58,443 bases of DNA from the IMG/VR virus record IMGVR_UViG_3300031758_000088, positions 1 to 58,443 of that record; one strand, given 5' to 3'. The DNA comes from a virus. Lineage: Duplodnaviria; Caudoviricetes. Position numbers and translations under genes: made by a program. The notes beneath the pieces are model-generated. The model was not told the origin of the DNA and searched no databases. It saw only the letters and a program-made list of their open reading frames with translations. Below, in pieces: positions 1 to 58,443 of the stretch. Position 1 is the first letter of the stretch, and every line of letters begins with the position of its first letter.

Positions 1-1
1 A

Positions 2-3000
2 GACCGCCGGGTCTCCGTGAGCTGCCAGAGGAGCCAGAGAGGCAATCAGTCCCTTGACCTTGGTGTCGATGGTGGTGACGCCGTTGCGCAGGACTGGGAT
101 GCCGCCGTTGCGATCACCCATACCCATGGCAGAGGCTGCGATACCCGCTCCAAGGTCAGACATCAGGGCCGCAGATTCTGCGCTCTGGTCTGCGAGGAGG
201 GCTGCACCGCCCATCTGCTCGGCCCTCTTCTTGTCGTAGACCGACATCTGGTTGTAGCGGTTGAGGTAACGCTGACGGAAGCTGGCTGCGCTCTGAGGAG
301 AGATGGCAGAAACCATGCGCTCAACAAAGCCTTTCTCTTGTCGTTTAAACGTTGTCTCACCGATACGGTCGCTGATGTTCGTTGGGATGTTTGGCAGGCT
401 GTATTTGGCCTTGCTGCTCATCCGGGTGAACTTCTCCATCGCCTTCTGTTTGTTGGCATAGGAGAGAGGCTCCACCTCTGCGATCATCAGCACCGATGAC
501 ACTGCGTCATCGTATTGGGCAGTCAACGCCTTGACTGGAATGGACTTTGCATCTTCGGACCGCAAGTGAATGTAAACGGGAACTTCACGGTAGCCGTCCG
601 CGTGCAGCGCCAGCATGCGGTGACGGCCTTCGTGCCCAGTAATTTTCCAGTCTCCATTTTTTTCCGACACAGATAGAAATGGAACTTGGTCGTAAGCCTT
701 CAGCCTCTCGACATCAAGCGGCTCCTGCTCTCGGCGCAGTCTGTCATACGTGTCGGACGATGCCGTGGCGTTAACAAATTCAATCGGGTTAACAAGTGCA
801 AGGTAACCCTTGGTCTTGTTCTCTGCGTCACTCTGGGTGTACATGGATTCATTCCACAACTTCTCAAAGCGATCATCAGAGTAGCGCACCTTCTTCAAGC
901 TGTAGCGCATGTCCTTGGACTCGCGGCTGAATTCACCAATGTTGCCCGTGACGGACTTAACCTGCTCTGCTTTAAACACAGCAAGGTTCTTGTTGCCGTA
1001 CTCCTGCACGTAGAACGAATCAAAGCCAAACGACTTCAATGCGTCCTGAACAATCGGGTCTTCAATCGTTGACCACAAACCATTTGAGATGTCCTTTTTA
1101 AAGGTGCTGGCTTTGGAGCTGGACTTTTTAAGGCGGACAACGGGGTCAGAGCCGCTCAGCTTTTGGTCGGCAATAATTTTCTCCGCAACCATGGCGGCGT
1201 GTTCGCTGTTCTCGTAGTCGAATGGCGTCTCTGCGCGAACCCACAAGGGGTAGATTCGCATCTCGTCAGTGGACTTGCCCTCATCCTTTGCGCGGTCCTC
1301 TGCAAACTGCTCAGCAAAGTCAGGATCGGGGCTGACGAAGATTGGCTTGCTCTCAAGGAACGTGGTGAACTCGGATGCGGAGCCGTGGTACATGACTTGC
1401 GGACGACCCTCGTCCATGATCTGGCTGCCACCAAAGAAGAGTTTGAACTCCTTGGTCGATGGAGGGGCCTTGTCATATGCGGCATCTTCCGCCTCTTTTG
1501 CGGAGGGGAAGCTGGTGCGGAGACTGAACTTCCCAGTCTTCACGGAATGCTTGCCAATCAAAACTGCGTAGTCTTGTGATGCGGCTTGGTTTTTGACCAA
1601 GTAGCCATCAAAGCCAGCCCTCTTAACATTGCGCTCCCAATTGCTTGCGCGTTCTGCGGACGAGTCGCCCTTGGCGTTCTTGATGATTTCAAGAGGGTCT
1701 GTTTTGGTGTCGTACAGATTTTTCAACCTGATGACGTGAGGAGTGCCGCCAACACCAGCCTCGGGCCGGACTCCCTTGCCGTTGTCAACGTAGAAATAAA
1801 TTCGGCCACGAATGTCCGAGTTTTCTTTTTCGTTTAAACGCTCACTCTCCATTCCGCGCAGACCGGTGCCGTGGAACTCGGAGATGAGTGTTGGGCGTCT
1901 CTCTTTGCTGAAGTGGACGCCGACAGCGCTTACCGATCCTCGCGTTGGCGTTCCGTATTCTTCTGTTGGCTGGCCGAAGTCAACCGCATTACCGCGCTCT
2001 CGACCTCCGAGGCGAGCAGCTCCTCTGGCGTCAATCCATTTGTCTCTGAGCGAGATTGCTTCTTCGGAAATGGCCTGAAGACGGCGACTCCCTTGCCCCC
2101 GAACATCTGCCCCGGCTTCTCCTTGAATCTTTCCACTGTCGCCATATCGTGTTTCCTTTAAGTAGTCGCTTCTTGTGTCGGGCCAAACGAGTGAACTGTG
2201 GAATGTCTCCGGGTCGGAGACACGAATCTTTCCATCGTAAGGGAATGATTCGACAGCATCGATGATGGCCTCATGGTATTGAGCATCGGTAAGGGTGTCA
2301 ACGTTGTCGTTGTATGCAGAGAAGTTGCCGTACAGCAAGGCCCCATCACGCAACGTATCACCATCCGCCTGTGGGACGTTCTGCGCAATGTGTTGACGCA
2401 ACTCGCTTAATTGATCCGCAGTCATGCCCTCTGGGACAACAACCTTCACAAACCCAGCCTGATCGCCAGAGCTCTTGTTGTCCTCATCAAAAGCAACCAT
2501 TGCCTTTTGGTCGAGCACATAACCAAGCACCCGGGCAAGCTCGTCAAGCTCTTGCTCTGTGGCCTCGTCTGGGGCTTGAACAATGATGTTGGGGTTGACC
2601 TCGCCCTCGTAGGTGCCCGTAGAGAACTCGTACTTGTAACCCTTGAGTTCGAGCTCAGAGAACACAGAGGACACCACCCTGTTGGCAACGGCCTTGGTTG
2701 CGTTTAGACGCTCCGAAGGCGTCATCTGCCTCCACTTCTCTGCCGAGATGTGGTCAGGGTTCGGCGCTACCTCTGCGACTACTCCTTTGCGGAGGGAGAA
2801 CTTTTCTCCATCGAGTCCACGAGCTTCATCAGAAACTGCGATCTCCGTTCCGGGCTCATCCCTGCCGTCAGGTTTTTGATCGAAGACCACACTTGGTCTT
2901 GCTCGTCCAGAACCCTGATTGGCTTGGGCGATGATTGCTTCTTCGTATCCGATGTCATCTGCTTTTCTCCCGCTCAGTTTTTCATAAAGGCGTTTCTCAT

Positions 3001-6000
3001 AGTACCAAAGGGCGGCCTGAATGTCAGCCAGACTGAGGTTGATTCCTTCTCCACGCAGCAAAGCTTGAGCCTTGCGTGCTGCGTCGTACATGAACTTTCT
3101 GTCGGTGGCTGTAAACGGAGCCTCCTCCAGCATCTCAAACTCGTTCTTGTAGATGGTGTTTGCCATCTTCTCAAGGTTGTGTTCAAACAGCAACTGCTCG
3201 TAGGCATCACCAGCCTTCTCTTCGGCAGCTTTAAACCAATTTTCTTTTGCGGCCTTTTTGGATGGCTCCTTCGCCCCCGCCAAATGCTCAAGCTCGGTTG
3301 TCCAACCGTACTCCTCATACTTGTTTCGCAAAGGAATGGTGGCGGCAGTAACTTCATCCCGAGTGGCATCGGGCTGTTCCATCATGTCTCGGAACTTGTT
3401 GATGGAGGCTTCTGTGGCCTTGGGGATGAGCAAGCCGCGCATGCGATTGATGGAACGAGTCCACCACAAATCCATGGTCAGGTAGCCCTCTGAGCCGGAA
3501 AGGTTGGCGTAGAACGCGCCAAGCTTAGGTCCAAAGTAAACCGCTGCCGCTGGCACAACAGTGTTGGCGAGATAGCTGCCATCCGTCTCTTCGCCCATTT
3601 CTCGTAAACGGGCGTTCATTTCTTTGACGGTAATTTCTTTGAGCAACACCTTCTCAAAGTCTTGACCATACTTGCTCAACAAGTCTTGGATGACTTTCAA
3701 GTTGTTTTGGAGCGCGGTTGGACGACGATTGCCCATGGCAACCAATCGCTTGCCGTTACGAAGCTTGCCATACAGCTTGATGGCGTTGTCGATGTTCTTT
3801 GCAACTCGCTCCCCGTTGGATGTAACGGCAACCAAAGCCGAGAACACCGAACGGGCATGCTTGTTTGTTCCAAGCTCCGGGAATCGCTTGGCAAGACGCT
3901 TAACAGCATTGGGGTAGTTGTTGGAATACCAACCCAAACCAGTGCCAGTCTTGGTTGATGTCTGCAACTGATGCGCCACCTCATCGGCGATGGCTTCAGC
4001 AATCCGAGTTGACTCGTCTTGAGTCAGTTTGTTGCGGTCCATTGCACCAAGCTGGTCAAGTGTCTGCTGGTTAAGCGCCTTGGCAATGTCTCGCACGTTG
4101 TTAAAGCGACCGCGAACCGCATCAGTGTTTAAACCAAGCTCTTGCTGCGAAACAGCAGTCTGCTTCTCCATCAACTTGCGGGTTGACATGGGTATGCCTT
4201 CGCCAGCAAGGCTGTACTTTGGCTTTTCTTTTTTCTCGGTAGAGGGTTTGGCCTTCGGTTCCTTTTCCTCTTCGGCCTTCTCTTCTGGCTTGGCTTTTGG
4301 CTCTTCCTTCGGAGCAGTCTTCTCTTTTGGCTTGCGGGACTTCAACTCACCACGCTCAACGCGCTGGAACACATCATCCGCAGACTCAAAGCCAGCACCA
4401 CGCAGGGCTTGACCAAAGTTCATGAAGAAGTTCTTCAGCTTCTTGAACAGCGCAGCAATCATGCCGGGAGGCGGTGTGGCTCCACGGTCGTAAGCACCAA
4501 ACGCATCAGCGATGGCTTCTTCAATGATCTCTTCTTGAGTCAGGCCAATCTTCTTGTAGGCATCCAGACGGCTCATCGTCACAGGCTTGCCGTCCACCTC
4601 GATCTCGGAGGTCTGGTCTTGGAGGTACTCCTTGATCCACCTCTTGTTGGCTTGCTCAGTCAGGGCCTTCCATTGCTGCGGGGTGAAGAACTCCAAGTCC
4701 TTCAGCGCATGCAGGGACTCATGGCGCATGGTTTGGATGGGGTTGGCCTCATCCAGAGAGACCTGAATCAGCTTGTCGAGGTAAGCACCACCCGCGTTGT
4801 TCTTGATCTGCTCAACAACGTTTACACCCACATCGCCAAGGTTGAACTTGGCCAGCATAGGCTTGAGCTTTGACTCAAGCTCCTGCGTGCGGGCAGCAAC
4901 TTCAGCTTGTTTAAACACCTGAGGATCGCGCTCGCGCAGCGTGGCTTCGGCCTGCTCCAGAGTTGGGAATACCCCAATTGGCTCAGCACCACGGTTAACG
5001 GTGAACTCGTTCTGCACGTCAGTGCGGGAACCGATGGGGGTAAAGCTCAAGGGGGCGGAGTAGCTGGCAATCTTGTCGTTGATGTCCTGAATCTTTAAGG
5101 CGGCCTCCTCCTCCTTTTGGGAGAGAAGGGCCTTGGCTTGGACGTACTCATCGGTGTCAGTCTGGCCCGTGGCCTCCATGACCTCAAGCTTACGCTGCTC
5201 ATCCTGAATGGACTTGCTGATCTTGTCAGACTCAGCCAAGAGACGGGCTTGCTCCTCCTGACGAATCTCGGTCAGGGACTGAATCTTCCTCTCCACCTCT
5301 TCTTGGGAGGCAACGGAGGTCAGAGGCTTGTCTGAACCTTCGGCAAAGATGCCAAACGACTCAGGTACGTCTCGGCGGGAGATTTCTCTGCGGGTGGCTG
5401 TGTAGCCACCGGGGAACTCTGTTGGGGGCTCTACGGGAGCTTTCTCTGGGGCTTCAGCAGAAGGCGCGACAGGCTCGGCTTGACCGAAGCCTTTGCGGAA
5501 CTCTTCCTTCTCCTTCTCAAAGGCATCCACAGCCTCAGGAGGCTTGGCCTCAGGACGCACCATCGCGGCAATGGGGGCAGCGCCCAGAGCGCCTGTGAGC
5601 GCTTCTTGGGTCGCAGCACCTGCCACGCCTTTAAACGTGTCTACGTCGTACCCCGCACGCTGCAATGCAACGTTCTCAGCGACCTTCTCTTGACCGCCTT
5701 GAGCAGCCTCTGGGACAGATTCCTTGAGAACTGATTCGCCAACCCTGCGAGCCATGCCGGGGGCTGCTCCTGCTCGGCCAGCCTTGGAGAACAACTCTTC
5801 AACACCCTTGGAGCCAGCAACATAACCAAGACCGGCACCGAGGGCGATCTGGTCAAAGTTTCCACCGAAGTACGACTGGGCTGCGTCAGCCTTTTGCTTG
5901 GCAACCTCTGGGTCTACGCCAGCCTCAATCTCGGCCTTCAGCACGCCGTCATAGATGGAGCCTTTGACAGCGCCAGCACCTTGGGCGGTACCAATAACCT

Positions 6001-6538
6001 TGGGGGCTTGTTGAGCAACGGACCGGATGGCAGCTTGAGAGCCAGCGGTTAAACGCATGGCAGCAGCCGCAGGGGCTGCAAACAAGGTGGGCAGGTACGG
6101 AACAAACGAGCCAATGGCCTGCGCGGCAGACTGGAGAGGAGCTTCAGCAACGTTTAAAGCACCAGCCTTGATCTCTTCCCATGTGCTGCCAGACTCTTCG
6201 GCAGCCTTCATCCGGGCGGCCTGACGCTGCATCTCAGCTTGACGCTCTGGGGTCATGCTCTGCTGAAGACTCTCCACGCCCTTGCCAAGCTTGGAGGAGA
6301 TGAAGTTGTCAGCGCCAGCCACATCGGTGAGCGCCTTGGCGCTTCCCGCAGCACCAACACCAAAGGACTTGGCTATGTCTCCAAGGGAGAACCCAGCGTC
6401 TTTGGCTGGGGCTGTTGGCATGACGTCCGACTCGATTGCAGAGCCGCCGTATTTCCGGGCCAGATCATCAAATTTTGATGCGCCGGGTTGAACTTGGCTT
6501 CCGCCGTATTTTTTTGCCAGCTCATCAAGGTTCATCAT
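2..6538 (-). CDS. Large polyvalent virion/ejection protein (>2,179 aa, C-terminus beyond window): zincin, HhH-glycosylase-like, unknown domain, two ADP-ribosyltransferase-like domains, ParB/Srx-like domain, LPD38-like region
   Basis: Not in ORF track. ATG at 6538 overlaps the upstream stop (ATGA); the N-terminus and the 4.9 kb-to-base-2 stretch translate by hand in one frame, and I saw no stop. Motifs: HESLH..EEAIADAF (~4720-4500); GWY..GPKLGAFYANL..TMDLWWTR..QAALWYYEKRLY (~3940-2985); VHFS..YFYV..GFDGY (~1920-1600); MYHGS..F..F..FVS..GFDS..VFKAEQVKS..N.G.F (~1393-920); GHEGRHR (617-637). Confidence 0.88.
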   Translation of the reverse strand, partial: MMNLDELAKKYGGSQVQPGASKFDDLARKYGGSAIESDVMPTAPAKDAGFSLGDIAKSFGVGAAGSAKALTDVAGADNFISSKLGKGVESLQQSMTPERQAEMQRQAARMKAAEESGSTWEEIKAGALNVAEAPLQSAAQAIGSFVPYLPTLFAAPAAAAMRLTAGSQAAIRSVAQQAPKVIGTAQGAGAVKGSIYDGVLKAEIEAGVDPEVAKQKADAAQSYFGGNFDQIALGAGLGYVAGSKGVEELFSKAGRAGAAPGMARRVGESVLKESVPEAAQGGQEKVAENVALQRAGYDVDTFKGVAGAATQEALTGALGAAPIAAMVRPEAKPPEAVDAFEKEKEEFRKGFGQAEPVAPSAEAPEKAPVEPPTEFPGGYTATRREISRRDVPESFGIFAEGSDKPLTSVASQEEVERKIQSLTEIRQEEQARLLAESDKISKSIQDEQRKLEVMEATGQTDTDEYVQAKALLSQKEEEAALKIQDINDKIASYSAPLSFTPIGSRTDVQNEFTVNRGAEPIGVFPTLEQAEATLRERDPQVFKQAEVAARTQELESKLKPMLAKFNLGDVGVNVVEQIKNNAGGAYLDKLIQVSLDEANPIQTMRHESLHALKDLEFFTPQQWKALTEQANKRWIKEYLQDQTSEIEVDGKPVTMSRLDAYKKIGLTQEEIIEEAIADAFGAYDRGATPPPGMIAALFKKLKNFFMNFGQALRGAGFESADDVFQRVERGELKSRKPKEKTAPKEEPKAKPEEKAEEEKEPKAKPSTEKKEKPKYSLAGEGIPMSTRKLMEKQTAVSQQELGLNTDAVRGRFNNVRDIAKALNQQTLDQLGAMDRNKLTQDESTRIAEAIADEVAHQLQTSTKTGTGLGWYSNNYPNAVKRLAKRFPELGTNKHARSVFSALVAVTSNGERVAKNIDNAIKLYGKLRNGKRLVAMGNRRPTALQNNLKVIQDLLSKYGQDFEKVLLKEITVKEMNARLREMGEETDGSYLANTVVPAAAVYFGPKLGAFYANLSGSEGYLTMDLWWTRSINRMRGLLIPKATEASINKFRDMMEQPDATRDEVTAATIPLRNKYEEYGWTTELEHLAGAKEPSKKAAKENWFKAAEEKAGDAYEQLLFEHNLEKMANTIYKNEFEMLEEAPFTATDRKFMYDAARKAQALLRGEGINLSLADIQAALWYYEKRLYEKLSGRKADDIGYEEAIIAQANQGSGRARPSVVFDQKPDGRDEPGTEIAVSDEARGLDGEKFSLRKGVVAEVAPNPDHISAEKWRQMTPSERLNATKAVANRVVSSVFSELELKGYKYEFSTGTYEGEVNPNIIVQAPDEATEQELDELARVLGYVLDQKAMVAFDEDNKSSGDQAGFVKVVVPEGMTADQLSELRQHIAQNVPQADGDTLRDGALLYGNFSAYNDNVDTLTDAQYHEAIIDAVESFPYDGKIRVSDPETFHSSLVWPDTRSDYLKETRYGDSGKIQGEAGADVRGQGSRRLQAISEEAISLRDKWIDARGAARLGGRERGNAVDFGQPTEEYGTPTRGSVSAVGVHFSKERRPTLISEFHGTGLRGMESERLNEKENSDIRGRIYFYVDNGKGVRPEAGVGGTPHVIRLKNLYDTKTDPLEIIKNAKGDSSAERASNWERNVKRAGFDGYLVKNQAASQDYAVLIGKHSVKTGKFSLRTSFPSAKEAEDAAYDKAPPSTKEFKLFFGGSQIMDEGRPQVMYHGSASEFTTFLESKPIFVSPDPDFAEQFAEDRAKDEGKSTDEMRIYPLWVRAETPFDYENSEHAAMVAEKIIADQKLSGSDPVVRLKKSSSKASTFKKDISNGLWSTIEDPIVQDALKSFGFDSFYVQEYGNKNLAVFKAEQVKSVTGNIGEFSRESKDMRYSLKKVRYSDDRFEKLWNESMYTQSDAENKTKGYLALVNPIEFVNATASSDTYDRLRREQEPLDVERLKAYDQVPFLSVSEKNGDWKITGHEGRHRMLALHADGYREVPVYIHLRSEDAKSIPVKALTAQYDDAVSSVLMIAEVEPLSYANKQKAMEKFTRMSSKAKYSLPNIPTNISDRIGETTFKRQEKGFVERMVSAISPQSAASFRQRYLNRYNQMSVYDKKRAEQMGGAALLADQSAESAALMSDLGAGIAASAMGMGDRNGGIPVLRNGVTTIDTKVKGLIASLAPLAAHGDPAV
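1930..2145 (-). CDS. Putative overprinted small protein (71 aa) nested in +1 frame of polyvalent gene
   Basis: AAGGA SD 8 nt before ATG; G/C-ending codons typical of the genome, while the host frame becomes an R/G-rich linker with atypical codons. Confidence 0.5.
   Translation of the reverse strand: MATVERFKEKPGQMFGGKGVAVFRPFPKKQSRSETNGLTPEELLASEVESAVMRLTSASQQKNTERQREDR
2779..2958 (-). CDS. Putative overprinted small protein (59 aa, MTSDTKKQSSPKPIRVLDEQDQVWSSIKNL...) nested in +1 frame of polyvalent gene
   Basis: GGGAGA SD 7 nt before ATG; typical codon usage; lies in the linker after the HhH-like domain. Confidence 0.5.
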   Translation of the reverse strand: MTSDTKKQSSPKPIRVLDEQDQVWSSIKNLTAGMSPERRSQFLMKLVDSMEKSSPSAKE

Positions 6539-8244
6539 TGCACTCCGGCTTCTGCCTTAAATTTGTCTGCGGCTTCTTTTGTCGGGAAGTCGTATGTCTT
6601 GCCGCCAGCCGTAACTGTAAACGAACCTCCGCCGCCGCCCTTGATTTTTTGCTCCAGAAGCTTGAGGCCAGCCATCCGTTCATCACGAAGCTTACCCGGT
6701 GGCAGTTGTAGCGCAGAGCCAAGTTGCTCAGCATATTGCTTAGCCATGGCGGACTCAAGCGGGTCTGGCTTTGGCTCTCCACGTTTAAAGAGTGAGAAGC
6801 TTTCGAGCAGGGCGGCAGCCTCTTTTGGCTTTCCTTCTGCCTTGAGTGCCAGATACTGCGCAAGGTACTTCATGTCACCGCTGCCAGCATCTGCCGCACG
6901 AATCTTGGCAATCTCCATTTGGCTCAAGCGGTCCAGCTCGGACTGAATGCGGCGCTCATCCACATTCGCAAGCTGAGCCAAGGTCTCTGCACGGGACTTC
7001 AGGCGCTCTTGGTAAGAGCGGTTGGCAGCGTCCATGGACTTGGCTCGAGCACCATAAATCTCCTTGGCACCCTCGTATTCTTGGGTGTCTGCGGCTGTGT
7101 AGAGCTCGTTCATGCGCTTCTCAAGAGCCATCTCTTCTGCGCGTTTGCGGTCTTGGTTGGCTGTGTAAGCGGGAGCCAAGCCAGTGCCTCCCTTGTATTG
7201 AGCGGCCTGACCCCAGACACGGATCAAGTCATCCAAGCCGGATGGACGCGTCTTCTCAAAGGTTGCACGTTCCTGATCTGCACGGGCCTTGCGCTCTTCA
7301 TAGCGCTTGCGCATGTTCTCCTCCAGCATGGCTTGAGGAGACAGAGCGTTTTGCTCAGCAATGATGCTCTGAGGCGTTGGCTTGACGTTGGGCTCATTCA
7401 AGGCTGCGTCTGCTTGCGCAAAGTAAGGGCTGCGGCTTGCTGCGGCAGGTAGGCCTGTTTGTGCTGGTTGTGCAGCAGGACGAGGTGCAGCCTCAGGCCG
7501 AGGCGCTGGTCGCTCAACCCGGCGAGGAGGAACGGCTGCTTGCGGTCCTGCCATGGCTGTGGCTTGAGCCTCAGAAACGGAGGCTGGGCGCTGTGGTGGC
7601 AGTTGTCGAGCGGGGGCTTCAGGTGCTGGCATGCCTCCTGATGTCTTGAGTTGCTCAAGTTGTGCGCGTGCCGCCTCGGCTTGAGGCGCTCCAGCGCGAG
7701 TCAGAAATTCCACTTTGCGCTCAAGCTCCTGTATTGCTCTTTCCCTTCTCTCTTTGTCGCGGCCAAGTTCAGCAGCCTGACTTGACAACTCTTGCTCCTC
7801 GGCACTTGCTGTGCCCATGGTGTCCCCGCCATTGCTGTAGCCGACGATGCCACCGGGTTTAAACGCAAAGCGCACAGGCACGGAAGTTAAACCTCCGCGA
7901 GCCATCATTGCTGGCGCTTCGGGTTGATCTTCGGGCTGGGGAATGCCAGCGGGAACTGGTCCGGGACGCTGCGCCATAGCCATCTGTTGCTGCTGTTGCT
8001 GCTGCTGCATGTTGTTTGCAGCCATCAAGCCAGCCTTCTGCTCGATCTGCTCTTTGACGCTGGGCTGCTCACCCTGAGCGCCACCCATCATGTTCTGCAT
8101 GCGCTTGTTTAAATCCATCTTGGCCTGCAACGTACCGGTCGCAATCCAAGGTGGAATGATCCGTGGATCAAAACCATCGGCGTACTTCTTCAACTCTGTG
8201 ATTGGCAAATCGTTTGCCAGAGCTTGTGCTTTAACGAGGTTCAT
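6535..8244 (-). CDS. Internal virion/ejection protein
   Basis: 569 aa; Q/A/P-rich plus coiled coil; MARGG/FKPGG/YSNGG motifs; position in ejection-protein block. Confidence 0.7.
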   Translation of the reverse strand: MNLVKAQALANDLPITELKKYADGFDPRIIPPWIATGTLQAKMDLNKRMQNMMGGAQGEQPSVKEQIEQKAGLMAANNMQQQQQQQQMAMAQRPGPVPAGIPQPEDQPEAPAMMARGGLTSVPVRFAFKPGGIVGYSNGGDTMGTASAEEQELSSQAAELGRDKERRERAIQELERKVEFLTRAGAPQAEAARAQLEQLKTSGGMPAPEAPARQLPPQRPASVSEAQATAMAGPQAAVPPRRVERPAPRPEAAPRPAAQPAQTGLPAAASRSPYFAQADAALNEPNVKPTPQSIIAEQNALSPQAMLEENMRKRYEERKARADQERATFEKTRPSGLDDLIRVWGQAAQYKGGTGLAPAYTANQDRKRAEEMALEKRMNELYTAADTQEYEGAKEIYGARAKSMDAANRSYQERLKSRAETLAQLANVDERRIQSELDRLSQMEIAKIRAADAGSGDMKYLAQYLALKAEGKPKEAAALLESFSLFKRGEPKPDPLESAMAKQYAEQLGSALQLPPGKLRDERMAGLKLLEQKIKGGGGGSFTVTAGGKTYDFPTKEAADKFKAEAGVQ

Positions 8245-8253
8245 GTTCCGACC

Positions 8254-10110
8254 TTATTTTGTAGTGGCAGGAGTGGTAGGAGCGGCGGGAGCGGTAGGAG
8301 TTTGACCAAGGTCTTTGAGGGCTCCCTCAATCGTTTTGTAGTTGGTAGCCAAACCAGCAAATTGCGATTGCAGCCTGCTCATGGCATCTTGATCCACAGC
8401 AGTAGTATTTGCACCGATTGGCAGGCCAGACAACAAGCCCAACTGGTACTTTGGCATACCGTAAGCAAAGTCACGCTGCTCCTCGAACTGCGCCTTGTCT
8501 GCTGCGATACCTTCGGATGTAATGCCACGCTCTTGAGCGCCCAAATTCGCCAACTGATCGATGGACTTGAGGCCAAAGTTTGCGCCAAACTGACGCGATG
8601 CCTCTTGTGCCTCGCGTTCTTTGTTGAACTGGCCCAGACCTGTGTCGTAGGCAGTCTTGTAGCCCTGACCCAAAACATCTTGCTGTTTGTCCAACAGATT
8701 GCGGCGACCTTCGGATTCCATGATGGCCTGACGGCTACCGCCGTAAGCACCGGCTTTTGTCAGTCGTCCAGCATCAGCCAGACGGGCAATGTCAGAAGAC
8801 CGTTGCAATTCGCGCAACTGCGGGTCCAGTGAGGCTTGCAGGTACGGGTTCATGTACTGCTGGGCGGTCTGGGCATTGAAGCCGCCAGTGAACTGCGTGG
8901 GGGTGTATCCGGCTTGAGCCATCTCACCTGCGCCAGCAAAGGCTTGCTGCTGAAGGCCCGAGGCTCCAGCGGTCAGTGGGCCTTGGTAGGCTTGGTACGG
9001 GGCGTTTGCCAGAGCAGCGCCCTGCCCCAAGGCGTTGGTCACGTAGTCGCCAACCCAAGGAGAGAGGGTGGATGTTCGGGAAACATCTTGAGGTACGCCG
9101 CCAGCGCCTGTTGCTGTTGGGTTTGCGGTGCTGGGTGTGCCGCCAGTGTTGAATCTTTGGACTTCGCCACCACCAGCGTAGGCGGCAGCCAAGCCGCCAG
9201 CGGCTGCAATGAACTTGTCAGGGTCAATCTCTTTGCCCTGTTCTTTGGTTCCGGTGCGAGCCACGCGAATGCGGTCCATCATTTCGTAGAGCTTCTCAGC
9301 TCCAGCCTCGGAGTTGCCGTTACCGAGGTGAGACACCACATCCGCAGGGATTACAAACTCCCCATGGCTGAGAAGAGCTGGCTGCTCTTCATCAATGCTG
9401 GTCTCAATCTCGTCGGCCATGCCGTCCGTCTTGCCACGCAGGTAACGCCCTGCGTCTGCGATACCGCCTTGTGCCATAGGAATACCGCCTCGTGCGGTGA
9501 GTTGTGTTGGAATTTCAGGAAGGCCACCAGCTTGAGCGGGGGCTTGTGTTGGACGGCTGTAGGCCAAGTTCATCTTGCCAGCGTAAGGGTTGGGGGCTGG
9601 AGCGGGACGAGGCTGGTATGCAGCCTGAATGCCGGAGGCCTGACCAGCAGAAGCAGTCTTTGCGGCAGCCAAAGCCTCTGCGTCACCTTGAGCGGCGTAA
9701 CGGGGGTCTGTGAAGTACTGACGGCCAGCCTCGCCGGGACGTCGGTTGGGATCGTTGTACTGAATCTGCTCACGCACCATGTCCATCTTGGGGACTGGCT
9801 TGTTGTAGCCGCCTTGCTTGTCTTGGTTCATTAGACTGTACGCGCCAATGCCAAGAGCGCCAAGTTTCGCCAAATCGTATTTGCCGTCTTTGTCTTTCAG
9901 CATGCTCAGCGCTTTGCTGCCAAACCTCTCAACCAAATTTAGCCACTGGGGATTGCCGGTCAGGGCATCTTCAATTTGGTCATTGGACGGAGAGCTCCAG
10001 TTTTCCATTGTGGTGTCTGGATCAATACCAATTGACTCCCAAAAATCATACGAGTCACCACTCAAAGAATCATCTTCGTAGATGTTGCCCAATTCGTCCG
10101 TGTAAGCCAT
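8254..10110 (-). CDS. Internal virion/DNA-transfer protein with tape-measure-like xxGG..GEFV motif
   Basis: 618 aa; MAQGG..G.TDG.AD.I....LSHGEFVIPADVV; YMNPY..GAYGGSRQ region typical of podovirus ejection proteins. Confidence 0.75.
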   Translation of the reverse strand: MAYTDELGNIYEDDSLSGDSYDFWESIGIDPDTTMENWSSPSNDQIEDALTGNPQWLNLVERFGSKALSMLKDKDGKYDLAKLGALGIGAYSLMNQDKQGGYNKPVPKMDMVREQIQYNDPNRRPGEAGRQYFTDPRYAAQGDAEALAAAKTASAGQASGIQAAYQPRPAPAPNPYAGKMNLAYSRPTQAPAQAGGLPEIPTQLTARGGIPMAQGGIADAGRYLRGKTDGMADEIETSIDEEQPALLSHGEFVIPADVVSHLGNGNSEAGAEKLYEMMDRIRVARTGTKEQGKEIDPDKFIAAAGGLAAAYAGGGEVQRFNTGGTPSTANPTATGAGGVPQDVSRTSTLSPWVGDYVTNALGQGAALANAPYQAYQGPLTAGASGLQQQAFAGAGEMAQAGYTPTQFTGGFNAQTAQQYMNPYLQASLDPQLRELQRSSDIARLADAGRLTKAGAYGGSRQAIMESEGRRNLLDKQQDVLGQGYKTAYDTGLGQFNKEREAQEASRQFGANFGLKSIDQLANLGAQERGITSEGIAADKAQFEEQRDFAYGMPKYQLGLLSGLPIGANTTAVDQDAMSRLQSQFAGLATNYKTIEGALKDLGQTPTAPAAPTTPATTK

Positions 10111-10121
10111 CTTGATTTCCT

Positions 10122-13100
10122 TTAGCGTAAGAGGTTCAGCAGGTCATCTGCCGTGATGTTCTCCGCCAGCAGGTCATCAATGTACCCACCTGAGGCGATT
10201 TTAGTTTTTTCTGCTGGGTTTGTCGAAGAAGCCATTTTGAGCTTCTGCGTCCCGAATGGGTCTCCGAACGGGTCACCGAACGGATCGAAGTATTCCATTG
10301 CGCCATATAGCGGGGTGCTGACCTGCTGGGATTGCTGGAATGCCTGCGGCAATTGCTGGGCCAAGGATTGGGCACTTTGCTGCCCCTGCGCCACAACCCC
10401 GCGCACATTTGCGATCTTGCCCTGACGAGCAGCTTCTTCTGCTGCCAGTCTTTGGCGCTCGGCTTCTGCTTTTTTGGCCTCTTCTTCCCGGGCCAGTTGC
10501 GCCTTCAGGTCCGCCTGACGCTGAGCTTCGTTGGTTGCCAGTTGGCCGTACAGACCAGTGGGCCCAAAGGCGGAGCCGACCGGAGCACGCCAGTCTGTGT
10601 TTACACCGCTGACCACCTGAGTCAGGAAGTCGATGTCTGCCTGAGTGATTTGCTTGTCGCCAGTCACGTCGTAGGTCAGGTCCATGCTCCGCTGACCGCC
10701 GAGCATCTGGTTGAGCGCGTCGATGTCCGCTTGAGTGGCTTGCCGTCCCTGAGTGCCAACCAAGCCCTGAAGCTGCTGGTTCTGGGTGTTGAGCTCGCCG
10801 ATAGCTTTCTGCGTGGCCTCTTGGTAGGTATCACCCTGCTTCACCAACTCATCAATTCGAGCATCTACCTGTTCGCCAAGGCCAGTGATTTGCTCTTGCG
10901 TCTGCTTAGCGGCCAAGTCAATGGCTGACGCAAAGTCCAAACCCATATCCGCCATGGCGTCAGCAAGGTCCTTTTGACCCTCTGTGAGTGCGTTGTACTT
11001 GTCTTGTACGTCCTTGGACAGCGTGTCAATTGCGCCAGTGGTTTCTTTTTGTGAAGACTCCAGCGTCTTGTAGATTCCAGTCGCTTCTTTCGCCTCATTG
11101 ATGTTCAGTGTTGCTGGGTCATCCTTGACAGAGGGAGCACCGACAAGGCCCGTCAATTCTTTTTGAACAGACGCAGCAGCATCCTCACCTCGCGCTGCCG
11201 CATCGTCGGCTGCTTTGTACAAGCCTGTTGCAGGAGTGGTTTTGGTGGCTGGGCTGCCAATCACCCCCAAGATTTGAGTGTCCGTCAGACCCATGGCCTC
11301 AAGCTGACCGATGATGCCGGTAGCCTCGGCATCTGCCCCACCGGGAGAGCCAATCAGCTTCTCCAGAGCATCGACATCCGTTTGCACAGCACCAACCTGC
11401 TCCGTCGTCGCCAAGTCTTTGGTGGCAGCGGAGATGGCTGTATCCAAGTCCGCTGGGGTAAGGCCGGGATTTGCCGTCATGTAGTCGGTGATGGACTTTG
11501 TGACGTCTGCTGCGGACAGGCCGGGGTTGGCCGTCATGTAATCCGTGATGGACTTGGTGACATCCTCTTTGGTGATGCCTGCTGGGAACTTGATGTTTGA
11601 GATCGCCTTCTCAATGTCCTTCTTGGTGGCGAAGTCCTTCGTCGCCGTAGAGATGGCGGTGCTCAGATCGGTCTTGGTCAGACCGGGATTGGCCTTCATG
11701 TAGGTGGATATGGCGGTTTCCACATCGGTCTTTGACAGTCCGGGATTGGCCTTCATGTAGTCAGAGATCGCAGTCGTTACATCTGCCGGAGTGACGTTAG
11801 TAATGGAGCCAAGCTGGTCAATGATGGAGTTGTACCGTGCGGCATCCAAGTTCTCTGTGGCCTTGCCAGTCAAGCCAGTCTGGTCGTACTGACCAACCAA
11901 CTTGTCAATGTCAGCCTTTGTGGGATTTTTCAGGCCAAGCGCAGCGTAAGCGTCTTTGGCTTCCTGCTCTGTCACCGTGCGTGCGTTTGCATACGTTCCA
12001 ACTTCGGACTTAACGGCGTCCTGCTTGATGTTTGCGCCTTGGCGCACAAACTGATCCAGCTCTTCTTTGTTTGGCTTGTATCCAACGTCTTTGAAAAACT
12101 GCTCAGCTTCTGCGCGTGTCACTTGGCGGGGCGCAATGTAGTCTTCGATCTTTTTCTTTGCGTCCGCCTCTTTAATTTTTCCAGCAAGGGATTTGGCTTC
12201 GTCGGCGGTGAGGTTGGTGTACCCCAAGTCGCGCATCATTTGCGCGGCCTCTTCCGCAGTGGTAGCCAGCGGGTCGTATTGCGCCTCCAGTGCTTTTAAG
12301 GTTGATACCTCGTCTTTTTGTCCAACAAACGAATCAATCTCTTGCTTTGTTGGGTTGACGTACCCAATATCAATAAGCGCCTGCCGAACCTCATCCTCCG
12401 CAACCACACGGGGGTCCATGTATTTTTGGATTTCTGAAGCCAACGCCGGGTTTAGCAGCTCAGCCTTTCCGCCAGTCACGGCAGAAATGTCGGCGGCACT
12501 GGCCTTGAATCCAGAGTCGGCAAACATTTTGCTTGCGGCCAAGTACTCCGCTGGCGTTGTTTCGTCCAAACCCTGCTGCCGAATGGCGTCCCCACTGAGT
12601 GCGCCTTTTGCGTCTTTGCCAAGCACAAAAGCGGTAGAAACTGCGGACCCGCCAAGGCCACCCTTCAAACCGGCATCAATAAACCTGTCCAGATTTTGCT
12701 TGGTGAAGAAGTCTTTGTTTTCCGCAAGAAAAGATTCAGCCGCAGCGCTGCTCATCTCTTGGAGAATTTCGGTCCCGCCTTCTTTTACAAAAGCGCTTCC
12801 AGCCTCTTTGGCGGCATTTTTATACCAAGCCCCAATCACCTGCTCGACCGGAATCTTCGACAAATTTAATCGGTCTACGATGGCCGACGGAAGAACGGAG
12901 TCAAGCGCCGCATTAAACCCGCCAACGACGGTTGATATTGCCAAGTCCTTCAAATCCACCTTGCCGCTTTTTGCGTCATAGACGTTCTTGAAAACTTCAG
13001 GGACGTTCTGTGAGGCGCTTGCAGCCAAGATGGCTGGTGTCGTAAATTTTGCAGCCACCGCCAAACCGGCAGTGCTTGCAGCAGCTTGCGCCGCTGCAAT

Positions 13101-15467
13101 TGCTTCAGCCCCAAAAACTCCTTTGGATGCTTGTACTGCCAATTCCTTTTTGATGGCTGCGTCCATTGCCGCTTTTGCCGAAGCGCGAGCAGCCACGCCA
13201 GCAGCCCCACCCATGAGCAAAGAAGGCGCAGTTGTCACCACGCCCTCCATTACGGATTCCAAAACGTAGGTGGCAGCACTGCTTAGGTCGTTGACGTTTT
13301 TGTACGACGCAACACGAGCAGGGTACTTTATGTTGATCTGCTTCATTGTGGCCTGAGCTTCGGCCATTTGCTTCTTGAAGTAATCTTCGTTCCCTACCGC
13401 CTTTGCGGCCATGGCTGGCAAGACATCGGCAAGCAGTGAGGCAGTCTGGGAAGAGGACCGCATGATGCTGTCCGACGCAGCAGACAGGTAGTAATCCAAG
13501 CCCCGCCCAACGACATTGCCGTTTTTGTCATATTTGAACTGGTCGGTTAAGCTTTTGATGAGCTCGTCGTTTTCGTCATAAAGCTGGATAAGGCCCTTGT
13601 CCTTGTTCCACATGAGCGTGTAACCGCTGTCATCTCTCGAGTGTTCCCATCCGGGGTCTTTTTTACCCGTAATGACAATTTCACCCAAATCATTTTCATA
13701 CGCCCAGTCAATTGGCCTATTGTCTGCGGCGTCTTCAATGGTTAGCTTGCCAGAGCCAACCAAGCTAAGAGCTTCTTGTTTTTGGCTTTCGCTCAAAGTT
13801 GATACGGAGTCTTTTAGCTTGGTTGTTAATTCGCCAGCCTTGGTTTCGGGTAGCCCAATTATCTGTCGCAATTGCTGTTCAGTGGCCGACTCTCCAAGGC
13901 CTGCGTCATCCCATATATTTTTTGCCTCCGACTCTGATGTGTAGAGGCTGTCAACGTATTTCAATGGGTCGGTGGACGAGACAATTGCCTCAGCGGCACT
14001 CGGGGTCAGACTGCCGAACAGACGCTCGTATTCTTTTCCGGCGTCAAGCAAAGCCATGGCTGTTGCTTGGTTTTCTTTTGTCTCGGCAGGGATGTTGTTT
14101 GCTGGGCGCTCTGGTGGTTTGCTGAATTCCGAGCCCAAGTCAGAGTACAGGCCATCCCAGTAGCTCTTCTTGTTGGATGGCGCGACAGGAGCCTGCGGAA
14201 CATTTTCTGCGGCGGCGGGTAGTTTTCCGTTTTTTACCGCCTCCATCAACAATTGGCTTTGTGATTTTGGTGTGCTTGTTCCAAGACTTATTCCAAAAAC
14301 TTTCCTTTCAGGGGGATTCTCGGCACGCGAGACAGCATCGGCAATTGCAGCCGCACCTGCTGGTGTGCTGATTCCTGCGGACGCATTTCCTGAAACACCA
14401 ATCCCAGAAGACGCAATCGCAGATGAAAGTGAGCTTGTTACGCCGTTGACAGCCTGCCCAATCGCACTTTGATTTACTGAGTTTGCAATACTTGCTGGCA
14501 TGCCGCTAAGGCTTGCCATGGTCCCCAACGCCATGCCCCCTAGTGGCCCAGCAGACATCGACTGAGCAGCAGCGCCAACAACCGCGCCAGTGACGGCGTT
14601 TGCAACAGCCCCACCCAAGTTACCACTCAACGCTGCGGTTACTGTATTAACACTCAAGCCAGTAGCTTGCGCAACCTGACCGATTGCCAACCCCATTGCT
14701 GCCTGACCGATTTGGCCGTTGGCAATTGCGCTTACCGTATTGGCGCTGATGGCTACACCAGTTGCATTCGACAACGCAGTGCCAACGATGGAGGCCGCTA
14801 TCTGTCCCACAACAGATGAGACAGAGTGGCCTTGTGCAATAGCGTTTGCGGCAGTGGCAATTGCGCCAATCGCGGGGCCTCCAATGGCCCCCATGATTTG
14901 TCCAATGTTGTTGTTCAACCCAGAGTGAACCGCCATGGAAGCAAGAGCTTGGTTGACGGTTTGATTTGACGAAATATCTGCATTCCCGAGACCATTTGCC
15001 GCCATAAGAGACAGTTCGGCCATGGTCATGCCGTTGGTGGCTACGTTGCTTCCTGTTGCGTTTGACTGCCCCATCATTGCAGCTTCGGCAGGGGAAATAC
15101 CAAGCTCGGCCTGTAAGCTGGCAAGCGCCGTTTGCGCAGGGTCTGTTTCTGAGGTGGAAAACCCAGAGTCGCCACTGATGCCCGGATCACCCGGCCCCGC
15201 AGGAGTCCCACCAGCACCCGGCGAAGCAGCCCCAACCTCGCCAACACCAACACCAACGTCACCAATGCCGGGGGCCGAGTCTCCAGTTCCATTGCCAGTA
15301 CCAGCAGCACCCGCTCCCGAAGAGTCACCCGTAGCGGAAGAAGCGGCACCCGTTCCGCCGTCACCAGAATCACCAACGCTGCCACCATCATCAAATTGCA
15401 TGATTGGCTGATCACGATCCTCAACAAGACCCTGTCTTTTCAGCATGTCTATAACTTCTGGCGTCAT
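10122..15467 (-). CDS. Very large internal virion protein with internal repeats
   Basis: 1781 aa; G/A-rich hydrophobic N-region, DYMxANPGL repeats, EF-hand/dockerin-like DVTGDKQITQAD near C-terminus. Confidence 0.7.
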   Translation of the reverse strand: MTPEVIDMLKRQGLVEDRDQPIMQFDDGGSVGDSGDGGTGAASSATGDSSGAGAAGTGNGTGDSAPGIGDVGVGVGEVGAASPGAGGTPAGPGDPGISGDSGFSTSETDPAQTALASLQAELGISPAEAAMMGQSNATGSNVATNGMTMAELSLMAANGLGNADISSNQTVNQALASMAVHSGLNNNIGQIMGAIGGPAIGAIATAANAIAQGHSVSSVVGQIAASIVGTALSNATGVAISANTVSAIANGQIGQAAMGLAIGQVAQATGLSVNTVTAALSGNLGGAVANAVTGAVVGAAAQSMSAGPLGGMALGTMASLSGMPASIANSVNQSAIGQAVNGVTSSLSSAIASSGIGVSGNASAGISTPAGAAAIADAVSRAENPPERKVFGISLGTSTPKSQSQLLMEAVKNGKLPAAAENVPQAPVAPSNKKSYWDGLYSDLGSEFSKPPERPANNIPAETKENQATAMALLDAGKEYERLFGSLTPSAAEAIVSSTDPLKYVDSLYTSESEAKNIWDDAGLGESATEQQLRQIIGLPETKAGELTTKLKDSVSTLSESQKQEALSLVGSGKLTIEDAADNRPIDWAYENDLGEIVITGKKDPGWEHSRDDSGYTLMWNKDKGLIQLYDENDELIKSLTDQFKYDKNGNVVGRGLDYYLSAASDSIMRSSSQTASLLADVLPAMAAKAVGNEDYFKKQMAEAQATMKQINIKYPARVASYKNVNDLSSAATYVLESVMEGVVTTAPSLLMGGAAGVAARASAKAAMDAAIKKELAVQASKGVFGAEAIAAAQAAASTAGLAVAAKFTTPAILAASASQNVPEVFKNVYDAKSGKVDLKDLAISTVVGGFNAALDSVLPSAIVDRLNLSKIPVEQVIGAWYKNAAKEAGSAFVKEGGTEILQEMSSAAAESFLAENKDFFTKQNLDRFIDAGLKGGLGGSAVSTAFVLGKDAKGALSGDAIRQQGLDETTPAEYLAASKMFADSGFKASAADISAVTGGKAELLNPALASEIQKYMDPRVVAEDEVRQALIDIGYVNPTKQEIDSFVGQKDEVSTLKALEAQYDPLATTAEEAAQMMRDLGYTNLTADEAKSLAGKIKEADAKKKIEDYIAPRQVTRAEAEQFFKDVGYKPNKEELDQFVRQGANIKQDAVKSEVGTYANARTVTEQEAKDAYAALGLKNPTKADIDKLVGQYDQTGLTGKATENLDAARYNSIIDQLGSITNVTPADVTTAISDYMKANPGLSKTDVETAISTYMKANPGLTKTDLSTAISTATKDFATKKDIEKAISNIKFPAGITKEDVTKSITDYMTANPGLSAADVTKSITDYMTANPGLTPADLDTAISAATKDLATTEQVGAVQTDVDALEKLIGSPGGADAEATGIIGQLEAMGLTDTQILGVIGSPATKTTPATGLYKAADDAAARGEDAAASVQKELTGLVGAPSVKDDPATLNINEAKEATGIYKTLESSQKETTGAIDTLSKDVQDKYNALTEGQKDLADAMADMGLDFASAIDLAAKQTQEQITGLGEQVDARIDELVKQGDTYQEATQKAIGELNTQNQQLQGLVGTQGRQATQADIDALNQMLGGQRSMDLTYDVTGDKQITQADIDFLTQVVSGVNTDWRAPVGSAFGPTGLYGQLATNEAQRQADLKAQLAREEEAKKAEAERQRLAAEEAARQGKIANVRGVVAQGQQSAQSLAQQLPQAFQQSQQVSTPLYGAMEYFDPFGDPFGDPFGTQKLKMASSTNPAEKTKIASGGYIDDLLAENITADDLLNLLR

Positions 15468-15476
15468 GTCTTGTCC

Positions 15477-16115
15477 TTACGGGGCAATTGGGAGGATGTC
15501 GGGCAGCGGTGCCACGAAGTTTACCGTCATAACCGAGGACGGGATACCCGGATGAGGGGCTGATGCGGTCTCGGCTGCAAGCTGCACCGTTGCGTCAGAC
15601 GCAGATACCATCAACTCTAAGTACTGCCCCACCTGCATGTCGATATCAAACGAGTACGCGATGGGGGCATAGGTCCCAGAACCCGAAAGGCTGTACGCCC
15701 GGGTGGAGATTCCAATGTCCGTGCCGTTCCTGCGAATCCACAGGAACACGTTCTTGGAGCTGTTGTTGGTGCTCTCAAGCTGGCCGGTGTACTGGAAGTT
15801 GTAGATGCCGCCAATGGTAATCAGAATCCGGCTGGTGGTGCTCAAGCTGACCGCATTGTTCAAGTACGTCTGGTTGTACACCACGGGATACGCAGTGTTC
15901 GCCACAGGGATGGTCTGGTCTGCGGTGTTGAAGAACAAGCCGTTGGGGCAGTCCACGTACTGACCGCCGTTTACACCGATGATTGCGTTGAGCACATCCG
16001 ACACGCGGCTAAAGTACAGACGCAGCACCTTGAGGAGCTGGTCGATGTACGTGGGTGTGTACGAAGGCACTGCGTAAGGCAGTGCTGGTGGTGGAGCTTT
16101 TTGAAGGCGTGACAT
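15477..16115 (-). CDS. Tail-associated virion protein
   Basis: 212 aa; N-terminal helix plus beta-rich C1q/BclA-like C-domain; directly follows tail nozzle gene. Confidence 0.55.
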   Translation of the reverse strand: MSRLQKAPPPALPYAVPSYTPTYIDQLLKVLRLYFSRVSDVLNAIIGVNGGQYVDCPNGLFFNTADQTIPVANTAYPVVYNQTYLNNAVSLSTTSRILITIGGIYNFQYTGQLESTNNSSKNVFLWIRRNGTDIGISTRAYSLSGSGTYAPIAYSFDIDMQVGQYLELMVSASDATVQLAAETASAPHPGIPSSVMTVNFVAPLPDILPIAP

Positions 16116-17999
16116 TTACCGTGATCCGTCAGCTCTGATGTCGAGGCGAGGAGCGCCCAACTGCCAAGCCACACCCAGCGCAGTGCTGGAGATTCGCATA
16201 GCCATCTGGCGAGCCCGGATGCGCGTGTAAACCTGACCCGTGAACTGCTCCACCGGCAAGTTGACCGTGCGCGTGACAGAGGCGCTGTTGGAGCCGCCCA
16301 CCGAGGCTGGGGTTGTGTAGCCCGAGCCGGAGTTCTTGAGCGGCAGCAGCGACATCACGATGGCTGGGTTCTCTGCGCTTGAGCCACGGAACGTCACGTC
16401 CGGCAGCATCCTCCAGATAAAGGAGAACTTGTGGCCGTCGTCCAAGTCAAATTCAGCGGAGGTGATGAACGACTCCATGGCAACAGGGGTGCCTTCCATG
16501 TTGTCATCGTTTCCGACTTCATGGCTGACCAAGTTGTTGACGTAGGTGGCAGCCACAGGGCCATCCTCCAAGCCGGAGTCCAGCCAAGCCGTGCGGCCCA
16601 TGTTGCCGTAGTACCAGATGTCTTCCAAGTAGTTGTAGATGGCGTACCGATCCAGCACCACAGAGTTGGCCGAGCAGTAGAACCACCACACCTCATTGAA
16701 GCCTTCGTTTGTGCCGCAGACCACCTGCTCCATCTGCGCGGTGTTGATGTCGCTGAAGATGTATTGGCGCAAATCGCAGCGCAGTGTCTGGGTGCGACCG
16801 TCGTACTTGTAGAACTTGTCCACGCCCATCCAGTAAGAGATGCCCGAGGCAAGGGCCACCGAGTTCGGACCTGCGATGGAGATGTTCTCGCCCACCAGCT
16901 TTGCACCCCAGCCCTCAGGAGCGCCCAAGTACTGAAGCGAGTACAGGGCTGCATCCGTCCAGACCAGCAATTCTTCTCGAGACTGAATCTTGGAGACGAT
17001 CTCGGAGCCCTGCGACAGGCGCAGGCTGCCCGCTTGGTTGAGCGCCGAGGGGGTCCAGTCCACCACGCTCTCCTGATCGGACCAACGAATCAGCATGGGG
17101 TCCAGCACAGCCGAGCTGAGATCGGTGCAGCCGAAGGCGAACACAAAGCGGCTGATGTCAGACACGTAGGTGATGTTGACCTTGGTCGGAACATCCGAGG
17201 CCCCAGCCATGCTGGTCACGTTTACACCACGGTTGCCAGACACCCCGCCGGAGGCATCCCAGTAATACAAACCACCGCCGCGAGGGCAGTACACCAAGTC
17301 TTCACCGAAGTTGCTCTGGCTCCAGATACGCAGAGAGTCGGTCGATGCGCTTCCCACACCCCATGCGCCAGTGCCCCAAGCACCTGCGCCCCAGCCGGTC
17401 AAGGGAACGACCACAGCGGGGCCGACGTTGAGCTGGTAAGCCGCAGTGACGGTTCCGCCGCCAGTGGCCGTAGACGAGGCATTGCTCGAAGCGGTGATGC
17501 TGTACTCACCGGACGTGTTGGTGGTAATCTGGTACTCGCCGTTCAGGTCCAAGCCGCCCACGGCAGTGGCCCCACTGAAAGTCACGAAGTCACCGTCCGT
17601 GTAGCCTCCTGCTGCGTCATTCACCACCACAAGGGGAGAGCCGGAGGTGGTCTCAAACGGATTGGTCAGGGTCTCTGTGTCGCGCAGCGGGGTGATGTCA
17701 TAGTAGCTACCGCCTTGGTTCACGTAGAACTTCAGGTTGGTGCCCACGCCCAGCAGCTTGTTGCCACCCAGCGTCACCCAGTTGTTCAGAGACCGACAGA
17801 TGCCAAGGTAGTAGCTGGTGGAGTACGGTGCCCAGCCACCCAATTTTTCAGCCGAGCCGGAGCGAAAGCGAATCTTGTCGCAGTCGTACCAACCCGCAGC
17901 ATACGAGCCGTTTACACCCGTTGGGCCGACGTTCTCGGACAGGTATCTGGTGTTTTCCCGGGCAACTCCGGGACGGATCAGTATTTTCTTGAGTGGCAC
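16116..17999 (-). CDS. Tail nozzle / DNA stabilisation protein (P22 gp10 / T7 gp12-like)
   Basis: 627 aa beta-rich; IRWSDQE..W, NEVWWFY motifs; position. Confidence 0.75.
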   Translation of the reverse strand: MPLKKILIRPGVARENTRYLSENVGPTGVNGSYAAGWYDCDKIRFRSGSAEKLGGWAPYSTSYYLGICRSLNNWVTLGGNKLLGVGTNLKFYVNQGGSYYDITPLRDTETLTNPFETTSGSPLVVVNDAAGGYTDGDFVTFSGATAVGGLDLNGEYQITTNTSGEYSITASSNASSTATGGGTVTAAYQLNVGPAVVVPLTGWGAGAWGTGAWGVGSASTDSLRIWSQSNFGEDLVYCPRGGGLYYWDASGGVSGNRGVNVTSMAGASDVPTKVNITYVSDISRFVFAFGCTDLSSAVLDPMLIRWSDQESVVDWTPSALNQAGSLRLSQGSEIVSKIQSREELLVWTDAALYSLQYLGAPEGWGAKLVGENISIAGPNSVALASGISYWMGVDKFYKYDGRTQTLRCDLRQYIFSDINTAQMEQVVCGTNEGFNEVWWFYCSANSVVLDRYAIYNYLEDIWYYGNMGRTAWLDSGLEDGPVAATYVNNLVSHEVGNDDNMEGTPVAMESFITSAEFDLDDGHKFSFIWRMLPDVTFRGSSAENPAIVMSLLPLKNSGSGYTTPASVGGSNSASVTRTVNLPVEQFTGQVYTRIRARQMAMRISSTALGVAWQLGAPRLDIRADGSR

Positions 18000-18007
18000 G
18001 GTTTACC

Positions 18008-18520
18008 TCATGCGGTCATGGATGAGGCGGTATTTTGCACTTCCGCCACGCGGCGGCCCCAGCCCTTACCGAATGTACCCCAATGAGGCAAATCCATCAA
18101 GAAGGACAGGCGGCGCTTGGCGTAGTCCTCCACCAGCTCTTTGGGGTCGAATGCAGCCACGGCAGCCAACGTCTTGGGGCCGATACCGCCGTCAGGCTCA
18201 ACACCTACGCAGGCTTGGAGCCACTTGGCAGCACGCCCGGGGCCGGAGTTCACAGCAGCGTCGAAGACGGCGTAATCCACGCCTTCAGGCAGGTCGTCGC
18301 CCTTGATCTTGTCCCAGTATTTGGCCTTGTACATCGGGCCCACCAGCTCGGGTGTCAGCGCACGCATGGCCTTTTCGTCCACCTCGTGGCCTACCCACTC
18401 CTCCCAGACCTTCTTGGTCACGCCCAGATTGGTCATGCCGCCCGGGTCGGATGGGTGATTTACAAAGCCGCCCTCATGGTGGAGGATGGCCTTCAGTGCT
18501 GCGTCAAAGTTCTGTTTCAT
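18008..18520 (-). CDS. Endolysin, glycoside hydrolase family 108 with peptidoglycan-binding domain
   Basis: HEGGFVNHPSDPGGMTNLGVT, FDAAVNSG, DGGIGPKT, FGKGWGRR; start MKQNF overlaps holin stop. Confidence 0.92.
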   Translation of the reverse strand: MKQNFDAALKAILHHEGGFVNHPSDPGGMTNLGVTKKVWEEWVGHEVDEKAMRALTPELVGPMYKAKYWDKIKGDDLPEGVDYAVFDAAVNSGPGRAAKWLQACVGVEPDGGIGPKTLAAVAAFDPKELVEDYAKRRLSFLMDLPHWGTFGKGWGRRVAEVQNTASSMTA

Positions 18521-19014
18521 TTCACTGGTCCTGCTTTTGAGAGTAAGTCGGTTTTGGCCTGCGATCCTGCGCTGGAGCCGAAGTAGTAGGCGATGATGCC
18601 GGTCCAAGCCGTGCCAAGGCTACCAAGCATCATCAGGATGGCCGGATTGTTGCTGTCAATCTGGTTAAAGAACATCATGACCATGATGCCAAAGAAGCCG
18701 ATGGTCACAGCGCCAGCCAAGATAGGAGGCATCATTGACCGGGTAGTGGCTTGCATCTCTCGTGCTGACTTCCTGTCCTCGACCTCCAGCTTGGCAAAGT
18801 TCAGGCCCAGCTCTTGGGCTTGCTTCTGGAGCTCGATCTCTGCGATCTTGACCTGTGCGATCTGCTCAGCAGACAGCTTGTTGTTGGCAATCATGTCCTG
18901 AACTTGGTCAGGCTCTACGCCAACTGCCTTTGAGATGGCTGAGACTGCCATGCCTGCCAGTGGGCCACCAAGAGCCGTGGCGATGGTGGGTGCAATTTGT
19001 TTAAGCCAATCCAT
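18517..19014 (-). CDS. Holin-like membrane protein
   Basis: DRKSAREMQ then two TM helices and YYFGSS; directly upstream of endolysin. Confidence 0.75.
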   Translation of the reverse strand: MDWLKQIAPTIATALGGPLAGMAVSAISKAVGVEPDQVQDMIANNKLSAEQIAQVKIAEIELQKQAQELGLNFAKLEVEDRKSAREMQATTRSMMPPILAGAVTIGFFGIMVMMFFNQIDSNNPAILMMLGSLGTAWTGIIAYYFGSSAGSQAKTDLLSKAGPVK

Positions 19015-19632
19015 TCAATTTCCCCTTTTGGTTAACATGGCGCTGGCGATCTCCAGCATGAATTTGGTTTGCTGTAAGTCTTCCGGGGGCTGTGTCCAGC
19101 CAACCGTAATCTGACCCACAAACCTCGGACTGTCTGGCGGAACACTGACTCGGCAGGTGAAGGTCACACCCTTCTCGATGTACCACAGCCCCACCTCAGA
19201 CTGTGCGTAGCGGTACTCAGAGCACGGAATCTCGTTGGTCATCAGCTTGACCACGTCTGCGTTGTTGGCTGAGTTCTGGCTGAACAGGCCCACGTCAATG
19301 TCCTCGATGCTCTTATCCCTTCCGTCCTTGGTGTACGCTTTGTACAGCACCCGGGAGTTGAACAGCGGGTTGACCTTGAAGATTGCCACCACGGCTGCAC
19401 CAGTCTGCTTGAACAGCATGGCGCTGGCATCGTCCGTGCGGGACGTGTTGATCTCCGGCAGCTTCTTGGACTCCTTGTAAGCGTCCCTCATGAAGTCTTG
19501 GTTCTGCCACAGGAAGTACCCGGCAAAGGCCACGATGCCCATGATGAGGATGGCAAACAGCTTGAACGGCGAGTCCACATACCCGAGCACCTTGTCGAGG
19601 GTGGAGTTGGCGTTGAGTTTTTCGTCGCTCAT
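19015..19632 (-). CDS. Membrane-anchored protein with GAF-like soluble domain (antiholin-like?)
   Basis: One N-terminal TM helix; position in lysis block. Confidence 0.45.
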   Translation of the reverse strand: MSDEKLNANSTLDKVLGYVDSPFKLFAILIMGIVAFAGYFLWQNQDFMRDAYKESKKLPEINTSRTDDASAMLFKQTGAAVVAIFKVNPLFNSRVLYKAYTKDGRDKSIEDIDVGLFSQNSANNADVVKLMTNEIPCSEYRYAQSEVGLWYIEKGVTFTCRVSVPPDSPRFVGQITVGWTQPPEDLQQTKFMLEIASAMLTKRGN

Positions 19633-20075
19633 CGGATGTACTTGATGTAGATGACAAGTCCGTAAATCAGCAGTCCAGCCAAGATCACGGAGGCCATGCC
19701 AATGGCAATGTACTCGGTCAACTGGGCTGCTCGCTCTGCCCTGCGAATCCTCTCGCGCTTGGCTGCTTCTTGCGCCTCACGCCTGCGCCGGGCTGCGGCT
19801 GCTTGGAAATTCACCCAGTCGTTCCACATGCCCGGACGGCCAGCGTAGACCATGCGCTCTCGGAGTTCTTCTTCCTGCTGCTTGAGCTGCTCAAGCGCCA
19901 TGAACTCCTCAAGATCGGAGCCACCACCCTTCTGGGTGGCTTTTTCCTGAATCTTGGCTTTGTTGTCGAAGTAGTCAAAGACCCGGCTACCAAGCTGGTG
20001 CAGCTCCTTGCCGTTGGCCAGAGCGCCCTTGATAACTGCGAAGGCTGCATTTGCTGCCGCAATCTCTGCCAACAT
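19629..20075 (-). CDS. Coiled-coil protein with C-terminal TM helix
   Basis: 148 aa; ATGA overlap with next gene. Confidence 0.6.
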   Translation of the reverse strand: MLAEIAAANAAFAVIKGALANGKELHQLGSRVFDYFDNKAKIQEKATQKGGGSDLEEFMALEQLKQQEEELRERMVYAGRPGMWNDWVNFQAAAARRRREAQEAAKRERIRRAERAAQLTEYIAIGMASVILAGLLIYGLVIYIKYIR

Positions 20076-20078
20076 ATT

Positions 20079-20171
20079 TCAAATCCAATAAAAAAGGGTT
20101 GCCCTGACTAGCAAGACAACCCCTGACACAAGGGCCGCTGCCGCTATGAACGACAACAGCCAGTCTCGCAT
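20079..20171 (-). CDS. 30-aa single-TM peptide (MRDWLLSFIAAAALVSGVVLLVRATLFYWI)
   Basis: Hand-translated; fills the gap between neighbours almost exactly. Confidence 0.5.
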   Translation of the reverse strand: MRDWLLSFIAAAALVSGVVLLVRATLFYWI

Positions 20172-20172
20172 C

Positions 20173-20355
20173 TTAGTCCGTGCCGCCTGCGGCAGCTTCT
20201 TCAGGCATGGCCTCCTTGGGTACTTGCACCTGCGGGATGGCTTGCTCCTGAATGGCTTGGATCAAACTGGTGACCTCTGCGTAAGGGCGGGTGCCCAAGT
20301 ATTGCAGAATGCCGTTGACCAAACCCAAGGACAGGGAAATGTTTTGCTCGTTCAT
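20173..20355 (-). CDS. Hypothetical protein (tail fibre accessory)
   Basis: GGAG SD before MNEQNISL. Confidence 0.65.
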   Translation of the reverse strand: MNEQNISLSLGLVNGILQYLGTRPYAEVTSLIQAIQEQAIPQVQVPKEAMPEEAAAGGTD

Positions 20356-20409
20356 TTGTTTCTCCAAAGCAGTGCGGTAAAGGGGCCGCACGAAACCCCA
20401 TGAACGTGA

Positions 20410-20715
20410 TTATGCCGCAGGTGCCCATGGCACGCCAGTGGCGGTCACGGGGTTTTTCTGCAAGGCAATGTTCTGAGCCAGAGCAGCTTCTGTAGCGTCC
20501 TTGTCCACACCAGATGTCCAGCACCAGTCCAGCACTTCTGCCTCGGTGACATCAGCGTAGGGAATGGTGGGAGTGCCAGCTTGCCATGAGCAGGTGGAGT
20601 AAATCGGTTGCGCGGTGTAGTCGCCATCAGTTGCACTGGCAGTCCAGTGTGCTGTGGTGATGAAGTCGTCCGAGGTCAGACGGTCGCATTGTGTGATTGT
20701 CCAAGTGATGTTCAT
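20410..20715 (-). CDS. Tail-fibre-associated small protein
   Basis: WTI..CD..IPYADVTEAEVLDW..GVPW pattern typical downstream of tail fibres. Confidence 0.7.
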   Translation of the reverse strand: MNITWTITQCDRLTSDDFITTAHWTASATDGDYTAQPIYSTCSWQAGTPTIPYADVTEAEVLDWCWTSGVDKDATEAALAQNIALQKNPVTATGVPWAPAA

Positions 20716-20718
20716 AAT

Positions 20719-20967
20719 TTACTCCTGTGTTTGTGCTGCTTGGTATGCGGCGATGACTTCGGCGGTGTGGGTGGCGGCGCAGATGGCCTGAACGCGAGCG
20801 TCCTCTTGGCTGTAATCCTGCCCCGGTGTTACCACATGGCGATGATACGAGGTGGACAGAACGCTGCCGTCCTCCACGATGCGTGTTGCAGTGCGAATTT
20901 GCACTGAGCCGTTTTCGATCACTTCGATCTTGTCAACGACGGTTTGTTTTTCGAGAGACATTTTCAT
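20719..20967 (-). CDS. Tail fibre chaperone-like protein
   Basis: VDKIEV..NG.VQ.R..YHRHV..PG.DYS.ED.RV; immediately after fibre. Confidence 0.7.
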   Translation of the reverse strand: MKMSLEKQTVVDKIEVIENGSVQIRTATRIVEDGSVLSTSYHRHVVTPGQDYSQEDARVQAICAATHTAEVIAAYQAAQTQE

Positions 20968-20983
20968 TTCCTTTCAAGGTCAG

Positions 20984-21003
20984 CCCCGGCAATCCAGCCG
21001 GGG
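20984..21003 (-). terminator. GC hairpin after tail fibre gene
   Basis: CCCCGGC-AATCCA-GCCGGGG; no strong U-tract. Confidence 0.35.
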
Positions 21004-21010
21004 TAATTGA

Positions 21011-24000
21011 TTAAACTTCGTAGTGTCCTGAGACGTAGACAGTCGCCGCCGTGTCAATGGCAAGCGAAGTTAGCGCACCAGCAGATGCAAATGTTGCCAT
21101 AGATGCTGTCGTGGCGTTTACATCAACAAACGCCGTCAACTGAGACGTGTATGTCAAGTTGTTCGCTCCAACCGCTAAAAAGTTAAAGCCGCTAGCCGTA
21201 TTTACTGACGTAAACGGTAGACCTGAAATCTTCATGTTTCCAGTTCCCGTGTGGGCAGACCAAGTAATCGCCACAGAGAAATAAACCCTGTTGCCAATCT
21301 TCGTGTATCTGCCAACTTGAGACGAATATGTCCCCGTCCCAGCCGTTGTCGTGCCAATAATCGTTGGAGTAAACGTCCCCTCCTCGTAGTCATCCAGCGC
21401 ATTTGCTGCGGCGGTGTCAGTACCAAACAGAATACCTGTGCTGGCTCGGATTTGACCAGACACATCTAGCTTTACGGCAGGAGAATTCGTCCCAATACCC
21501 AAATTCCCACTCGCATCCAGCGTCATCGCCTGAGTGAAGGTGATAGCGTTACCTGCTGTGCCGGAGGGGGCGGTGTACCAGATATGTTGACCGTTCAACT
21601 GCGTGTATTCGGTTGCAAAGCTGGAAGCGATGTATTTGCGTGCAGAGCCGTCAAAGAAGTAGTTGTACCCAAGGTACGCCGCTGCACTGGTTGCCCAGAA
21701 TGATGCGTTGCGGTTTTGCAGGGCTGTACTTGTAGACCCCCAAGCACTCGGAGTAACTCCCAAGCCGAGGTTGCCGGAGGAGTCAATGCGCATGCGTTCT
21801 ACGCCTGTCGCACTGGTGCTGTCTGATGTCGCAAAGGTCAGGCCAACCAAATTTCCAGCAGAATTCTCAATCACGCTGACAATCTTTGCCTTCGCGCCTG
21901 TACCGTTGGCAGAGGGATCGTTGGCGTAGAAGTCAATTTCACCGATGACGTTCCCGGTCGTCAGCGCCGTGTTGGAGTTTTCAAGCGTCAAGACCGCGCC
22001 AGTAGAGCCAGAGCCGCTTGGGTTAAGCAATGAGCGTGGCGAACTCGTCCCAATACCGAGGTTGCCGGAGGCGTCAAGGCGCATGCGCTCTGTGTCAGAA
22101 ACACCAAACGCCAACGGACGTGCTCCGTTAAAGAACTGTGTTGTGCCGTTGTCTTCAATGTAACCTGTACCAATAGAGACTGTTCCGCGAGTGCTACCAA
22201 CCTCCAGATGTGGGCCGTGAGTAACGACAGTTGGAATGACGCCAATACCCACGTTGCCGGAGGAGTCGATACGCATCCGTTCGGTGGGTGTTGCCGAGTT
22301 TGTTCCGTTGCCGAAGATAAGGTTGCCGCTACCATCGTTGTAGATTCGGCTGTCAAGGCCACCAGAGGGCACAGAGAGCAACAACTCAGGCGCAGCAGCC
22401 GTTACCAATAAGCGACCTTGGGCTTGGATGTCACCAACCACGTCAAGCGCGTAAGTAGGTGTAGTGATCCCAATACCCACGTTGCCTGCGCTGGTGATGC
22501 GGAGCTTCTCGGTTGCTGCTGCACCTGCTGCCGCTGTCCAGAAAGCCAACGCTCCGCTTGTCGCGGCAGATGCTGTGTCGGCAACAGACCGAATGCGGCT
22601 TACTGCTTGCGCCCCAACACCGCTGGTGTCGTTTGAGTAAAAGTCCAATGTTGCAACAATATCGCCAGCAGCCCATGACACCTTACTTTGTGTGTCCCGA
22701 ATGTTGAGGGTTGGAGTAGTGCCAGCCACATCAAGGTTGCCAACAGGCGAACTCGTCCCAATACCCACGTTGCCTGCGCTCGTGATGCGCATGGCTTCGG
22801 CGCTGGTGGGTGAAAACGTAAAGTAAGAACTGCCTGCGGTCGAAATAAAGTCTGTTCGGTTGGCGCTAGCTGCTCCATCCCCATAGTTGCGGATGTAAAA
22901 GTTATTACCCTGCCCTTGCAGATAAAGAGACGCAATCGAATTCGCTCCGGTGTTTTGGTTGCTTACTCGCAAACTTACTTCACTGTCAGCACTTTCCACT
23001 ACATCCAGCCTATAAGCGGGCGAACTCGTCCCAATGCCCACGTTACCGCCCGTGATGCGCATGGCTTCCGTAAACGTGGAGGAGCCGTAAGCCGCGTTTG
23101 TGTTGCTACCAAACCGTAACGGCCCAAAAGCAGAAAACCTAACCCCGGAACTGCTGCTAGGGTCATAATCAATAAACCCGTAACTGCCTGTATTGCTAAA
23201 CATCAAGCCAGTAGTTGCTCCAGAACCACCAGACGAATGTACAGAATAACCAGCTTTGGTTGTAGATACAGAAGTATTTACGGAGGCGTTAAGTGAAGTA
23301 CTCGTCCCAATACCCACGTCACCAGCAAAATAGTTCTGCGCTGTCCCGCTGGCGTAGATGTTCCACTTGTTCGTGCCGGAGGAGACAAGGCTGGTGATGC
23401 CGTAGTTGTTTGTGCCTTGGGTCTGGTCTTCAACGACCAAACCATACAAATTAGTGATGGTGCTGCCAGCGCCTTTTGTTGCATTAGCAGCTCTAATTGC
23501 GGCAACTGTCCCGGCAGTAAACGACGAAGCCGCTGTTGCTGGCCCAGACCAAATACCATTGATCTGATTAGTCCCATTTCCCACAGGAGCAGCAGCAATC
23601 CCGTACTGTATATTTCCAGTGGAAATTGTATTTGTGAGGTAAAGACCCACGTTGCTTGTGGCAGCACCACCCACCCCCATATACCCGTTCACTTGCACAG
23701 TGTCGGTAGAGGCGTCGCCGAGAACTGCATTGCCCGTGATGTTTAAACCACCAGCGCCAGCGTCTGTTGTGGTGCCGATGGACAAGCCGCCAGCGGATGA
23801 GATTCGCATGCGTTCTGCCCATGTTGCTGATCCAGTTCGCTGCCCGATCACAATGGCAGGTGCAAACTGACCACCAACGCTTACAGAGCCGATATAAGCG
23901 TGTTGCGTAACTCCAGTCGATGAAGTCGGCGACAGTTGAAGCATCGCCATCGTGCCGCTGGTGTTACTTGAGTTTCTGACAAATAAAGTAACGGCATCAT

Positions 24001-25078
24001 CAATTGGAGATGTAGTGCTTCCAGAGCCTGTATAAACAGTTGTGTTGCTTCCGTAAATGTTGAACAAAGACAAAGGCGAACTCGTCCCAACACCCAAATT
24101 CGTCCCATCAAACGTCAGCGCACTCCCCGTGGTCAGGACTTTGGAGCCGTTGAGGTAGGCCACGCCGTTGGCTGTGCCGCCGGACATGACTGGGTTGGCA
24201 GTGAAAGACACCACACCAGTGGAATCTGCAATCTGCATCCCGGCTGTGCCGTCCTTGGCCTTGATGTTGGTCACTTCAAGGTTGGTTAGGTCAAGAGAGC
24301 CGGTCAAAACGATGTTGCCGCCCACAGTGGCATTACCCGCCAAGAACAGGTTACGGGGCCGTGTAGCACCCGATGCGCCAATGTCGTAGGTGTTATCCGT
24401 GAAGATCAGGTTGGATGTGACGGTGCCGTTTACGGTGATGTTGTCCGCCGCTGCGTCACCCAGAGTCACTGCGCCCGAGAAGGTGGCTGCCGCTGCCGCG
24501 AGGGTCCCGGTCAGGGTGGGCGAAGCCGACAGGACGTTGTTGCCTGTACCGGTGTTTGTCACACTCACCACTTCTTTGCTGGAGTTCAGCGCCAGAGCGG
24601 TCGATGCAGTCAGGCCGGACAGCGTGGTCGTGCCGGAGATGGTGACGTTGGTGAACGAGCCGCCACCGCCAGTGTTGCTGATCTTGATGAAGTCAGAGCC
24701 GTTCCATGCAACAACAGCAGATTCGCCCTTGATGATGGTCACACCGGTTGTTGGGCCTGCGCCACGGAACACGATGGACTGTGTGCCGCCCGAGGCGTTG
24801 ATGACGGTGTAAATCTTGGACCGCGCAGGAGCCGTGATGTTGCGAGTCACTGTGCCCGATGCCGGGTTCCACAGGATGATGGCCTGACGCGCTTCGTTGG
24901 CTACGCCGTCCGTGGTGGTCAGCGTGACATCCGCATCGGTCGTCAGGGAGGTTGTGCCCGAGATGGCTGCGTCGATCAACGACGTTCCGGAGTCGTTCCA
25001 TATGTCACCCCAGTTTCCTGACAATTCGCCAGTTACTGGGAGCACGAGGCCGAGAAGAGAGGTGTATGAGCTTGCCAT
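21011..25078 (-). CDS. Tail fibre with about ten E(R/A)MRIxSxGNVGIGTxxP modules
   Basis: Repeated module separated by variable inserts; C-terminal LDDYEEGTFTP..GRYTKIGNRV domain; likely start MASSYTSLLG. Confidence 0.9.
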   Translation of the reverse strand: MASSYTSLLGLVLPVTGELSGNWGDIWNDSGTSLIDAAISGTTSLTTDADVTLTTTDGVANEARQAIILWNPASGTVTRNITAPARSKIYTVINASGGTQSIVFRGAGPTTGVTIIKGESAVVAWNGSDFIKISNTGGGGSFTNVTISGTTTLSGLTASTALALNSSKEVVSVTNTGTGNNVLSASPTLTGTLAAAAATFSGAVTLGDAAADNITVNGTVTSNLIFTDNTYDIGASGATRPRNLFLAGNATVGGNIVLTGSLDLTNLEVTNIKAKDGTAGMQIADSTGVVSFTANPVMSGGTANGVAYLNGSKVLTTGSALTFDGTNLGVGTSSPLSLFNIYGSNTTVYTGSGSTTSPIDDAVTLFVRNSSNTSGTMAMLQLSPTSSTGVTQHAYIGSVSVGGQFAPAIVIGQRTGSATWAERMRISSAGGLSIGTTTDAGAGGLNITGNAVLGDASTDTVQVNGYMGVGGAATSNVGLYLTNTISTGNIQYGIAAAPVGNGTNQINGIWSGPATAASSFTAGTVAAIRAANATKGAGSTITNLYGLVVEDQTQGTNNYGITSLVSSGTNKWNIYASGTAQNYFAGDVGIGTSTSLNASVNTSVSTTKAGYSVHSSGGSGATTGLMFSNTGSYGFIDYDPSSSSGVRFSAFGPLRFGSNTNAAYGSSTFTEAMRITGGNVGIGTSSPAYRLDVVESADSEVSLRVSNQNTGANSIASLYLQGQGNNFYIRNYGDGAASANRTDFISTAGSSYFTFSPTSAEAMRITSAGNVGIGTSSPVGNLDVAGTTPTLNIRDTQSKVSWAAGDIVATLDFYSNDTSGVGAQAVSRIRSVADTASAATSGALAFWTAAAGAAATEKLRITSAGNVGIGITTPTYALDVVGDIQAQGRLLVTAAAPELLLSVPSGGLDSRIYNDGSGNLIFGNGTNSATPTERMRIDSSGNVGIGVIPTVVTHGPHLEVGSTRGTVSIGTGYIEDNGTTQFFNGARPLAFGVSDTERMRLDASGNLGIGTSSPRSLLNPSGSGSTGAVLTLENSNTALTTGNVIGEIDFYANDPSANGTGAKAKIVSVIENSAGNLVGLTFATSDSTSATGVERMRIDSSGNLGLGVTPSAWGSTSTALQNRNASFWATSAAAYLGYNYFFDGSARKYIASSFATEYTQLNGQHIWYTAPSGTAGNAITFTQAMTLDASGNLGIGTNSPAVKLDVSGQIRASTGILFGTDTAAANALDDYEEGTFTPTIIGTTTAGTGTYSSQVGRYTKIGNRVYFSVAITWSAHTGTGNMKISGLPFTSVNTASGFNFLAVGANNLTYTSQLTAFVDVNATTASMATFASAGALTSLAIDTAATVYVSGHYEV

Positions 25079-25086
25079 GATTTTCC

Positions 25087-26055
25087 TTACGCAGCGATCT
25101 GCTGCCAATCCGGAGATTGCGTTGTCCCGACCTGCGCCCAGCCGGGTGATTGAGCGTCATTCACATTTTGCCAGTTTGGAGACTGGGTGTCACTGATTGT
25201 TGTCCAGTTGGCTGTTTGGGTGTCGCCAATCACGCCCCAGTCGGCGTCTTGGATGTCGTTGATCAGGCCCCAGACGTTCACCGAGCCCACGTAGCCCACA
25301 GCGTACACGCCTGTGACCAGCACTGTTGCACCACCAACCACCGCTACGCTGCCAATCTGGCCTTCTGCCTGCACCCCAGTGACGGGGACAATGATGGACA
25401 GGAGAATCGTGACGGTGCCGATCTCCCCGGTGGCCTCTACGCCCGTGACGTCAATGACGCCCGTGCCGGTTACCGTGACTGTGCCGATCTGACCCGTGGC
25501 CTGAACGCCAGACACCACCGCAGTGGCTCCGGCGGCAACCGTAACTGTGCCGACAGCTCCAGTGGCTTCTACGCCCGTAACCGGGACGTTGGCGTCAGCA
25601 CTGACCGTGGCTGTGCCGATTTGGCCTGTGGCTTGAACTCCAGTGGGGAATACGTTGGCGGTGCCCGTGACGGTGACTGTGCCTGTCTGACCGGTAGCTT
25701 GGACGCCTGTGACCTGCACAACCGCGCTGGCTGCAACGGTAACGGTGCCGACTTCGCCCGTGGCCTGTACGCCCGTGGGGAATACATTGGCTGTGCCGGT
25801 TACCGTGACGGTTCCGACTTCTCCGGTAGCCTGTACCCCGGTCGGGAAGACGTTGGCCGAAGCAACAACCGAAACAGTGCCGACTGCGCCGGTTGCCTGA
25901 ACGCCCGTAACAGAAACTGTCGCCCCGGCAGTAACCGTGACAGAGCCAACCGCACCAGTGGCGGTTACGTCTGTGTGACCAACACCCCAGCCTTGGGAGC
26001 CCCAGCCTACGCCGGAAGCACCCCATCCTTCAAAGGCTACGATTGCATTGGCCAC
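25087..26055 (-). CDS. Tail protein with ~20-aa tandem repeats (VTGVQATGxVGTVTV)
   Basis: About 12 repeats plus C-terminal W-x-x-I-x-D-x-Q repeats. Confidence 0.8.
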   Translation of the reverse strand: MANAIVAFEGWGASGVGWGSQGWGVGHTDVTATGAVGSVTVTAGATVSVTGVQATGAVGTVSVVASANVFPTGVQATGEVGTVTVTGTANVFPTGVQATGEVGTVTVAASAVVQVTGVQATGQTGTVTVTGTANVFPTGVQATGQIGTATVSADANVPVTGVEATGAVGTVTVAAGATAVVSGVQATGQIGTVTVTGTGVIDVTGVEATGEIGTVTILLSIIVPVTGVQAEGQIGSVAVVGGATVLVTGVYAVGYVGSVNVWGLINDIQDADWGVIGDTQTANWTTISDTQSPNWQNVNDAQSPGWAQVGTTQSPDWQQIAA

Positions 26056-26065
26056 CTACGCACCG

Positions 26066-26482
26066 TCAAGCAATCCGCACGATTGCCGAGGAGGCGTCGT
26101 TGGTTGGGAACTGGACCGTAAAGTCACCGGCAGTGGACGTTTTGTCAGCGCCGAAGTCCAGAACCGCAATGGCCTTGTTGGACTTGCTGCTGTTGTACAT
26201 CAACGCGCCGCGAGCAGTAATGGTCGCAGTTGACCATGTGGTGTCCGAGAAGTCCACGTAGGCGGTCGTGCCGGACAGGGAGACTGTTGCCCCGGTCAGC
26301 GTGTTGCCACCTGCGGTGTAGCCAGTGCCCACCACCTCGTCGGAAGTGGAATAGGCTGTTGTGGCCGCGCTCAAAGTGGCTGCACTGGTGTACAGGGCCA
26401 ACTTGATGACGTCCGTGTCGAGATCGTGCTCGCCCAGCAGAATCTGCTGTTTGAACGAGGAACAAAGAGCTTGTGTGATCAT
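26066..26482 (-). CDS. Virion structural protein
   Basis: SFK..L..H..D..KLALYT..GY.AGG..L..DF.D..W..TARGA..Y..DFG.DK. Confidence 0.75.
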   Translation of the reverse strand: MITQALCSSFKQQILLGEHDLDTDVIKLALYTSAATLSAATTAYSTSDEVVGTGYTAGGNTLTGATVSLSGTTAYVDFSDTTWSTATITARGALMYNSSKSNKAIAVLDFGADKTSTAGDFTVQFPTNDASSAIVRIA

Positions 26483-26486
26483 GTGT

Positions 26487-27239
26487 TTATCCTACGTAAG
26501 AAAATTTTAGACCCTTAACGGAAGGGTACTCACCGCCGCAAACCCGTTGGATTGATCTTTGAGAAATTCCGGTTTGTTTGGCAGCCTCAGTTCTGCAAGA
26601 GTACACAACTCCTGTTGTGTCGCATTGAATTTTTCTCTTTTTGGATTCGGCCATTCTGGAAATAATTTCCTGCCCATAACGCCGACCCATGCACGCAGCA
26701 CTCAGCTTTGCCTTGGATTCTTCCGACCATACTCTATTTCTGGCGGAGTCGCCAACAGCCTTCTTGCGTTTTTCTTCGTCTATCAGCAATCGGGCTTCCG
26801 CTAACTGTTTTGCAGCAACTGCTTTTTGCTCTGGGTTTTTTGCAAACCACTCCAGCTTTTGCTGCCTATTTCTTTCCCGCTGCTCAGCAGTTCGTTTTTT
26901 CCCAATGTTACTTAAGCGAATCTGCTCTTTCGTGGCGTCATCGTACTTTCGGCCAAAAGTAACCTCGCCCCCGTTGGTCTGGTTGTATGCTGGCGCAAGC
27001 TGCAAGATGATGTCTTTTTCCAATTGCGCCAAGACTTCTTTTTTGACTGCGCTGGCATACTCCTCCACACAAAATGTGGACGCTCCGTATTTTGCAATTG
27101 CTCTGTGAAAGTGTGTTTTTGGCGAACGAGAGTAAGTCACATGATTTGCCCAGCGCCGTGCAACACCAACCGTAGTAAGGCCAACATACTGCTTGCCCGT
27201 TTCGGTGTTTGTTGCTACATAAATGACGCCGTGCTTCAC
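26487..27239 (-). mobile_element. Free-standing GIY-YIG homing endonuclease with NUMOD3-like repeats and C-terminal HTH
   Basis: GVIY..TN..TGKQYVGLT..RW..H; LEK..I..YNQTNGG; more AT-rich than flanks. Confidence 0.88.
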
Positions 27240-27250
27240 GTAGCCTCCTG

Positions 27251-27904
27251 TTAATTGACTTGGATGCGCACTTGCCCATCCCGGTACGCGTCTCCGCGCT
27301 GTTTGCCGTCACCCAAGTTCTTGAGCAGTGCAATCGACTGAAGATACATATCTTGGTACAGCTTGACCATCTGCTCTTCACCCTTCATGTACCGGATTGC
27401 TTCGACCAAAGCACCGTTGAGCAGCGCGGAGTCAAAGTTCTCACCCAGCCACGTATCACCCGCAGTCACGATGGACTCCGGCACATAGTAGTAATGAAGT
27501 TCTACATTGTAAGCAGCATTTGGTGTTGGGCCAAGGATGAAGCTCAGCTCGTTCACATCGTCCGAGCGTGGCCCGAAGATGGCGTAGTGCTTTGGCTTGC
27601 CTGTGGTCGCCGGATTGGGGTACGCCTGACGGATGAAGTTGACATCCTTGTTCAGCAAGAACTCATACGCACCACCGGCCACCGGGTACACGGCCAGCGA
27701 GTACACCGACAGGAAGTCCGAGGGGGCTTGCAAATACTGGTTTGACGCAGTGATCGACCCGGTGACGTTCTTGCGCAAGTTGGCAAGCTGCACCGTGTTG
27801 TAGATGCGCTGCTCCGCCTGCTTCGTGAAGAGCGCGTACTCCTCCTCTGTGAACTCGTTTTCACAGATTCGAGCGATGTTTTCTTGAAGCTCGACGTAGT
27901 TCAT
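27251..27904 (-). CDS. Head-tail adaptor protein
   Basis: AEQRIY..L..G.P.HYA..GPTP..Y.VELHYY..LL.GALVEA. Confidence 0.75.
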   Translation of the reverse strand: MNYVELQENIARICENEFTEEEYALFTKQAEQRIYNTVQLANLRKNVTGSITASNQYLQAPSDFLSVYSLAVYPVAGGAYEFLLNKDVNFIRQAYPNPATTGKPKHYAIFGPRSDDVNELSFILGPTPNAAYNVELHYYYVPESIVTAGDTWLGENFDSALLNGALVEAIRYMKGEEQMVKLYQDMYLQSIALLKNLGDGKQRGDAYRDGQVRIQVN

Positions 27905-27907
27905 GTC

Positions 27908-28177
27908 TTATGCCATTGGGCCTCGGGCCATGGTGCCTTTGGTGGCTGCGCCAGTACCACGGATTTTGATGCCGCTGGTCTTGGTGGGCTTGCCGTCAGG
28001 CTTGTTGCTGAACGTGCCAACGCTCATGTCCACGGTGTCCACACGGCTGTGGTTTGGCTCTTTGCCGGGGTTGGTTTGGGCCTTCACAACCTTGCCCGAC
28101 ATGGTGTGGGGCTTGGCATAAACGCTGGCGGAGCCAACTTCTTTGCCCATCATCTTTTTGCTGAATGTAGCCATCAT
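27908..28177 (-). CDS. Small basic protein
   Basis: K-rich; C-terminal IRGTGAATKG. Confidence 0.65.
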   Translation of the reverse strand: MMATFSKKMMGKEVGSASVYAKPHTMSGKVVKAQTNPGKEPNHSRVDTVDMSVGTFSNKPDGKPTKTSGIKIRGTGAATKGTMARGPMA

Positions 28178-28184
28178 GGGCTCC

Positions 28185-28574
28185 TTATGTCGTTTGAACT
28201 GTAACTGTACCAACAAACCCTGCTGCCACCAAGTCGTTTGGCGTCAGCGCGTCATCAAACAAGCGTGAACCGCCTACGGGTGCCCAGCCCCACTGGATGT
28301 CCCGAGACCCCCCAGAGACATTCCCATTGACGTTCAAGCCAGACACAAAATACGTTGTGTCGCGCCGTGAGTTACGCAGGGCCTGTGGGTCATCCACCGG
28401 GAACGTGCCGAGCATCAACTGAGGATGATCCGGGTCCCAGCACTCTGGACACACCAGCAACTCATACCTGCGCTGCTTGATGATCTCCGTGCGCAACTTC
28501 TTAAGCTGGTACTGCTGACCACACCTGTCGCACTCGGCAATCGCTATGCGGCCTGAAGCAAACCGGTTGGGCAT
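28185..28574 (-). CDS. Zinc-finger protein (CDRC..CPEC)
   Basis: Likely start MPNRFASG adjoining upstream stop; two CxxC. Confidence 0.7.
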   Translation of the reverse strand: MPNRFASGRIAIAECDRCGQQYQLKKLRTEIIKQRRYELLVCPECWDPDHPQLMLGTFPVDDPQALRNSRRDTTYFVSGLNVNGNVSGGSRDIQWGWAPVGGSRLFDDALTPNDLVAAGFVGTVTVQTT

Positions 28575-29269
28575 CAGTACCCCCCGATGAACATTCGACG
28601 AGGCACGAAGCGTGCGGCAGCCTTCTCTCGGTCTTCTGTAGAGGCAAGCTCCCAAGCCTCGTCGTACTGCTGCTTGAGGATCGGCAATCTGTCCATGGAG
28701 TTTGGCAGCTTCAGCGCCAAGTGATAAGCCAATCCAGCCGTCATAGCTTCGTAGAAGCGGAATGGCATGTCCATGGTGTTTACACCTGTGCCTGCGTCTT
28801 GAATTCGACGAAGACGCCAGTACACGAAGGTGTAAGGCTGTGTGTCGTCCGGGACGGGCCACACAGTGATTCTTGGTGTGTCCAAGCGCTCGATCCAAAC
28901 TTGGATTGGGCGAGCTTGGGTCAACTTGTTGGGGATTGTGGCGTAGGTTGAGACACTGATCCGGGTAATGGTCAGGTCCGCCTGAGTGGACACACTTCCC
29001 GCGCCAGTGCGGATGACGTGCTCCAAAAGGTCTACCGTGTCAGCCGGAAGGTTATAGGTTGCAGTTCCAGCCACGAGAGGGATTGAGCCCTGCTCGTAGG
29101 TGAACATGTTTAAACCCTTGTTGGCCCACTGGGAGAACATCAGGTTCAAAGATCGACTGGCCGTGCGCAAGTCATAACCGGTACGCAACTCACCTCCGGC
29201 GCGTTCAAACGCTTCCTCTACGATTTCCGTGAGGTCCATGTTGAAAGCTGTGGTGCCGGAAGTGGTCAT
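28574..29269 (-). CDS. Head completion/adaptor protein (tail tubular A-like)
   Basis: IVEEAFER.G..A.RSLNLM..W.N.G..YNLP..WPVPD. Confidence 0.75.
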   Translation of the reverse strand: MTTSGTTAFNMDLTEIVEEAFERAGGELRTGYDLRTASRSLNLMFSQWANKGLNMFTYEQGSIPLVAGTATYNLPADTVDLLEHVIRTGAGSVSTQADLTITRISVSTYATIPNKLTQARPIQVWIERLDTPRITVWPVPDDTQPYTFVYWRLRRIQDAGTGVNTMDMPFRFYEAMTAGLAYHLALKLPNSMDRLPILKQQYDEAWELASTEDREKAAARFVPRRMFIGGY

Positions 29270-29272
29270 GGT

Positions 29273-29518
29273 TTACTTTGCTGTTTTGGCTGATTGGCGG
29301 AACGCTTGCGCAGTTGGAGCGCCAGCAGAACCGGGCTTGCGCATTTTCTCACCAGAACCAGCGGCAATGCGCTTTTTCTTGGCGTGAATGTTGGCGTACA
29401 AACCTACCGGCCCACCTTCAGCGTACTGCGTGAAGTCGGTGTCATCCCGGCGAGCTTTACGCTTGCCTTTGGGCATCTTGGAGGGGGCAATGGCCCCCAT
29501 TCCGCGACTGGCTAACAT
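29273..29518 (-). CDS. Small basic protein
   Basis: YAEGG; GLYANIHAKKKRI..GEKMRKPG. Confidence 0.65.
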   Translation of the reverse strand: MLASRGMGAIAPSKMPKGKRKARRDDTDFTQYAEGGPVGLYANIHAKKKRIAAGSGEKMRKPGSAGAPTAQAFRQSAKTAK

Positions 29519-29519
29519 G

Positions 29520-29747
29520 TCAGCACATCCCGCCACCGGCCATTTTGATCATCTTGCCCTTGGTGTGGGCTTTGGTGATGCAACCGTCGGCGCGAGTAAC
29601 ACTGCCACCCTTGGCATACTTCTTTGGCTTTTTGGGCTTGGGGGCGGAGCCACCATCGATGTCCTGTGGAGGAGGGAGGCCGGAGTCTTCTGTGTAAACA
29701 CCATCTTCAAGTCCACGAGGTTTTCTCTTCATCATCATGTCGTTCAT
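29520..29747 (-). CDS. Small basic protein
   Basis: YAKGGSVTRADG..TKG..MAGGG. Confidence 0.65.
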   Translation of the reverse strand: MNDMMMKRKPRGLEDGVYTEDSGLPPPQDIDGGSAPKPKKPKKYAKGGSVTRADGCITKAHTKGKMIKMAGGGMC

Positions 29748-29756
29748 GTCAGCTCC

Positions 29757-30830
29757 TTAGCAAATTTTGCAACGTGTTTTACCGCGAGTGGCGATGCCAT
29801 CTGCGCGTTTTGAGGCTGGTGATGTTGATCCACCAGAAGACATCTTCATTGACTTGACCTTGCCGCCCTTCTTGAAGGCAAAGTCCTTACCGCCCAGCTC
29901 TTTGCGGACAGCACCGGATGCGGCTTCGTAGCCGGGAGCTTTGGGGTCAAGGCCATAGTTCTTGGCGTTCTCGTCCAACATCTCGTCACGGCGCTTGGAA
30001 GCACGGTCTGCGCGTCGCTTTGCAATCGCTCCAGCCTTGTCATAGGCAAGGCGTTTGGTTGGCGATGGAAGAGCTTTCTGGGCTGGCCCCGGCAACGCTG
30101 GTTGGTCGTAGGTTTTAAGCTTGGAAGTCTTGCCTGCCGCAAGCTTTTTGGCGGCAGCAGACAAAGTTTTCAGGCCAGCACCCGGCAACATTGCATTCTC
30201 CAGACCTTTTTGGGTCTGCTCTTCGGTTGGCTTGATGGAGTCGATCTCTCGCTCAAGCTGCTGCTTCTTGCTCATTTCCTTGCCGCGACCCTCATTCGAG
30301 TAGTTCGGGTTGGAGGCTGGAGCAACTCTGGGTGAGGATGCGCGATCTTCGGCAGATGCGCCACCTGTGCGGCGGTAGCTTTGCTCTTGCATGGCAGGAG
30401 CTTTTGAGGCGGCAGGTTTTGTTGGTGCAGCCACGCTAACAGACGGTTTGCCGCCCGGTCTTGGTTGCTGAGCAACAACTGGCTTGGTGCGGGGGCCTTG
30501 ATACATCTCGGCAACGCTTGCATCACCTGACGACTGGCGTTTGCCAGCCTCGGCTCCTGCCGCCAACATGCTGGACATATCTTCGGATACTGGCTTTGCG
30601 GACTCTCGGATTACGGGAGTTGGAGTGCGATCCTCTACTGGAGCCGGAGACTGTACAGACTTGCCACGGCCAGCGCCAAAACGACGATACGCTTCAGAGC
30701 CCTCGTCATCGATGTTGCCCATGCGTAGGCGCTCAAAGAAGCCAACCTTGTCATCTTTCGAGGCCTCCAGACCGCGTTCTTTGTCAGACATTCCGCCCTC
30801 TTGAAAGCGTTTGATCTTCTTTGTCGCCAT
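29757..30830 (-). CDS. Low-complexity basic protein
   Basis: 357 aa; FQEGG, FKKGG, MSSGG; C-terminal RADGIATRGKT. Confidence 0.7.
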   Translation of the reverse strand: MATKKIKRFQEGGMSDKERGLEASKDDKVGFFERLRMGNIDDEGSEAYRRFGAGRGKSVQSPAPVEDRTPTPVIRESAKPVSEDMSSMLAAGAEAGKRQSSGDASVAEMYQGPRTKPVVAQQPRPGGKPSVSVAAPTKPAASKAPAMQEQSYRRTGGASAEDRASSPRVAPASNPNYSNEGRGKEMSKKQQLEREIDSIKPTEEQTQKGLENAMLPGAGLKTLSAAAKKLAAGKTSKLKTYDQPALPGPAQKALPSPTKRLAYDKAGAIAKRRADRASKRRDEMLDENAKNYGLDPKAPGYEAASGAVRKELGGKDFAFKKGGKVKSMKMSSGGSTSPASKRADGIATRGKTRCKIC

Positions 30831-30840
30831 GATTCACTCC

Positions 30841-31299
30841 TTAGCAGGCTTTGCCACCACGGGCCATCTTGACCATGGTGCCTTTGGTTTTGCCTTTGGA
30901 GGCAATACCGTTCATGCTGGGGGCTGCGGTTTTGACTGCGCCCATCTTGGTAGTGCCCACCGAGCCACCGGCCTTCAGGCCTTTGTGAGCCTTGGAAGCT
31001 GGCATTGAGGCATGCTTAGCCAGAGACATACCGCCTTTGGCGAAGGGCTTGCCCTTGGCCTCGGCCATCTCATGCTTAACCATGGACTTGGGAGCACCGG
31101 CCTTCTTCATAAAACCAATCTCTTTCTTCACCATTGCTTTGGACTCTTTCATATCGCCACCTTTTGAAAATTTGCGGCCCTTGTCCGCGTTGGAGAACTC
31201 TTTGCCCACGGACTGTGGGACACCTGTTTTCTTGGCAAAGGCTGGATTATTCGCCACTGCCGCCATGAAATTATGCTGCTTCTTGCTAGTTGAGGGCAC
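30841..31299 (-). CDS. Small K/M-rich basic protein
   Basis: MPSTSKKQHNFM; four xxxGG motifs; GIASKGKTKG. Confidence 0.7.
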   Translation of the reverse strand: MPSTSKKQHNFMAAVANNPAFAKKTGVPQSVGKEFSNADKGRKFSKGGDMKESKAMVKKEIGFMKKAGAPKSMVKHEMAEAKGKPFAKGGMSLAKHASMPASKAHKGLKAGGSVGTTKMGAVKTAAPSMNGIASKGKTKGTMVKMARGGKAC

Positions 31300-31534
31300 T
31301 GCGCTGCTCCTTCATGAATTCATCAAGTTTCGCATCCAGTCGGTCAAGCCGCTGAATCACTCGGTTCATGTCATTGTGCATGTCCATCTTCGCAACAAAC
31401 TTCTCGGCATTCTCTTCTCGAGTCTTGCTCAGCAAGATAGAAAGACGCTTGACCTCGTCATGCGAGACCTTCACCCAAAGCAGCAACGCCGCAGAGGCAA
31501 ACGACAGTACGGTATTCCAAACTGGCAAGTCCAT
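31286..31534 (-). CDS. TM plus coiled-coil small protein
   Basis: N-terminal hydrophobic helix; RLDRLDAKLD. Confidence 0.65.
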   Translation of the reverse strand: MDLPVWNTVLSFASAALLLWVKVSHDEVKRLSILLSKTREENAEKFVAKMDMHNDMNRVIQRLDRLDAKLDEFMKEQRSALN

Positions 31535-31535
31535 G

Positions 31536-31805
31536 TCAGCACTTCCATCTCTTCAAAGCCGCAGCTTTGCGGGTAGGTTGACCTTTTTCGTCCTTCATTG
31601 GACCGGGCATGCCCGACATCCGTGCGCAGAAAGAATCCTTGCGAGGGCCGCCCTGAGGCTGTGGGGCCTTGAGGTTGCTGCCTGTCGCTGCGTTGTACTT
31701 TGCGCGGCCTTTGGCAGTCAGCCCTGCACCTTTGGAGACAGGCAGCTTCTCGCCGCGCCCCACCGCCAAGGATGGGCCTTTCTTCTTTGGTGCTGCTTTA
31801 GCCAT
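31536..31805 (-). CDS. Small basic phage protein
   Basis: GLTAKGRAKYN..GSNLKAP..RKDSFCARM..LKRWKC. Confidence 0.7.
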   Translation of the reverse strand: MAKAAPKKKGPSLAVGRGEKLPVSKGAGLTAKGRAKYNAATGSNLKAPQPQGGPRKDSFCARMSGMPGPMKDEKGQPTRKAAALKRWKC

Positions 31806-32547
31806 TTGCCACCTTCAGCTTTGGGGTGCAGTACTGCTCGATCAAAGGCATCAGCACAGACTCTTTGAAGCTGCGGTGATACTCCTGAGAGCCGACGTGC
31901 GGCAGGGTGATTTCTGGATCAATGAAGACCGTGAACCCATCTGCGCGAGCACGCTTGCAGAAGGTGTAGTCCTCGCCAATGTACTGGCCGTTCGACAACT
32001 CAAAGTCAAACAAGCAAAACTCGTCACGGTTGTAGACGTCGTTGAAATACTTCCACTCAGGGTGGTTCTGGATCATCTTCTCGATTACATGGCGCTGGAT
32101 CATCATGAAGCCAGTTGCCACATTCTCAACGCGCAGCATCCCGTGAGCATCAAACTCAAGGGTGTTGTTCTGGTCGATGTAGATGTCCAAGAAGAACTTG
32201 CGGTCCTCTGCCCTGCGCGTGTACATGCCAGCAGTGATGTCCTTGCCGGTGCTCAGCGCCAGTAGGCGCAAGACAGACTCAGCGTCCACCACGATGTCGG
32301 CATCCACAAACAGCATGTCCGTGCAATCCGACTCAAGGAAGTTTGCTACCAAGATGTTCCGGGCCTTGGTGATAAGAGAGCAGCCCGACAGGTGCGATAG
32401 CTGAACCTGAACGCCAAACTTCGATGCCTTGACCACGAGATCGGCCAAAGCAAAGGAGGTCTTGATGTTCAGTTTGCCATCATACGCAGGGATCGCAATC
32501 ATCAGTTTGCGACCTGCAATGTCCATCGGGCGTGCTTCTTCAGGCAT
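31798..32547 (-). CDS. GT-A fold glycosyltransferase
   Basis: IAIP, ARN, FVDAD (DxD), TGFM, GEDY.FC, L.HVG. Confidence 0.85.
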   Translation of the reverse strand: MPEEARPMDIAGRKLMIAIPAYDGKLNIKTSFALADLVVKASKFGVQVQLSHLSGCSLITKARNILVANFLESDCTDMLFVDADIVVDAESVLRLLALSTGKDITAGMYTRRAEDRKFFLDIYIDQNNTLEFDAHGMLRVENVATGFMMIQRHVIEKMIQNHPEWKYFNDVYNRDEFCLFDFELSNGQYIGEDYTFCKRARADGFTVFIDPEITLPHVGSQEYHRSFKESVLMPLIEQYCTPKLKVANG

Positions 32548-32824
32548 AAAACACCGTCACTTTTGCGTTTGACAGAGTGGCGTAGGCACTGGTCAAGCAC
32601 AGCACACCTTCAGCCGGGATCAAGACATTGAATGTCTCGCCGTTGGCAGTTGTGTTGATGGTGAACAGTGTTGTGCCGCCAGAGCCGCCGTCTTTGAGGA
32701 TGACGCTTCCAGCAGATGCGCCGGGCTCGATCACCATACCGCGCACGCGCACGCGAGCGTCAGTGACAGCCCCGGAGGCTGCCAACGAAATAGCTTTTAC
32801 GTCGGTTTGCATTCCCATAATCAA
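32540..32824 (-). CDS. Small beta-rich virion protein
   Basis: 94 aa in head gene block. Confidence 0.65.
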   Translation of the reverse strand: MIMGMQTDVKAISLAASGAVTDARVRVRGMVIEPGASAGSVILKDGGSGGTTLFTINTTANGETFNVLIPAEGVLCLTSAYATLSNAKVTVFYA

Positions 32825-32836
32825 TCTCCTGTAAAG

Positions 32837-32854
32837 CGGGGGCCTAAGCCCCCG
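32837..32854 (-). terminator. Hairpin, weak intrinsic terminator
   Basis: CGGGGGC-TTAG-GCCCCCG followed by CTTT on minus strand. Confidence 0.45.
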
Positions 32855-32861
32855 AGATCAA

Positions 32862-33395
32862 TTAAGCGTCAGCAAAGGGAGTGGCAACAGTGCCGGAGCC
32901 CAGCAAAACGCCAGTGACCATGTACTTGTTGGCAGCCACGACAGTTACAGTGATGGTCGAGCCAGCAGCGCCACCAGTGGTGGTTCCATCCAAGTTGATC
33001 ACATCGTTGGAAGCGGCAGGTGCGTAGCCAGTTGTAGCGCCCGAGGCGTCGGTGGCAACCATCAGCAAGGAGCCAACAAACTTGTCAGTGCCGTCTGTCT
33101 TGATAGCCACAGCAGTGGCTGCGGTCTCGATGACGAATGTGTAGCTGGTGCCCACGTTGTTCAGGGTGTCGGGGTCTTGGCCGGGGCCAGATGTCACGGG
33201 GTTTGCCGAAGCATTGATGGCTGGCAGGGTGATGACCAAAGTCGCATCGTTGGTGCGAATGGTCTTGCCAGCGTAGTTGGCGACGTTCAAGGTGACGGTG
33301 TTGGTGCCGTTTGCCAAGTTGACAACGGAAGCGGGACCTTGAGTGTAAAAGCCAGCCAACGAGCGAACTGGGCCTTGAAAAGTGCTTTGAGCCAT
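32862..33395 (-). CDS. Capsid decoration/head fibre-like protein
   Basis: MAQSTFQGPVRS, T/A/G-rich, ends TPFAD; follows capsid gene. Confidence 0.65.
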   Translation of the reverse strand: MAQSTFQGPVRSLAGFYTQGPASVVNLANGTNTVTLNVANYAGKTIRTNDATLVITLPAINASANPVTSGPGQDPDTLNNVGTSYTFVIETAATAVAIKTDGTDKFVGSLLMVATDASGATTGYAPAASNDVINLDGTTTGGAAGSTITVTVVAANKYMVTGVLLGSGTVATPFADA

Positions 33396-33399
33396 GATT

Positions 33400-33478
33400 T
33401 TTTCCTCATGCGGTTAAGGCGTATCTGTCTGCATGACGTCGGCCCGGAGCCGTCAGATACACCGGAAAGTCCGGGGGT
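33400..33478 (-). ncRNA. Candidate structured 5' leader with pseudoknot next to the SD
   Basis: GTATCTG/CAGATAC stem, inner GGC/GCC hairpin, CATGC complementary to GCATG overlapping GAGG. Confidence 0.45.
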
Positions 33479-33484
33479 GGGTGC

Positions 33485-33513
33485 AATATATCACTGCGTT
33501 TAAACCAACGCAA
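33485..33513 (-). promoter_or_regulatory. Sigma70 promoter TTGCGT-17-TATATT with GTTTAAAC in spacer
   Basis: Hexamers at 33513-33508 and 33490-33485; TG extension. Confidence 0.65.
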
Positions 33514-33514
33514 T

Positions 33515-33545
33515 AAAAAAGGGGGCCGAAGCCCCCTCTTTTTTT
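33515..33545. terminator. Intrinsic terminator after major capsid gene (bidirectional)
   Basis: A6-GGGGGC-CGAA-GCCCCC-TCT7; UUCG loop on minus strand. Confidence 0.9.
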
Positions 33546-33552
33546 CCGACCA

Positions 33553-34461
33553 TCAGGCTCCGGGCGAACCGAAGATACCCAAAGGATCAGACACGCCGAA
33601 GCTATAACGCTCACGGGCTTTGTAGCGGACGTTGCCGGTGTCGAAGTCGCCGTCCATGCTGTTTTGCAGCGGGGTGCGGACGAAGTGCTTCAGACCGTTT
33701 GGCACATCAGTCAACAGGAACCAAGCGTTGGTGTCAGTCAAGAAGTTGTTGACTGTGTAACCACCGGGGATGGAGCCGTTGTTCTTGATGGCGTTGATGT
33801 CGTTGTCAGCAGTGCCAACACGCAGTTCAGTTTCCAGCAAGCGGGTTGCAACGAATTGCAGGCTTGGAGGAATGACCAGCTTCTTGGGCTTTGCTGCGAT
33901 CAACAGGCCACGTTCGTCTGTCCAAGCAGCGATCTGAATGACGGCGTTTTCCAACGAAGTCTCGTTCAGGTCGGCAGCAGTGGCTGGACGGTTGCTGTTG
34001 ACGCCACCGGACACCAGAGGGTGAGCTGTGGAGCACAGGGTAACGCCGTCACCGTAAGTCACGCCAGCGGTGAACGCATTGTTCAACACGTAGGCACCTT
34101 TGACTTGCTTGGTGTAAGCCATACCACGGGCCAAAGCCTTGGTGTAGCGGCTGGAGAGGCTGTCGTACAAGTTATCTTCCACTGCTTCCTCAGTGATGGA
34201 GAAGCCCATCGCGATTGTTTCGTGGTTGTAACGTGCAGTCCAAGCTTCCTGCGCATTGTCATAAGCAATGGCAGAACCTTCGTTCTTCACCGGAGCGGCG
34301 GAGAAGCCAGACAGCTTGGTTTCCTCTTCAAAGCTACGCTCCGAGGTTTCGGTTTCGTAGATTTCCTTGTGCTGCTCGCCATACTTGGCGTACTCAAGGC
34401 CGAACAAAGCGTTCAGACCGGGCAGCAATTCCTTGAGCAGTTGTGCGCGTGAAATAGCCAT
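33553..34461 (-). CDS. Major capsid protein
   Basis: MAISRAQLLKELLPGLNALFG, KNEG.AI.YD, DFDTGNVRYKARERYSFG; strong codon bias; terminator after. Confidence 0.9.
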   Translation of the reverse strand: MAISRAQLLKELLPGLNALFGLEYAKYGEQHKEIYETETSERSFEEETKLSGFSAAPVKNEGSAIAYDNAQEAWTARYNHETIAMGFSITEEAVEDNLYDSLSSRYTKALARGMAYTKQVKGAYVLNNAFTAGVTYGDGVTLCSTAHPLVSGGVNSNRPATAADLNETSLENAVIQIAAWTDERGLLIAAKPKKLVIPPSLQFVATRLLETELRVGTADNDINAIKNNGSIPGGYTVNNFLTDTNAWFLLTDVPNGLKHFVRTPLQNSMDGDFDTGNVRYKARERYSFGVSDPLGIFGSPGA

Positions 34462-34471
34462 GATTTACTCC

Positions 34472-35068
34472 TTAAACACCAGTGGTGTCGTTGTACTGGT
34501 GTGTGTTGATTTTCACTAACAGCTCGGTGTAAGTGTCAGCAGCGGTGGCTGTTTCTGGCACAACGTCGATCACACGGATTGGGATGGTGGCTGTAGTGCC
34601 AGCGCCAGTCAAAGTGACAGCGAAGGCAGAGTTGCCGGTGGAGGTGTTACCAGCGTTCAAGACGAGCGCCAAGTTAGAACCAACAACGGTACGACCAGCA
34701 GTACCCATGGTAGTGCCCGAAGTCACAACAGCGACTTTGAACAGAGCCATTGGATCATCCACAACGTAGGCGTAGGCCAAGTTGCTGGCGGTCGATTGAC
34801 CTGCGGGGATGTACTGAGCTTGAACGGTTTGGCCGCTCGAGTTCACGTACTGACCACCAACGCACACGCCAACGATGTCGCCGGAGTTGGTTGTGGTGGA
34901 CTTGACGAGATAACCATCGCTGTTGATGACCACGGTATCGCCATCAAAAATGGCGGTGCCGAAGCCAGCAGCTACGGGAATCTGACGGAATGCACCTGCG
35001 TATGGCATGCCATCAATACGATTGATGGGCTGAAGGCCATAGGGTGCCGAAACGGTGGGGTAAGCCAT
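34472..35068 (-). CDS. Head decoration/cement protein
   Basis: APYGL.P..IFDGD.V..V.DDP; upstream of capsid gene. Confidence 0.7.
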   Translation of the reverse strand: MAYPTVSAPYGLQPINRIDGMPYAGAFRQIPVAAGFGTAIFDGDTVVINSDGYLVKSTTTNSGDIVGVCVGGQYVNSSGQTVQAQYIPAGQSTASNLAYAYVVDDPMALFKVAVVTSGTTMGTAGRTVVGSNLALVLNAGNTSTGNSAFAVTLTGAGTTATIPIRVIDVVPETATAADTYTELLVKINTHQYNDTTGV

Positions 35069-35086
35069 GTTTGGACTCCAAAAAAG

Positions 35087-35548
35087 TTAAATACCTTTAC
35101 CGAAAGTAACCTTCGACGACCGCTCTTTGAAGAGAGGCATACGAGGATCGCTTTCACGCATGTAACTGCTATCCACTGATTGCATTTGCTGTTCGGACTG
35201 CTGTCCATAGTAGGCATTACGCTGATCAATGAACTCAGTAGGTGTTTTGCAAAGAAGTAGACCGCCAACCAAGACCGCATCTGGGAAGCGAGCATCCGGA
35301 GTGCTGCCAAACAGACGGATTTCAGGGTGGTCAGACGCCTTTACGGGTTCCCAGCCTTCGCGGAGTTTTGACGAAACGTTCAAGGGATCAGCGGCGTTCA
35401 AGGTGCTGACACGAATCCAGCGGTAAGCATATCCGGCCTCAGGTGTGGGGTCGGGTAGGAGCTGTGGCGGCATCCACTTCGCAGGGCGGGTAGATGTTGC
35501 ACGAGTGTCAAGTTCACGCTTTTCACGATTTTGTTCAGCCATTTTCAT
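35087..35548 (-). CDS. Conserved head-module protein
   Basis: YRWIR..D..N...KLREGWEPV..GGLLLCK. Confidence 0.7.
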   Translation of the reverse strand: MKMAEQNREKRELDTRATSTRPAKWMPPQLLPDPTPEAGYAYRWIRVSTLNAADPLNVSSKLREGWEPVKASDHPEIRLFGSTPDARFPDAVLVGGLLLCKTPTEFIDQRNAYYGQQSEQQMQSVDSSYMRESDPRMPLFKERSSKVTFGKGI

Positions 35549-36492
35549 TTCCTCATTTCTTCCGCAACCTTACGAGCATAGAGTTCCAAAGGAACACCCA
35601 GCCGCTTGGCGATTTCGACCTGCGATTTGGTAAGTACGACCTTTCGGGGAGCAGTACTACGCGTTGCCGGTGCGACAACATTCGATCTTTTCGGAGAAGA
35701 AGGAGCATCCTCCGGCTTATCAGACTCGAATACATCTGAAAATCTGTTCCTCATTTCTGCGTCGATTTCTTTGTAGTAATCGTCGCTTCCTGAGGTGTAG
35801 CCTTTTGCTACCAGCTCATCATGAAGACCTAGAGCATAGGCCGTCATTTTTTTATTGGGTCCAAACCACGTATTTTTCTCTGTCCAAGTACGTGTTTTTT
35901 CGTCCAATTGAGGAGCTGGCTGCGATTTGGGCAGTTGTAACTCAGTTTTTTCTTCCTGTAAAGGGGCAGGCCGAAAATTGTTTACACGCTCGGCCTTCAT
36001 CTTCACCATCGTCATCTCTTCTTGAGCTGCCGTCAGTGCGTCTGCGTCGCCGCTTTCGTATGCCTCTTTGAACTTGCGTTTGGCTTGTTCCATTTCATTG
36101 GCAACAACCTTCTTCGCTTGCTCGAGAAGAGCGCTTTGGCCTTGATGCAGGCTGCCTTTGAGTTTTTTGTTCTCTTCGACAATCTGCTGGGCCACCTTAA
36201 TGGCTTCTTCCTTCTCTCGGAGTGCGGCTTCTTTGGCTCTGCGCTCGTCGTGATAACCCCTGCCCAAGTGGGCCAAACGAGTTTTAAGGCGCTGGTCGGT
36301 GTACTTCTCCAGCTCCTCGTCGGTTACCTCTTTGGGAGGGTCTTGAGGTTTGCGGCCACGATCCTCTTCGGGAGTGTCGTCAACAATCTCGATGTCCGTG
36401 TCTTCAGTCTCTACAACCTTGCCGCCTTCGCGAGGGTTCTTGCTTTCCGCCTCGTCCGGAAACTCAAACTCGGTTTTTTCAAACTCTGCCAT
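35545..36492 (-). CDS. Scaffolding protein
   Basis: Acidic N-terminus, coiled coil, WF motif, C-terminal LT.SQ..IAKRLGV..E.YA. Confidence 0.75.
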   Translation of the reverse strand: MAEFEKTEFEFPDEAESKNPREGGKVVETEDTDIEIVDDTPEEDRGRKPQDPPKEVTDEELEKYTDQRLKTRLAHLGRGYHDERRAKEAALREKEEAIKVAQQIVEENKKLKGSLHQGQSALLEQAKKVVANEMEQAKRKFKEAYESGDADALTAAQEEMTMVKMKAERVNNFRPAPLQEEKTELQLPKSQPAPQLDEKTRTWTEKNTWFGPNKKMTAYALGLHDELVAKGYTSGSDDYYKEIDAEMRNRFSDVFESDKPEDAPSSPKRSNVVAPATRSTAPRKVVLTKSQVEIAKRLGVPLELYARKVAEEMRK

Positions 36493-36501
36493 GATTGCTC
36501 C

Positions 36502-36900
36502 TTATGGGCGTTGAATGCCGCGTGGGTCTTCCACCACGGCCTCAACTGAGTCATCGTTGATGAGTCGCCACTCAGTGCCGTGGATTTTCATCCGGGTGCC
36601 ACTGTTGGGTCGTACCAGAACAAAGTCACCAACCTTGCAACTTGGCCCGCTTGGGAAGCGTTTCTCGTCTTTAAATGCATCCGGTCCAATCTTGGCAACG
36701 AAGAGTACGGGCGACAGCAGTTCTTCAAACTGCATCGTCTGACTGGATTTGAGCAATCCACCCTCGTATTCTTCTTTCGCCTCTGGAAGCATGCACAGGA
36801 GGTGATAAGTCGCTGGATCGGGAATCTGTTTGGCTTTGTCTGCAACCGGCTGGTTGAGAATGCCAGACAGGTCCACGGCCTGCACGTTAAAGTCAGTCAT
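36502..36900 (-). CDS. GroES/Cpn10-like co-chaperonin
   Basis: P..Y.LL..GGL..V..GPDA..CKVGDFV...G......INDDSVEAVV. Confidence 0.8.
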   Translation of the reverse strand: MTDFNVQAVDLSGILNQPVADKAKQIPDPATYHLLCMLPEAKEEYEGGLLKSSQTMQFEELLSPVLFVAKIGPDAFKDEKRFPSGPSCKVGDFVLVRPNSGTRMKIHGTEWRLINDDSVEAVVEDPRGIQRP

Positions 36901-37087
36901 CGTTTACCTTTATTTTTCGGACGAGGTCTTCAATTTCAAACTGCGCGGTCTGAAGACCCCGAATAAAACCACACAGTTCTTTGTAGTGATCGAAGGACTT
37001 GCACCCTCCGTCACCCACAACTCTTGCAATCTCCACCTCACGCTCTCTCAGCTTTTTGCTGATGTGCTCAAGTATTTGGTGGTCCAT
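36893..37087 (-). CDS. Small conserved post-portal protein
   Basis: G...F..Y...CG.IRGL; overlaps neighbours. Confidence 0.7.
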   Translation of the reverse strand: MDHQILEHISKKLREREVEIARVVGDGGCKSFDHYKELCGFIRGLQTAQFEIEDLVRKIKVNDD

Positions 37088-39576
37088 TACTGCCCCTTAC
37101 CGCCCATTGGGGGCGTTGCTTGTTGAGCCATTTTTTGCTGAGCTTCTTGCTGCTGAAGCATCATCTGCTGTTGTTTGGCAGCCATCTCCATGGCGTGGAC
37201 TTCCTGCATCTGAGAGATTTCAGTCTGCAATCGCTGGTAGGCAAGTTCTGGGTCTTCGCCGACCTTTTGCGCAGCTTCCCGGGCCTTGAGGCCAAGCTCT
37301 TCTGATTTGAGTTGGAGGTCTCCGCGCACCTTCATGCCCTTGATCTGAGCCTCTTGCTCTTTGATCTTGAGCTCCTGCATCTGCATTTGGATGACGGGGT
37401 CCTGAGCTTGTTGTTGGGCCTGCTGTTGAGCAGCCTGACCCTTGCTCTGAGCCAGCACCTGCTGAGAGGCCATGGCAACCATCTTTGCCAGCATGACCTC
37501 TGCCTCTTCCGGCATCTCGGTGTTGGGAGCCGGAAGAGGAACACCCAACTGCTCCTCGATCTTCTTGCGGTAAGCAAAAGCCAAGTGCTCGGATACGTGG
37601 GCCATGATCTCGGCCTGCATCTTCTGAGCTTGAGGGCTCTGACCAATCTGCGCCATCAGCAAGGGGTCTTGCAACATAGATGTATGGACGGCAATGTGGG
37701 CATCGTGGTCTTGGTAGACAAAAGCCTTTGTGGGCTTTCCCGTCAAGAAGGCCATGTTCTCCGACACTGGGTCACGAGGTGTCATGTCATCTTCGATGGG
37801 CACAAGCTTGTCTGCGTTCTTGATACCCAGCACCTCAATCATCTGACGGTGCAACTGCGGCAGGTCGTAAATCTGAGGGGCTTGAGCCGACAACTGAATG
37901 ACGGCTTGGTACTGCATGATCCGCTGGGCCATCGTGGCGCTGTTTGGATCAGAGACTGGGATCACCTCAACGATGTCGTAGTCCTCCCGCTTGGCGGCAG
38001 GCTTACCACCCATGGGCATGTAGTCATACTCTGCGGGGGTGTTGTCTCGGATGATCTCTTTGAGGAGCTTGAACTCCTCCTTCATCGAGTTGTGGACCCG
38101 AGCCTGAACCGCGCTCATGGTCTTGAGCTGGCGCTCCAGAAGAGCCAGAGTCGTACCCACGGGTGCATTGGCACCCATGTCGCTGATCTTCATGTCTGCG
38201 ACTGATCCCAGACGGCGAGCTTCCTCTGTGATGCGCTCAAGCAACCCAGCCAGAACCTGTGAGGGCTCTTTGTAGGGCAGGGGCATGATGTTGTCACGCA
38301 TGGTCCCGGACGGAACGTCCACGTCGCGCCACTCACCGGGAGCAATTGGGGTGTCATCTCCCTTGATCCTGAGACCACGGGTCTTCACACCACCGGGCAG
38401 GTTAGCCAGAGTACCTGCGTCCACCAGTTGGCGGATGATGGAAGTACCGGCACGGGCATAGCCACCGATGACGTGGATTAGGCCCAGACCATAAACACCA
38501 AAACCGGGGATGTAGGTGTACTGAACGAAGTGCTGACGGCGCAGCTTGAGCTTGTCTTCTTCGTTCCAGTTGCGGCGGATCGACAGAACCTTTGTGGTGG
38601 CACGGTCGATGGTCACAACGTAGGGAAGGGCAATCTCATCCTCATCCTCGTACCCGGGCATATCGTAGTCAACGCACATCTCCAGAAGCTGGTAACGGTT
38701 GTCCTCGTTTAAATCGTAGCCCTGCTCTTCGGCTTTTTTCTTCTCAATGTCTGTGTTGAACATCTGGGGCTCACCCAGATCAACATCGCGGTAGAAGCCT
38801 GCGACTTGAAGCTTCTTGATCTCATTCTTTGTCTTGCGCATCACATGGGTTACACGCTCTGCGGTGCGGGCGTTGGATGCGCCGTAAGGAATGATCAGGT
38901 CTTCTGCGGGGATGAAGATGGCGACCTGCCTGCCCATGCTGGGGTCGAAGTAGATTTTCTTGAAGGCCGAACCGGCCAAACCCAAGTTGTAGAGCATGCG
39001 CTCATGCTCAGGGCGGTACTCGGGCATTTGCTCGGTCAGCTTGTAGTTCATGTCCTCCCGGACACGCTCGGCTGCGTCTTCTTTGAGTTTGTCGATTGCG
39101 CCAATGATCTGCGTCTTGACGGGGCCTTGAGCGGGGAAGGTCTCGATGATGGTCTCGGACTGGAACCGGATGGCAGCCTCTGTTAGGACTGTGGAGTAGA
39201 CCCCGCAGGCACCCTCCCAAGGTTCAGTGCGTTCTTCATACTTCATGCCGAGGACCTCAAGTCCTCGCACATACATGTCTGCCCATTCTTTGCGGGAGGA
39301 GACGTCGCTCTCGTACTCAGCGATCAGGTCTCCGGCCAGCTTGCCCAGCTCTCCCTCGTCCATGAACTCGGCGAGGTTGGCACCAAAATCTTCGGCGGTC
39401 TCCTCATCGGGCATGAGGTCGATGGTCATGCCGTCGAGGCCGATTTCGACATCATCCGGGTTGTCGATCATGATCTCGATTGCGGGGGTGTCGTCTTGCT
39501 GGATGTCGTCGATGCTTAGAGGGGGCATGCCCAAAGGGGCTCCACCAATGCCGGGGACCATATCTGATGCTGCCAT
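37087..39576 (-). CDS. Portal protein
   Basis: 829 aa after terL; SRKEW..PW.GA.GV..EA.IRFQ..YGLGLIH..RQLVDAGTL.NLP; Q-rich tail. Confidence 0.88.
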   Translation of the reverse strand: MAASDMVPGIGGAPLGMPPLSIDDIQQDDTPAIEIMIDNPDDVEIGLDGMTIDLMPDEETAEDFGANLAEFMDEGELGKLAGDLIAEYESDVSSRKEWADMYVRGLEVLGMKYEERTEPWEGACGVYSTVLTEAAIRFQSETIIETFPAQGPVKTQIIGAIDKLKEDAAERVREDMNYKLTEQMPEYRPEHERMLYNLGLAGSAFKKIYFDPSMGRQVAIFIPAEDLIIPYGASNARTAERVTHVMRKTKNEIKKLQVAGFYRDVDLGEPQMFNTDIEKKKAEEQGYDLNEDNRYQLLEMCVDYDMPGYEDEDEIALPYVVTIDRATTKVLSIRRNWNEEDKLKLRRQHFVQYTYIPGFGVYGLGLIHVIGGYARAGTSIIRQLVDAGTLANLPGGVKTRGLRIKGDDTPIAPGEWRDVDVPSGTMRDNIMPLPYKEPSQVLAGLLERITEEARRLGSVADMKISDMGANAPVGTTLALLERQLKTMSAVQARVHNSMKEEFKLLKEIIRDNTPAEYDYMPMGGKPAAKREDYDIVEVIPVSDPNSATMAQRIMQYQAVIQLSAQAPQIYDLPQLHRQMIEVLGIKNADKLVPIEDDMTPRDPVSENMAFLTGKPTKAFVYQDHDAHIAVHTSMLQDPLLMAQIGQSPQAQKMQAEIMAHVSEHLAFAYRKKIEEQLGVPLPAPNTEMPEEAEVMLAKMVAMASQQVLAQSKGQAAQQQAQQQAQDPVIQMQMQELKIKEQEAQIKGMKVRGDLQLKSEELGLKAREAAQKVGEDPELAYQRLQTEISQMQEVHAMEMAAKQQQMMLQQQEAQQKMAQQATPPMGGKGQ

Positions 39577-39585
39577 GTCAATTCC

Positions 39586-41082
39586 TTAATAGAAGGCGTT
39601 ACTCTTGCGGCGGAAATACCGCTGCTCTTCCGGCTCATCCGACTCGATTGGGATGAAGCCGCCCCTTCTAAACCGAAGCAGCGCTTGGCTTGAGGAGTCA
39701 ACAAGGTCGTCATGGTCCCCGTTAGGGAATGCCGCCAACTCTTCCATCAACTCATCTGCCCATCTTGTTTGTGGGCACCAAACAACTCCCGAGGCAAAAA
39801 GGTCCGAGATTGCGTTTACACGCGCAATCTTATCGCTTCCTTTGCCCGGTGTGTACTCTGAAAGCGGAATTCCCATCTGCCTGAGCTCATAGATCAAGGG
39901 AGCCCCTGCGGCTTTCTTTTCCACGATCAATGTGTCCGGCTCCCACTCTTTGTACATCTCAAGAGCCTTCTGTTTGAGCTCAGGGAACTCCATACGAGCC
40001 TTCACTGCGTCCAGACAGATGATGTTTGGCTTCAGATCGCCATGTTGGTTGGGGTGTTGAAAGACACCCCACGTTGTGCAAGCCGAATAGTCGGACCGGT
40101 TGGACTTCTCGAAGGCCGTGTCCCAACTTTGGATGATGTATTCACAAGCGGGAGCGACGTCCGACTCCCAAATCCGCCAGTGATCACGCTTGATGATCGC
40201 ATTTCCCTCGGATGTGGGGTTCTGTTGGTACTGCGCTTCCCATTTGGAGACGGGAATCTCGGCCTTAATGGCCTCGAGCTCCTCTTTCTTCCAAAATCCG
40301 GGCCAAAGAGGGTTGCCCGAGGGCAAAATTGCGGGGAATTCGATGACTTCCCACTCATTTACACCGTCTTTTTCGGAGTTTTTCAGTATTTGCCCGGTCA
40401 AATCTCTCTTTGACCAGCGTGTCATCACAATGATGATGGCTCCACCGGGCTGTAAACGCTGCCGAGGGCCGGATGTGTACCACTCATACACATTGTCAAA
40501 GACTGCGGGGTTGCCCTGCTTGGCTTCCTGCTCCGAATGGGGGTCGTCAATGATCAAAAGATCAGCGCCCTTACCTGTTACCGCGCCACCAACACCAATC
40601 GCGAAGTAGTCACCACCTTTGTCCGTGTTCCAGCGACCTGCGGCCTTTGAGTCAGAGGACAGTTTGGTGTCAAACGCCCGGGAGAAGGTCTCGGACGATA
40701 CGAGGTTCCTCACCTTGCGGCCAAAACCCACAGCCAGTTCTGCGGTGTGAGCAGTCTGGATGATCTTCTTCTCGGGGTACTTCCCCAAGAACCACGCCGG
40801 GAGAAGGTAGGAGGCAAACTCGGACTTGGTGTGCCGAGGAGGCATGTTGATGATGAGCCTCTTCAACTCACCTTTTGCAACACGCTCAAAAGCGTTGGCC
40901 ATGATCTGGTGATGTTTCCCGGAAATGAACCCGGGCCACATGTGGGAGGCGAAGTAAATGAACGACTCCCTGCACTTCTCCACCCTGTCGTATTCCAACA
41001 ACATCATGATCTTGGCTCTCTCATCATCTGCGACGAGAGGAATCAACTCACGGTACTTCTCCACCTCCTGACGAGTCATCAT
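39586..41082 (-). CDS. terL: Terminase large subunit
   Basis: PPRHTKS Walker A, LLIIDDP Walker B, TRW, SWDTA and HDDLVD nuclease motifs. Confidence 0.95.
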   Translation of the reverse strand: MMTRQEVEKYRELIPLVADDERAKIMMLLEYDRVEKCRESFIYFASHMWPGFISGKHHQIMANAFERVAKGELKRLIINMPPRHTKSEFASYLLPAWFLGKYPEKKIIQTAHTAELAVGFGRKVRNLVSSETFSRAFDTKLSSDSKAAGRWNTDKGGDYFAIGVGGAVTGKGADLLIIDDPHSEQEAKQGNPAVFDNVYEWYTSGPRQRLQPGGAIIIVMTRWSKRDLTGQILKNSEKDGVNEWEVIEFPAILPSGNPLWPGFWKKEELEAIKAEIPVSKWEAQYQQNPTSEGNAIIKRDHWRIWESDVAPACEYIIQSWDTAFEKSNRSDYSACTTWGVFQHPNQHGDLKPNIICLDAVKARMEFPELKQKALEMYKEWEPDTLIVEKKAAGAPLIYELRQMGIPLSEYTPGKGSDKIARVNAISDLFASGVVWCPQTRWADELMEELAAFPNGDHDDLVDSSSQALLRFRRGGFIPIESDEPEEQRYFRRKSNAFY

Positions 41083-41312
41083 AGAGAAGCTACCCCCTTC
41101 ACCGTCTTATCTAGAAGCTTGATCGAATTGAACTTGTGGGGCTTGATCACCAACAGTCCCTCATCCTGAAGGATGTGAATCACCCGGTGGATGTTCGACT
41201 TACTCTTCAATCCCAACCCCCGAGCAATCACGGAATACGACGGCGGGACGCCGTGTAAACGCACATACGCACGGATGAAGTCCAATACCAATTGATGCTT
41301 TTCATTCAACAT
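41079..41312 (-). CDS. Stand-alone LexA-type winged-helix DNA-binding protein (no peptidase domain)
   Basis: Q.VLDFI..Y...GVPPS...IA..LGLKSKSNIHR.I..L...G; ATGA overlap with terL. Confidence 0.85.
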   Translation of the reverse strand: MLNEKHQLVLDFIRAYVRLHGVPPSYSVIARGLGLKSKSNIHRVIHILQDEGLLVIKPHKFNSIKLLDKTVKGVASL

Positions 41313-41347
41313 GCCGAGAGTTTAAACGCACAAACGAACGTTCGCAA
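41313..41347 (-). promoter_or_regulatory. Leaderless promoter TTGCGA-17-TAAACT-6nt-ATG overlapped by CGAACGTTCG and GTTTAAAC
   Basis: Hexamers at 41347-41342 and 41324-41319; no SD before ATG 41312. Confidence 0.65.
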
Positions 41348-41544
41348 GGGTATTCCCGAAAATATATATACCCCCGGGGGGTGGGGATTTCCGATTGATG
41401 GGGGTATGTGTGGGAATGTGATGGGATGAGTGGATTAGAGCGTAAGCGGGAGCGGGGCCGTCGCTGCGCATTTTGGGGGGTGGGGCGTGGGTGGGGTCGC
41501 CATCCCAGCCGTTTACACGCTCCCCTGCTGATGACCGTTGCCCT

Positions 41545-42183
41545 CTACGCCTTCTTCGCCTTGAGTGGCTTGACGTTGTCCAAGAGCTTGAGGTGACCCG
41601 ACAGCTCCTTGCGCAACTGCTCTGCTGTGGGCTTCTCTGCCACTGCTTCAGTGGTCTGTTGGAACATTCCAGCCGCTCTGCCCATCAGTTCCAGTGCTTT
41701 CAACCGGGAGCCTTCCTGCTTGCCTCCCTTGCTGAGTGCCAACAGCTCCTTCAACACATATCGTTTCGTTGCCGCCACATCCTCTGCCAGCACTTCCACT
41801 GTCTCGCCCCATGCTTCATTCAGCATCTTCTGGATGCGTTCATCCCTGCTCAGTCTGTATGCGGCGCTGGTGATAACTTGGTCTGATCCCTTGGCGTTTG
41901 GGTATGCATCCCTGTAGGCTTGACGCATGGTTTTCCCAGCGATCATGCCTTTGGCGAACTCCATTGCTGATGGCGTGAGAGGTGGAACTCTCTTGTATTC
42001 CTCTGTTCCTCTTGGCTTTCCGTCTACCCTTATTACTGGAGGTTCTGCCTTAGCGGCTAACCGTTCCGCTTCGCTGAGTTCCGGGCCTTCATCGATGTAT
42101 TCATCCCCCGGCAGATGTGCCGCTTCCAGCGCCTCCAGCAGTTGGTCTTTCGTGGCCCTTCCGGGTCTTCCTGTCTCGCTCAT
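41545..42183 (-). CDS. terS: Terminase small subunit
   Basis: LT....FA.....G.....AYR.AY..A.RL..ALELMG pattern; upstream of terL. Confidence 0.8.
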   Translation of the reverse strand: MSETGRPGRATKDQLLEALEAAHLPGDEYIDEGPELSEAERLAAKAEPPVIRVDGKPRGTEEYKRVPPLTPSAMEFAKGMIAGKTMRQAYRDAYPNAKGSDQVITSAAYRLSRDERIQKMLNEAWGETVEVLAEDVAATKRYVLKELLALSKGGKQEGSRLKALELMGRAAGMFQQTTEAVAEKPTAEQLRKELSGHLKLLDNVKPLKAKKA

Positions 42184-42193
42184 GGTTTCGCTC

Positions 42194-42226
42194 CTGTGGT
42201 TTCATCCAGCCTGTCTGTTTAAACAG
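42194..42226. promoter_or_regulatory. Tandem E. coli-type LexA (SOS) boxes
   Basis: CTGTGGTTTCATCCAG (42194-42209) and CTGTCTGTTTAAACAG (42211-42226), both CTG-N10-CAG; near-box CTGTATAAACATACAT at 42386-42401. Confidence 0.6.
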
Positions 42227-42237
42227 CTTCGTTCGCA

Positions 42238-42332
42238 TTATCCACAGCCTGTGGATAACGTCAACTTGTCCACAACCACCTGTGGATACTGTGGATAACT
42301 CTGTCCACAGCTTATCCCCAGCTTTATCCACA
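42238..42332. promoter_or_regulatory. Cluster of eight DnaA boxes (oriC/datA-like)
   Basis: Perfect TTATCCACA or complement at 42238, 42250, 42290, 42324; 1-2 mismatch boxes at 42266, 42281, 42301, 42312. Confidence 0.9.
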
Positions 42333-42680
42333 CCCTCTCTTTTGTGTACCTCAGTGCTAATGTAATGCTCCAAAGTAAGCTAGTACTGTATAAACATACA
42401 TGGCTCTAAAATCGATTTAAACGGCCCTTCCAGCCACTTTGACCCTTACCCGCCACTACCCCCCTAGGAAGTCGTTTGACCCCTCTTCCTGATCGTTTTA
42501 ACGAATATCAGTACTTGCTTATACTTAACGAAAGTACTCACTTTCACATTAGTACTTTTTAGTCCAACTCACCAGAATGCACCCAACATATATAGATGCA
42601 GTGCATCTGGCACTGTCCCTGTAGACCCCCTGCAATCACCCCATCATCTGGAGTACCCACACAAATCACTCGGGTATTGT

Positions 42681-42711
42681 TTGACACCTGTTTACACGAT
42701 AGTGGTATCAT
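42681..42711 (+). promoter_or_regulatory. Early promoter TTGACA-19-TATCAT (extended -10) with GTTTACAC in spacer
   Basis: Hexamers at 42681 and 42706; TGn before -10. Confidence 0.6.
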
Positions 42712-42922
42712 TCGTCCATGCACTAGCAATAGTGCTGATGTGAACGGCCCACGATACGGTCGGTCTGAGGCGAAACCCGGAGGAAGTCCGGGAGCAAGTC
42801 AGACAGGGTTCAAGCCCTGTACCTGTCCACCGTGACGGTAGATAAAACATCCCCTATGAGATGCCAACGTGATGCCCATGCTGTGGGCATTGCAGTGCCA
42901 TCTTGCACTGATTGGAGACCCC

Positions 42923-43081
42923 ATGCAAAAACTCATTGACCGATACCGTGCCAACCCCACTGATGCCAACGCCCTCGCAGTGCTGGCCTATGACCGCAAG
43001 CACCCCTTCGCATCCATGTTGTTGTCGAAAGATGACACCCTTTTGGTTGCCCGTCTGATGGTTGCTGATTCCTACGCTTGA
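42923..43081 (+). CDS. Early hypothetical protein
   Basis: GGAG SD; MQKLIDRYR. Confidence 0.65.
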   Translation: MQKLIDRYRANPTDANALAVLAYDRKHPFASMLLSKDDTLLVARLMVADSYA

Positions 43082-43139
43082 TTTCAGCCTGAAGCCCTCT
43101 GGGCTTTGGAGTGCAATCCCGCACCCTTTGGAGACCATC

Positions 43140-43421
43140 ATGCAAATCACCCTGTCCTACGTTCAGTCCTTCGCCCTGTCTGCCCTCAAGACAGCCCAGC
43201 GTGAGTTCAACAAAAACCCATCCAGCACCAACTTCGAGGTGCTGACCCGTGCAATGGTCACCCACCAGCAAGCCCAGCACGTTGCCCGTGTCCTGCGCTC
43301 TCAAGACAACGTTGACCTGATGCTTGAGCAACTGTCTGCCCTGCCATTGGGTGACTGGCCTGACCTGATCGTCAAACGTGCCACTGGCCTGACCATCCGT
43401 GACGTACTGACCGCCGCCTGA
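43140..43421 (+). CDS. Early hypothetical protein
   Basis: GGAG SD; strong codon bias. Confidence 0.7.
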   Translation: MQITLSYVQSFALSALKTAQREFNKNPSSTNFEVLTRAMVTHQQAQHVARVLRSQDNVDLMLEQLSALPLGDWPDLIVKRATGLTIRDVLTAA

Positions 43422-43483
43422 TTTCAGCCTGATGCCCTGCCGGGCATTGGAGTGCAATCCGTTTAAACACCTGAAAGGAACCT

Positions 43484-43798
43484 ATGCCTACCATCACCCT
43501 GCGCCGCAAGGACGGCTCTGAAATCGAGACCGTCAAGTCACACCTGCTGGTCTGCCATGCTGGGTCTGTGACCCACACCCTCCACCTGCACCGGGACAAC
43601 CTCGGCTTCTGGGCTGTGTCTGACCCCCGCTCTGGCGGCAAGGTGCTTCACGTTGTCGGACAGTTCAAAGGGATGCCCGTTGCCAGCAAGGGCATGACCC
43701 TGCGTGAGATTCGTGGCCTCGCCCAGCAACAGATCGATGCCCTCATTGAGCGTGTCGGGTCTGATCGTTTCAACACCATCTTGACCCCTTCGGTTTAA
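43484..43798 (+). CDS. Early hypothetical protein
   Basis: AAGGA SD; W.VSDP.SG motif. Confidence 0.7.
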   Translation: MPTITLRRKDGSEIETVKSHLLVCHAGSVTHTLHLHRDNLGFWAVSDPRSGGKVLHVVGQFKGMPVASKGMTLREIRGLAQQQIDALIERVGSDRFNTILTPSV

Positions 43799-43810
43799 AC
43801 CCTTTACAAT
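43781..43810 (+). promoter_or_regulatory. Promoter TTGACC-18-TACAAT with GTTTAAAC in spacer
   Basis: Followed by CACTAGCA, also found after the 42681 promoter. Confidence 0.6.
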
Positions 43811-43831
43811 CACTAGCACAGGAGAATTGCA

Positions 43832-44410
43832 ATGACAATCAACAACCGTGAAGACTGGCTCTCTGCCGCCGTCTCTGAACTGCGCCCCTTCTTTGATGCG
43901 GTGTGCTCACCCTTGCCAACGAACGTTCGTGTTTCGTGCGGCTTCCCGTCCAACGCCAAACGCAGTGGGGCCATCGGTGAGTGCTGGGCAGACACCGCCT
44001 CTGCTGATGCAACCTTCGAGGTCTTGATCAGCCCTGTGCTGGATGACCCCCTGCGGGTGTTCGATGTGTTGGTGCATGAACTCTGCCACTCGACTGCCGG
44101 GGCCATGAACCACGGGGTCAACTTCCAGAGCATCGCCCAGAAGATGCATCTTGAGCCCTCTGCTGGCCCCAAGGGCTGGAAGGCCACTGGCCCTGCCGCC
44201 TCATTCGTCCCCACCTTCGGGGCAATCGTGGACTCGCTCGGCCCTTACCCTCACGCCGCCCTGACCATGAACACCAAGAAGGTGCAGACCACTCGCATGC
44301 TCAAGGCTGTGTGCCCCTCTTGTGGCTACACCGTGCGCCTGACTTCCAAATGGGCCGCTCTTGGCCTTCCCTCTTGCCCTGTGGACAGCGATGTCCTGAA
44401 CCTTGTTTAA
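43832..44410 (+). CDS. SprT-like zinc metalloprotease with C-terminal Zn ribbon
   Basis: LVHELCH..HG..F; CPSCGY..CP. Confidence 0.8.
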   Translation: MTINNREDWLSAAVSELRPFFDAVCSPLPTNVRVSCGFPSNAKRSGAIGECWADTASADATFEVLISPVLDDPLRVFDVLVHELCHSTAGAMNHGVNFQSIAQKMHLEPSAGPKGWKATGPAASFVPTFGAIVDSLGPYPHAALTMNTKKVQTTRMLKAVCPSCGYTVRLTSKWAALGLPSCPVDSDVLNLV

Positions 44411-44423
44411 ACGGAGAACTGCA

Positions 44424-45881
44424 ATGACTGACCTGCAAATCAAAATCGAAATCTTGAAGCTTCCCATTGGTGTGGTGTTGGGTGCTTACGCCCTGCGGGG
44501 TGGTGGCACTTTCCCCGGCACACCAGCCGAGCAGAAAAGCAAGGCCGCCGACTACCTTGTCAGTTGTGTCCGGGCCAACAGCCTGACCCTCGCCGACATC
44601 AAAGCCGCCACCCCTGTGGCTGTGTCTGCTGTTCAAGGCGCAGACACCGCCGCCGTGGATGCCGTGGGGTCTGTTGCAAACCGTGCAGAGGCCGCCGCCC
44701 TCAAGGCCATCGAGGCCGTCAAGAGGTTTCACCAGAAACTGTCCGATGAGTTGGCAGATGACCGCAATGCCCGGATTCAGGATGATGACACCCTGCGCAC
44801 CGAGATTCGGGACATTGCCAAGAAGCTTGGCGAGACCAAGATTGATGACCGTAAGGTAGAAGAGGCCGTCAACAAGGTTGTCGCTGATGCCTTCGCACCT
44901 TTCCGCAAAGCAGTCGAGGCCGCTGGTGCTCAGTCTGTGGTCGCAGACCTTTCCTCTGTTCATGTGGTGGGCAATGTGACCTGCTTGAAGCTTTTTGGTG
45001 TAGAGGTGCTGGATCGTAAGGGTGACCCCCTCAAGGTGGACATCTGGAATGACCCCTCTGCCCCGGCTGTTGATCCCAACTTCATCTGGACTGCCGACAT
45101 CCTCCAGCACCTGATCCTGTCTCAGGACTTGGGCGAGAACGTCTGGTTCGGTGGGCCAAAGGGCACTGGCAAGTCTGAGACCGCTCGACAGTTTGCCGCC
45201 ATGACAGGCCGTGCGTTTAAACGCATCAACTTCCACAAGTACACCTCTGCCGAGGATTACATCGGTGCAGTGGGTCTTGAGAATGGGCAGACCGTGTTCA
45301 AGCGTGGTGACTTCCTTGCCGCCTTCACACACCCTTCCACTGTGATCCTGTTGGATGAGGTGACCAACGCTGATCCCGGCGAACTGGCCCCTCTCAACGG
45401 GTTCCTTGAGCCCAACAGCGCCGTGTCCTTCGGTGGGTCTGTCCAGACCCGTGCCCCCGGTGTGCTGGTCTTTGCCGCCGACAACACGCTGGGCAACGGT
45501 GATGACTCGGGCCGCTACGCTGGCACACGCCAGATGAACAGCGCTCTGGTTGACCGCTTCGCCCGTGTGGTGCAGTTCGACTACCTCCCCATCATGTCCG
45601 AGGTGGACGCTGTGGTGCGCCACACTGGGTGCGACATCAAGCTTGCCGCCCACATCCTTGGTGCTGTGCGTGTGGCCCGTGAGAAGGTGCAGACAGGCGA
45701 GGTCATTGATGCCCCCTCCATTCGGTCTGTGATTGCGTTTGTCCGTGCCCTGCGGGTCTTGCCCGTGGACAAGGCGTGGGCATCCACCATTGCCGCCCGT
45801 CAACCAGTTGAGTCCCTCCCCGGTCTCACTGCCATCTACCTGTCTTGCATCAACGAGACAGAGATTCAAAAATACCTGTGA
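44424..45881 (+). CDS. MoxR/CbbQ/CobS-like AAA+ ATPase
   Basis: GPKGTGKS, ILLDEV, ADNT.G.G....Y.G..MN.ALVDRF, S.R. Confidence 0.9.
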   Translation: MTDLQIKIEILKLPIGVVLGAYALRGGGTFPGTPAEQKSKAADYLVSCVRANSLTLADIKAATPVAVSAVQGADTAAVDAVGSVANRAEAAALKAIEAVKRFHQKLSDELADDRNARIQDDDTLRTEIRDIAKKLGETKIDDRKVEEAVNKVVADAFAPFRKAVEAAGAQSVVADLSSVHVVGNVTCLKLFGVEVLDRKGDPLKVDIWNDPSAPAVDPNFIWTADILQHLILSQDLGENVWFGGPKGTGKSETARQFAAMTGRAFKRINFHKYTSAEDYIGAVGLENGQTVFKRGDFLAAFTHPSTVILLDEVTNADPGELAPLNGFLEPNSAVSFGGSVQTRAPGVLVFAADNTLGNGDDSGRYAGTRQMNSALVDRFARVVQFDYLPIMSEVDAVVRHTGCDIKLAAHILGAVRVAREKVQTGEVIDAPSIRSVIAFVRALRVLPVDKAWASTIAARQPVESLPGLTAIYLSCINETEIQKYL

Positions 45882-45888
45882 GGTTCAC

Positions 45889-47499
45889 ATGAACATCGAA
45901 ACCATTCTCTCTCGCCCCTCCGTGCGTGGCCTTGAGTTCCGTCTGGGTCTGGAGGCCTTCGCCCACAAGGTGGGCAACTCTCTGGGTCTGCGCCGTGTGT
46001 CTGTCTACTGGCGGCATGATGTCCAGACCGCTGGCATCAACTCGGATGGCAACCTGTACCTTGCTGGCATCCCTGATGACTCCACGGTGAGCCGTGCGCT
46101 GGTGGTCAAGTATGCGGGTTATGTGGTGCATGAACTGTTGCACCACAAGTACACCGACTTCCATGCAAGAGGTGATAACGACTACATCCGCACCCTGCAC
46201 AACGCCGTGGAAGATGGCTGGATCGAGAACACCGGGATTGCCTCTGGTCTGCTCGGCAACATCGGCCCCCTGCTGGGTGAGTTGATCGACACCATGACCC
46301 GTGAGGCATTGGCGACCGTCAAGGATTGGAACGATCCCCGCCAGTACCCCTACATCCTCGCAGTGGCTTGCCGTAAACACGCCACTGTCAAGGTTCCCTG
46401 CAACCCCCGCCTGACTGCCATCTTTAACATGGCGGCGGTGAAGTGCGAAAGCGCAACGTCCAGCACCGACACCTTGAAGATTGCTCTGTGGGTTTACGAA
46501 CAGATCAAGCAACAGAGTCAGAAGCCCGACAAGCCCAACGACAAGCCCGATGGTCGCCCCGGCAAGCCCAAGGATGGCCCTACAAATGGTCAGGATGGGC
46601 CTACAAGCCCCGATCAGGGTGAGGACAAGGGTAAGGGTGCGGAAGAGGGCAAAGAGGCTCCTGCGGCCCCTGATGCGCCCGTCCAATCCCCTGTTGATGT
46701 CGAGGCAAGGGAGGTCGAGCCCAAACTGCCCAGCGGTGGGGTGATGGGCAACTACACCTCCGAGCAAATCCGAAAGGGTAGCGGTTGCCTTCGGGACACC
46801 GAGCGGGATGGTCTGGAGACTGCCCCCATCCCTGCAAAGCTTCGCTATGAGGTCAAGCGCCTGTTCGACAACTCGGGTCTGACTGAGTTCAGCCGCAACC
46901 GCAAGGCTGGTGTGGTCAACGTCCATGCCCTGCCATCTGTGGCCACTGGTAACGACCGTGTGTTTAAACGCCGCCTCGATGTGGAGGGTGTGGACTCTGC
47001 GGTTGTGATCTTGCTGGACATCTCGGGTTCGATGTTCGACAACGACCACGGCAAGAAGCCTCGCATTGGCCCTGCTGTTGCAACGTGCCGTGCCCTGCTG
47101 GAGACGCTTGATGCGGCTGGGGTCAAGACTGCGGTTGTGGCCTTCGGGTCTGCCGTGTTTGAGATCAAGCCCTTCGGCATGAACCATCGCAAGGGCAACA
47201 CCCTGATCGGGCGTGTCAGCCCTGCTGGTGGGACAAACGACTACACCGCCCTGCGCTACTCACATGAGTTGCTGGCACGGCGCAATGAACACCGCAAGTT
47301 GGTCTTCGTGATCACTGACGGGTACGGCAACCCCGGTGGGGTTCGCCAACAAATCCAGTCCGGCAACGCGCTGGGTGTGACAACCATTGGTGTCGGCATC
47401 AAGGCCGATGTCTCTGGCATCTACGGCAACGCCGTGGCAGTGAATGACATCGCTGACATCGGTGCTGTTTCGTTTAAACAAATCAAGCTTGCCGCTTGA
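45889..47499 (+). CDS. CobT-like VWA protein with N-terminal HExxH domain
   Basis: HELLH..NAVEDGWIE; MIDAS DISGS, GGT, ITDG. Confidence 0.88.
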   Translation: MNIETILSRPSVRGLEFRLGLEAFAHKVGNSLGLRRVSVYWRHDVQTAGINSDGNLYLAGIPDDSTVSRALVVKYAGYVVHELLHHKYTDFHARGDNDYIRTLHNAVEDGWIENTGIASGLLGNIGPLLGELIDTMTREALATVKDWNDPRQYPYILAVACRKHATVKVPCNPRLTAIFNMAAVKCESATSSTDTLKIALWVYEQIKQQSQKPDKPNDKPDGRPGKPKDGPTNGQDGPTSPDQGEDKGKGAEEGKEAPAAPDAPVQSPVDVEAREVEPKLPSGGVMGNYTSEQIRKGSGCLRDTERDGLETAPIPAKLRYEVKRLFDNSGLTEFSRNRKAGVVNVHALPSVATGNDRVFKRRLDVEGVDSAVVILLDISGSMFDNDHGKKPRIGPAVATCRALLETLDAAGVKTAVVAFGSAVFEIKPFGMNHRKGNTLIGRVSPAGGTNDYTALRYSHELLARRNEHRKLVFVITDGYGNPGGVRQQIQSGNALGVTTIGVGIKADVSGIYGNAVAVNDIADIGAVSFKQIKLAA

Positions 47500-47510
47500 G
47501 GAGAAGCAAA

Positions 47511-47684
47511 ATGAGCAAATACAAAGTGCAGGTGGTGATGTCTTACTGGCAGACCATTGAGGTGGAGGCCGCAAGCAAAGAAGAGGCGGGGGCCACGGCC
47601 CTTGACTGGTTCGACCCAACCCGAGCCTGTGTGCAGGGTGAGGGCGAGGTTTACGACATTGAACTGATTGGAGAAACAGCATGA
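47511..47684 (+). CDS. DpnD/PcfM-like small protein
   Basis: Y.V.......IEVEA.S.EEA. Confidence 0.6.
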   Translation: MSKYKVQVVMSYWQTIEVEAASKEEAGATALDWFDPTRACVQGEGEVYDIELIGETA

Positions 47685-47899
47685 AAACTTACCAGATCGA
47701 ATTGAGGCGCACCTCCTACGTCAACCTGACCATCGAGGCCGAGAACATTGATGAGGCCGAGGAATTGGCTTGGCAAGAACTGGCATCAGACGGTTCGTAT
47801 GGCACAGAATCTGCCGATTGGGAGGTGGAGTCCATCGAACTGAACGAACCCGCAACTGACGAGACCCGCTCATATGGGCCACAAGGAGAGACAGCATGA
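47681..47899 (+). CDS. DpnD/PcfM-like small protein (paralogue)
   Basis: Y.I.......IEAEN.DEA. Confidence 0.6.
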   Translation: MKTYQIELRRTSYVNLTIEAENIDEAEELAWQELASDGSYGTESADWEVESIELNEPATDETRSYGPQGETA

Positions 47900-48021
47900 G
47901 ATACACAGGCCCAGCCAAGCCCATCCCCACGCACCGAGAGATCATCAGCGACCAAGCCGAACTGGTGATCTTTCTTTTGTTCGCCATTTTCATGGTGGCT
48001 TTTCTTTTTTGGGAGGCATGA
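47896..48021 (+). CDS. 41-aa single-TM peptide
   Basis: Hand-translated MRYTGPAKP..LVIFLLFAIFMVAFLFWEA; ATGA overlaps at both ends. Confidence 0.55.
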   Translation: MRYTGPAKPIPTHREIISDQAELVIFLLFAIFMVAFLFWEA

Positions 48022-48245
48022 TGACCGTTGATCAAGAAGAGATTGAACGCATCAATGATGCATACGAGCAAGTGTTTGATGTCTTTGACGCAAACAAACT
48101 GACACCCGAGATGGCCTTCGGACTGATGGTCAAGCTTGTGGTGCAGATTGCTGGGGATATGCCCAAGCCCGAGATGATGAACATCATCTCTGCCGCCCAT
48201 GACCTTGACCGATTTTTAAGACCCCGATCTGAGGAGATACATTGA
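48018..48245 (+). CDS. Hypothetical protein
   Basis: GGAGG SD; MMTVDQEE. Confidence 0.6.
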   Translation: MMTVDQEEIERINDAYEQVFDVFDANKLTPEMAFGLMVKLVVQIAGDMPKPEMMNIISAAHDLDRFLRPRSEEIH

Positions 48246-48475
48246 TGAAAGACCTGATCCAAAAACTGCGTGACGAGCATCTCAAGGTCACGATCCACGA
48301 CATCGGTGAGGACAAGGCCGTGTTTGCATTGGCTGTTGTCATTGATGAGCCAATCGACATCTGGTATGTGGCCTTCGTGATGGGGAGCGATGTCATACCC
48401 GTGATGATTGGCAAACTGCTGGTGTTCCCAAAACTGGTGGTTGACGTAAAGACCTACGACTTCATCTGTGCGTAA
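48245..48475 (+). CDS. Hypothetical protein
   Basis: GAGGAG SD; coupled to upstream stop. Confidence 0.6.
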   Translation: MKDLIQKLRDEHLKVTIHDIGEDKAVFALAVVIDEPIDIWYVAFVMGSDVIPVMIGKLLVFPKLVVDVKTYDFICA

Positions 48476-48719
48476 GGTCAAGACGCTGATTGATCCATGC
48501 CCTCACTTCATCAGACAGAGCACAAAGTATGCCCACTTGCTTGAACTGGTTCCAAACTCTCAAACTTCTGCAAACTCTCAGAAGTTTGGACGAGGTGAGC
48601 GGTACATCAAGTACAGCCCAGCCAAACAGTACTGGTGCGTTTACACGCACAGAGACACTCCCCAGATTTACGGGAGATACAACAACGTGATCAGCGCCGT
48701 GTTTTATGCGCTGAAGTGA
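48468..48719 (+). CDS. Hypothetical protein
   Basis: Ends at terminator; start uncertain. Confidence 0.45.
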   Translation: MRKVKTLIDPCPHFIRQSTKYAHLLELVPNSQTSANSQKFGRGERYIKYSPAKQYWCVYTHRDTPQIYGRYNNVISAVFYALK

Positions 48720-48757
48720 AAGGGGGGTGAAGCTTGGACTTCACCCCCCTTCTCTTT
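48720..48757. terminator. Terminator hairpin between convergent operons
   Basis: AAGGGGGGTGAAG-CTTGGA-CTTCACCCCCCTT 13-bp stem. Confidence 0.85.
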
Positions 48758-50450
48758 AAAACATATCCAGATTCTCTGAGTATGTCCCTGCCGTCTTGTT
48801 GAAGATCAGGGTTGTTTCCCCTTGAGTCCCTACCCATCGGTAGCGGCACTTCCAGACAGCCAACTCCGTGTAGTTGTCCTTCCTGTGGATCGTCAGTCCA
48901 CAGTCTGTCTTCGCCCACCACGCCATCGAACCACTGATCGACATCCCGTCTGGACGGGGCTGTTCGACACCAGAGCGATTGATCTTGCTTGGATGGGCGA
49001 CAAACCATGTGTGTACATCATGAGCCATGCAGAACTTCTTGACCTTCGTCAGGATGTCGCTGATGGCATTCGTCTCCGTCTTGTCTGACCCCGGCATTTC
49101 AATGTAGTTGTACGGGTCGATCACCAGACCACGCACCCCCATTCGCTTCACTGCCGCCTTCGCCCTTGTCAGGATCGACTCGAGGGTGCTGGGTTCTTCG
49201 CCGTTGGTGTCGATGAAAAGGAAGTGGTCATTGACCCATTTAAACGCATCCATCTTTGCGCTCTCGCTCATCCTGTCCCGGCCTTCGTAGAAGGATTGAA
49301 ACGTGTAAAGTTCCATGAGGCGGGTGATGTGAACCTCGGGCTGGTTCTCAAACGAGCATATCGCAAACTTCCAATCCGATGACCTTGCGAGATTGACCAT
49401 CAACTGGTCAACGAAATTCGACTTGCCACTGGACGGGTAACCCGTCACCACAGTCATCTGCCCCGGTGCGACTGTGTAGATGTTGTCCACCGACTGATAC
49501 CCTGTGCTGAACCCTCTGCCCGTGCCCTTGGTGTAGAGGTCGTTGATCTTGTCGATGAATGAGGTTGCTTCTGAAATGCCGTTGATGGGGTACGGCTCGG
49601 CGTCATTGATGATCTTGTTTAAACGCTCCACCGGCGTGTCGTCTGCCGTCGGGTCGTCGTCGAGCCATGCTTCGTTTAAATCCTTCCACCCGAACTTGGC
49701 GAGTCTGCATTTCTCTTTGCCGATGCGCCTTGCCAACTCTTCTGCCAGCGCTTGACCGGGAGGGTCTTGATCTGTAGCGAGAACAACGTAGGGTGCGGCA
49801 TCAATGATCTCTCGGGCATTCCAGACAAACCCAAACTTCTTGTCCTCTGTCGGTAGCACCTTGCCATCTGCGACCTTGACGGGAGCGCCACCGGGAACAC
49901 TGACCACGTTGGCGATACCCGCCTCGATGGCTGTCAGGCAATCCATCTCGCCTTCGACAATGATGAGGGGCTGGCCCTTCTCTACCTTATCGATGCCAAA
50001 GAAGTCATGCGCTCCACCTGCGTCTTGGGTGAAGTCCTTGGCCTCGATGCTTCGGTACTTCGCTGAGACCAGCGCCCCACTGCGGTAGTAAGGGAAGCCA
50101 ATGGCCTGTGTTGGTTTGCTGAGTCGGGAGAAGAACTTTTCCGCTGAGAACAGACGCATGGCATCTGCTGTGATCTCCGATATGCCCCGTGACTTGAGCC
50201 ACTGGTAATGTTGATGGGTGAGCCTGTTGTTGACGATTGTTGCGGCAGGGACTGCTGACAATTTGTTCTCCTTGGGTTGCACTGAACCCGATGCATAGCA
50301 GTGATGGCAGTGATAGACAACGGCCCCGTCACTCTTGCGGGTGAGGGTCATGTCCTTGACGTTTTGTTTTCTGCGGTCTGGAGTGCAGAAGGGGCAGATC
50401 ACCCGTGTCGAATCATTGAAGTATGTATCCGCTACGAGCGCTTCGATCAT
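48756..50450 (-). CDS. T7 gp4/Twinkle-like primase-helicase
   Basis: CPFC..CHHC zinc-binding domain, IVEGEMD TOPRIM, TDQD.PG, KDLNE, GYPSSGKS, VIDP, AHP, ISGS. Confidence 0.95.
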   Translation of the reverse strand: MIEALVADTYFNDSTRVICPFCTPDRRKQNVKDMTLTRKSDGAVVYHCHHCYASGSVQPKENKLSAVPAATIVNNRLTHQHYQWLKSRGISEITADAMRLFSAEKFFSRLSKPTQAIGFPYYRSGALVSAKYRSIEAKDFTQDAGGAHDFFGIDKVEKGQPLIIVEGEMDCLTAIEAGIANVVSVPGGAPVKVADGKVLPTEDKKFGFVWNAREIIDAAPYVVLATDQDPPGQALAEELARRIGKEKCRLAKFGWKDLNEAWLDDDPTADDTPVERLNKIINDAEPYPINGISEATSFIDKINDLYTKGTGRGFSTGYQSVDNIYTVAPGQMTVVTGYPSSGKSNFVDQLMVNLARSSDWKFAICSFENQPEVHITRLMELYTFQSFYEGRDRMSESAKMDAFKWVNDHFLFIDTNGEEPSTLESILTRAKAAVKRMGVRGLVIDPYNYIEMPGSDKTETNAISDILTKVKKFCMAHDVHTWFVAHPSKINRSGVEQPRPDGMSISGSMAWWAKTDCGLTIHRKDNYTELAVWKCRYRWVGTQGETTLIFNKTAGTYSENLDMF

Positions 50451-50695
50451 TTGATGGCCCCGGTGGATGTGCGTTTAAACGAGCGATTGGCCGATGCGGG
50501 CTTGGCCTTAAGGTTACTGCGGGCAGTTGTGCCGCCTTTACTGAGAGGGGTCATGTGATCGACATCCTTGCCGTCACCCTTCTTCACGATCCCTTCACGC
50601 TCCAGCATTCTTCGGGCTTTGTTTCTCTGCGCTCTCTTCTTCTTAACCTCGGGTGTGCCATCGTAGTTGGCGTATTCTTGTTTGTAGTCTCGCAT
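50447..50695 (-). CDS. HNH endonuclease-like protein
   Basis: GDGKDVDH..PLSKGG....NL......NR. Confidence 0.8.
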   Translation of the reverse strand: MRDYKQEYANYDGTPEVKKKRAQRNKARRMLEREGIVKKGDGKDVDHMTPLSKGGTTARSNLKAKPASANRSFKRTSTGAIK

Positions 50696-50721
50696 GTTGC
50701 TTCCTAAATGAGAGGGGCGAT

Positions 50722-50800
50722 GGTTGGGCCTACTCGCTGCACTGCAACCTTCATGGCTATGGGCCATGCGTCACCGCAGCATCCGCTTTCGGCCCGTCAA
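50722..50800 (-). ncRNA. Candidate structured RNA with loop-E (GAAA/GAGUA) motif
   Basis: GGGCC-GAAA-GC..GCUGC..GCAGU..GC-GAGUA-GGCCC with inner CAUGG/CCAUG hairpin; intergenic. Confidence 0.5.
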
Positions 50801-50950
50801 TCAATAGCAGTTGGTCGTGCAGTTGTTGCCGTAGCAGCAGGTCGAGCAATAAACGGTTCTGCCGTTTGCTGTAAACGAGCTGGTCGAGCAAGCCGCCCAA
50901 GTCAGGGTGGCTGTTGCGGCGAGGGTAAGGGCTACGATGATCTTCTTCAT
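50801..50950 (-). CDS. Secreted six-cysteine mini-protein
   Basis: GGAGAA SD; signal peptide MKKIIVALTLAATATLTWA plus ~30-aa mature part. Confidence 0.7.
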   Translation of the reverse strand: MKKIIVALTLAATATLTWAACSTSSFTANGRTVYCSTCCYGNNCTTNCY

Positions 50951-50951
50951 A

Positions 50952-51167
50952 TCAGTTCTCCAAGTTGAGTTCAGTTTGTTCTGGCGCACGGTAGCTTTCC
51001 ACCGTGACACCGCTGGTCAACGCAGAAACCAAGTCATCCTGACTTGCCTTGCGTACAACAAACGATGTGTGTGCGACATGCATCAAGGCCTGTTGCCGTG
51101 AAGATGCCCTGACCAGACGGATATTGTTATCCGATGTGCCGACAAAGTAAATGCGTTCTTCTCTCAT
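50952..51167 (-). CDS. Hypothetical protein
   Basis: RLVRA....AL.HVA....V..A pattern; ATGA overlap. Confidence 0.7.
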   Translation of the reverse strand: MREERIYFVGTSDNNIRLVRASSRQQALMHVAHTSFVVRKASQDDLVSALTSGVTVESYRAPEQTELNLEN

Positions 51168-51397
51168 AAAGTTTCCTTGGTTGGTTGGTTCTCTCTGCGG
51201 TTGATCTCTGTCACCTTTTTCTGTATCTCCCTGTAAATCGCTCGGAATTTGTTTTCATCAATTCCCCACTGCCTGTTTGCGGAGAGGAGCAATGAAGCCT
51301 CCTGTTTGGTTAGCCACAGGAGTGGCTTCCTCTTCCTGTAATCCAGATGCTCCCGCAACTCTTGCGCAACAGCCTTGTAGTATTCGATGCTTTCCAT
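51164..51397 (-). CDS. Hypothetical protein
   Basis: GGAGG SD before MESIEYY. Confidence 0.6.
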   Translation of the reverse strand: MESIEYYKAVAQELREHLDYRKRKPLLWLTKQEASLLLSANRQWGIDENKFRAIYREIQKKVTEINRRENQPTKETL

Positions 51398-51668
51398 CTC
51401 TCCTCCGCCGGATGGATAATTTCCACCCAAAGACCCCCTACCCCACGGGATGTGAGGAGAAGGGGAAGGTTCCACCCCTGCAAAGCAGGATCATCATGTT
51501 ACGGATTGTCCGTATACCCTCGGCTTGATGATGCGACCAGCCGCACGGATTCTTCGGGAACTGCCCCCTAGACCATAGGTCATACCGTGTCGCGGTTTTC
51601 TTCCGAGCGGCCCCACTTGCGGCCCCTGCTGTCGTGCGGAGTACGGCGGGGCGTGGAAAGTACAGACG

Positions 51669-51787
51669 AAAAAAAGCCGTTAGAAAAGACCCCGGTGGAA
51701 AAACATCCCCTTGTGGAGGACGCTACCCCATACGGGGTCGGAGTCTTATCTAACGGCTTTCACTTCGCTTGGTTTCCACACCTAGCA
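51669..51787 (-). ncRNA. C4-antisense/attenuator-like small RNA ending in a U7 terminator
   Basis: Stem 51673-51694/51739-51760 with two inner hairpins; unpaired UUUCCAC complementary to GUGGAA sites. Confidence 0.6.
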
Positions 51788-51793
51788 GGACAA

Positions 51794-51822
51794 ACTGTAT
51801 CACAGCTTATTGGAGCTTGCAA
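51794..51822 (-). promoter_or_regulatory. Promoter TTGCAA-17-TACAGT (extended -10) for replication operon
   Basis: Hexamers at 51822-51817 and 51799-51794; TTGCGAACGTTC at 51830-51841. Confidence 0.65.
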
Positions 51823-52005
51823 GAAGAGATTGCGAACGTTCTTAGGGATAAACCCTTAGAGCAAATCAACGTGCCCCAATGCGCCCCAATACAAATCAAC
51901 GCATGTTTAAACGCAGTAGCTCACGCGGTGAGCCTGCACGCACGCGGCCTGCATTTCGTTTACACTGGCGGCGCAGGGTTTCTCCCCCTTGCAGTTGCTT
52001 CTCCT

Positions 52006-52440
52006 TTAACCCCGGCCCTTGCGCTGGGGTTTCTTTTTGGGGGCGATCTCTTCGATCCTCTCTATAAGTATCTCTGCCCTTGGGTTCTCTGGGTCAAGCC
52101 CCCAGTACGCATGGCGCTCCTTGACCTGTCGGTCGTTCTCGTAGATCAGCCCCTGCATCAGATCGAGGATCAGGGACTCATCCAAGTCGGGTCTACGGCT
52201 TGCGTAGTAAATCCAGAGAGTAACTCTCAAGTCTCCCGTCATCAGGTATGGCAGGCGCTTGCACTGTTGTTTAAACATCTCCGAATAGTTCAGCGCCTTC
52301 TGGCTTTTGATGAGCCGGGACATTGACCCGAACTTCACAACCCTTCGGCTGTTGGCTTTTGATGCTGGCTCACCAAAAATAATTTGTGCAAGGGATTGCA
52401 ATTCTGTTGTATCATCACTATCATTGCAGATGTCAGTCAT
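52006..52440 (-). CDS. rusA: RusA-like Holliday junction resolvase
   Basis: PASKANSRR..RPDLD....LD...G.IY.NDRQV...D..NPR.EI; start uncertain. Confidence 0.85.
   Translation of the reverse strand: MTDICNDSDDTTELQSLAQIIFGEPASKANSRRVVKFGSMSRLIKSQKALNYSEMFKQQCKRLPYLMTGDLRVTLWIYYASRRPDLDESLILDLMQGLIYENDRQVKERHAYWGLDPENPRAEILIERIEEIAPKKKPQRKGRG
52396..52424 (+). promoter_or_regulatory. Promoter TTGCAA-17-TATCAT for recombination operon
   Basis: Hexamers at 52396 and 52419; TTACGAACGTTC at 52467-52478. Confidence 0.65.
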
Positions 52441-52459
52441 ACAAACCTCCGGAGTTAAG

Positions 52460-53326
52460 ATGCAAGTTACGAACGTTCACAATCTACCAGAACCTCTGGT
52501 AACCCTCGCAAAGCGGGAATACTACAGTAAGGGTGAGGCTCAGTACAGCGTCACCGAGATCATGTCTCCCCCCAAGATTCGCAGGATGCGGGAGAAGTAC
52601 AACGACCAGATCAAGCAAGACGTCAGCGACATGATGTGGACTCTCTTGGGGTCTGCCCTCCATGTGGTGATGGAGCGTGGCGAGACGCCGGGGTGGATCA
52701 AGGAGGAGCGCATCTTTGCCGAGGTGGCTGGAGTCACGATCAGCGGCGCAATCGATTTGCAAGAAGAGGCAGAGGGTGGAATCATCATCCACGACTACAA
52801 GTTCACCTCCGCATGGGCAGTCATGCAAGAGAAGGAAGAGTGGACTGAGCAACTCAACATTTACAAGTGGCTGGTCGAGACCGTCAAGCAACGCAAGGTT
52901 GTGGGCCTGAAGATTTGCGCATTGGTCAGGGACTTCAACAGGCATGACCGTAAGGAAGGCTACCCCGCCTCCCCCATCTGCGTGGTGGATGTCCCCATGT
53001 GGGACAGCGTGAAGACTGAGATGTATATCCGGGAGCGTCTTGAGATGCACCGTGAAGCAAAGATGCGAGCCGACTTTGAAGAGGAACTTCAGAACTGCTC
53101 CAACGAGGAACGCTGGATGTCGGAAACGACATTCGCTGTGAAGAGGGAAGGCAGGAAGACTGCCATCCGTGTGTTTAAAACCATCGAAGAAGCCACAGAG
53201 TTGGCAGAGAAGGAAAAAGGATATGTCGAAACAAGACTCGGAGAGCCCCGCCGCTGTGTCGGAAACTTCTGCGGAGTTGCCCAGTGGTGCTCCCAATACC
53301 AAGGAGAACTCAATGTCCCAGCTTGA
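52460..53326 (+). CDS. PD-(D/E)XK (Cas4/RecB-like) exonuclease
   Basis: GSALH, E.R, SGAID, DYK, QLNIY, C-terminal Cys cluster. Confidence 0.85.
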   Translation: MQVTNVHNLPEPLVTLAKREYYSKGEAQYSVTEIMSPPKIRRMREKYNDQIKQDVSDMMWTLLGSALHVVMERGETPGWIKEERIFAEVAGVTISGAIDLQEEAEGGIIIHDYKFTSAWAVMQEKEEWTEQLNIYKWLVETVKQRKVVGLKICALVRDFNRHDRKEGYPASPICVVDVPMWDSVKTEMYIRERLEMHREAKMRADFEEELQNCSNEERWMSETTFAVKREGRKTAIRVFKTIEEATELAEKEKGYVETRLGEPRRCVGNFCGVAQWCSQYQGELNVPA

Positions 53327-53963
53327 CCTGTTGAAGCTGAACGTCAACGACCACGTTGAGAAGAAGCAAAACCTGTCCTACCTGTCATGGGCATGGGCAT
53401 GGGCAGAAGCTTTGAAGGCCGACCCTGCCGCCACGTTTGAAGTGCAGACCTTTGACGGCAAGCCGTACATGGATGTAAACGGCACGGGCATGGTGTGGGT
53501 CACCGTCACCATGTTTGGCAAGCCAATGACATGCTTCCTCCCGGTGATGAACCACCGCAACCAACCGATCCAGAACCCTGACTCCTTTCAGGTCAACACC
53601 TCCATCATGCGATGCATGACCAAGGGCTTGGCGCTACACGGATTGGGCCTGTATATCTATGCGGGTGAGGATTTGCCAGAGGACAACGCAGTAGAGCCTG
53701 TAATCGTCAAGGCCGTGACTCCAGACGGCACTGCGATGGCAGATGTTCAGGTCAACACTGGACAGGCAGATGCAAACGCAGAGTTGTTTGCTGAAGGAAT
53801 GATGACATACACAAACCATTGCACTGACGTCAAAGGTTTAAACAGTTACTGGAAGGCCAATCAGGCTCAGCTTGATGGGCTCAAAGTAAGTCACCCCGAT
53901 CTTTACGACCGGGTTCGCAATCGCTTCGCAGAACTGAAGAAGCAACTTTCGGAGAATAAATAA
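53313..53963 (+). CDS. Single-strand annealing protein (Sak/DUF1071-like)
   Basis: YLSWAWAW, LPVMN.RN, MRCMTK..ALHGLGLYIYAGEDLP. Confidence 0.88.
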   Translation: MSQLDLLKLNVNDHVEKKQNLSYLSWAWAWAEALKADPAATFEVQTFDGKPYMDVNGTGMVWVTVTMFGKPMTCFLPVMNHRNQPIQNPDSFQVNTSIMRCMTKGLALHGLGLYIYAGEDLPEDNAVEPVIVKAVTPDGTAMADVQVNTGQADANAELFAEGMMTYTNHCTDVKGLNSYWKANQAQLDGLKVSHPDLYDRVRNRFAELKKQLSENK

Positions 53964-54280
53964 TGGCCTACCAACCAAAGACTGAATACAAGCCCTTCCC
54001 TGACTCGGGCTCCCTTCGTGCCTCGACCTCCAAGAAGGGGCCAAAGTCACCCGACTACTGGGGCAACATTGCCATCAACCTCAAGGACATGACCAACATC
54101 AAGAACGAGGACGGCCTGACGGTTGTCAAGCTCTCTGGTTGGAAGAAGGTGGACAAGCAGGGCAAGACATACCTGTCGATCTCTGTTGACCGCTTTGTCC
54201 CAGAGCAAAAGAGCGGCGGCTACACCCGCCAAGAGACCCGCCAAGAAGATGACTTTGGCGATGACGATGTCCCATTCTGA
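53963..54280 (+). CDS. Single-stranded DNA-binding protein-like
   Basis: SPDY.G..LSGWKK...G..YLSI; acidic tail DDDVPF. Confidence 0.8.
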   Translation: MAYQPKTEYKPFPDSGSLRASTSKKGPKSPDYWGNIAINLKDMTNIKNEDGLTVVKLSGWKKVDKQGKTYLSISVDRFVPEQKSGGYTRQETRQEDDFGDDDVPF

Positions 54281-54290
54281 GGAGAGCACC

Positions 54291-54722
54291 ATGTTAGATT
54301 TTTTGAAAACAATCCCAGCACCCGAAAAAACTGCCGAGTTGAACATCTCCGAAATCCCGCAGGAGAACAATTCAAATTTCTCGATCTCGCAAAAAATTCG
54401 CGACTACAAAACCGCAAACCCAAATGCTTCTGTGAAGGAGATCGCTGAGGCCGCTGGAACATCCAAGCCGTATGTCTACCAAGTCTTGGGGCCATCTCCA
54501 AAAAAGGAGAAGAAGCCAAAGGAAAAGAAACCAGAGGCGCTTCTTGTCCCCAAGAGCAAGACAGAGGGTTTTGCGGTGGGTGTTACCCAGCCCCACTACT
54601 GGGTCATCTCTGCGCTGGCATCGGGCAGAAAGACAACCCGCACCGCCGTCCTTCAAGGAATCATCGACCAGTACATCCGTGATGTATTGACCGAGGCAAA
54701 CCCAAATGGCACTTCAGTTTGA
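54291..54722 (+). CDS. HTH DNA-binding protein
   Basis: NPNASVKEIAEAAGTSKPYVYQVL; possible C-terminal ribbon-helix-helix. Confidence 0.65.
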   Translation: MLDFLKTIPAPEKTAELNISEIPQENNSNFSISQKIRDYKTANPNASVKEIAEAAGTSKPYVYQVLGPSPKKEKKPKEKKPEALLVPKSKTEGFAVGVTQPHYWVISALASGRKTTRTAVLQGIIDQYIRDVLTEANPNGTSV

Positions 54723-55098
54723 AGCACGAAAGGTGGCGTTGAAACAAGACCGCACAGGTTTTGTCTTGACGCTGGCAATCCACCCTGACGAGTGCCCAGA
54801 AGAGATTCTGCGTGACTTCGTTGGGGCGAGATACGGTTGTGCGCTGGTGCGGATTCAAGATGACGAGTCCGCTACCCCGTACAACAACAGGGTTCAGAAG
54901 GCAGGGATGCTCTGCAAAGAACCCAAGTTCCATGACTTCCTCGAGGTCAACACGGAAAACGAGGCAGCGGTAGAGCTGTGTAAACGATGCGGCGTCGAAA
55001 GCCGCACCGAGCTGCACGGCAATGAAGTGGCCAAGCAAATCTTTGACGATCTGGTCAAGGAATACGAAACATACAAATGGCCAGACGATCCGTTTTAA
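54706..55098 (+). CDS. Hypothetical protein
   Basis: AGMLC..P.F..FL..CGVESR.EL. Confidence 0.7.
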   Translation: MALQFEARKVALKQDRTGFVLTLAIHPDECPEEILRDFVGARYGCALVRIQDDESATPYNNRVQKAGMLCKEPKFHDFLEVNTENEAAVELCKRCGVESRTELHGNEVAKQIFDDLVKEYETYKWPDDPF

Positions 55099-55108
55099 GG
55101 GAAAGAAA

Positions 55109-55432
55109 ATGACATTCTCAACAAACTACAAACCATTCATGACATACCTTGAGCCCAAGGACATCGTCAGACTCAAGCGCTTTTCCAAGGCCCACAAGAT
55201 GCCGATGACTCAGATTGTGCGGGAGGGCATTGATGCTCGGCTGTCTTCTGGCAATCAGTACACCAGCGGTTTCAACGAGGGGCTTCTGAAGGCCATCAAG
55301 ATCGTTGGCGGTATCGAGGCGGCTCAGATGCGATTCCCCTCAGGGCTCTCCTTCTTTGAGTTGGTGGAACAAGAGGTCAGCAAGGGCCTGATGCGAGAGG
55401 GGGTTGATCATGAAGCTGACGGGCAATCGTAA
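55109..55432 (+). CDS. Ribbon-helix-helix-like protein
   Basis: YL......L...S......M.QIVREGID. Confidence 0.6.
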   Translation: MTFSTNYKPFMTYLEPKDIVRLKRFSKAHKMPMTQIVREGIDARLSSGNQYTSGFNEGLLKAIKIVGGIEAAQMRFPSGLSFFELVEQEVSKGLMREGVDHEADGQS

Positions 55433-55679
55433 TCAATGCCAAGCATGTAAACAGTACTTCAACAGCAACTCTGCGTTTGATATGCATCGCACAGGAGAGC
55501 ACGGCGTCAACCGCCGTTGCAGGACACCGGAAGAAATGACGGCTCTTGGGATGCTGGTCAATCACGCAGGATTTTGGATAACGGAGCAATATCATGGACA
55601 CATGGACAAGCGAGAAGTTGAGCAATCAGAATCCGACGATGGTGATTCCAACGAGGAGTATCACGAGCCCAAAATTTAA
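55410..55679 (+). CDS. FDxHR-type zinc-binding protein
   Basis: CQAC..F....AFDMHR.G....RRC. Confidence 0.75.
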   Translation: MKLTGNRNQCQACKQYFNSNSAFDMHRTGEHGVNRRCRTPEEMTALGMLVNHAGFWITEQYHGHMDKREVEQSESDDGDSNEEYHEPKI

Positions 55680-55800
55680 ATGGCTCGACGCATCGAAGAC
55701 GGACGTAACAAAAACATGGCGCAAGGCAAGACTGCTTATGCGTTTAAATGGAGCAGCGTATGAAGGCCGTACTCGAGTTCAACTATCCACAGGATACTGA
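55639..55800 (+). CDS. Small hypothetical protein
   Basis: FKW..A..TDV..TW.KAR motif. Confidence 0.5.
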   Translation: MVIPTRSITSPKFKWLDASKTDVTKTWRKARLLMRLNGAAYEGRTRVQLSTGY

Positions 55801-55966
55801 GAAGTGCCGTAGAGCAATCCACGCAGATGAAGCGTTTGACACACTGTGGCAGATAAAGCAACGTGTAAACAAACGCTTCACTCACAAATCTGATCTCGAA
55901 GATGTACTGCGGTATGTCCAACAGATTACTGATGACGCACTGAAGATTTCAGGAGAAGACGTATGA
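55760..55966 (+). CDS. Hypothetical protein
   Basis: GGAG SD; MKAVLEF..P.D. Confidence 0.65.
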   Translation: MKAVLEFNYPQDTEKCRRAIHADEAFDTLWQIKQRVNKRFTHKSDLEDVLRYVQQITDDALKISGEDV

Positions 55967-56391
55967 GCAAAGAAGCAATGAAGCTGGCGCTAGAGGCGTT
56001 GGAATCGTGTGGTGCGGCCCACATAACCGATGGAGGCCGCCAGTGGTATGACGAAAAACTAGTGGACACAGCCTACGCCGCCCTGCGAGAAGCACTGGCA
56101 GAGCAGCCAGCACAGCAGGAGCCGAAATGCGGGGCAATCATCGAAGTGTTCGGCAAGGACTGGCGGCTTGACTACATGTCGCTTCCAGTCGGCAAACACA
56201 AACTCTATACCCAGCAGTGCACCTACACCGCGCCAGCACAGCGCACATGGGTTGGGTTGAGTGATGAGGCCATTTGGCTGGAATACCAAAAGTTCTGGCC
56301 GTTTCATCCGGCAGAGGAGCCAACCTTGGCTAAGGATATTGCCAAGTTTGCCAAAGCCATCGAAGCCAAACTCAAAGAAAGGAACACATAA
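55963..56391 (+). CDS. Mosaic accessory protein
   Basis: ALEALE..QQEP..QRTWVGL..FA.AIEAKLKERNT modules. Confidence 0.7.
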   Translation: MSKEAMKLALEALESCGAAHITDGGRQWYDEKLVDTAYAALREALAEQPAQQEPKCGAIIEVFGKDWRLDYMSLPVGKHKLYTQQCTYTAPAQRTWVGLSDEAIWLEYQKFWPFHPAEEPTLAKDIAKFAKAIEAKLKERNT

Positions 56392-56825
56392 TGTTTTACG
56401 GACAATGTTGGAAATGCGGAGAGCGCTGGGAGCTTGGCACAGCATCAACTTGCCAGTGCCCTGAAGAGCTACCCACATACACATTCAAGCAGTCATCGGA
56501 ATTACCAATCACCCTACTTGAAATGAAGCCAAACTACAACATGACATTTCACCATGATGGAAAACAAATCGGTGTGCTGGACTTCAACGGGCCAGTGATG
56601 GTGTTCACTGGCGATGCAGACGAGAGTGCCAAGGTGTTCTTTGACTTCATTGCCGGATGGTTCAAAGGGCGGCTGGAGCAGGAGAGGGCTGACGAGCGTG
56701 AGGCGTGTGCGATGGTGTGTGATGACTTGCCCCTTCCACCGGATGTAGCGCGAAGCGACGCATCAATTTGGGAAGTCGCAACTCTTGATTGCGCCGAGGC
56801 CATCCGAGCAAGGAGCAACACATGA
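56391..56825 (+). CDS. Mosaic accessory protein
   Basis: CxxC N-terminus; EREACA..AIRAR C-module. Confidence 0.7.
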   Translation: MFYGQCWKCGERWELGTASTCQCPEELPTYTFKQSSELPITLLEMKPNYNMTFHHDGKQIGVLDFNGPVMVFTGDADESAKVFFDFIAGWFKGRLEQERADEREACAMVCDDLPLPPDVARSDASIWEVATLDCAEAIRARSNT

Positions 56826-57022
56826 AAAAGTTCAGCAGCGACTACATCGCCGTTGGTATTTCAAGTTACGAAGAAGGGTTAGGCCAAGGAGTGGTCGTCC
56901 GCATTGACAGCATGGGTCACTTTATTCTCAACGAGAACTTGGCCCGTAAATTGGCTGACGACATTTTGCGCAACGCCAATTACCTCTGGCCCGTAAACGA
57001 AGAAACGCAGGAGAGCGCATGA
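56822..57022 (+). CDS. Hypothetical protein
   Basis: AGGAG SD; ATGA overlaps. Confidence 0.6.
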   Translation: MKKFSSDYIAVGISSYEEGLGQGVVVRIDSMGHFILNENLARKLADDILRNANYLWPVNEETQESA

Positions 57023-57261
57023 ACACCAAAACATTTGAGGCCATCGAAAAACTCAAGGACGTTGAGCTTGAGTTGCACCGCTTGAAGAACGCGCTTGAGA
57101 TGGCGAACAAAGCGCTGGACGCACAGCGCACATGGGTTGGGCTGACTGATAAAGAGCGCAACAATCTGTGGCGAGAAATCATAGGGTGGGGCGACCCATC
57201 GCATGACGACGAAGATTTAATGAAAGCCATCGAAGACGCATCAAGGAGAAAGAACACATGA
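57019..57261 (+). CDS. Mosaic accessory protein
   Basis: QRTWVGLT..AIE module. Confidence 0.65.
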   Translation: MNTKTFEAIEKLKDVELELHRLKNALEMANKALDAQRTWVGLTDKERNNLWREIIGWGDPSHDDEDLMKAIEDASRRKNT

Positions 57262-57968
57262 CCACTCAACTTGTTCGTGACTCTATGAAGCTGATGGCTG
57301 ATGCTGGCGTGGACATTGTGGACATCAAATGGTTTGACCTGTCTGGTGCGTTCACTGACAAGCAACGCGCCAACCTTGAACCTGTGATGACGCATCGCCC
57401 ACCATTCGACAAATGTTTTGTCACTTGGAGGGGAAAGACTCGCAGCCACCCAAGCTATGAGGTTCTGATGCTCGTAGCAGGGACCGACCCTGATGAGGGC
57501 ATCACGGTGTCTATGTGGAAAGGCCCAAGCGGCACAAAGCTGCGCCCCATCCCTGCGATGTTCTACTTTATTGAGGATGACAACATCCGTTACGGCGCAG
57601 TCAGTGATGATGAGCCGATAGACAGGGAACTGGCTGAGATCATGCTGGCGCAGATTGGTGTTTGGTACAGCGCCATGGACCAGCGCATTGAGGCTTACAT
57701 CCCATCTATGCGGGACACCTTCACCAACCGCCGTAAGGTGCAGCAGGGCAAGCTGCCGACTTACGACTGGACGACGGTGTGGATTGAGCCATCCAAGCCC
57801 CGCCAAGACCCCAAAGGGGGTACACACGCATCACCCCGCCTGCATGAGCGCAGGGGCCATCTGAGGAGGCTAAAAACGGGAAAGAACGTCTGGGTCAAGT
57901 CCTGCAAGGTGGGTGACGCAAGCAAGGGGGCAATATTTCACGACTACGCAATTAAGGAGCAACAATGA
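57258..57968 (+). CDS. Hypothetical protein with PRxHxRRGHxR motif
   Basis: HASPRLHERRGHLRRL..G..VWV....VG. Confidence 0.75.
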   Translation: MTTQLVRDSMKLMADAGVDIVDIKWFDLSGAFTDKQRANLEPVMTHRPPFDKCFVTWRGKTRSHPSYEVLMLVAGTDPDEGITVSMWKGPSGTKLRPIPAMFYFIEDDNIRYGAVSDDEPIDRELAEIMLAQIGVWYSAMDQRIEAYIPSMRDTFTNRRKVQQGKLPTYDWTTVWIEPSKPRQDPKGGTHASPRLHERRGHLRRLKTGKNVWVKSCKVGDASKGAIFHDYAIKEQQ

Positions 57969-58034
57969 TCTACGCACTGATCGCCGTGCTGATTGCACAG
58001 GCTGTTTACACCTACGTTGTGGCTGGAGGTTCGC

Positions 58035-58283
58035 ATGAAAACAGTGATTGAGATGGCGCGTGAGGCTGGATTGTTGTATCACATTCCTTTTCCTAGCGAC
58101 AGCCACGTTGCTGTTGCGTTGCACCGCTTTGCCAATCTTGTCCGTGCTGACGAGCGTGAGGCGTGTGCGAAGGTGTTGGATGAAATGGCAGAAGATATGG
58201 AGCGAGAGATGGAGCCGAGCACCGCAATCGCATATGTTCGTAGTAAAGCCGCAACTATCCGAGCAAGAGGAGAAACTAAATGA
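58035..58283 (+). CDS. Mosaic accessory protein
   Basis: GGAGG SD; MAREAG..FA.LV.ADEREACA..IRARG. Confidence 0.65.
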   Translation: MKTVIEMAREAGLLYHIPFPSDSHVAVALHRFANLVRADEREACAKVLDEMAEDMEREMEPSTAIAYVRSKAATIRARGETK

Positions 58284-58443
58284 GCAAACTGAAATCACTG
58301 ACATTTGATGAGTACAAAGTAGCGGCCAAGGCCACACTGAACGAGGCCGCTGACGAGGAGCCTGATGCTGTCATTGTGCTGATGTTCCACCGGGGGACGG
58401 GGCAATTCAAAATCAAATGCTCCAAGGTCGAGAACCGACTTGA
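58280..58443 (+). CDS. Hypothetical protein (partial, runs off window)
   Basis: GAGGAG SD; MSKLKSLTFDEYK. Confidence 0.55.
   Translation, partial: MSKLKSLTFDEYKVAAKATLNEAADEEPDAVIVLMFHRGTGQFKIKCSKVENRL

Follow-up and report, generated by a model that had tools for sequence, protein, structure and literature searches.

In bacteria, clusters of DnaA boxes are known as replication origins, as the datA and DARS regulators and as promoter operators, and DnaA also stimulates the pR promoter of phage lambda. The iteron origins of P1 (oriR), RK2 (oriV) and pSC101 carry auxiliary DnaA boxes and need an element-encoded Rep protein together with iterons. In phages, clusters of DnaA boxes are almost unstudied, and we know of no phage with an origin fired by DnaA alone, literature searches having surfaced none. 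The sole clear phage precedent found is a proposal made for T5 (bioRxiv 10.1101/866236). LexA boxes in a phage promoter are described for GIL01: they lie in its late promoter P3, and the activator of that promoter is gp6, a truncated LexA homologue (PMC6182141).

The array described here occupies positions 42238–42332 of the window, that is, the whole stretch of 58,443 nucleotides that was analysed. As far as a reading of sequence goes, the evidence fully supports a compact, conserved and functional cluster of host-DnaA sites. The phage belongs to a large uncultured clade in which no other non-coding feature is as well conserved, and for which literature searches returned no paper describing a DnaA-box array. 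We tentatively propose, at somewhat less than an even chance, that it is most likely a host-DnaA-dependent replication origin of the phage.

Composition of the array

The array consists of four perfect TTATCCACA boxes, three boxes with one mismatch and one with two, giving eight boxes in 95 bp, in agreement with the four perfect and four near-perfect boxes of the preliminary description. A whole-contig scan of both strands places all four perfect boxes of the 58,443-bp record inside 42238–42332, whereas about 0.45 would be expected by chance over both strands of that length (our own arithmetic), and the control word, TTATCCACA read backwards, has no occurrence in the whole record. When one mismatch is allowed, seven boxes lie inside the 95 bp and seven in the remaining 58 kb; when the window was simulated 200 times with a first-order Markov model, the maximum number of boxes per 95 bp was one (183 runs) or two (17 runs).

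The orientations of the boxes are mixed, in the window as in its relatives. B1 (42238–42246, plus strand) and B2 (42250–42258, minus strand) are both perfect TTATCCACA boxes and form an inverted pair with a 3-nt gap; B1 is invariant in a 12-sequence alignment (A1), box position 3 excepted. B3 (42266–42274, plus strand; TTGTCCACA) deviates at position 3 and B4 (42281–42289, minus strand; GTATCCACA) at position 1. B4 is abutted in tandem by the perfect box B5 (42290–42298, minus strand), which is kept in alignment A1, as is B3. B6 (42301–42309, plus strand; CTGTCCACA), read by eye, has two mismatches and is confined to the subtype of the window. It opens a tandem run in which B7 (42312–42320, plus strand; TTATCCCCA, one mismatch) follows after 2 nt and the perfect box B8 (42324–42332, plus strand) after a further 3 nt, the CACA end of B8 being directed toward AT-rich DNA that begins beyond a short GC-rich stretch.

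With WATCAANNNNTTR as the consensus, no IHF-type site was seen by eye in 42238–42332. Rfam (gathering threshold and E ≤ 1) and ARAGORN gave no match in the array region. Neither did megablast and blastn searches of the region against GenBank phages and PLSDB plasmids, so that it cannot be recognised as an origin captured from a plasmid or a phage. A run of NAN triplets was likewise not seen by eye beside B8; the published DnaA-trio pattern of the basal unwinding system, in which a box is followed by a spacer of 0–16 nt and at least three NAN triplets, is very permissive (PMC8287927 and PMC10721633).

Genes and elements flanking the array

Consistent with the transcriptional divergence point assigned earlier, the array stands 55–150 nt upstream of terS, where the leftward packaging and structural operon and the rightward early operon diverge, terS starting at 42183 on the minus strand and the plus-strand early genes at 42923. 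The first gene of the leftward operon, terS (41545–42183, minus strand; phrog_51 and phrog_1595), encodes the small terminase subunit and has AGGAG 7 nt before its ATG; TerL, the large terminase subunit (39586–41082, minus strand), and the portal come after. Directly upstream of TerL lies a gene for a 77-residue protein consisting of a LexA DNA-binding domain only (41079–41312, minus strand; PF01726, E = 2e-10), an arrangement found in 77 of 82 loci searched.

A CTGT-N8-ACAG palindrome, a LexA-type box (42211–42226) that is the single such site in the window, separates the terS start codon from the array. A sigma70-type promoter of the terS operon (42237–42264, minus strand; TTGACG, 16 nt, GATAAT) is predicted by consensus scan only, with 10 of 12 matches; it is overlapped by B1 and B2, and the complement of B1 is its predicted −10 hexamer. 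The −35 hexamer is not conserved among the relatives of alignment A1.

On the early-gene side, the AT-rich DNA (42333–42600) includes four AGTACT words and a near-LexA box (42386–42401). The lowest-GC windows of the whole contig start at 42381 and 42497 (40 nt), at 42495 and 42323 (100 nt) and at 42361 (200 nt), bearing out the AT-rich DNA previously noted after the array. Further along, an early promoter candidate (42681–42711, plus strand; TTGACA ... TGgTATCAT, with an extended −10) points away from the array. It forms a conserved block in alignments A1 and A2 and has a 19-nt spacer, so that the consensus scan missed it. The early operon has a conserved structured leader (42745–42839, plus strand) with four helices and a T-arm-like hairpin, in which 9 of 26 predicted pairs show compensatory changes over 16 sequences; it has no Rfam match and no tRNA match.

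Conservation of the motif among relatives

At least 595 TerL relatives were matched in IMG/VR. Eighty TerL-related loci were examined, of which 49 were usable in having both a terS match and at least 330 nt of upstream DNA. All 49 carry at least three boxes between −330 and −40 of terS, and 41 carry at least four. The density of boxes in this interval is 17.3 per kb, compared with 0.35 per kb in the remainder of these loci, and the commonest 9-mer of the 42 unique upstream regions is TTATCCACA itself, with 116 occurrences. The number and layout of the boxes vary among relatives (3 to 9 boxes), but the motif is constant. Adjacent pairs are most commonly inverted, with gaps of 3, 6, 7 and 4 nt; pairs with a 3-nt gap are the most frequent class, and in the three-box relatives two tandem boxes separated by 3 nt remain at −62/−74. 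In about half of the relatives an insert of ∼110 nt has moved the array to −158 to −244, and a −10-like word, TAGCAT, adjoins the LexA-type box. Of 43 unique upstream regions, 25 contain that box in exact form, nearly always at −43 or −26 from the terS ATG. Dense DnaA-box clusters were also observed in several unrelated viral contigs.

An AT-rich block of 230 nt is subtype-specific, occurring in only three of the 12 relatives aligned. Of 39 unique relatives, 27 have a 60-nt GC minimum within 300 nt on the early side that ranks among the lowest 1% of the locus, and 37 have one among the lowest 5%; the short AT-rich minima of most relatives may be the early promoter, which is located in the same 300 nt. 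In G001, a complete close relative, the DNA next to the array contains no window of exceptional AT content.

In a second clade, with a TerL 31% identical, five to seven boxes stand ahead of the TerL operon in all nine loci, and among the neighbours of these arrays Pfam and PHROGs searches found no initiator, loader or partition family. A sister branch of this clade has no DnaA box in any of its seven loci with upstream DNA. The two that were inspected (L223 and L227) display TTAGCAATG/TTAGGGATG repeat arrays where the boxes would stand, and in L223 these repeats flank ∼120 nt of AT-rich DNA in a layout like that of an iteron origin.

The 104 one-mismatch boxes are altered at position 1 (21 boxes), 3 (35, all G), 5 (26), 4, 6 and 7 (6 each) or 9 (4), and never at position 2 or 8. 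This spectrum fits the tolerance of DnaA and the published box definition TT(A/T)TNCACA (quoted in bioRxiv 10.1101/866236). It is very improbable that the boxes are not DnaA sites at all and are instead operators bound by a phage-encoded protein (TerS or the LexA-like protein, for example) or host origin DNA joined by misassembly. Small terminases often bind repeats upstream of terS, the very zone in which the array sits, and the boxes are assigned to DnaA by their sequence. However, the motif stays TTATCCACA among relatives whose TerS falls to 47% identity, and is the same in the second clade with its TerL of 31% identity, on which grounds TerS sites were rejected. In addition to the DnaA-like mismatch spectrum, no DnaA-domain-IV-like protein is found in five genomes of the clade. 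Misassembly, already a concern in the preliminary description, is ruled out by the survey of relatives: the array is conserved in all 49 loci and lies on single contigs with phage genes on both sides, and blastn gave no match.

Replication genes and the origin reading

The sole recognisable replisome gene of the window encodes a Toprim primase fused to a DnaB-type helicase, similar to T7 gp4 (48756–50450, minus strand). The earlier observation of a primase-helicase with no polymerase or recognisable initiator holds as far as tested. Indeed, neither PolA nor the DnaA-like DNA-binding domain (Bac_DnaA_C) occurs in any of five clade genomes, four of them rated 100% complete. The large open reading frames (ORFs) of the window are structural or have no family match, and the small early ones are likewise without a family match, Pfam and PHROGs giving no initiator, loader or partition family for them. 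About 6.9 kb are missing from the window, and in G001 no ORF there is big enough for a polymerase. Tandem Repeats Finder, together with a reading of the second divergent gap (51480–51770), found no other repeat or iteron array in the window. The array is absent from three PolA-bearing relatives (DSL-LC04, 023Pt_psg01 and G007).

As an origin, the array would be occupied by host DnaA, which would help to open the flanking AT-rich DNA, probably with the help of transcription from the strong early promoter nearby. The phage gp4-like primase-helicase, or host DnaB, would then be loaded at the opened site, and the genome would be copied by the host polymerase. At a later stage, recombination-dependent replication driven by the exonuclease and the Sak annealing protein of the phage would provide concatemers for packaging. 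Since the array is on or beside the late promoter, its occupancy by DnaA would probably affect transcription of the terS operon as well.

A host-DnaA-opened origin had been put forward in the preliminary description, whose interpretation is supported in part, and of the two inferences made there it is the leading candidate. It is favoured by the lack of polymerase and initiator genes in the clade and of the array in PolA-bearing relatives, by the AT-richest DNA of the contig, which abuts the array and has frequent counterparts in the AT minima of relatives, and by the iteron-like array with AT-rich DNA at the equivalent position in the sister lineage. It is also favoured by the non-random character of the array, which is conserved as a motif and not as a sequence, by the DnaA-like mismatch spectrum, and by the 2–3-nt gaps of the tandem boxes B6–B8, the spacing of tandem boxes that Escherichia coli DnaA prefers in vivo (PMC11317965). 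The origin reading is weakened, however, by the restriction of the 230-nt AT-rich block to 3 of 12 relatives and the lack of an exceptional AT-rich window in G001, by the dominance of inverted pairs rather than the head-to-tail arrays of oriC, by relatives with as few as three boxes, and by a polymerase contrast based on very few independent evolutionary events. GC skew and cumulative GC skew, the latter suggested earlier as a check, add no usable signal: the skew stays close to zero throughout the leftward arm of 42 kb, with gene orientation as a confounder. To our knowledge, gp4-type helicases have no link to DnaA.

Plasmid-like maintenance, also envisaged earlier, is not borne out. Phage_integrase is absent from all five genomes, and no recognisable partition gene and no partition or telomere family turned up among the ORFs scanned. 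Among 185,579 species genomes there are only six metagenome-assembled genome (MAG) fragments of 1.5–5 kb, binned to unrelated taxa, and hence no prophage or plasmid copies; two of these contigs are binned to Burkholderiales, a weak hint at the host.

The same gene content bears on a quite improbable alternative, in which the array manipulates the host DnaA pool, either passively or in the manner of datA or DARS. Rising phage copies would shut down or deregulate initiation at oriC, and host polymerase and nucleotides would be freed for the polymerase-less phage. Such a sink would suit the high density of strong consensus boxes and their presence in polymerase-less genomes but not in polymerase-bearing relatives, and the conserved B3 > < B4 < B5 arrangement recalls the DARS core, with box I opposing boxes II and III. 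In E. coli, moreover, initiation is repressed when datA is present in additional copies, and additional DARS2 copies cause surplus initiations as well as growth inhibition (PMC5742627). However, a sink gives no reason for a fixed place ahead of terS in two distant clades, or for shrinkage to three boxes in some relatives, and the same source describes the essential datA boxes as co-oriented and accompanied by an IHF site, in contrast to the mixed orientations here. A single incoming genome could not titrate DnaA, and by the time hundreds of copies were present the host would probably be lost.

A possible role in late transcription

The constant place of the array ahead of terS and the overlap of B1 and B2 with the predicted promoter fit a transcriptional or a packaging role equally well. 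The overlap of the promoter by two boxes, the LexA-type box and the gene for the LexA DNA-binding domain had all escaped the preliminary description. The overlap, taken together with the conservation of the LexA-type box and the presence of that gene in the operon, makes a transcriptional role a serious rival to the origin reading.

In this main rival, which is unlikely though well within consideration, the array is a late-promoter control region that acts as a replication-coupled timer gated by DnaA and LexA. With DnaA bound to the array and a LexA-type repressor to CTGT-N8-ACAG, the terS operon would stay off at low copy; rising copies and replication-born SOS signals would lead to titration or cleavage of the repressors and switch the late genes on, and the LexA-like protein of the operon would feed back on the same CTGT-N8-ACAG box. 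The promoter whose −10 hexamer is supplied by B1 agrees with this scheme, as does the location of the array 40–330 nt from the first late gene in every one of the 49 loci, with all nine loci of the second clade following suit. So do the near-fixed position of the LexA-type box (−43/−26) and its uniqueness in the window, and the retention of the LexA_DNA_bind-only gene in all but five of the 82 loci. The tandem pair retained by three-box relatives corresponds to the 'double box' unit of DnaA-regulated promoters, and the GIL01 promoter P3, with its LexA boxes and gp6, offers a precedent (PMC6182141).

Against such a timer, the geometry is not conserved: the ∼110-nt insert shifts the array in about half of the relatives, this subtype having a different −10-like word, and the −35 hexamer varies. 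Five to eight strong boxes far exceed the need of known DnaA-regulated promoters, and late transcription may instead depend on a sigma-70 region-4 protein that the clade itself encodes. The absence of the array from polymerase-bearing relatives is also left unexplained.

The origin and transcriptional readings could be combined in a scheme that is conceivable although we regard it as doubtful. A widespread clade of phages that has lost its polymerase as well as its initiator genes would run its cycle from one non-coding hub of host-factor sites: a DnaA-only mimic of oriC would fire replication, and the same array would, with the LexA-type operator, hold the packaging and late promoter off until replication titrated or inactivated both proteins. 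The related lineage would have replaced the DnaA boxes by another repeat array at the equivalent position, the module thus being exchangeable.

A possible role in DNA handling

An architectural role, in which a DnaA-bound element would serve DNA handling, is improbable. The array could be a packaging accessory next to terS, comparable to IHF at lambda cosB, and take part in packaging initiation, or it could be an injection-stop or membrane anchor with boxes like those of T5. We know of no role of DnaA in packaging. In two clades with TerL only 31% identical the array immediately precedes the terminase genes, in keeping with such a function, and the CTGT-N8-ACAG box, which keeps a fixed distance to terS, could function as a terminase site rather than as an operator. 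T5-like phages keep eight non-coding DnaA boxes, with pairs 3 bp apart that are set within inverted repeats (bioRxiv 10.1101/866236); pairs with 3-nt gaps are found here too, and inverted arms of 28–36 nt flank the array in two of five loci tested. However, the array stands at differing contig positions in four complete relatives and the ends of fragments do not pile up at one coordinate, which points to permuted or arbitrarily opened assemblies. An architectural role would also leave the polymerase contrast unexplained, and the T5 function is itself only a proposal.

Comparison with known systems

As an origin, the array would make this a lytic-type phage that relies solely on the host initiator for its start; as a gate of the late promoter, it would represent a new coupling of late genes to replication through titration of host proteins. 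The dense clusters in unrelated viral contigs suggest that the phenomenon may be general.

With oriC, the array shares dense consensus 9-mers in both orientations over ∼100 bp with AT-rich DNA alongside and, in the window, the succession of a tandem run with gaps of 2–3 nt, a short GC-rich stretch and AT-rich DNA. It differs in its phage setting, with no dnaA, dnaN or gidA nearby, in the dominance of inverted pairs among relatives and in the subtype-specific nature of the long AT-rich block, and its origin activity is that of a candidate. The resemblance to iteron origins lies in DnaA boxes beside AT-rich DNA on a mobile element that uses the host polymerase, whereas no Rep family and no iterons were found among the ORFs and repeats scanned here.

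Like datA, DARS1 and DARS2, the array is a compact non-coding cluster of strong boxes. B3 > < B4 < B5 obeys the orientation rule of the DARS core, a likeness of orientation alone, spacing being fixed in DARS; the array itself varies from 3 to 9 boxes, unlike DARS. The essential boxes of datA are co-oriented and need an IHF site placed between them (PMC5742627), whereas the phage boxes are of mixed orientation with no IHF-type site seen. DnaA-regulated promoters and their 'double DnaA boxes' (PMC11317965) resemble the locus in having boxes that overlap or adjoin a promoter, here a predicted one, and pairs 2–3 nt apart, but the phage has many more boxes and its promoter-array distance varies by subtype. 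The late operon of GIL01 is similarly headed by a LexA-type box, predicted in our case, and accompanied by a gene for a LexA DNA-binding domain that lacks the cleavage domain; GIL01, however, is a temperate Bacillus tectivirus and has no DnaA array (PMC6182141).

The closest precedent for the array is provided by the iss region of T5-like phages. Both belong to lytic-type tailed phages and comprise about eight conserved non-coding boxes with pairs 3 bp apart (here B1/B2 and B7/B8) and inverted repeats, the function in T5 being a proposed one. According to the preprint (bioRxiv 10.1101/866236), however, T5 has a polymerase, its origins are mapped elsewhere and its boxes are located in the terminal repeat that is injected first, injection taking place in two steps, whereas the phage studied here has no polymerase and its array heads the terS operon.

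Gene organization and the DnaA-box array

The window corresponds to the full viral record of 58,443 bp, which is rated 93% complete and 'linear', and a nucleotide search of GenBank phages and PLSDB plasmids returned no close DNA match to it. Its large terminase subunit (TerL) shares 54–58% identity with the TerL proteins of Pelagibacter phage HTVC027P, phage DSL-LC04 and phage 023Pt_psg01. Hints at the host come from MAG bins holding fragments that match the clade, two of six being assigned to Burkholderiales, from the host label of phage DSL-LC04 and from the type of SOS box ahead of the small terminase gene (terS). Between positions 2 and 42183 every gene is on the minus strand, including terS (41545–42183), the genes for a 77-aa protein with a LexA DNA-binding domain (41079–41312), for TerL (39586–41082), for the portal (37087–39576) and for head and tail proteins, and a giant ORF (2–6538; over 2179 aa), which runs off the contig end and whose window part found no match in a PHROGs search. 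Plus-strand genes begin at 42923 with three small ORFs and a phrog_6361 protein; the early operon adjoining the array also includes a paired CobS-like MoxR-type AAA+ ATPase and CobT-like VWA protein (44403–47499, plus strand). The right part of the window further encodes a Toprim-DnaB-type primase-helicase (48756–50450, minus strand), a PD-(D/E)XK exonuclease and a Sak annealing protein. The helicase operon is set apart from the exonuclease/Sak operon by another divergent non-coding gap, GC-rich and ~290 nt long (51480–51770); repeat finding and reading by eye revealed no repeats in it.

The array at 42238–42332 reads as the preliminary description had claimed: TTATCCACA is present in four perfect copies, in three that carry one mismatch and in one that carries two (42301–42309, recognized by eye). 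Boxes B1, B3, B6, B7 and B8 point forward and B2, B4 and B5 backward, with successive gaps of 3, 7, 6, 0, 2, 2 and 3 nt. The record contains no perfect box outside the array and no occurrence of the reversed control word. Seven boxes with at most one mismatch lie within 95 bp; 200 Markov simulations never gave more than two in a span of that length. The AT-rich stretches by the array, also reported previously, are real and constitute the lowest-GC DNA of the contig.

Conservation of the array ahead of terS

A TerL scan of IMG/VR yielded at least 595 relatives, the best 80 of which (80–99% identity) were kept. terS was found in 63 of these loci, 49 with at least 330 nt of upstream sequence; the other 31 of the 80, with no terS hit or too little upstream sequence, were left out. 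Three or more boxes occur between −330 and −40 of the terS start in 49/49 loci and four or more in 41/49, at a density of 17.3 per kb versus 0.35 per kb in the remainder of the same loci. With no prior assumed, the commonest 9-mer in 42 unique upstream regions is again TTATCCACA (116 occurrences), and the motif is kept although TerS identity drops to 47% in the set. Box number (3–9), spacing and distance to terS vary among relatives, which show two layouts: one group has its nearest box at about −62, and in another a ~110-nt insert shifts the array to −158 to −244. In five whole clade genomes, this site accounts for 15 of the 18 perfect boxes, two of the remaining three being ~1.2 kb away in the relative G004. 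The array is also present on one Burkholderiales-binned MAG fragment.

The 104 one-mismatch boxes of 43 unique regions are changed at positions 1 (21), 3 (35, all to G) and 5 (26), six times each at positions 4, 6 and 7, four times at position 9 and never at positions 2 and 8. TTGTCCACA occurs naturally as a DnaA box in high-GC bacteria. This mismatch spectrum matches the definition TT(A/T)TNCACA, as quoted in a preprint on T5 (bioRxiv 10.1101/866236). The sequence evidence makes it very probable that the array is a selected set of host-DnaA sites, neither a chance cluster nor host DNA; misassembly of host DNA, envisaged in the preliminary description, is not borne out, the array being kept in relatives at the same place ahead of terS. 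Explanations that do not involve DnaA seem highly improbable.

Replication genes and a possible origin

PolA was detected in none of five clade genomes, four of them rated 100% complete, and neither DnaA domain IV nor an integrase was found in any of the five. Alignment with the complete relative G001 shows that the missing part of the window equals G001 20332–27231, which encodes the end of the giant ORF with its LPD38 'large polyvalent protein' domain (16–2487 in the G001 segment L094), together with small ORFs and a sigma-70 region-4 protein; a polymerase gene would not fit there. The large ORFs of the window itself are structural or without assignment. The earlier statement that the phage has its own primase-helicase and no polymerase or recognizable initiator stands as far as these searches reach. 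The sigma-70 region 4 protein (260 aa; PF04545, E 2e-16; L094 3077–3859, equivalent to G001 23077–23859) lies in the segment absent from the window, and a sigma-like factor of its own is probable for the clade. In contrast, PolA is given as a core gene of HTVC023P-type relatives in PMC9599517, and is present in both DSL-LC04 and 023Pt_psg01; these two phages lack both a box cluster and any perfect box, and one-mismatch boxes are dispersed through them with a frequency like that of the reversed control.

That the array serves as a replication origin, one of two roles proposed in the preliminary description, is the likeliest of the readings considered, to which we give somewhat less than an even chance. 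The phage must initiate somewhere, yet encodes neither initiator nor polymerase; no origin-like structure other than the array with its AT-rich DNA was found, and relatives that bear a polymerase are without the array, all of which favours an origin. However, box geometry is not oriC-like, being dominated by inverted pairs with gaps of 3, 6, 7 and 4 nt, the long AT-rich block is subtype-specific and some relatives are down to three boxes. To our knowledge, no phage origin is fired by DnaA alone.

The other role proposed previously, a sink for host DnaA, or more generally a datA/DARS-like manipulation of the DnaA pool, would likewise fit the polymerase contrast, but it leaves the fixed position unexplained, and the boxes depart from the orientation rule for datA given in PMC5742627; we regard it as improbable.

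Elements flanking the array

Between the array and terS lies CTGTCTGTTTAAACAG (42211–42226), the only CTGT-N8-ACAG site in the window, in the form of the SOS box of beta- and gammaproteobacteria. A site that fits CTGT-N8-ACAG exactly occurs in 25/43 unique relatives, with very few exceptions 43 or 26 nt before the ATG, and the window has a near-copy at 42386–42401. The late-operon gene for a LexA DNA-binding domain without cleavage domain is kept in 77 of 82 loci searched. A LexA-type box heading the late operon, together with a LexA-domain-only gene, resembles the late switch of GIL01, in which gp6, a truncated LexA homologue, activates a late promoter that contains LexA boxes (PMC6182141). 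As a separate observation, the palindrome GTTTAAAC has 21 sites in the window against 0.51 expected, a count that none of 100 shuffles approached, and 30 in the 62-kb relative G001. The window sites (among them 343, 4909, 41320, 42217, 43461, 43793, 44405 and 53836) are mostly within ORFs and share no extended consensus; they could bind a phage protein such as the LexA-like 77-aa protein.

A consensus scan predicts a sigma70-type terS promoter, TTGACG-16-GATAAT (42264–42237, minus strand), in which B1 would supply the −10 hexamer and B2 fill the spacer. The −35 hexamer is not conserved in relatives, and in the insert-bearing group another −10-like word (TAGCAT) adjoins the LexA-type box, with the array further upstream. 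That the array might gate the late promoter is suggested by its overlap with this predicted promoter, by its unchanging position before the first late gene and by the LexA-type operator candidate next to it, for which the phage has a LexA homologue. We place this reading second, at about one chance in four; against it stand the variable geometry among relatives, more boxes than known DnaA-regulated promoters need and the phage's own sigma-like protein. Gating and an origin would be compatible with each other. A role in packaging or injection would also fit the position, as well as the T5 precedent (bioRxiv 10.1101/866236), but has no mechanistic precedent and appears unlikely, if slightly less so than a role in the DnaA pool.

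On the early side, three extra boxes and ~230 nt of AT-rich DNA are particular to the window's subtype (3/12 aligned sequences). Beyond this DNA lie a strongly conserved early promoter candidate (42681–42711) and, 3′ of it, a conserved structured leader (42745–42839, plus strand) with a hairpin at 42875–42887. RNAalifold on 16 sequences gives the leader 26 pairs, nine with compensatory changes, including a T-arm-like hairpin (ACAGGG-TTCAAG-CCCTGT) and one variable hairpin; searches for Rfam, tRNA and tmRNA matches found none. Most relatives have a shorter AT-rich minimum within 300 nt on the early side, its GC content being among the lowest 1% of the locus in 27/39 cases and the lowest 5% in 37/39, but the early promoter occupies this interval too. 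Inverted arms of 28–36 nt enclose the whole array in two of five relatives tested. A ~40-nt hairpin-bearing intergenic unit is present in three copies (42860–42920, 43075–43136 and 43415–43460), each just 5′ of a small early ORF's ribosome-binding site.

Box arrays in other viruses

At least 117 viral stretches contain the inverted double box TTATCCACA-N3-TGTGGATAA, and 12 of the 80 analysed belong to the window's TerL clade. Several unrelated contigs among those 80 carry dense clusters of 6–19 boxes within ±150 nt, beside genes as varied as an SPP1-type portal, a RecD2-like helicase and DUF932. One of them, L146, has 15 boxes in ~200 bp (6997–7202) with three inverted-double-box copies 52–54 bp apart, and very dense clusters are also seen in the unrelated contigs L098, L117, L142, L153, L174 and L099/L164.

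One of these unrelated lineages forms a second clade, whose TerL is just 31% identical to that of the window. Its loci whose TerL matches the query at 80% identity or more have 5–7 boxes at 440–610 nt upstream of TerL (9/9), immediately before the small ORF preceding that gene. Its sister branch (76% identity) has no boxes in 7/7 loci with upstream DNA. The two sister loci inspected, L223 (2860–3160) and L227 (2815–3110), instead carry dense TTAGCAATG/TTAGGGATG arrays in both orientations at the box position ahead of the TerL operon; some repeats are in 11–12-bp phasing, and in L223 they flank ~120 nt of AT-rich DNA. This iteron-plus-AT-rich layout at the same position in a sister lineage favours an origin. 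PolA is present in one sister-branch genome, 90% complete; the box-bearing second-clade genomes are just ~50% complete.

Comparison with known systems

Our literature search found no description of such an array in this clade. The array does not belong to the iteron-origin class, because neither a Rep protein, among the ORFs scanned, nor iterons were found, and the orientation rule likewise sets it apart from datA; it may belong to the oriC class. The array would work in the manner of established DnaA-box clusters (oriC, datA/DARS and DnaA-regulated promoters). Among phages, its nearest parallel is the set of eight conserved boxes in T5-like phages, for which a role is hypothesized (bioRxiv 10.1101/866236).
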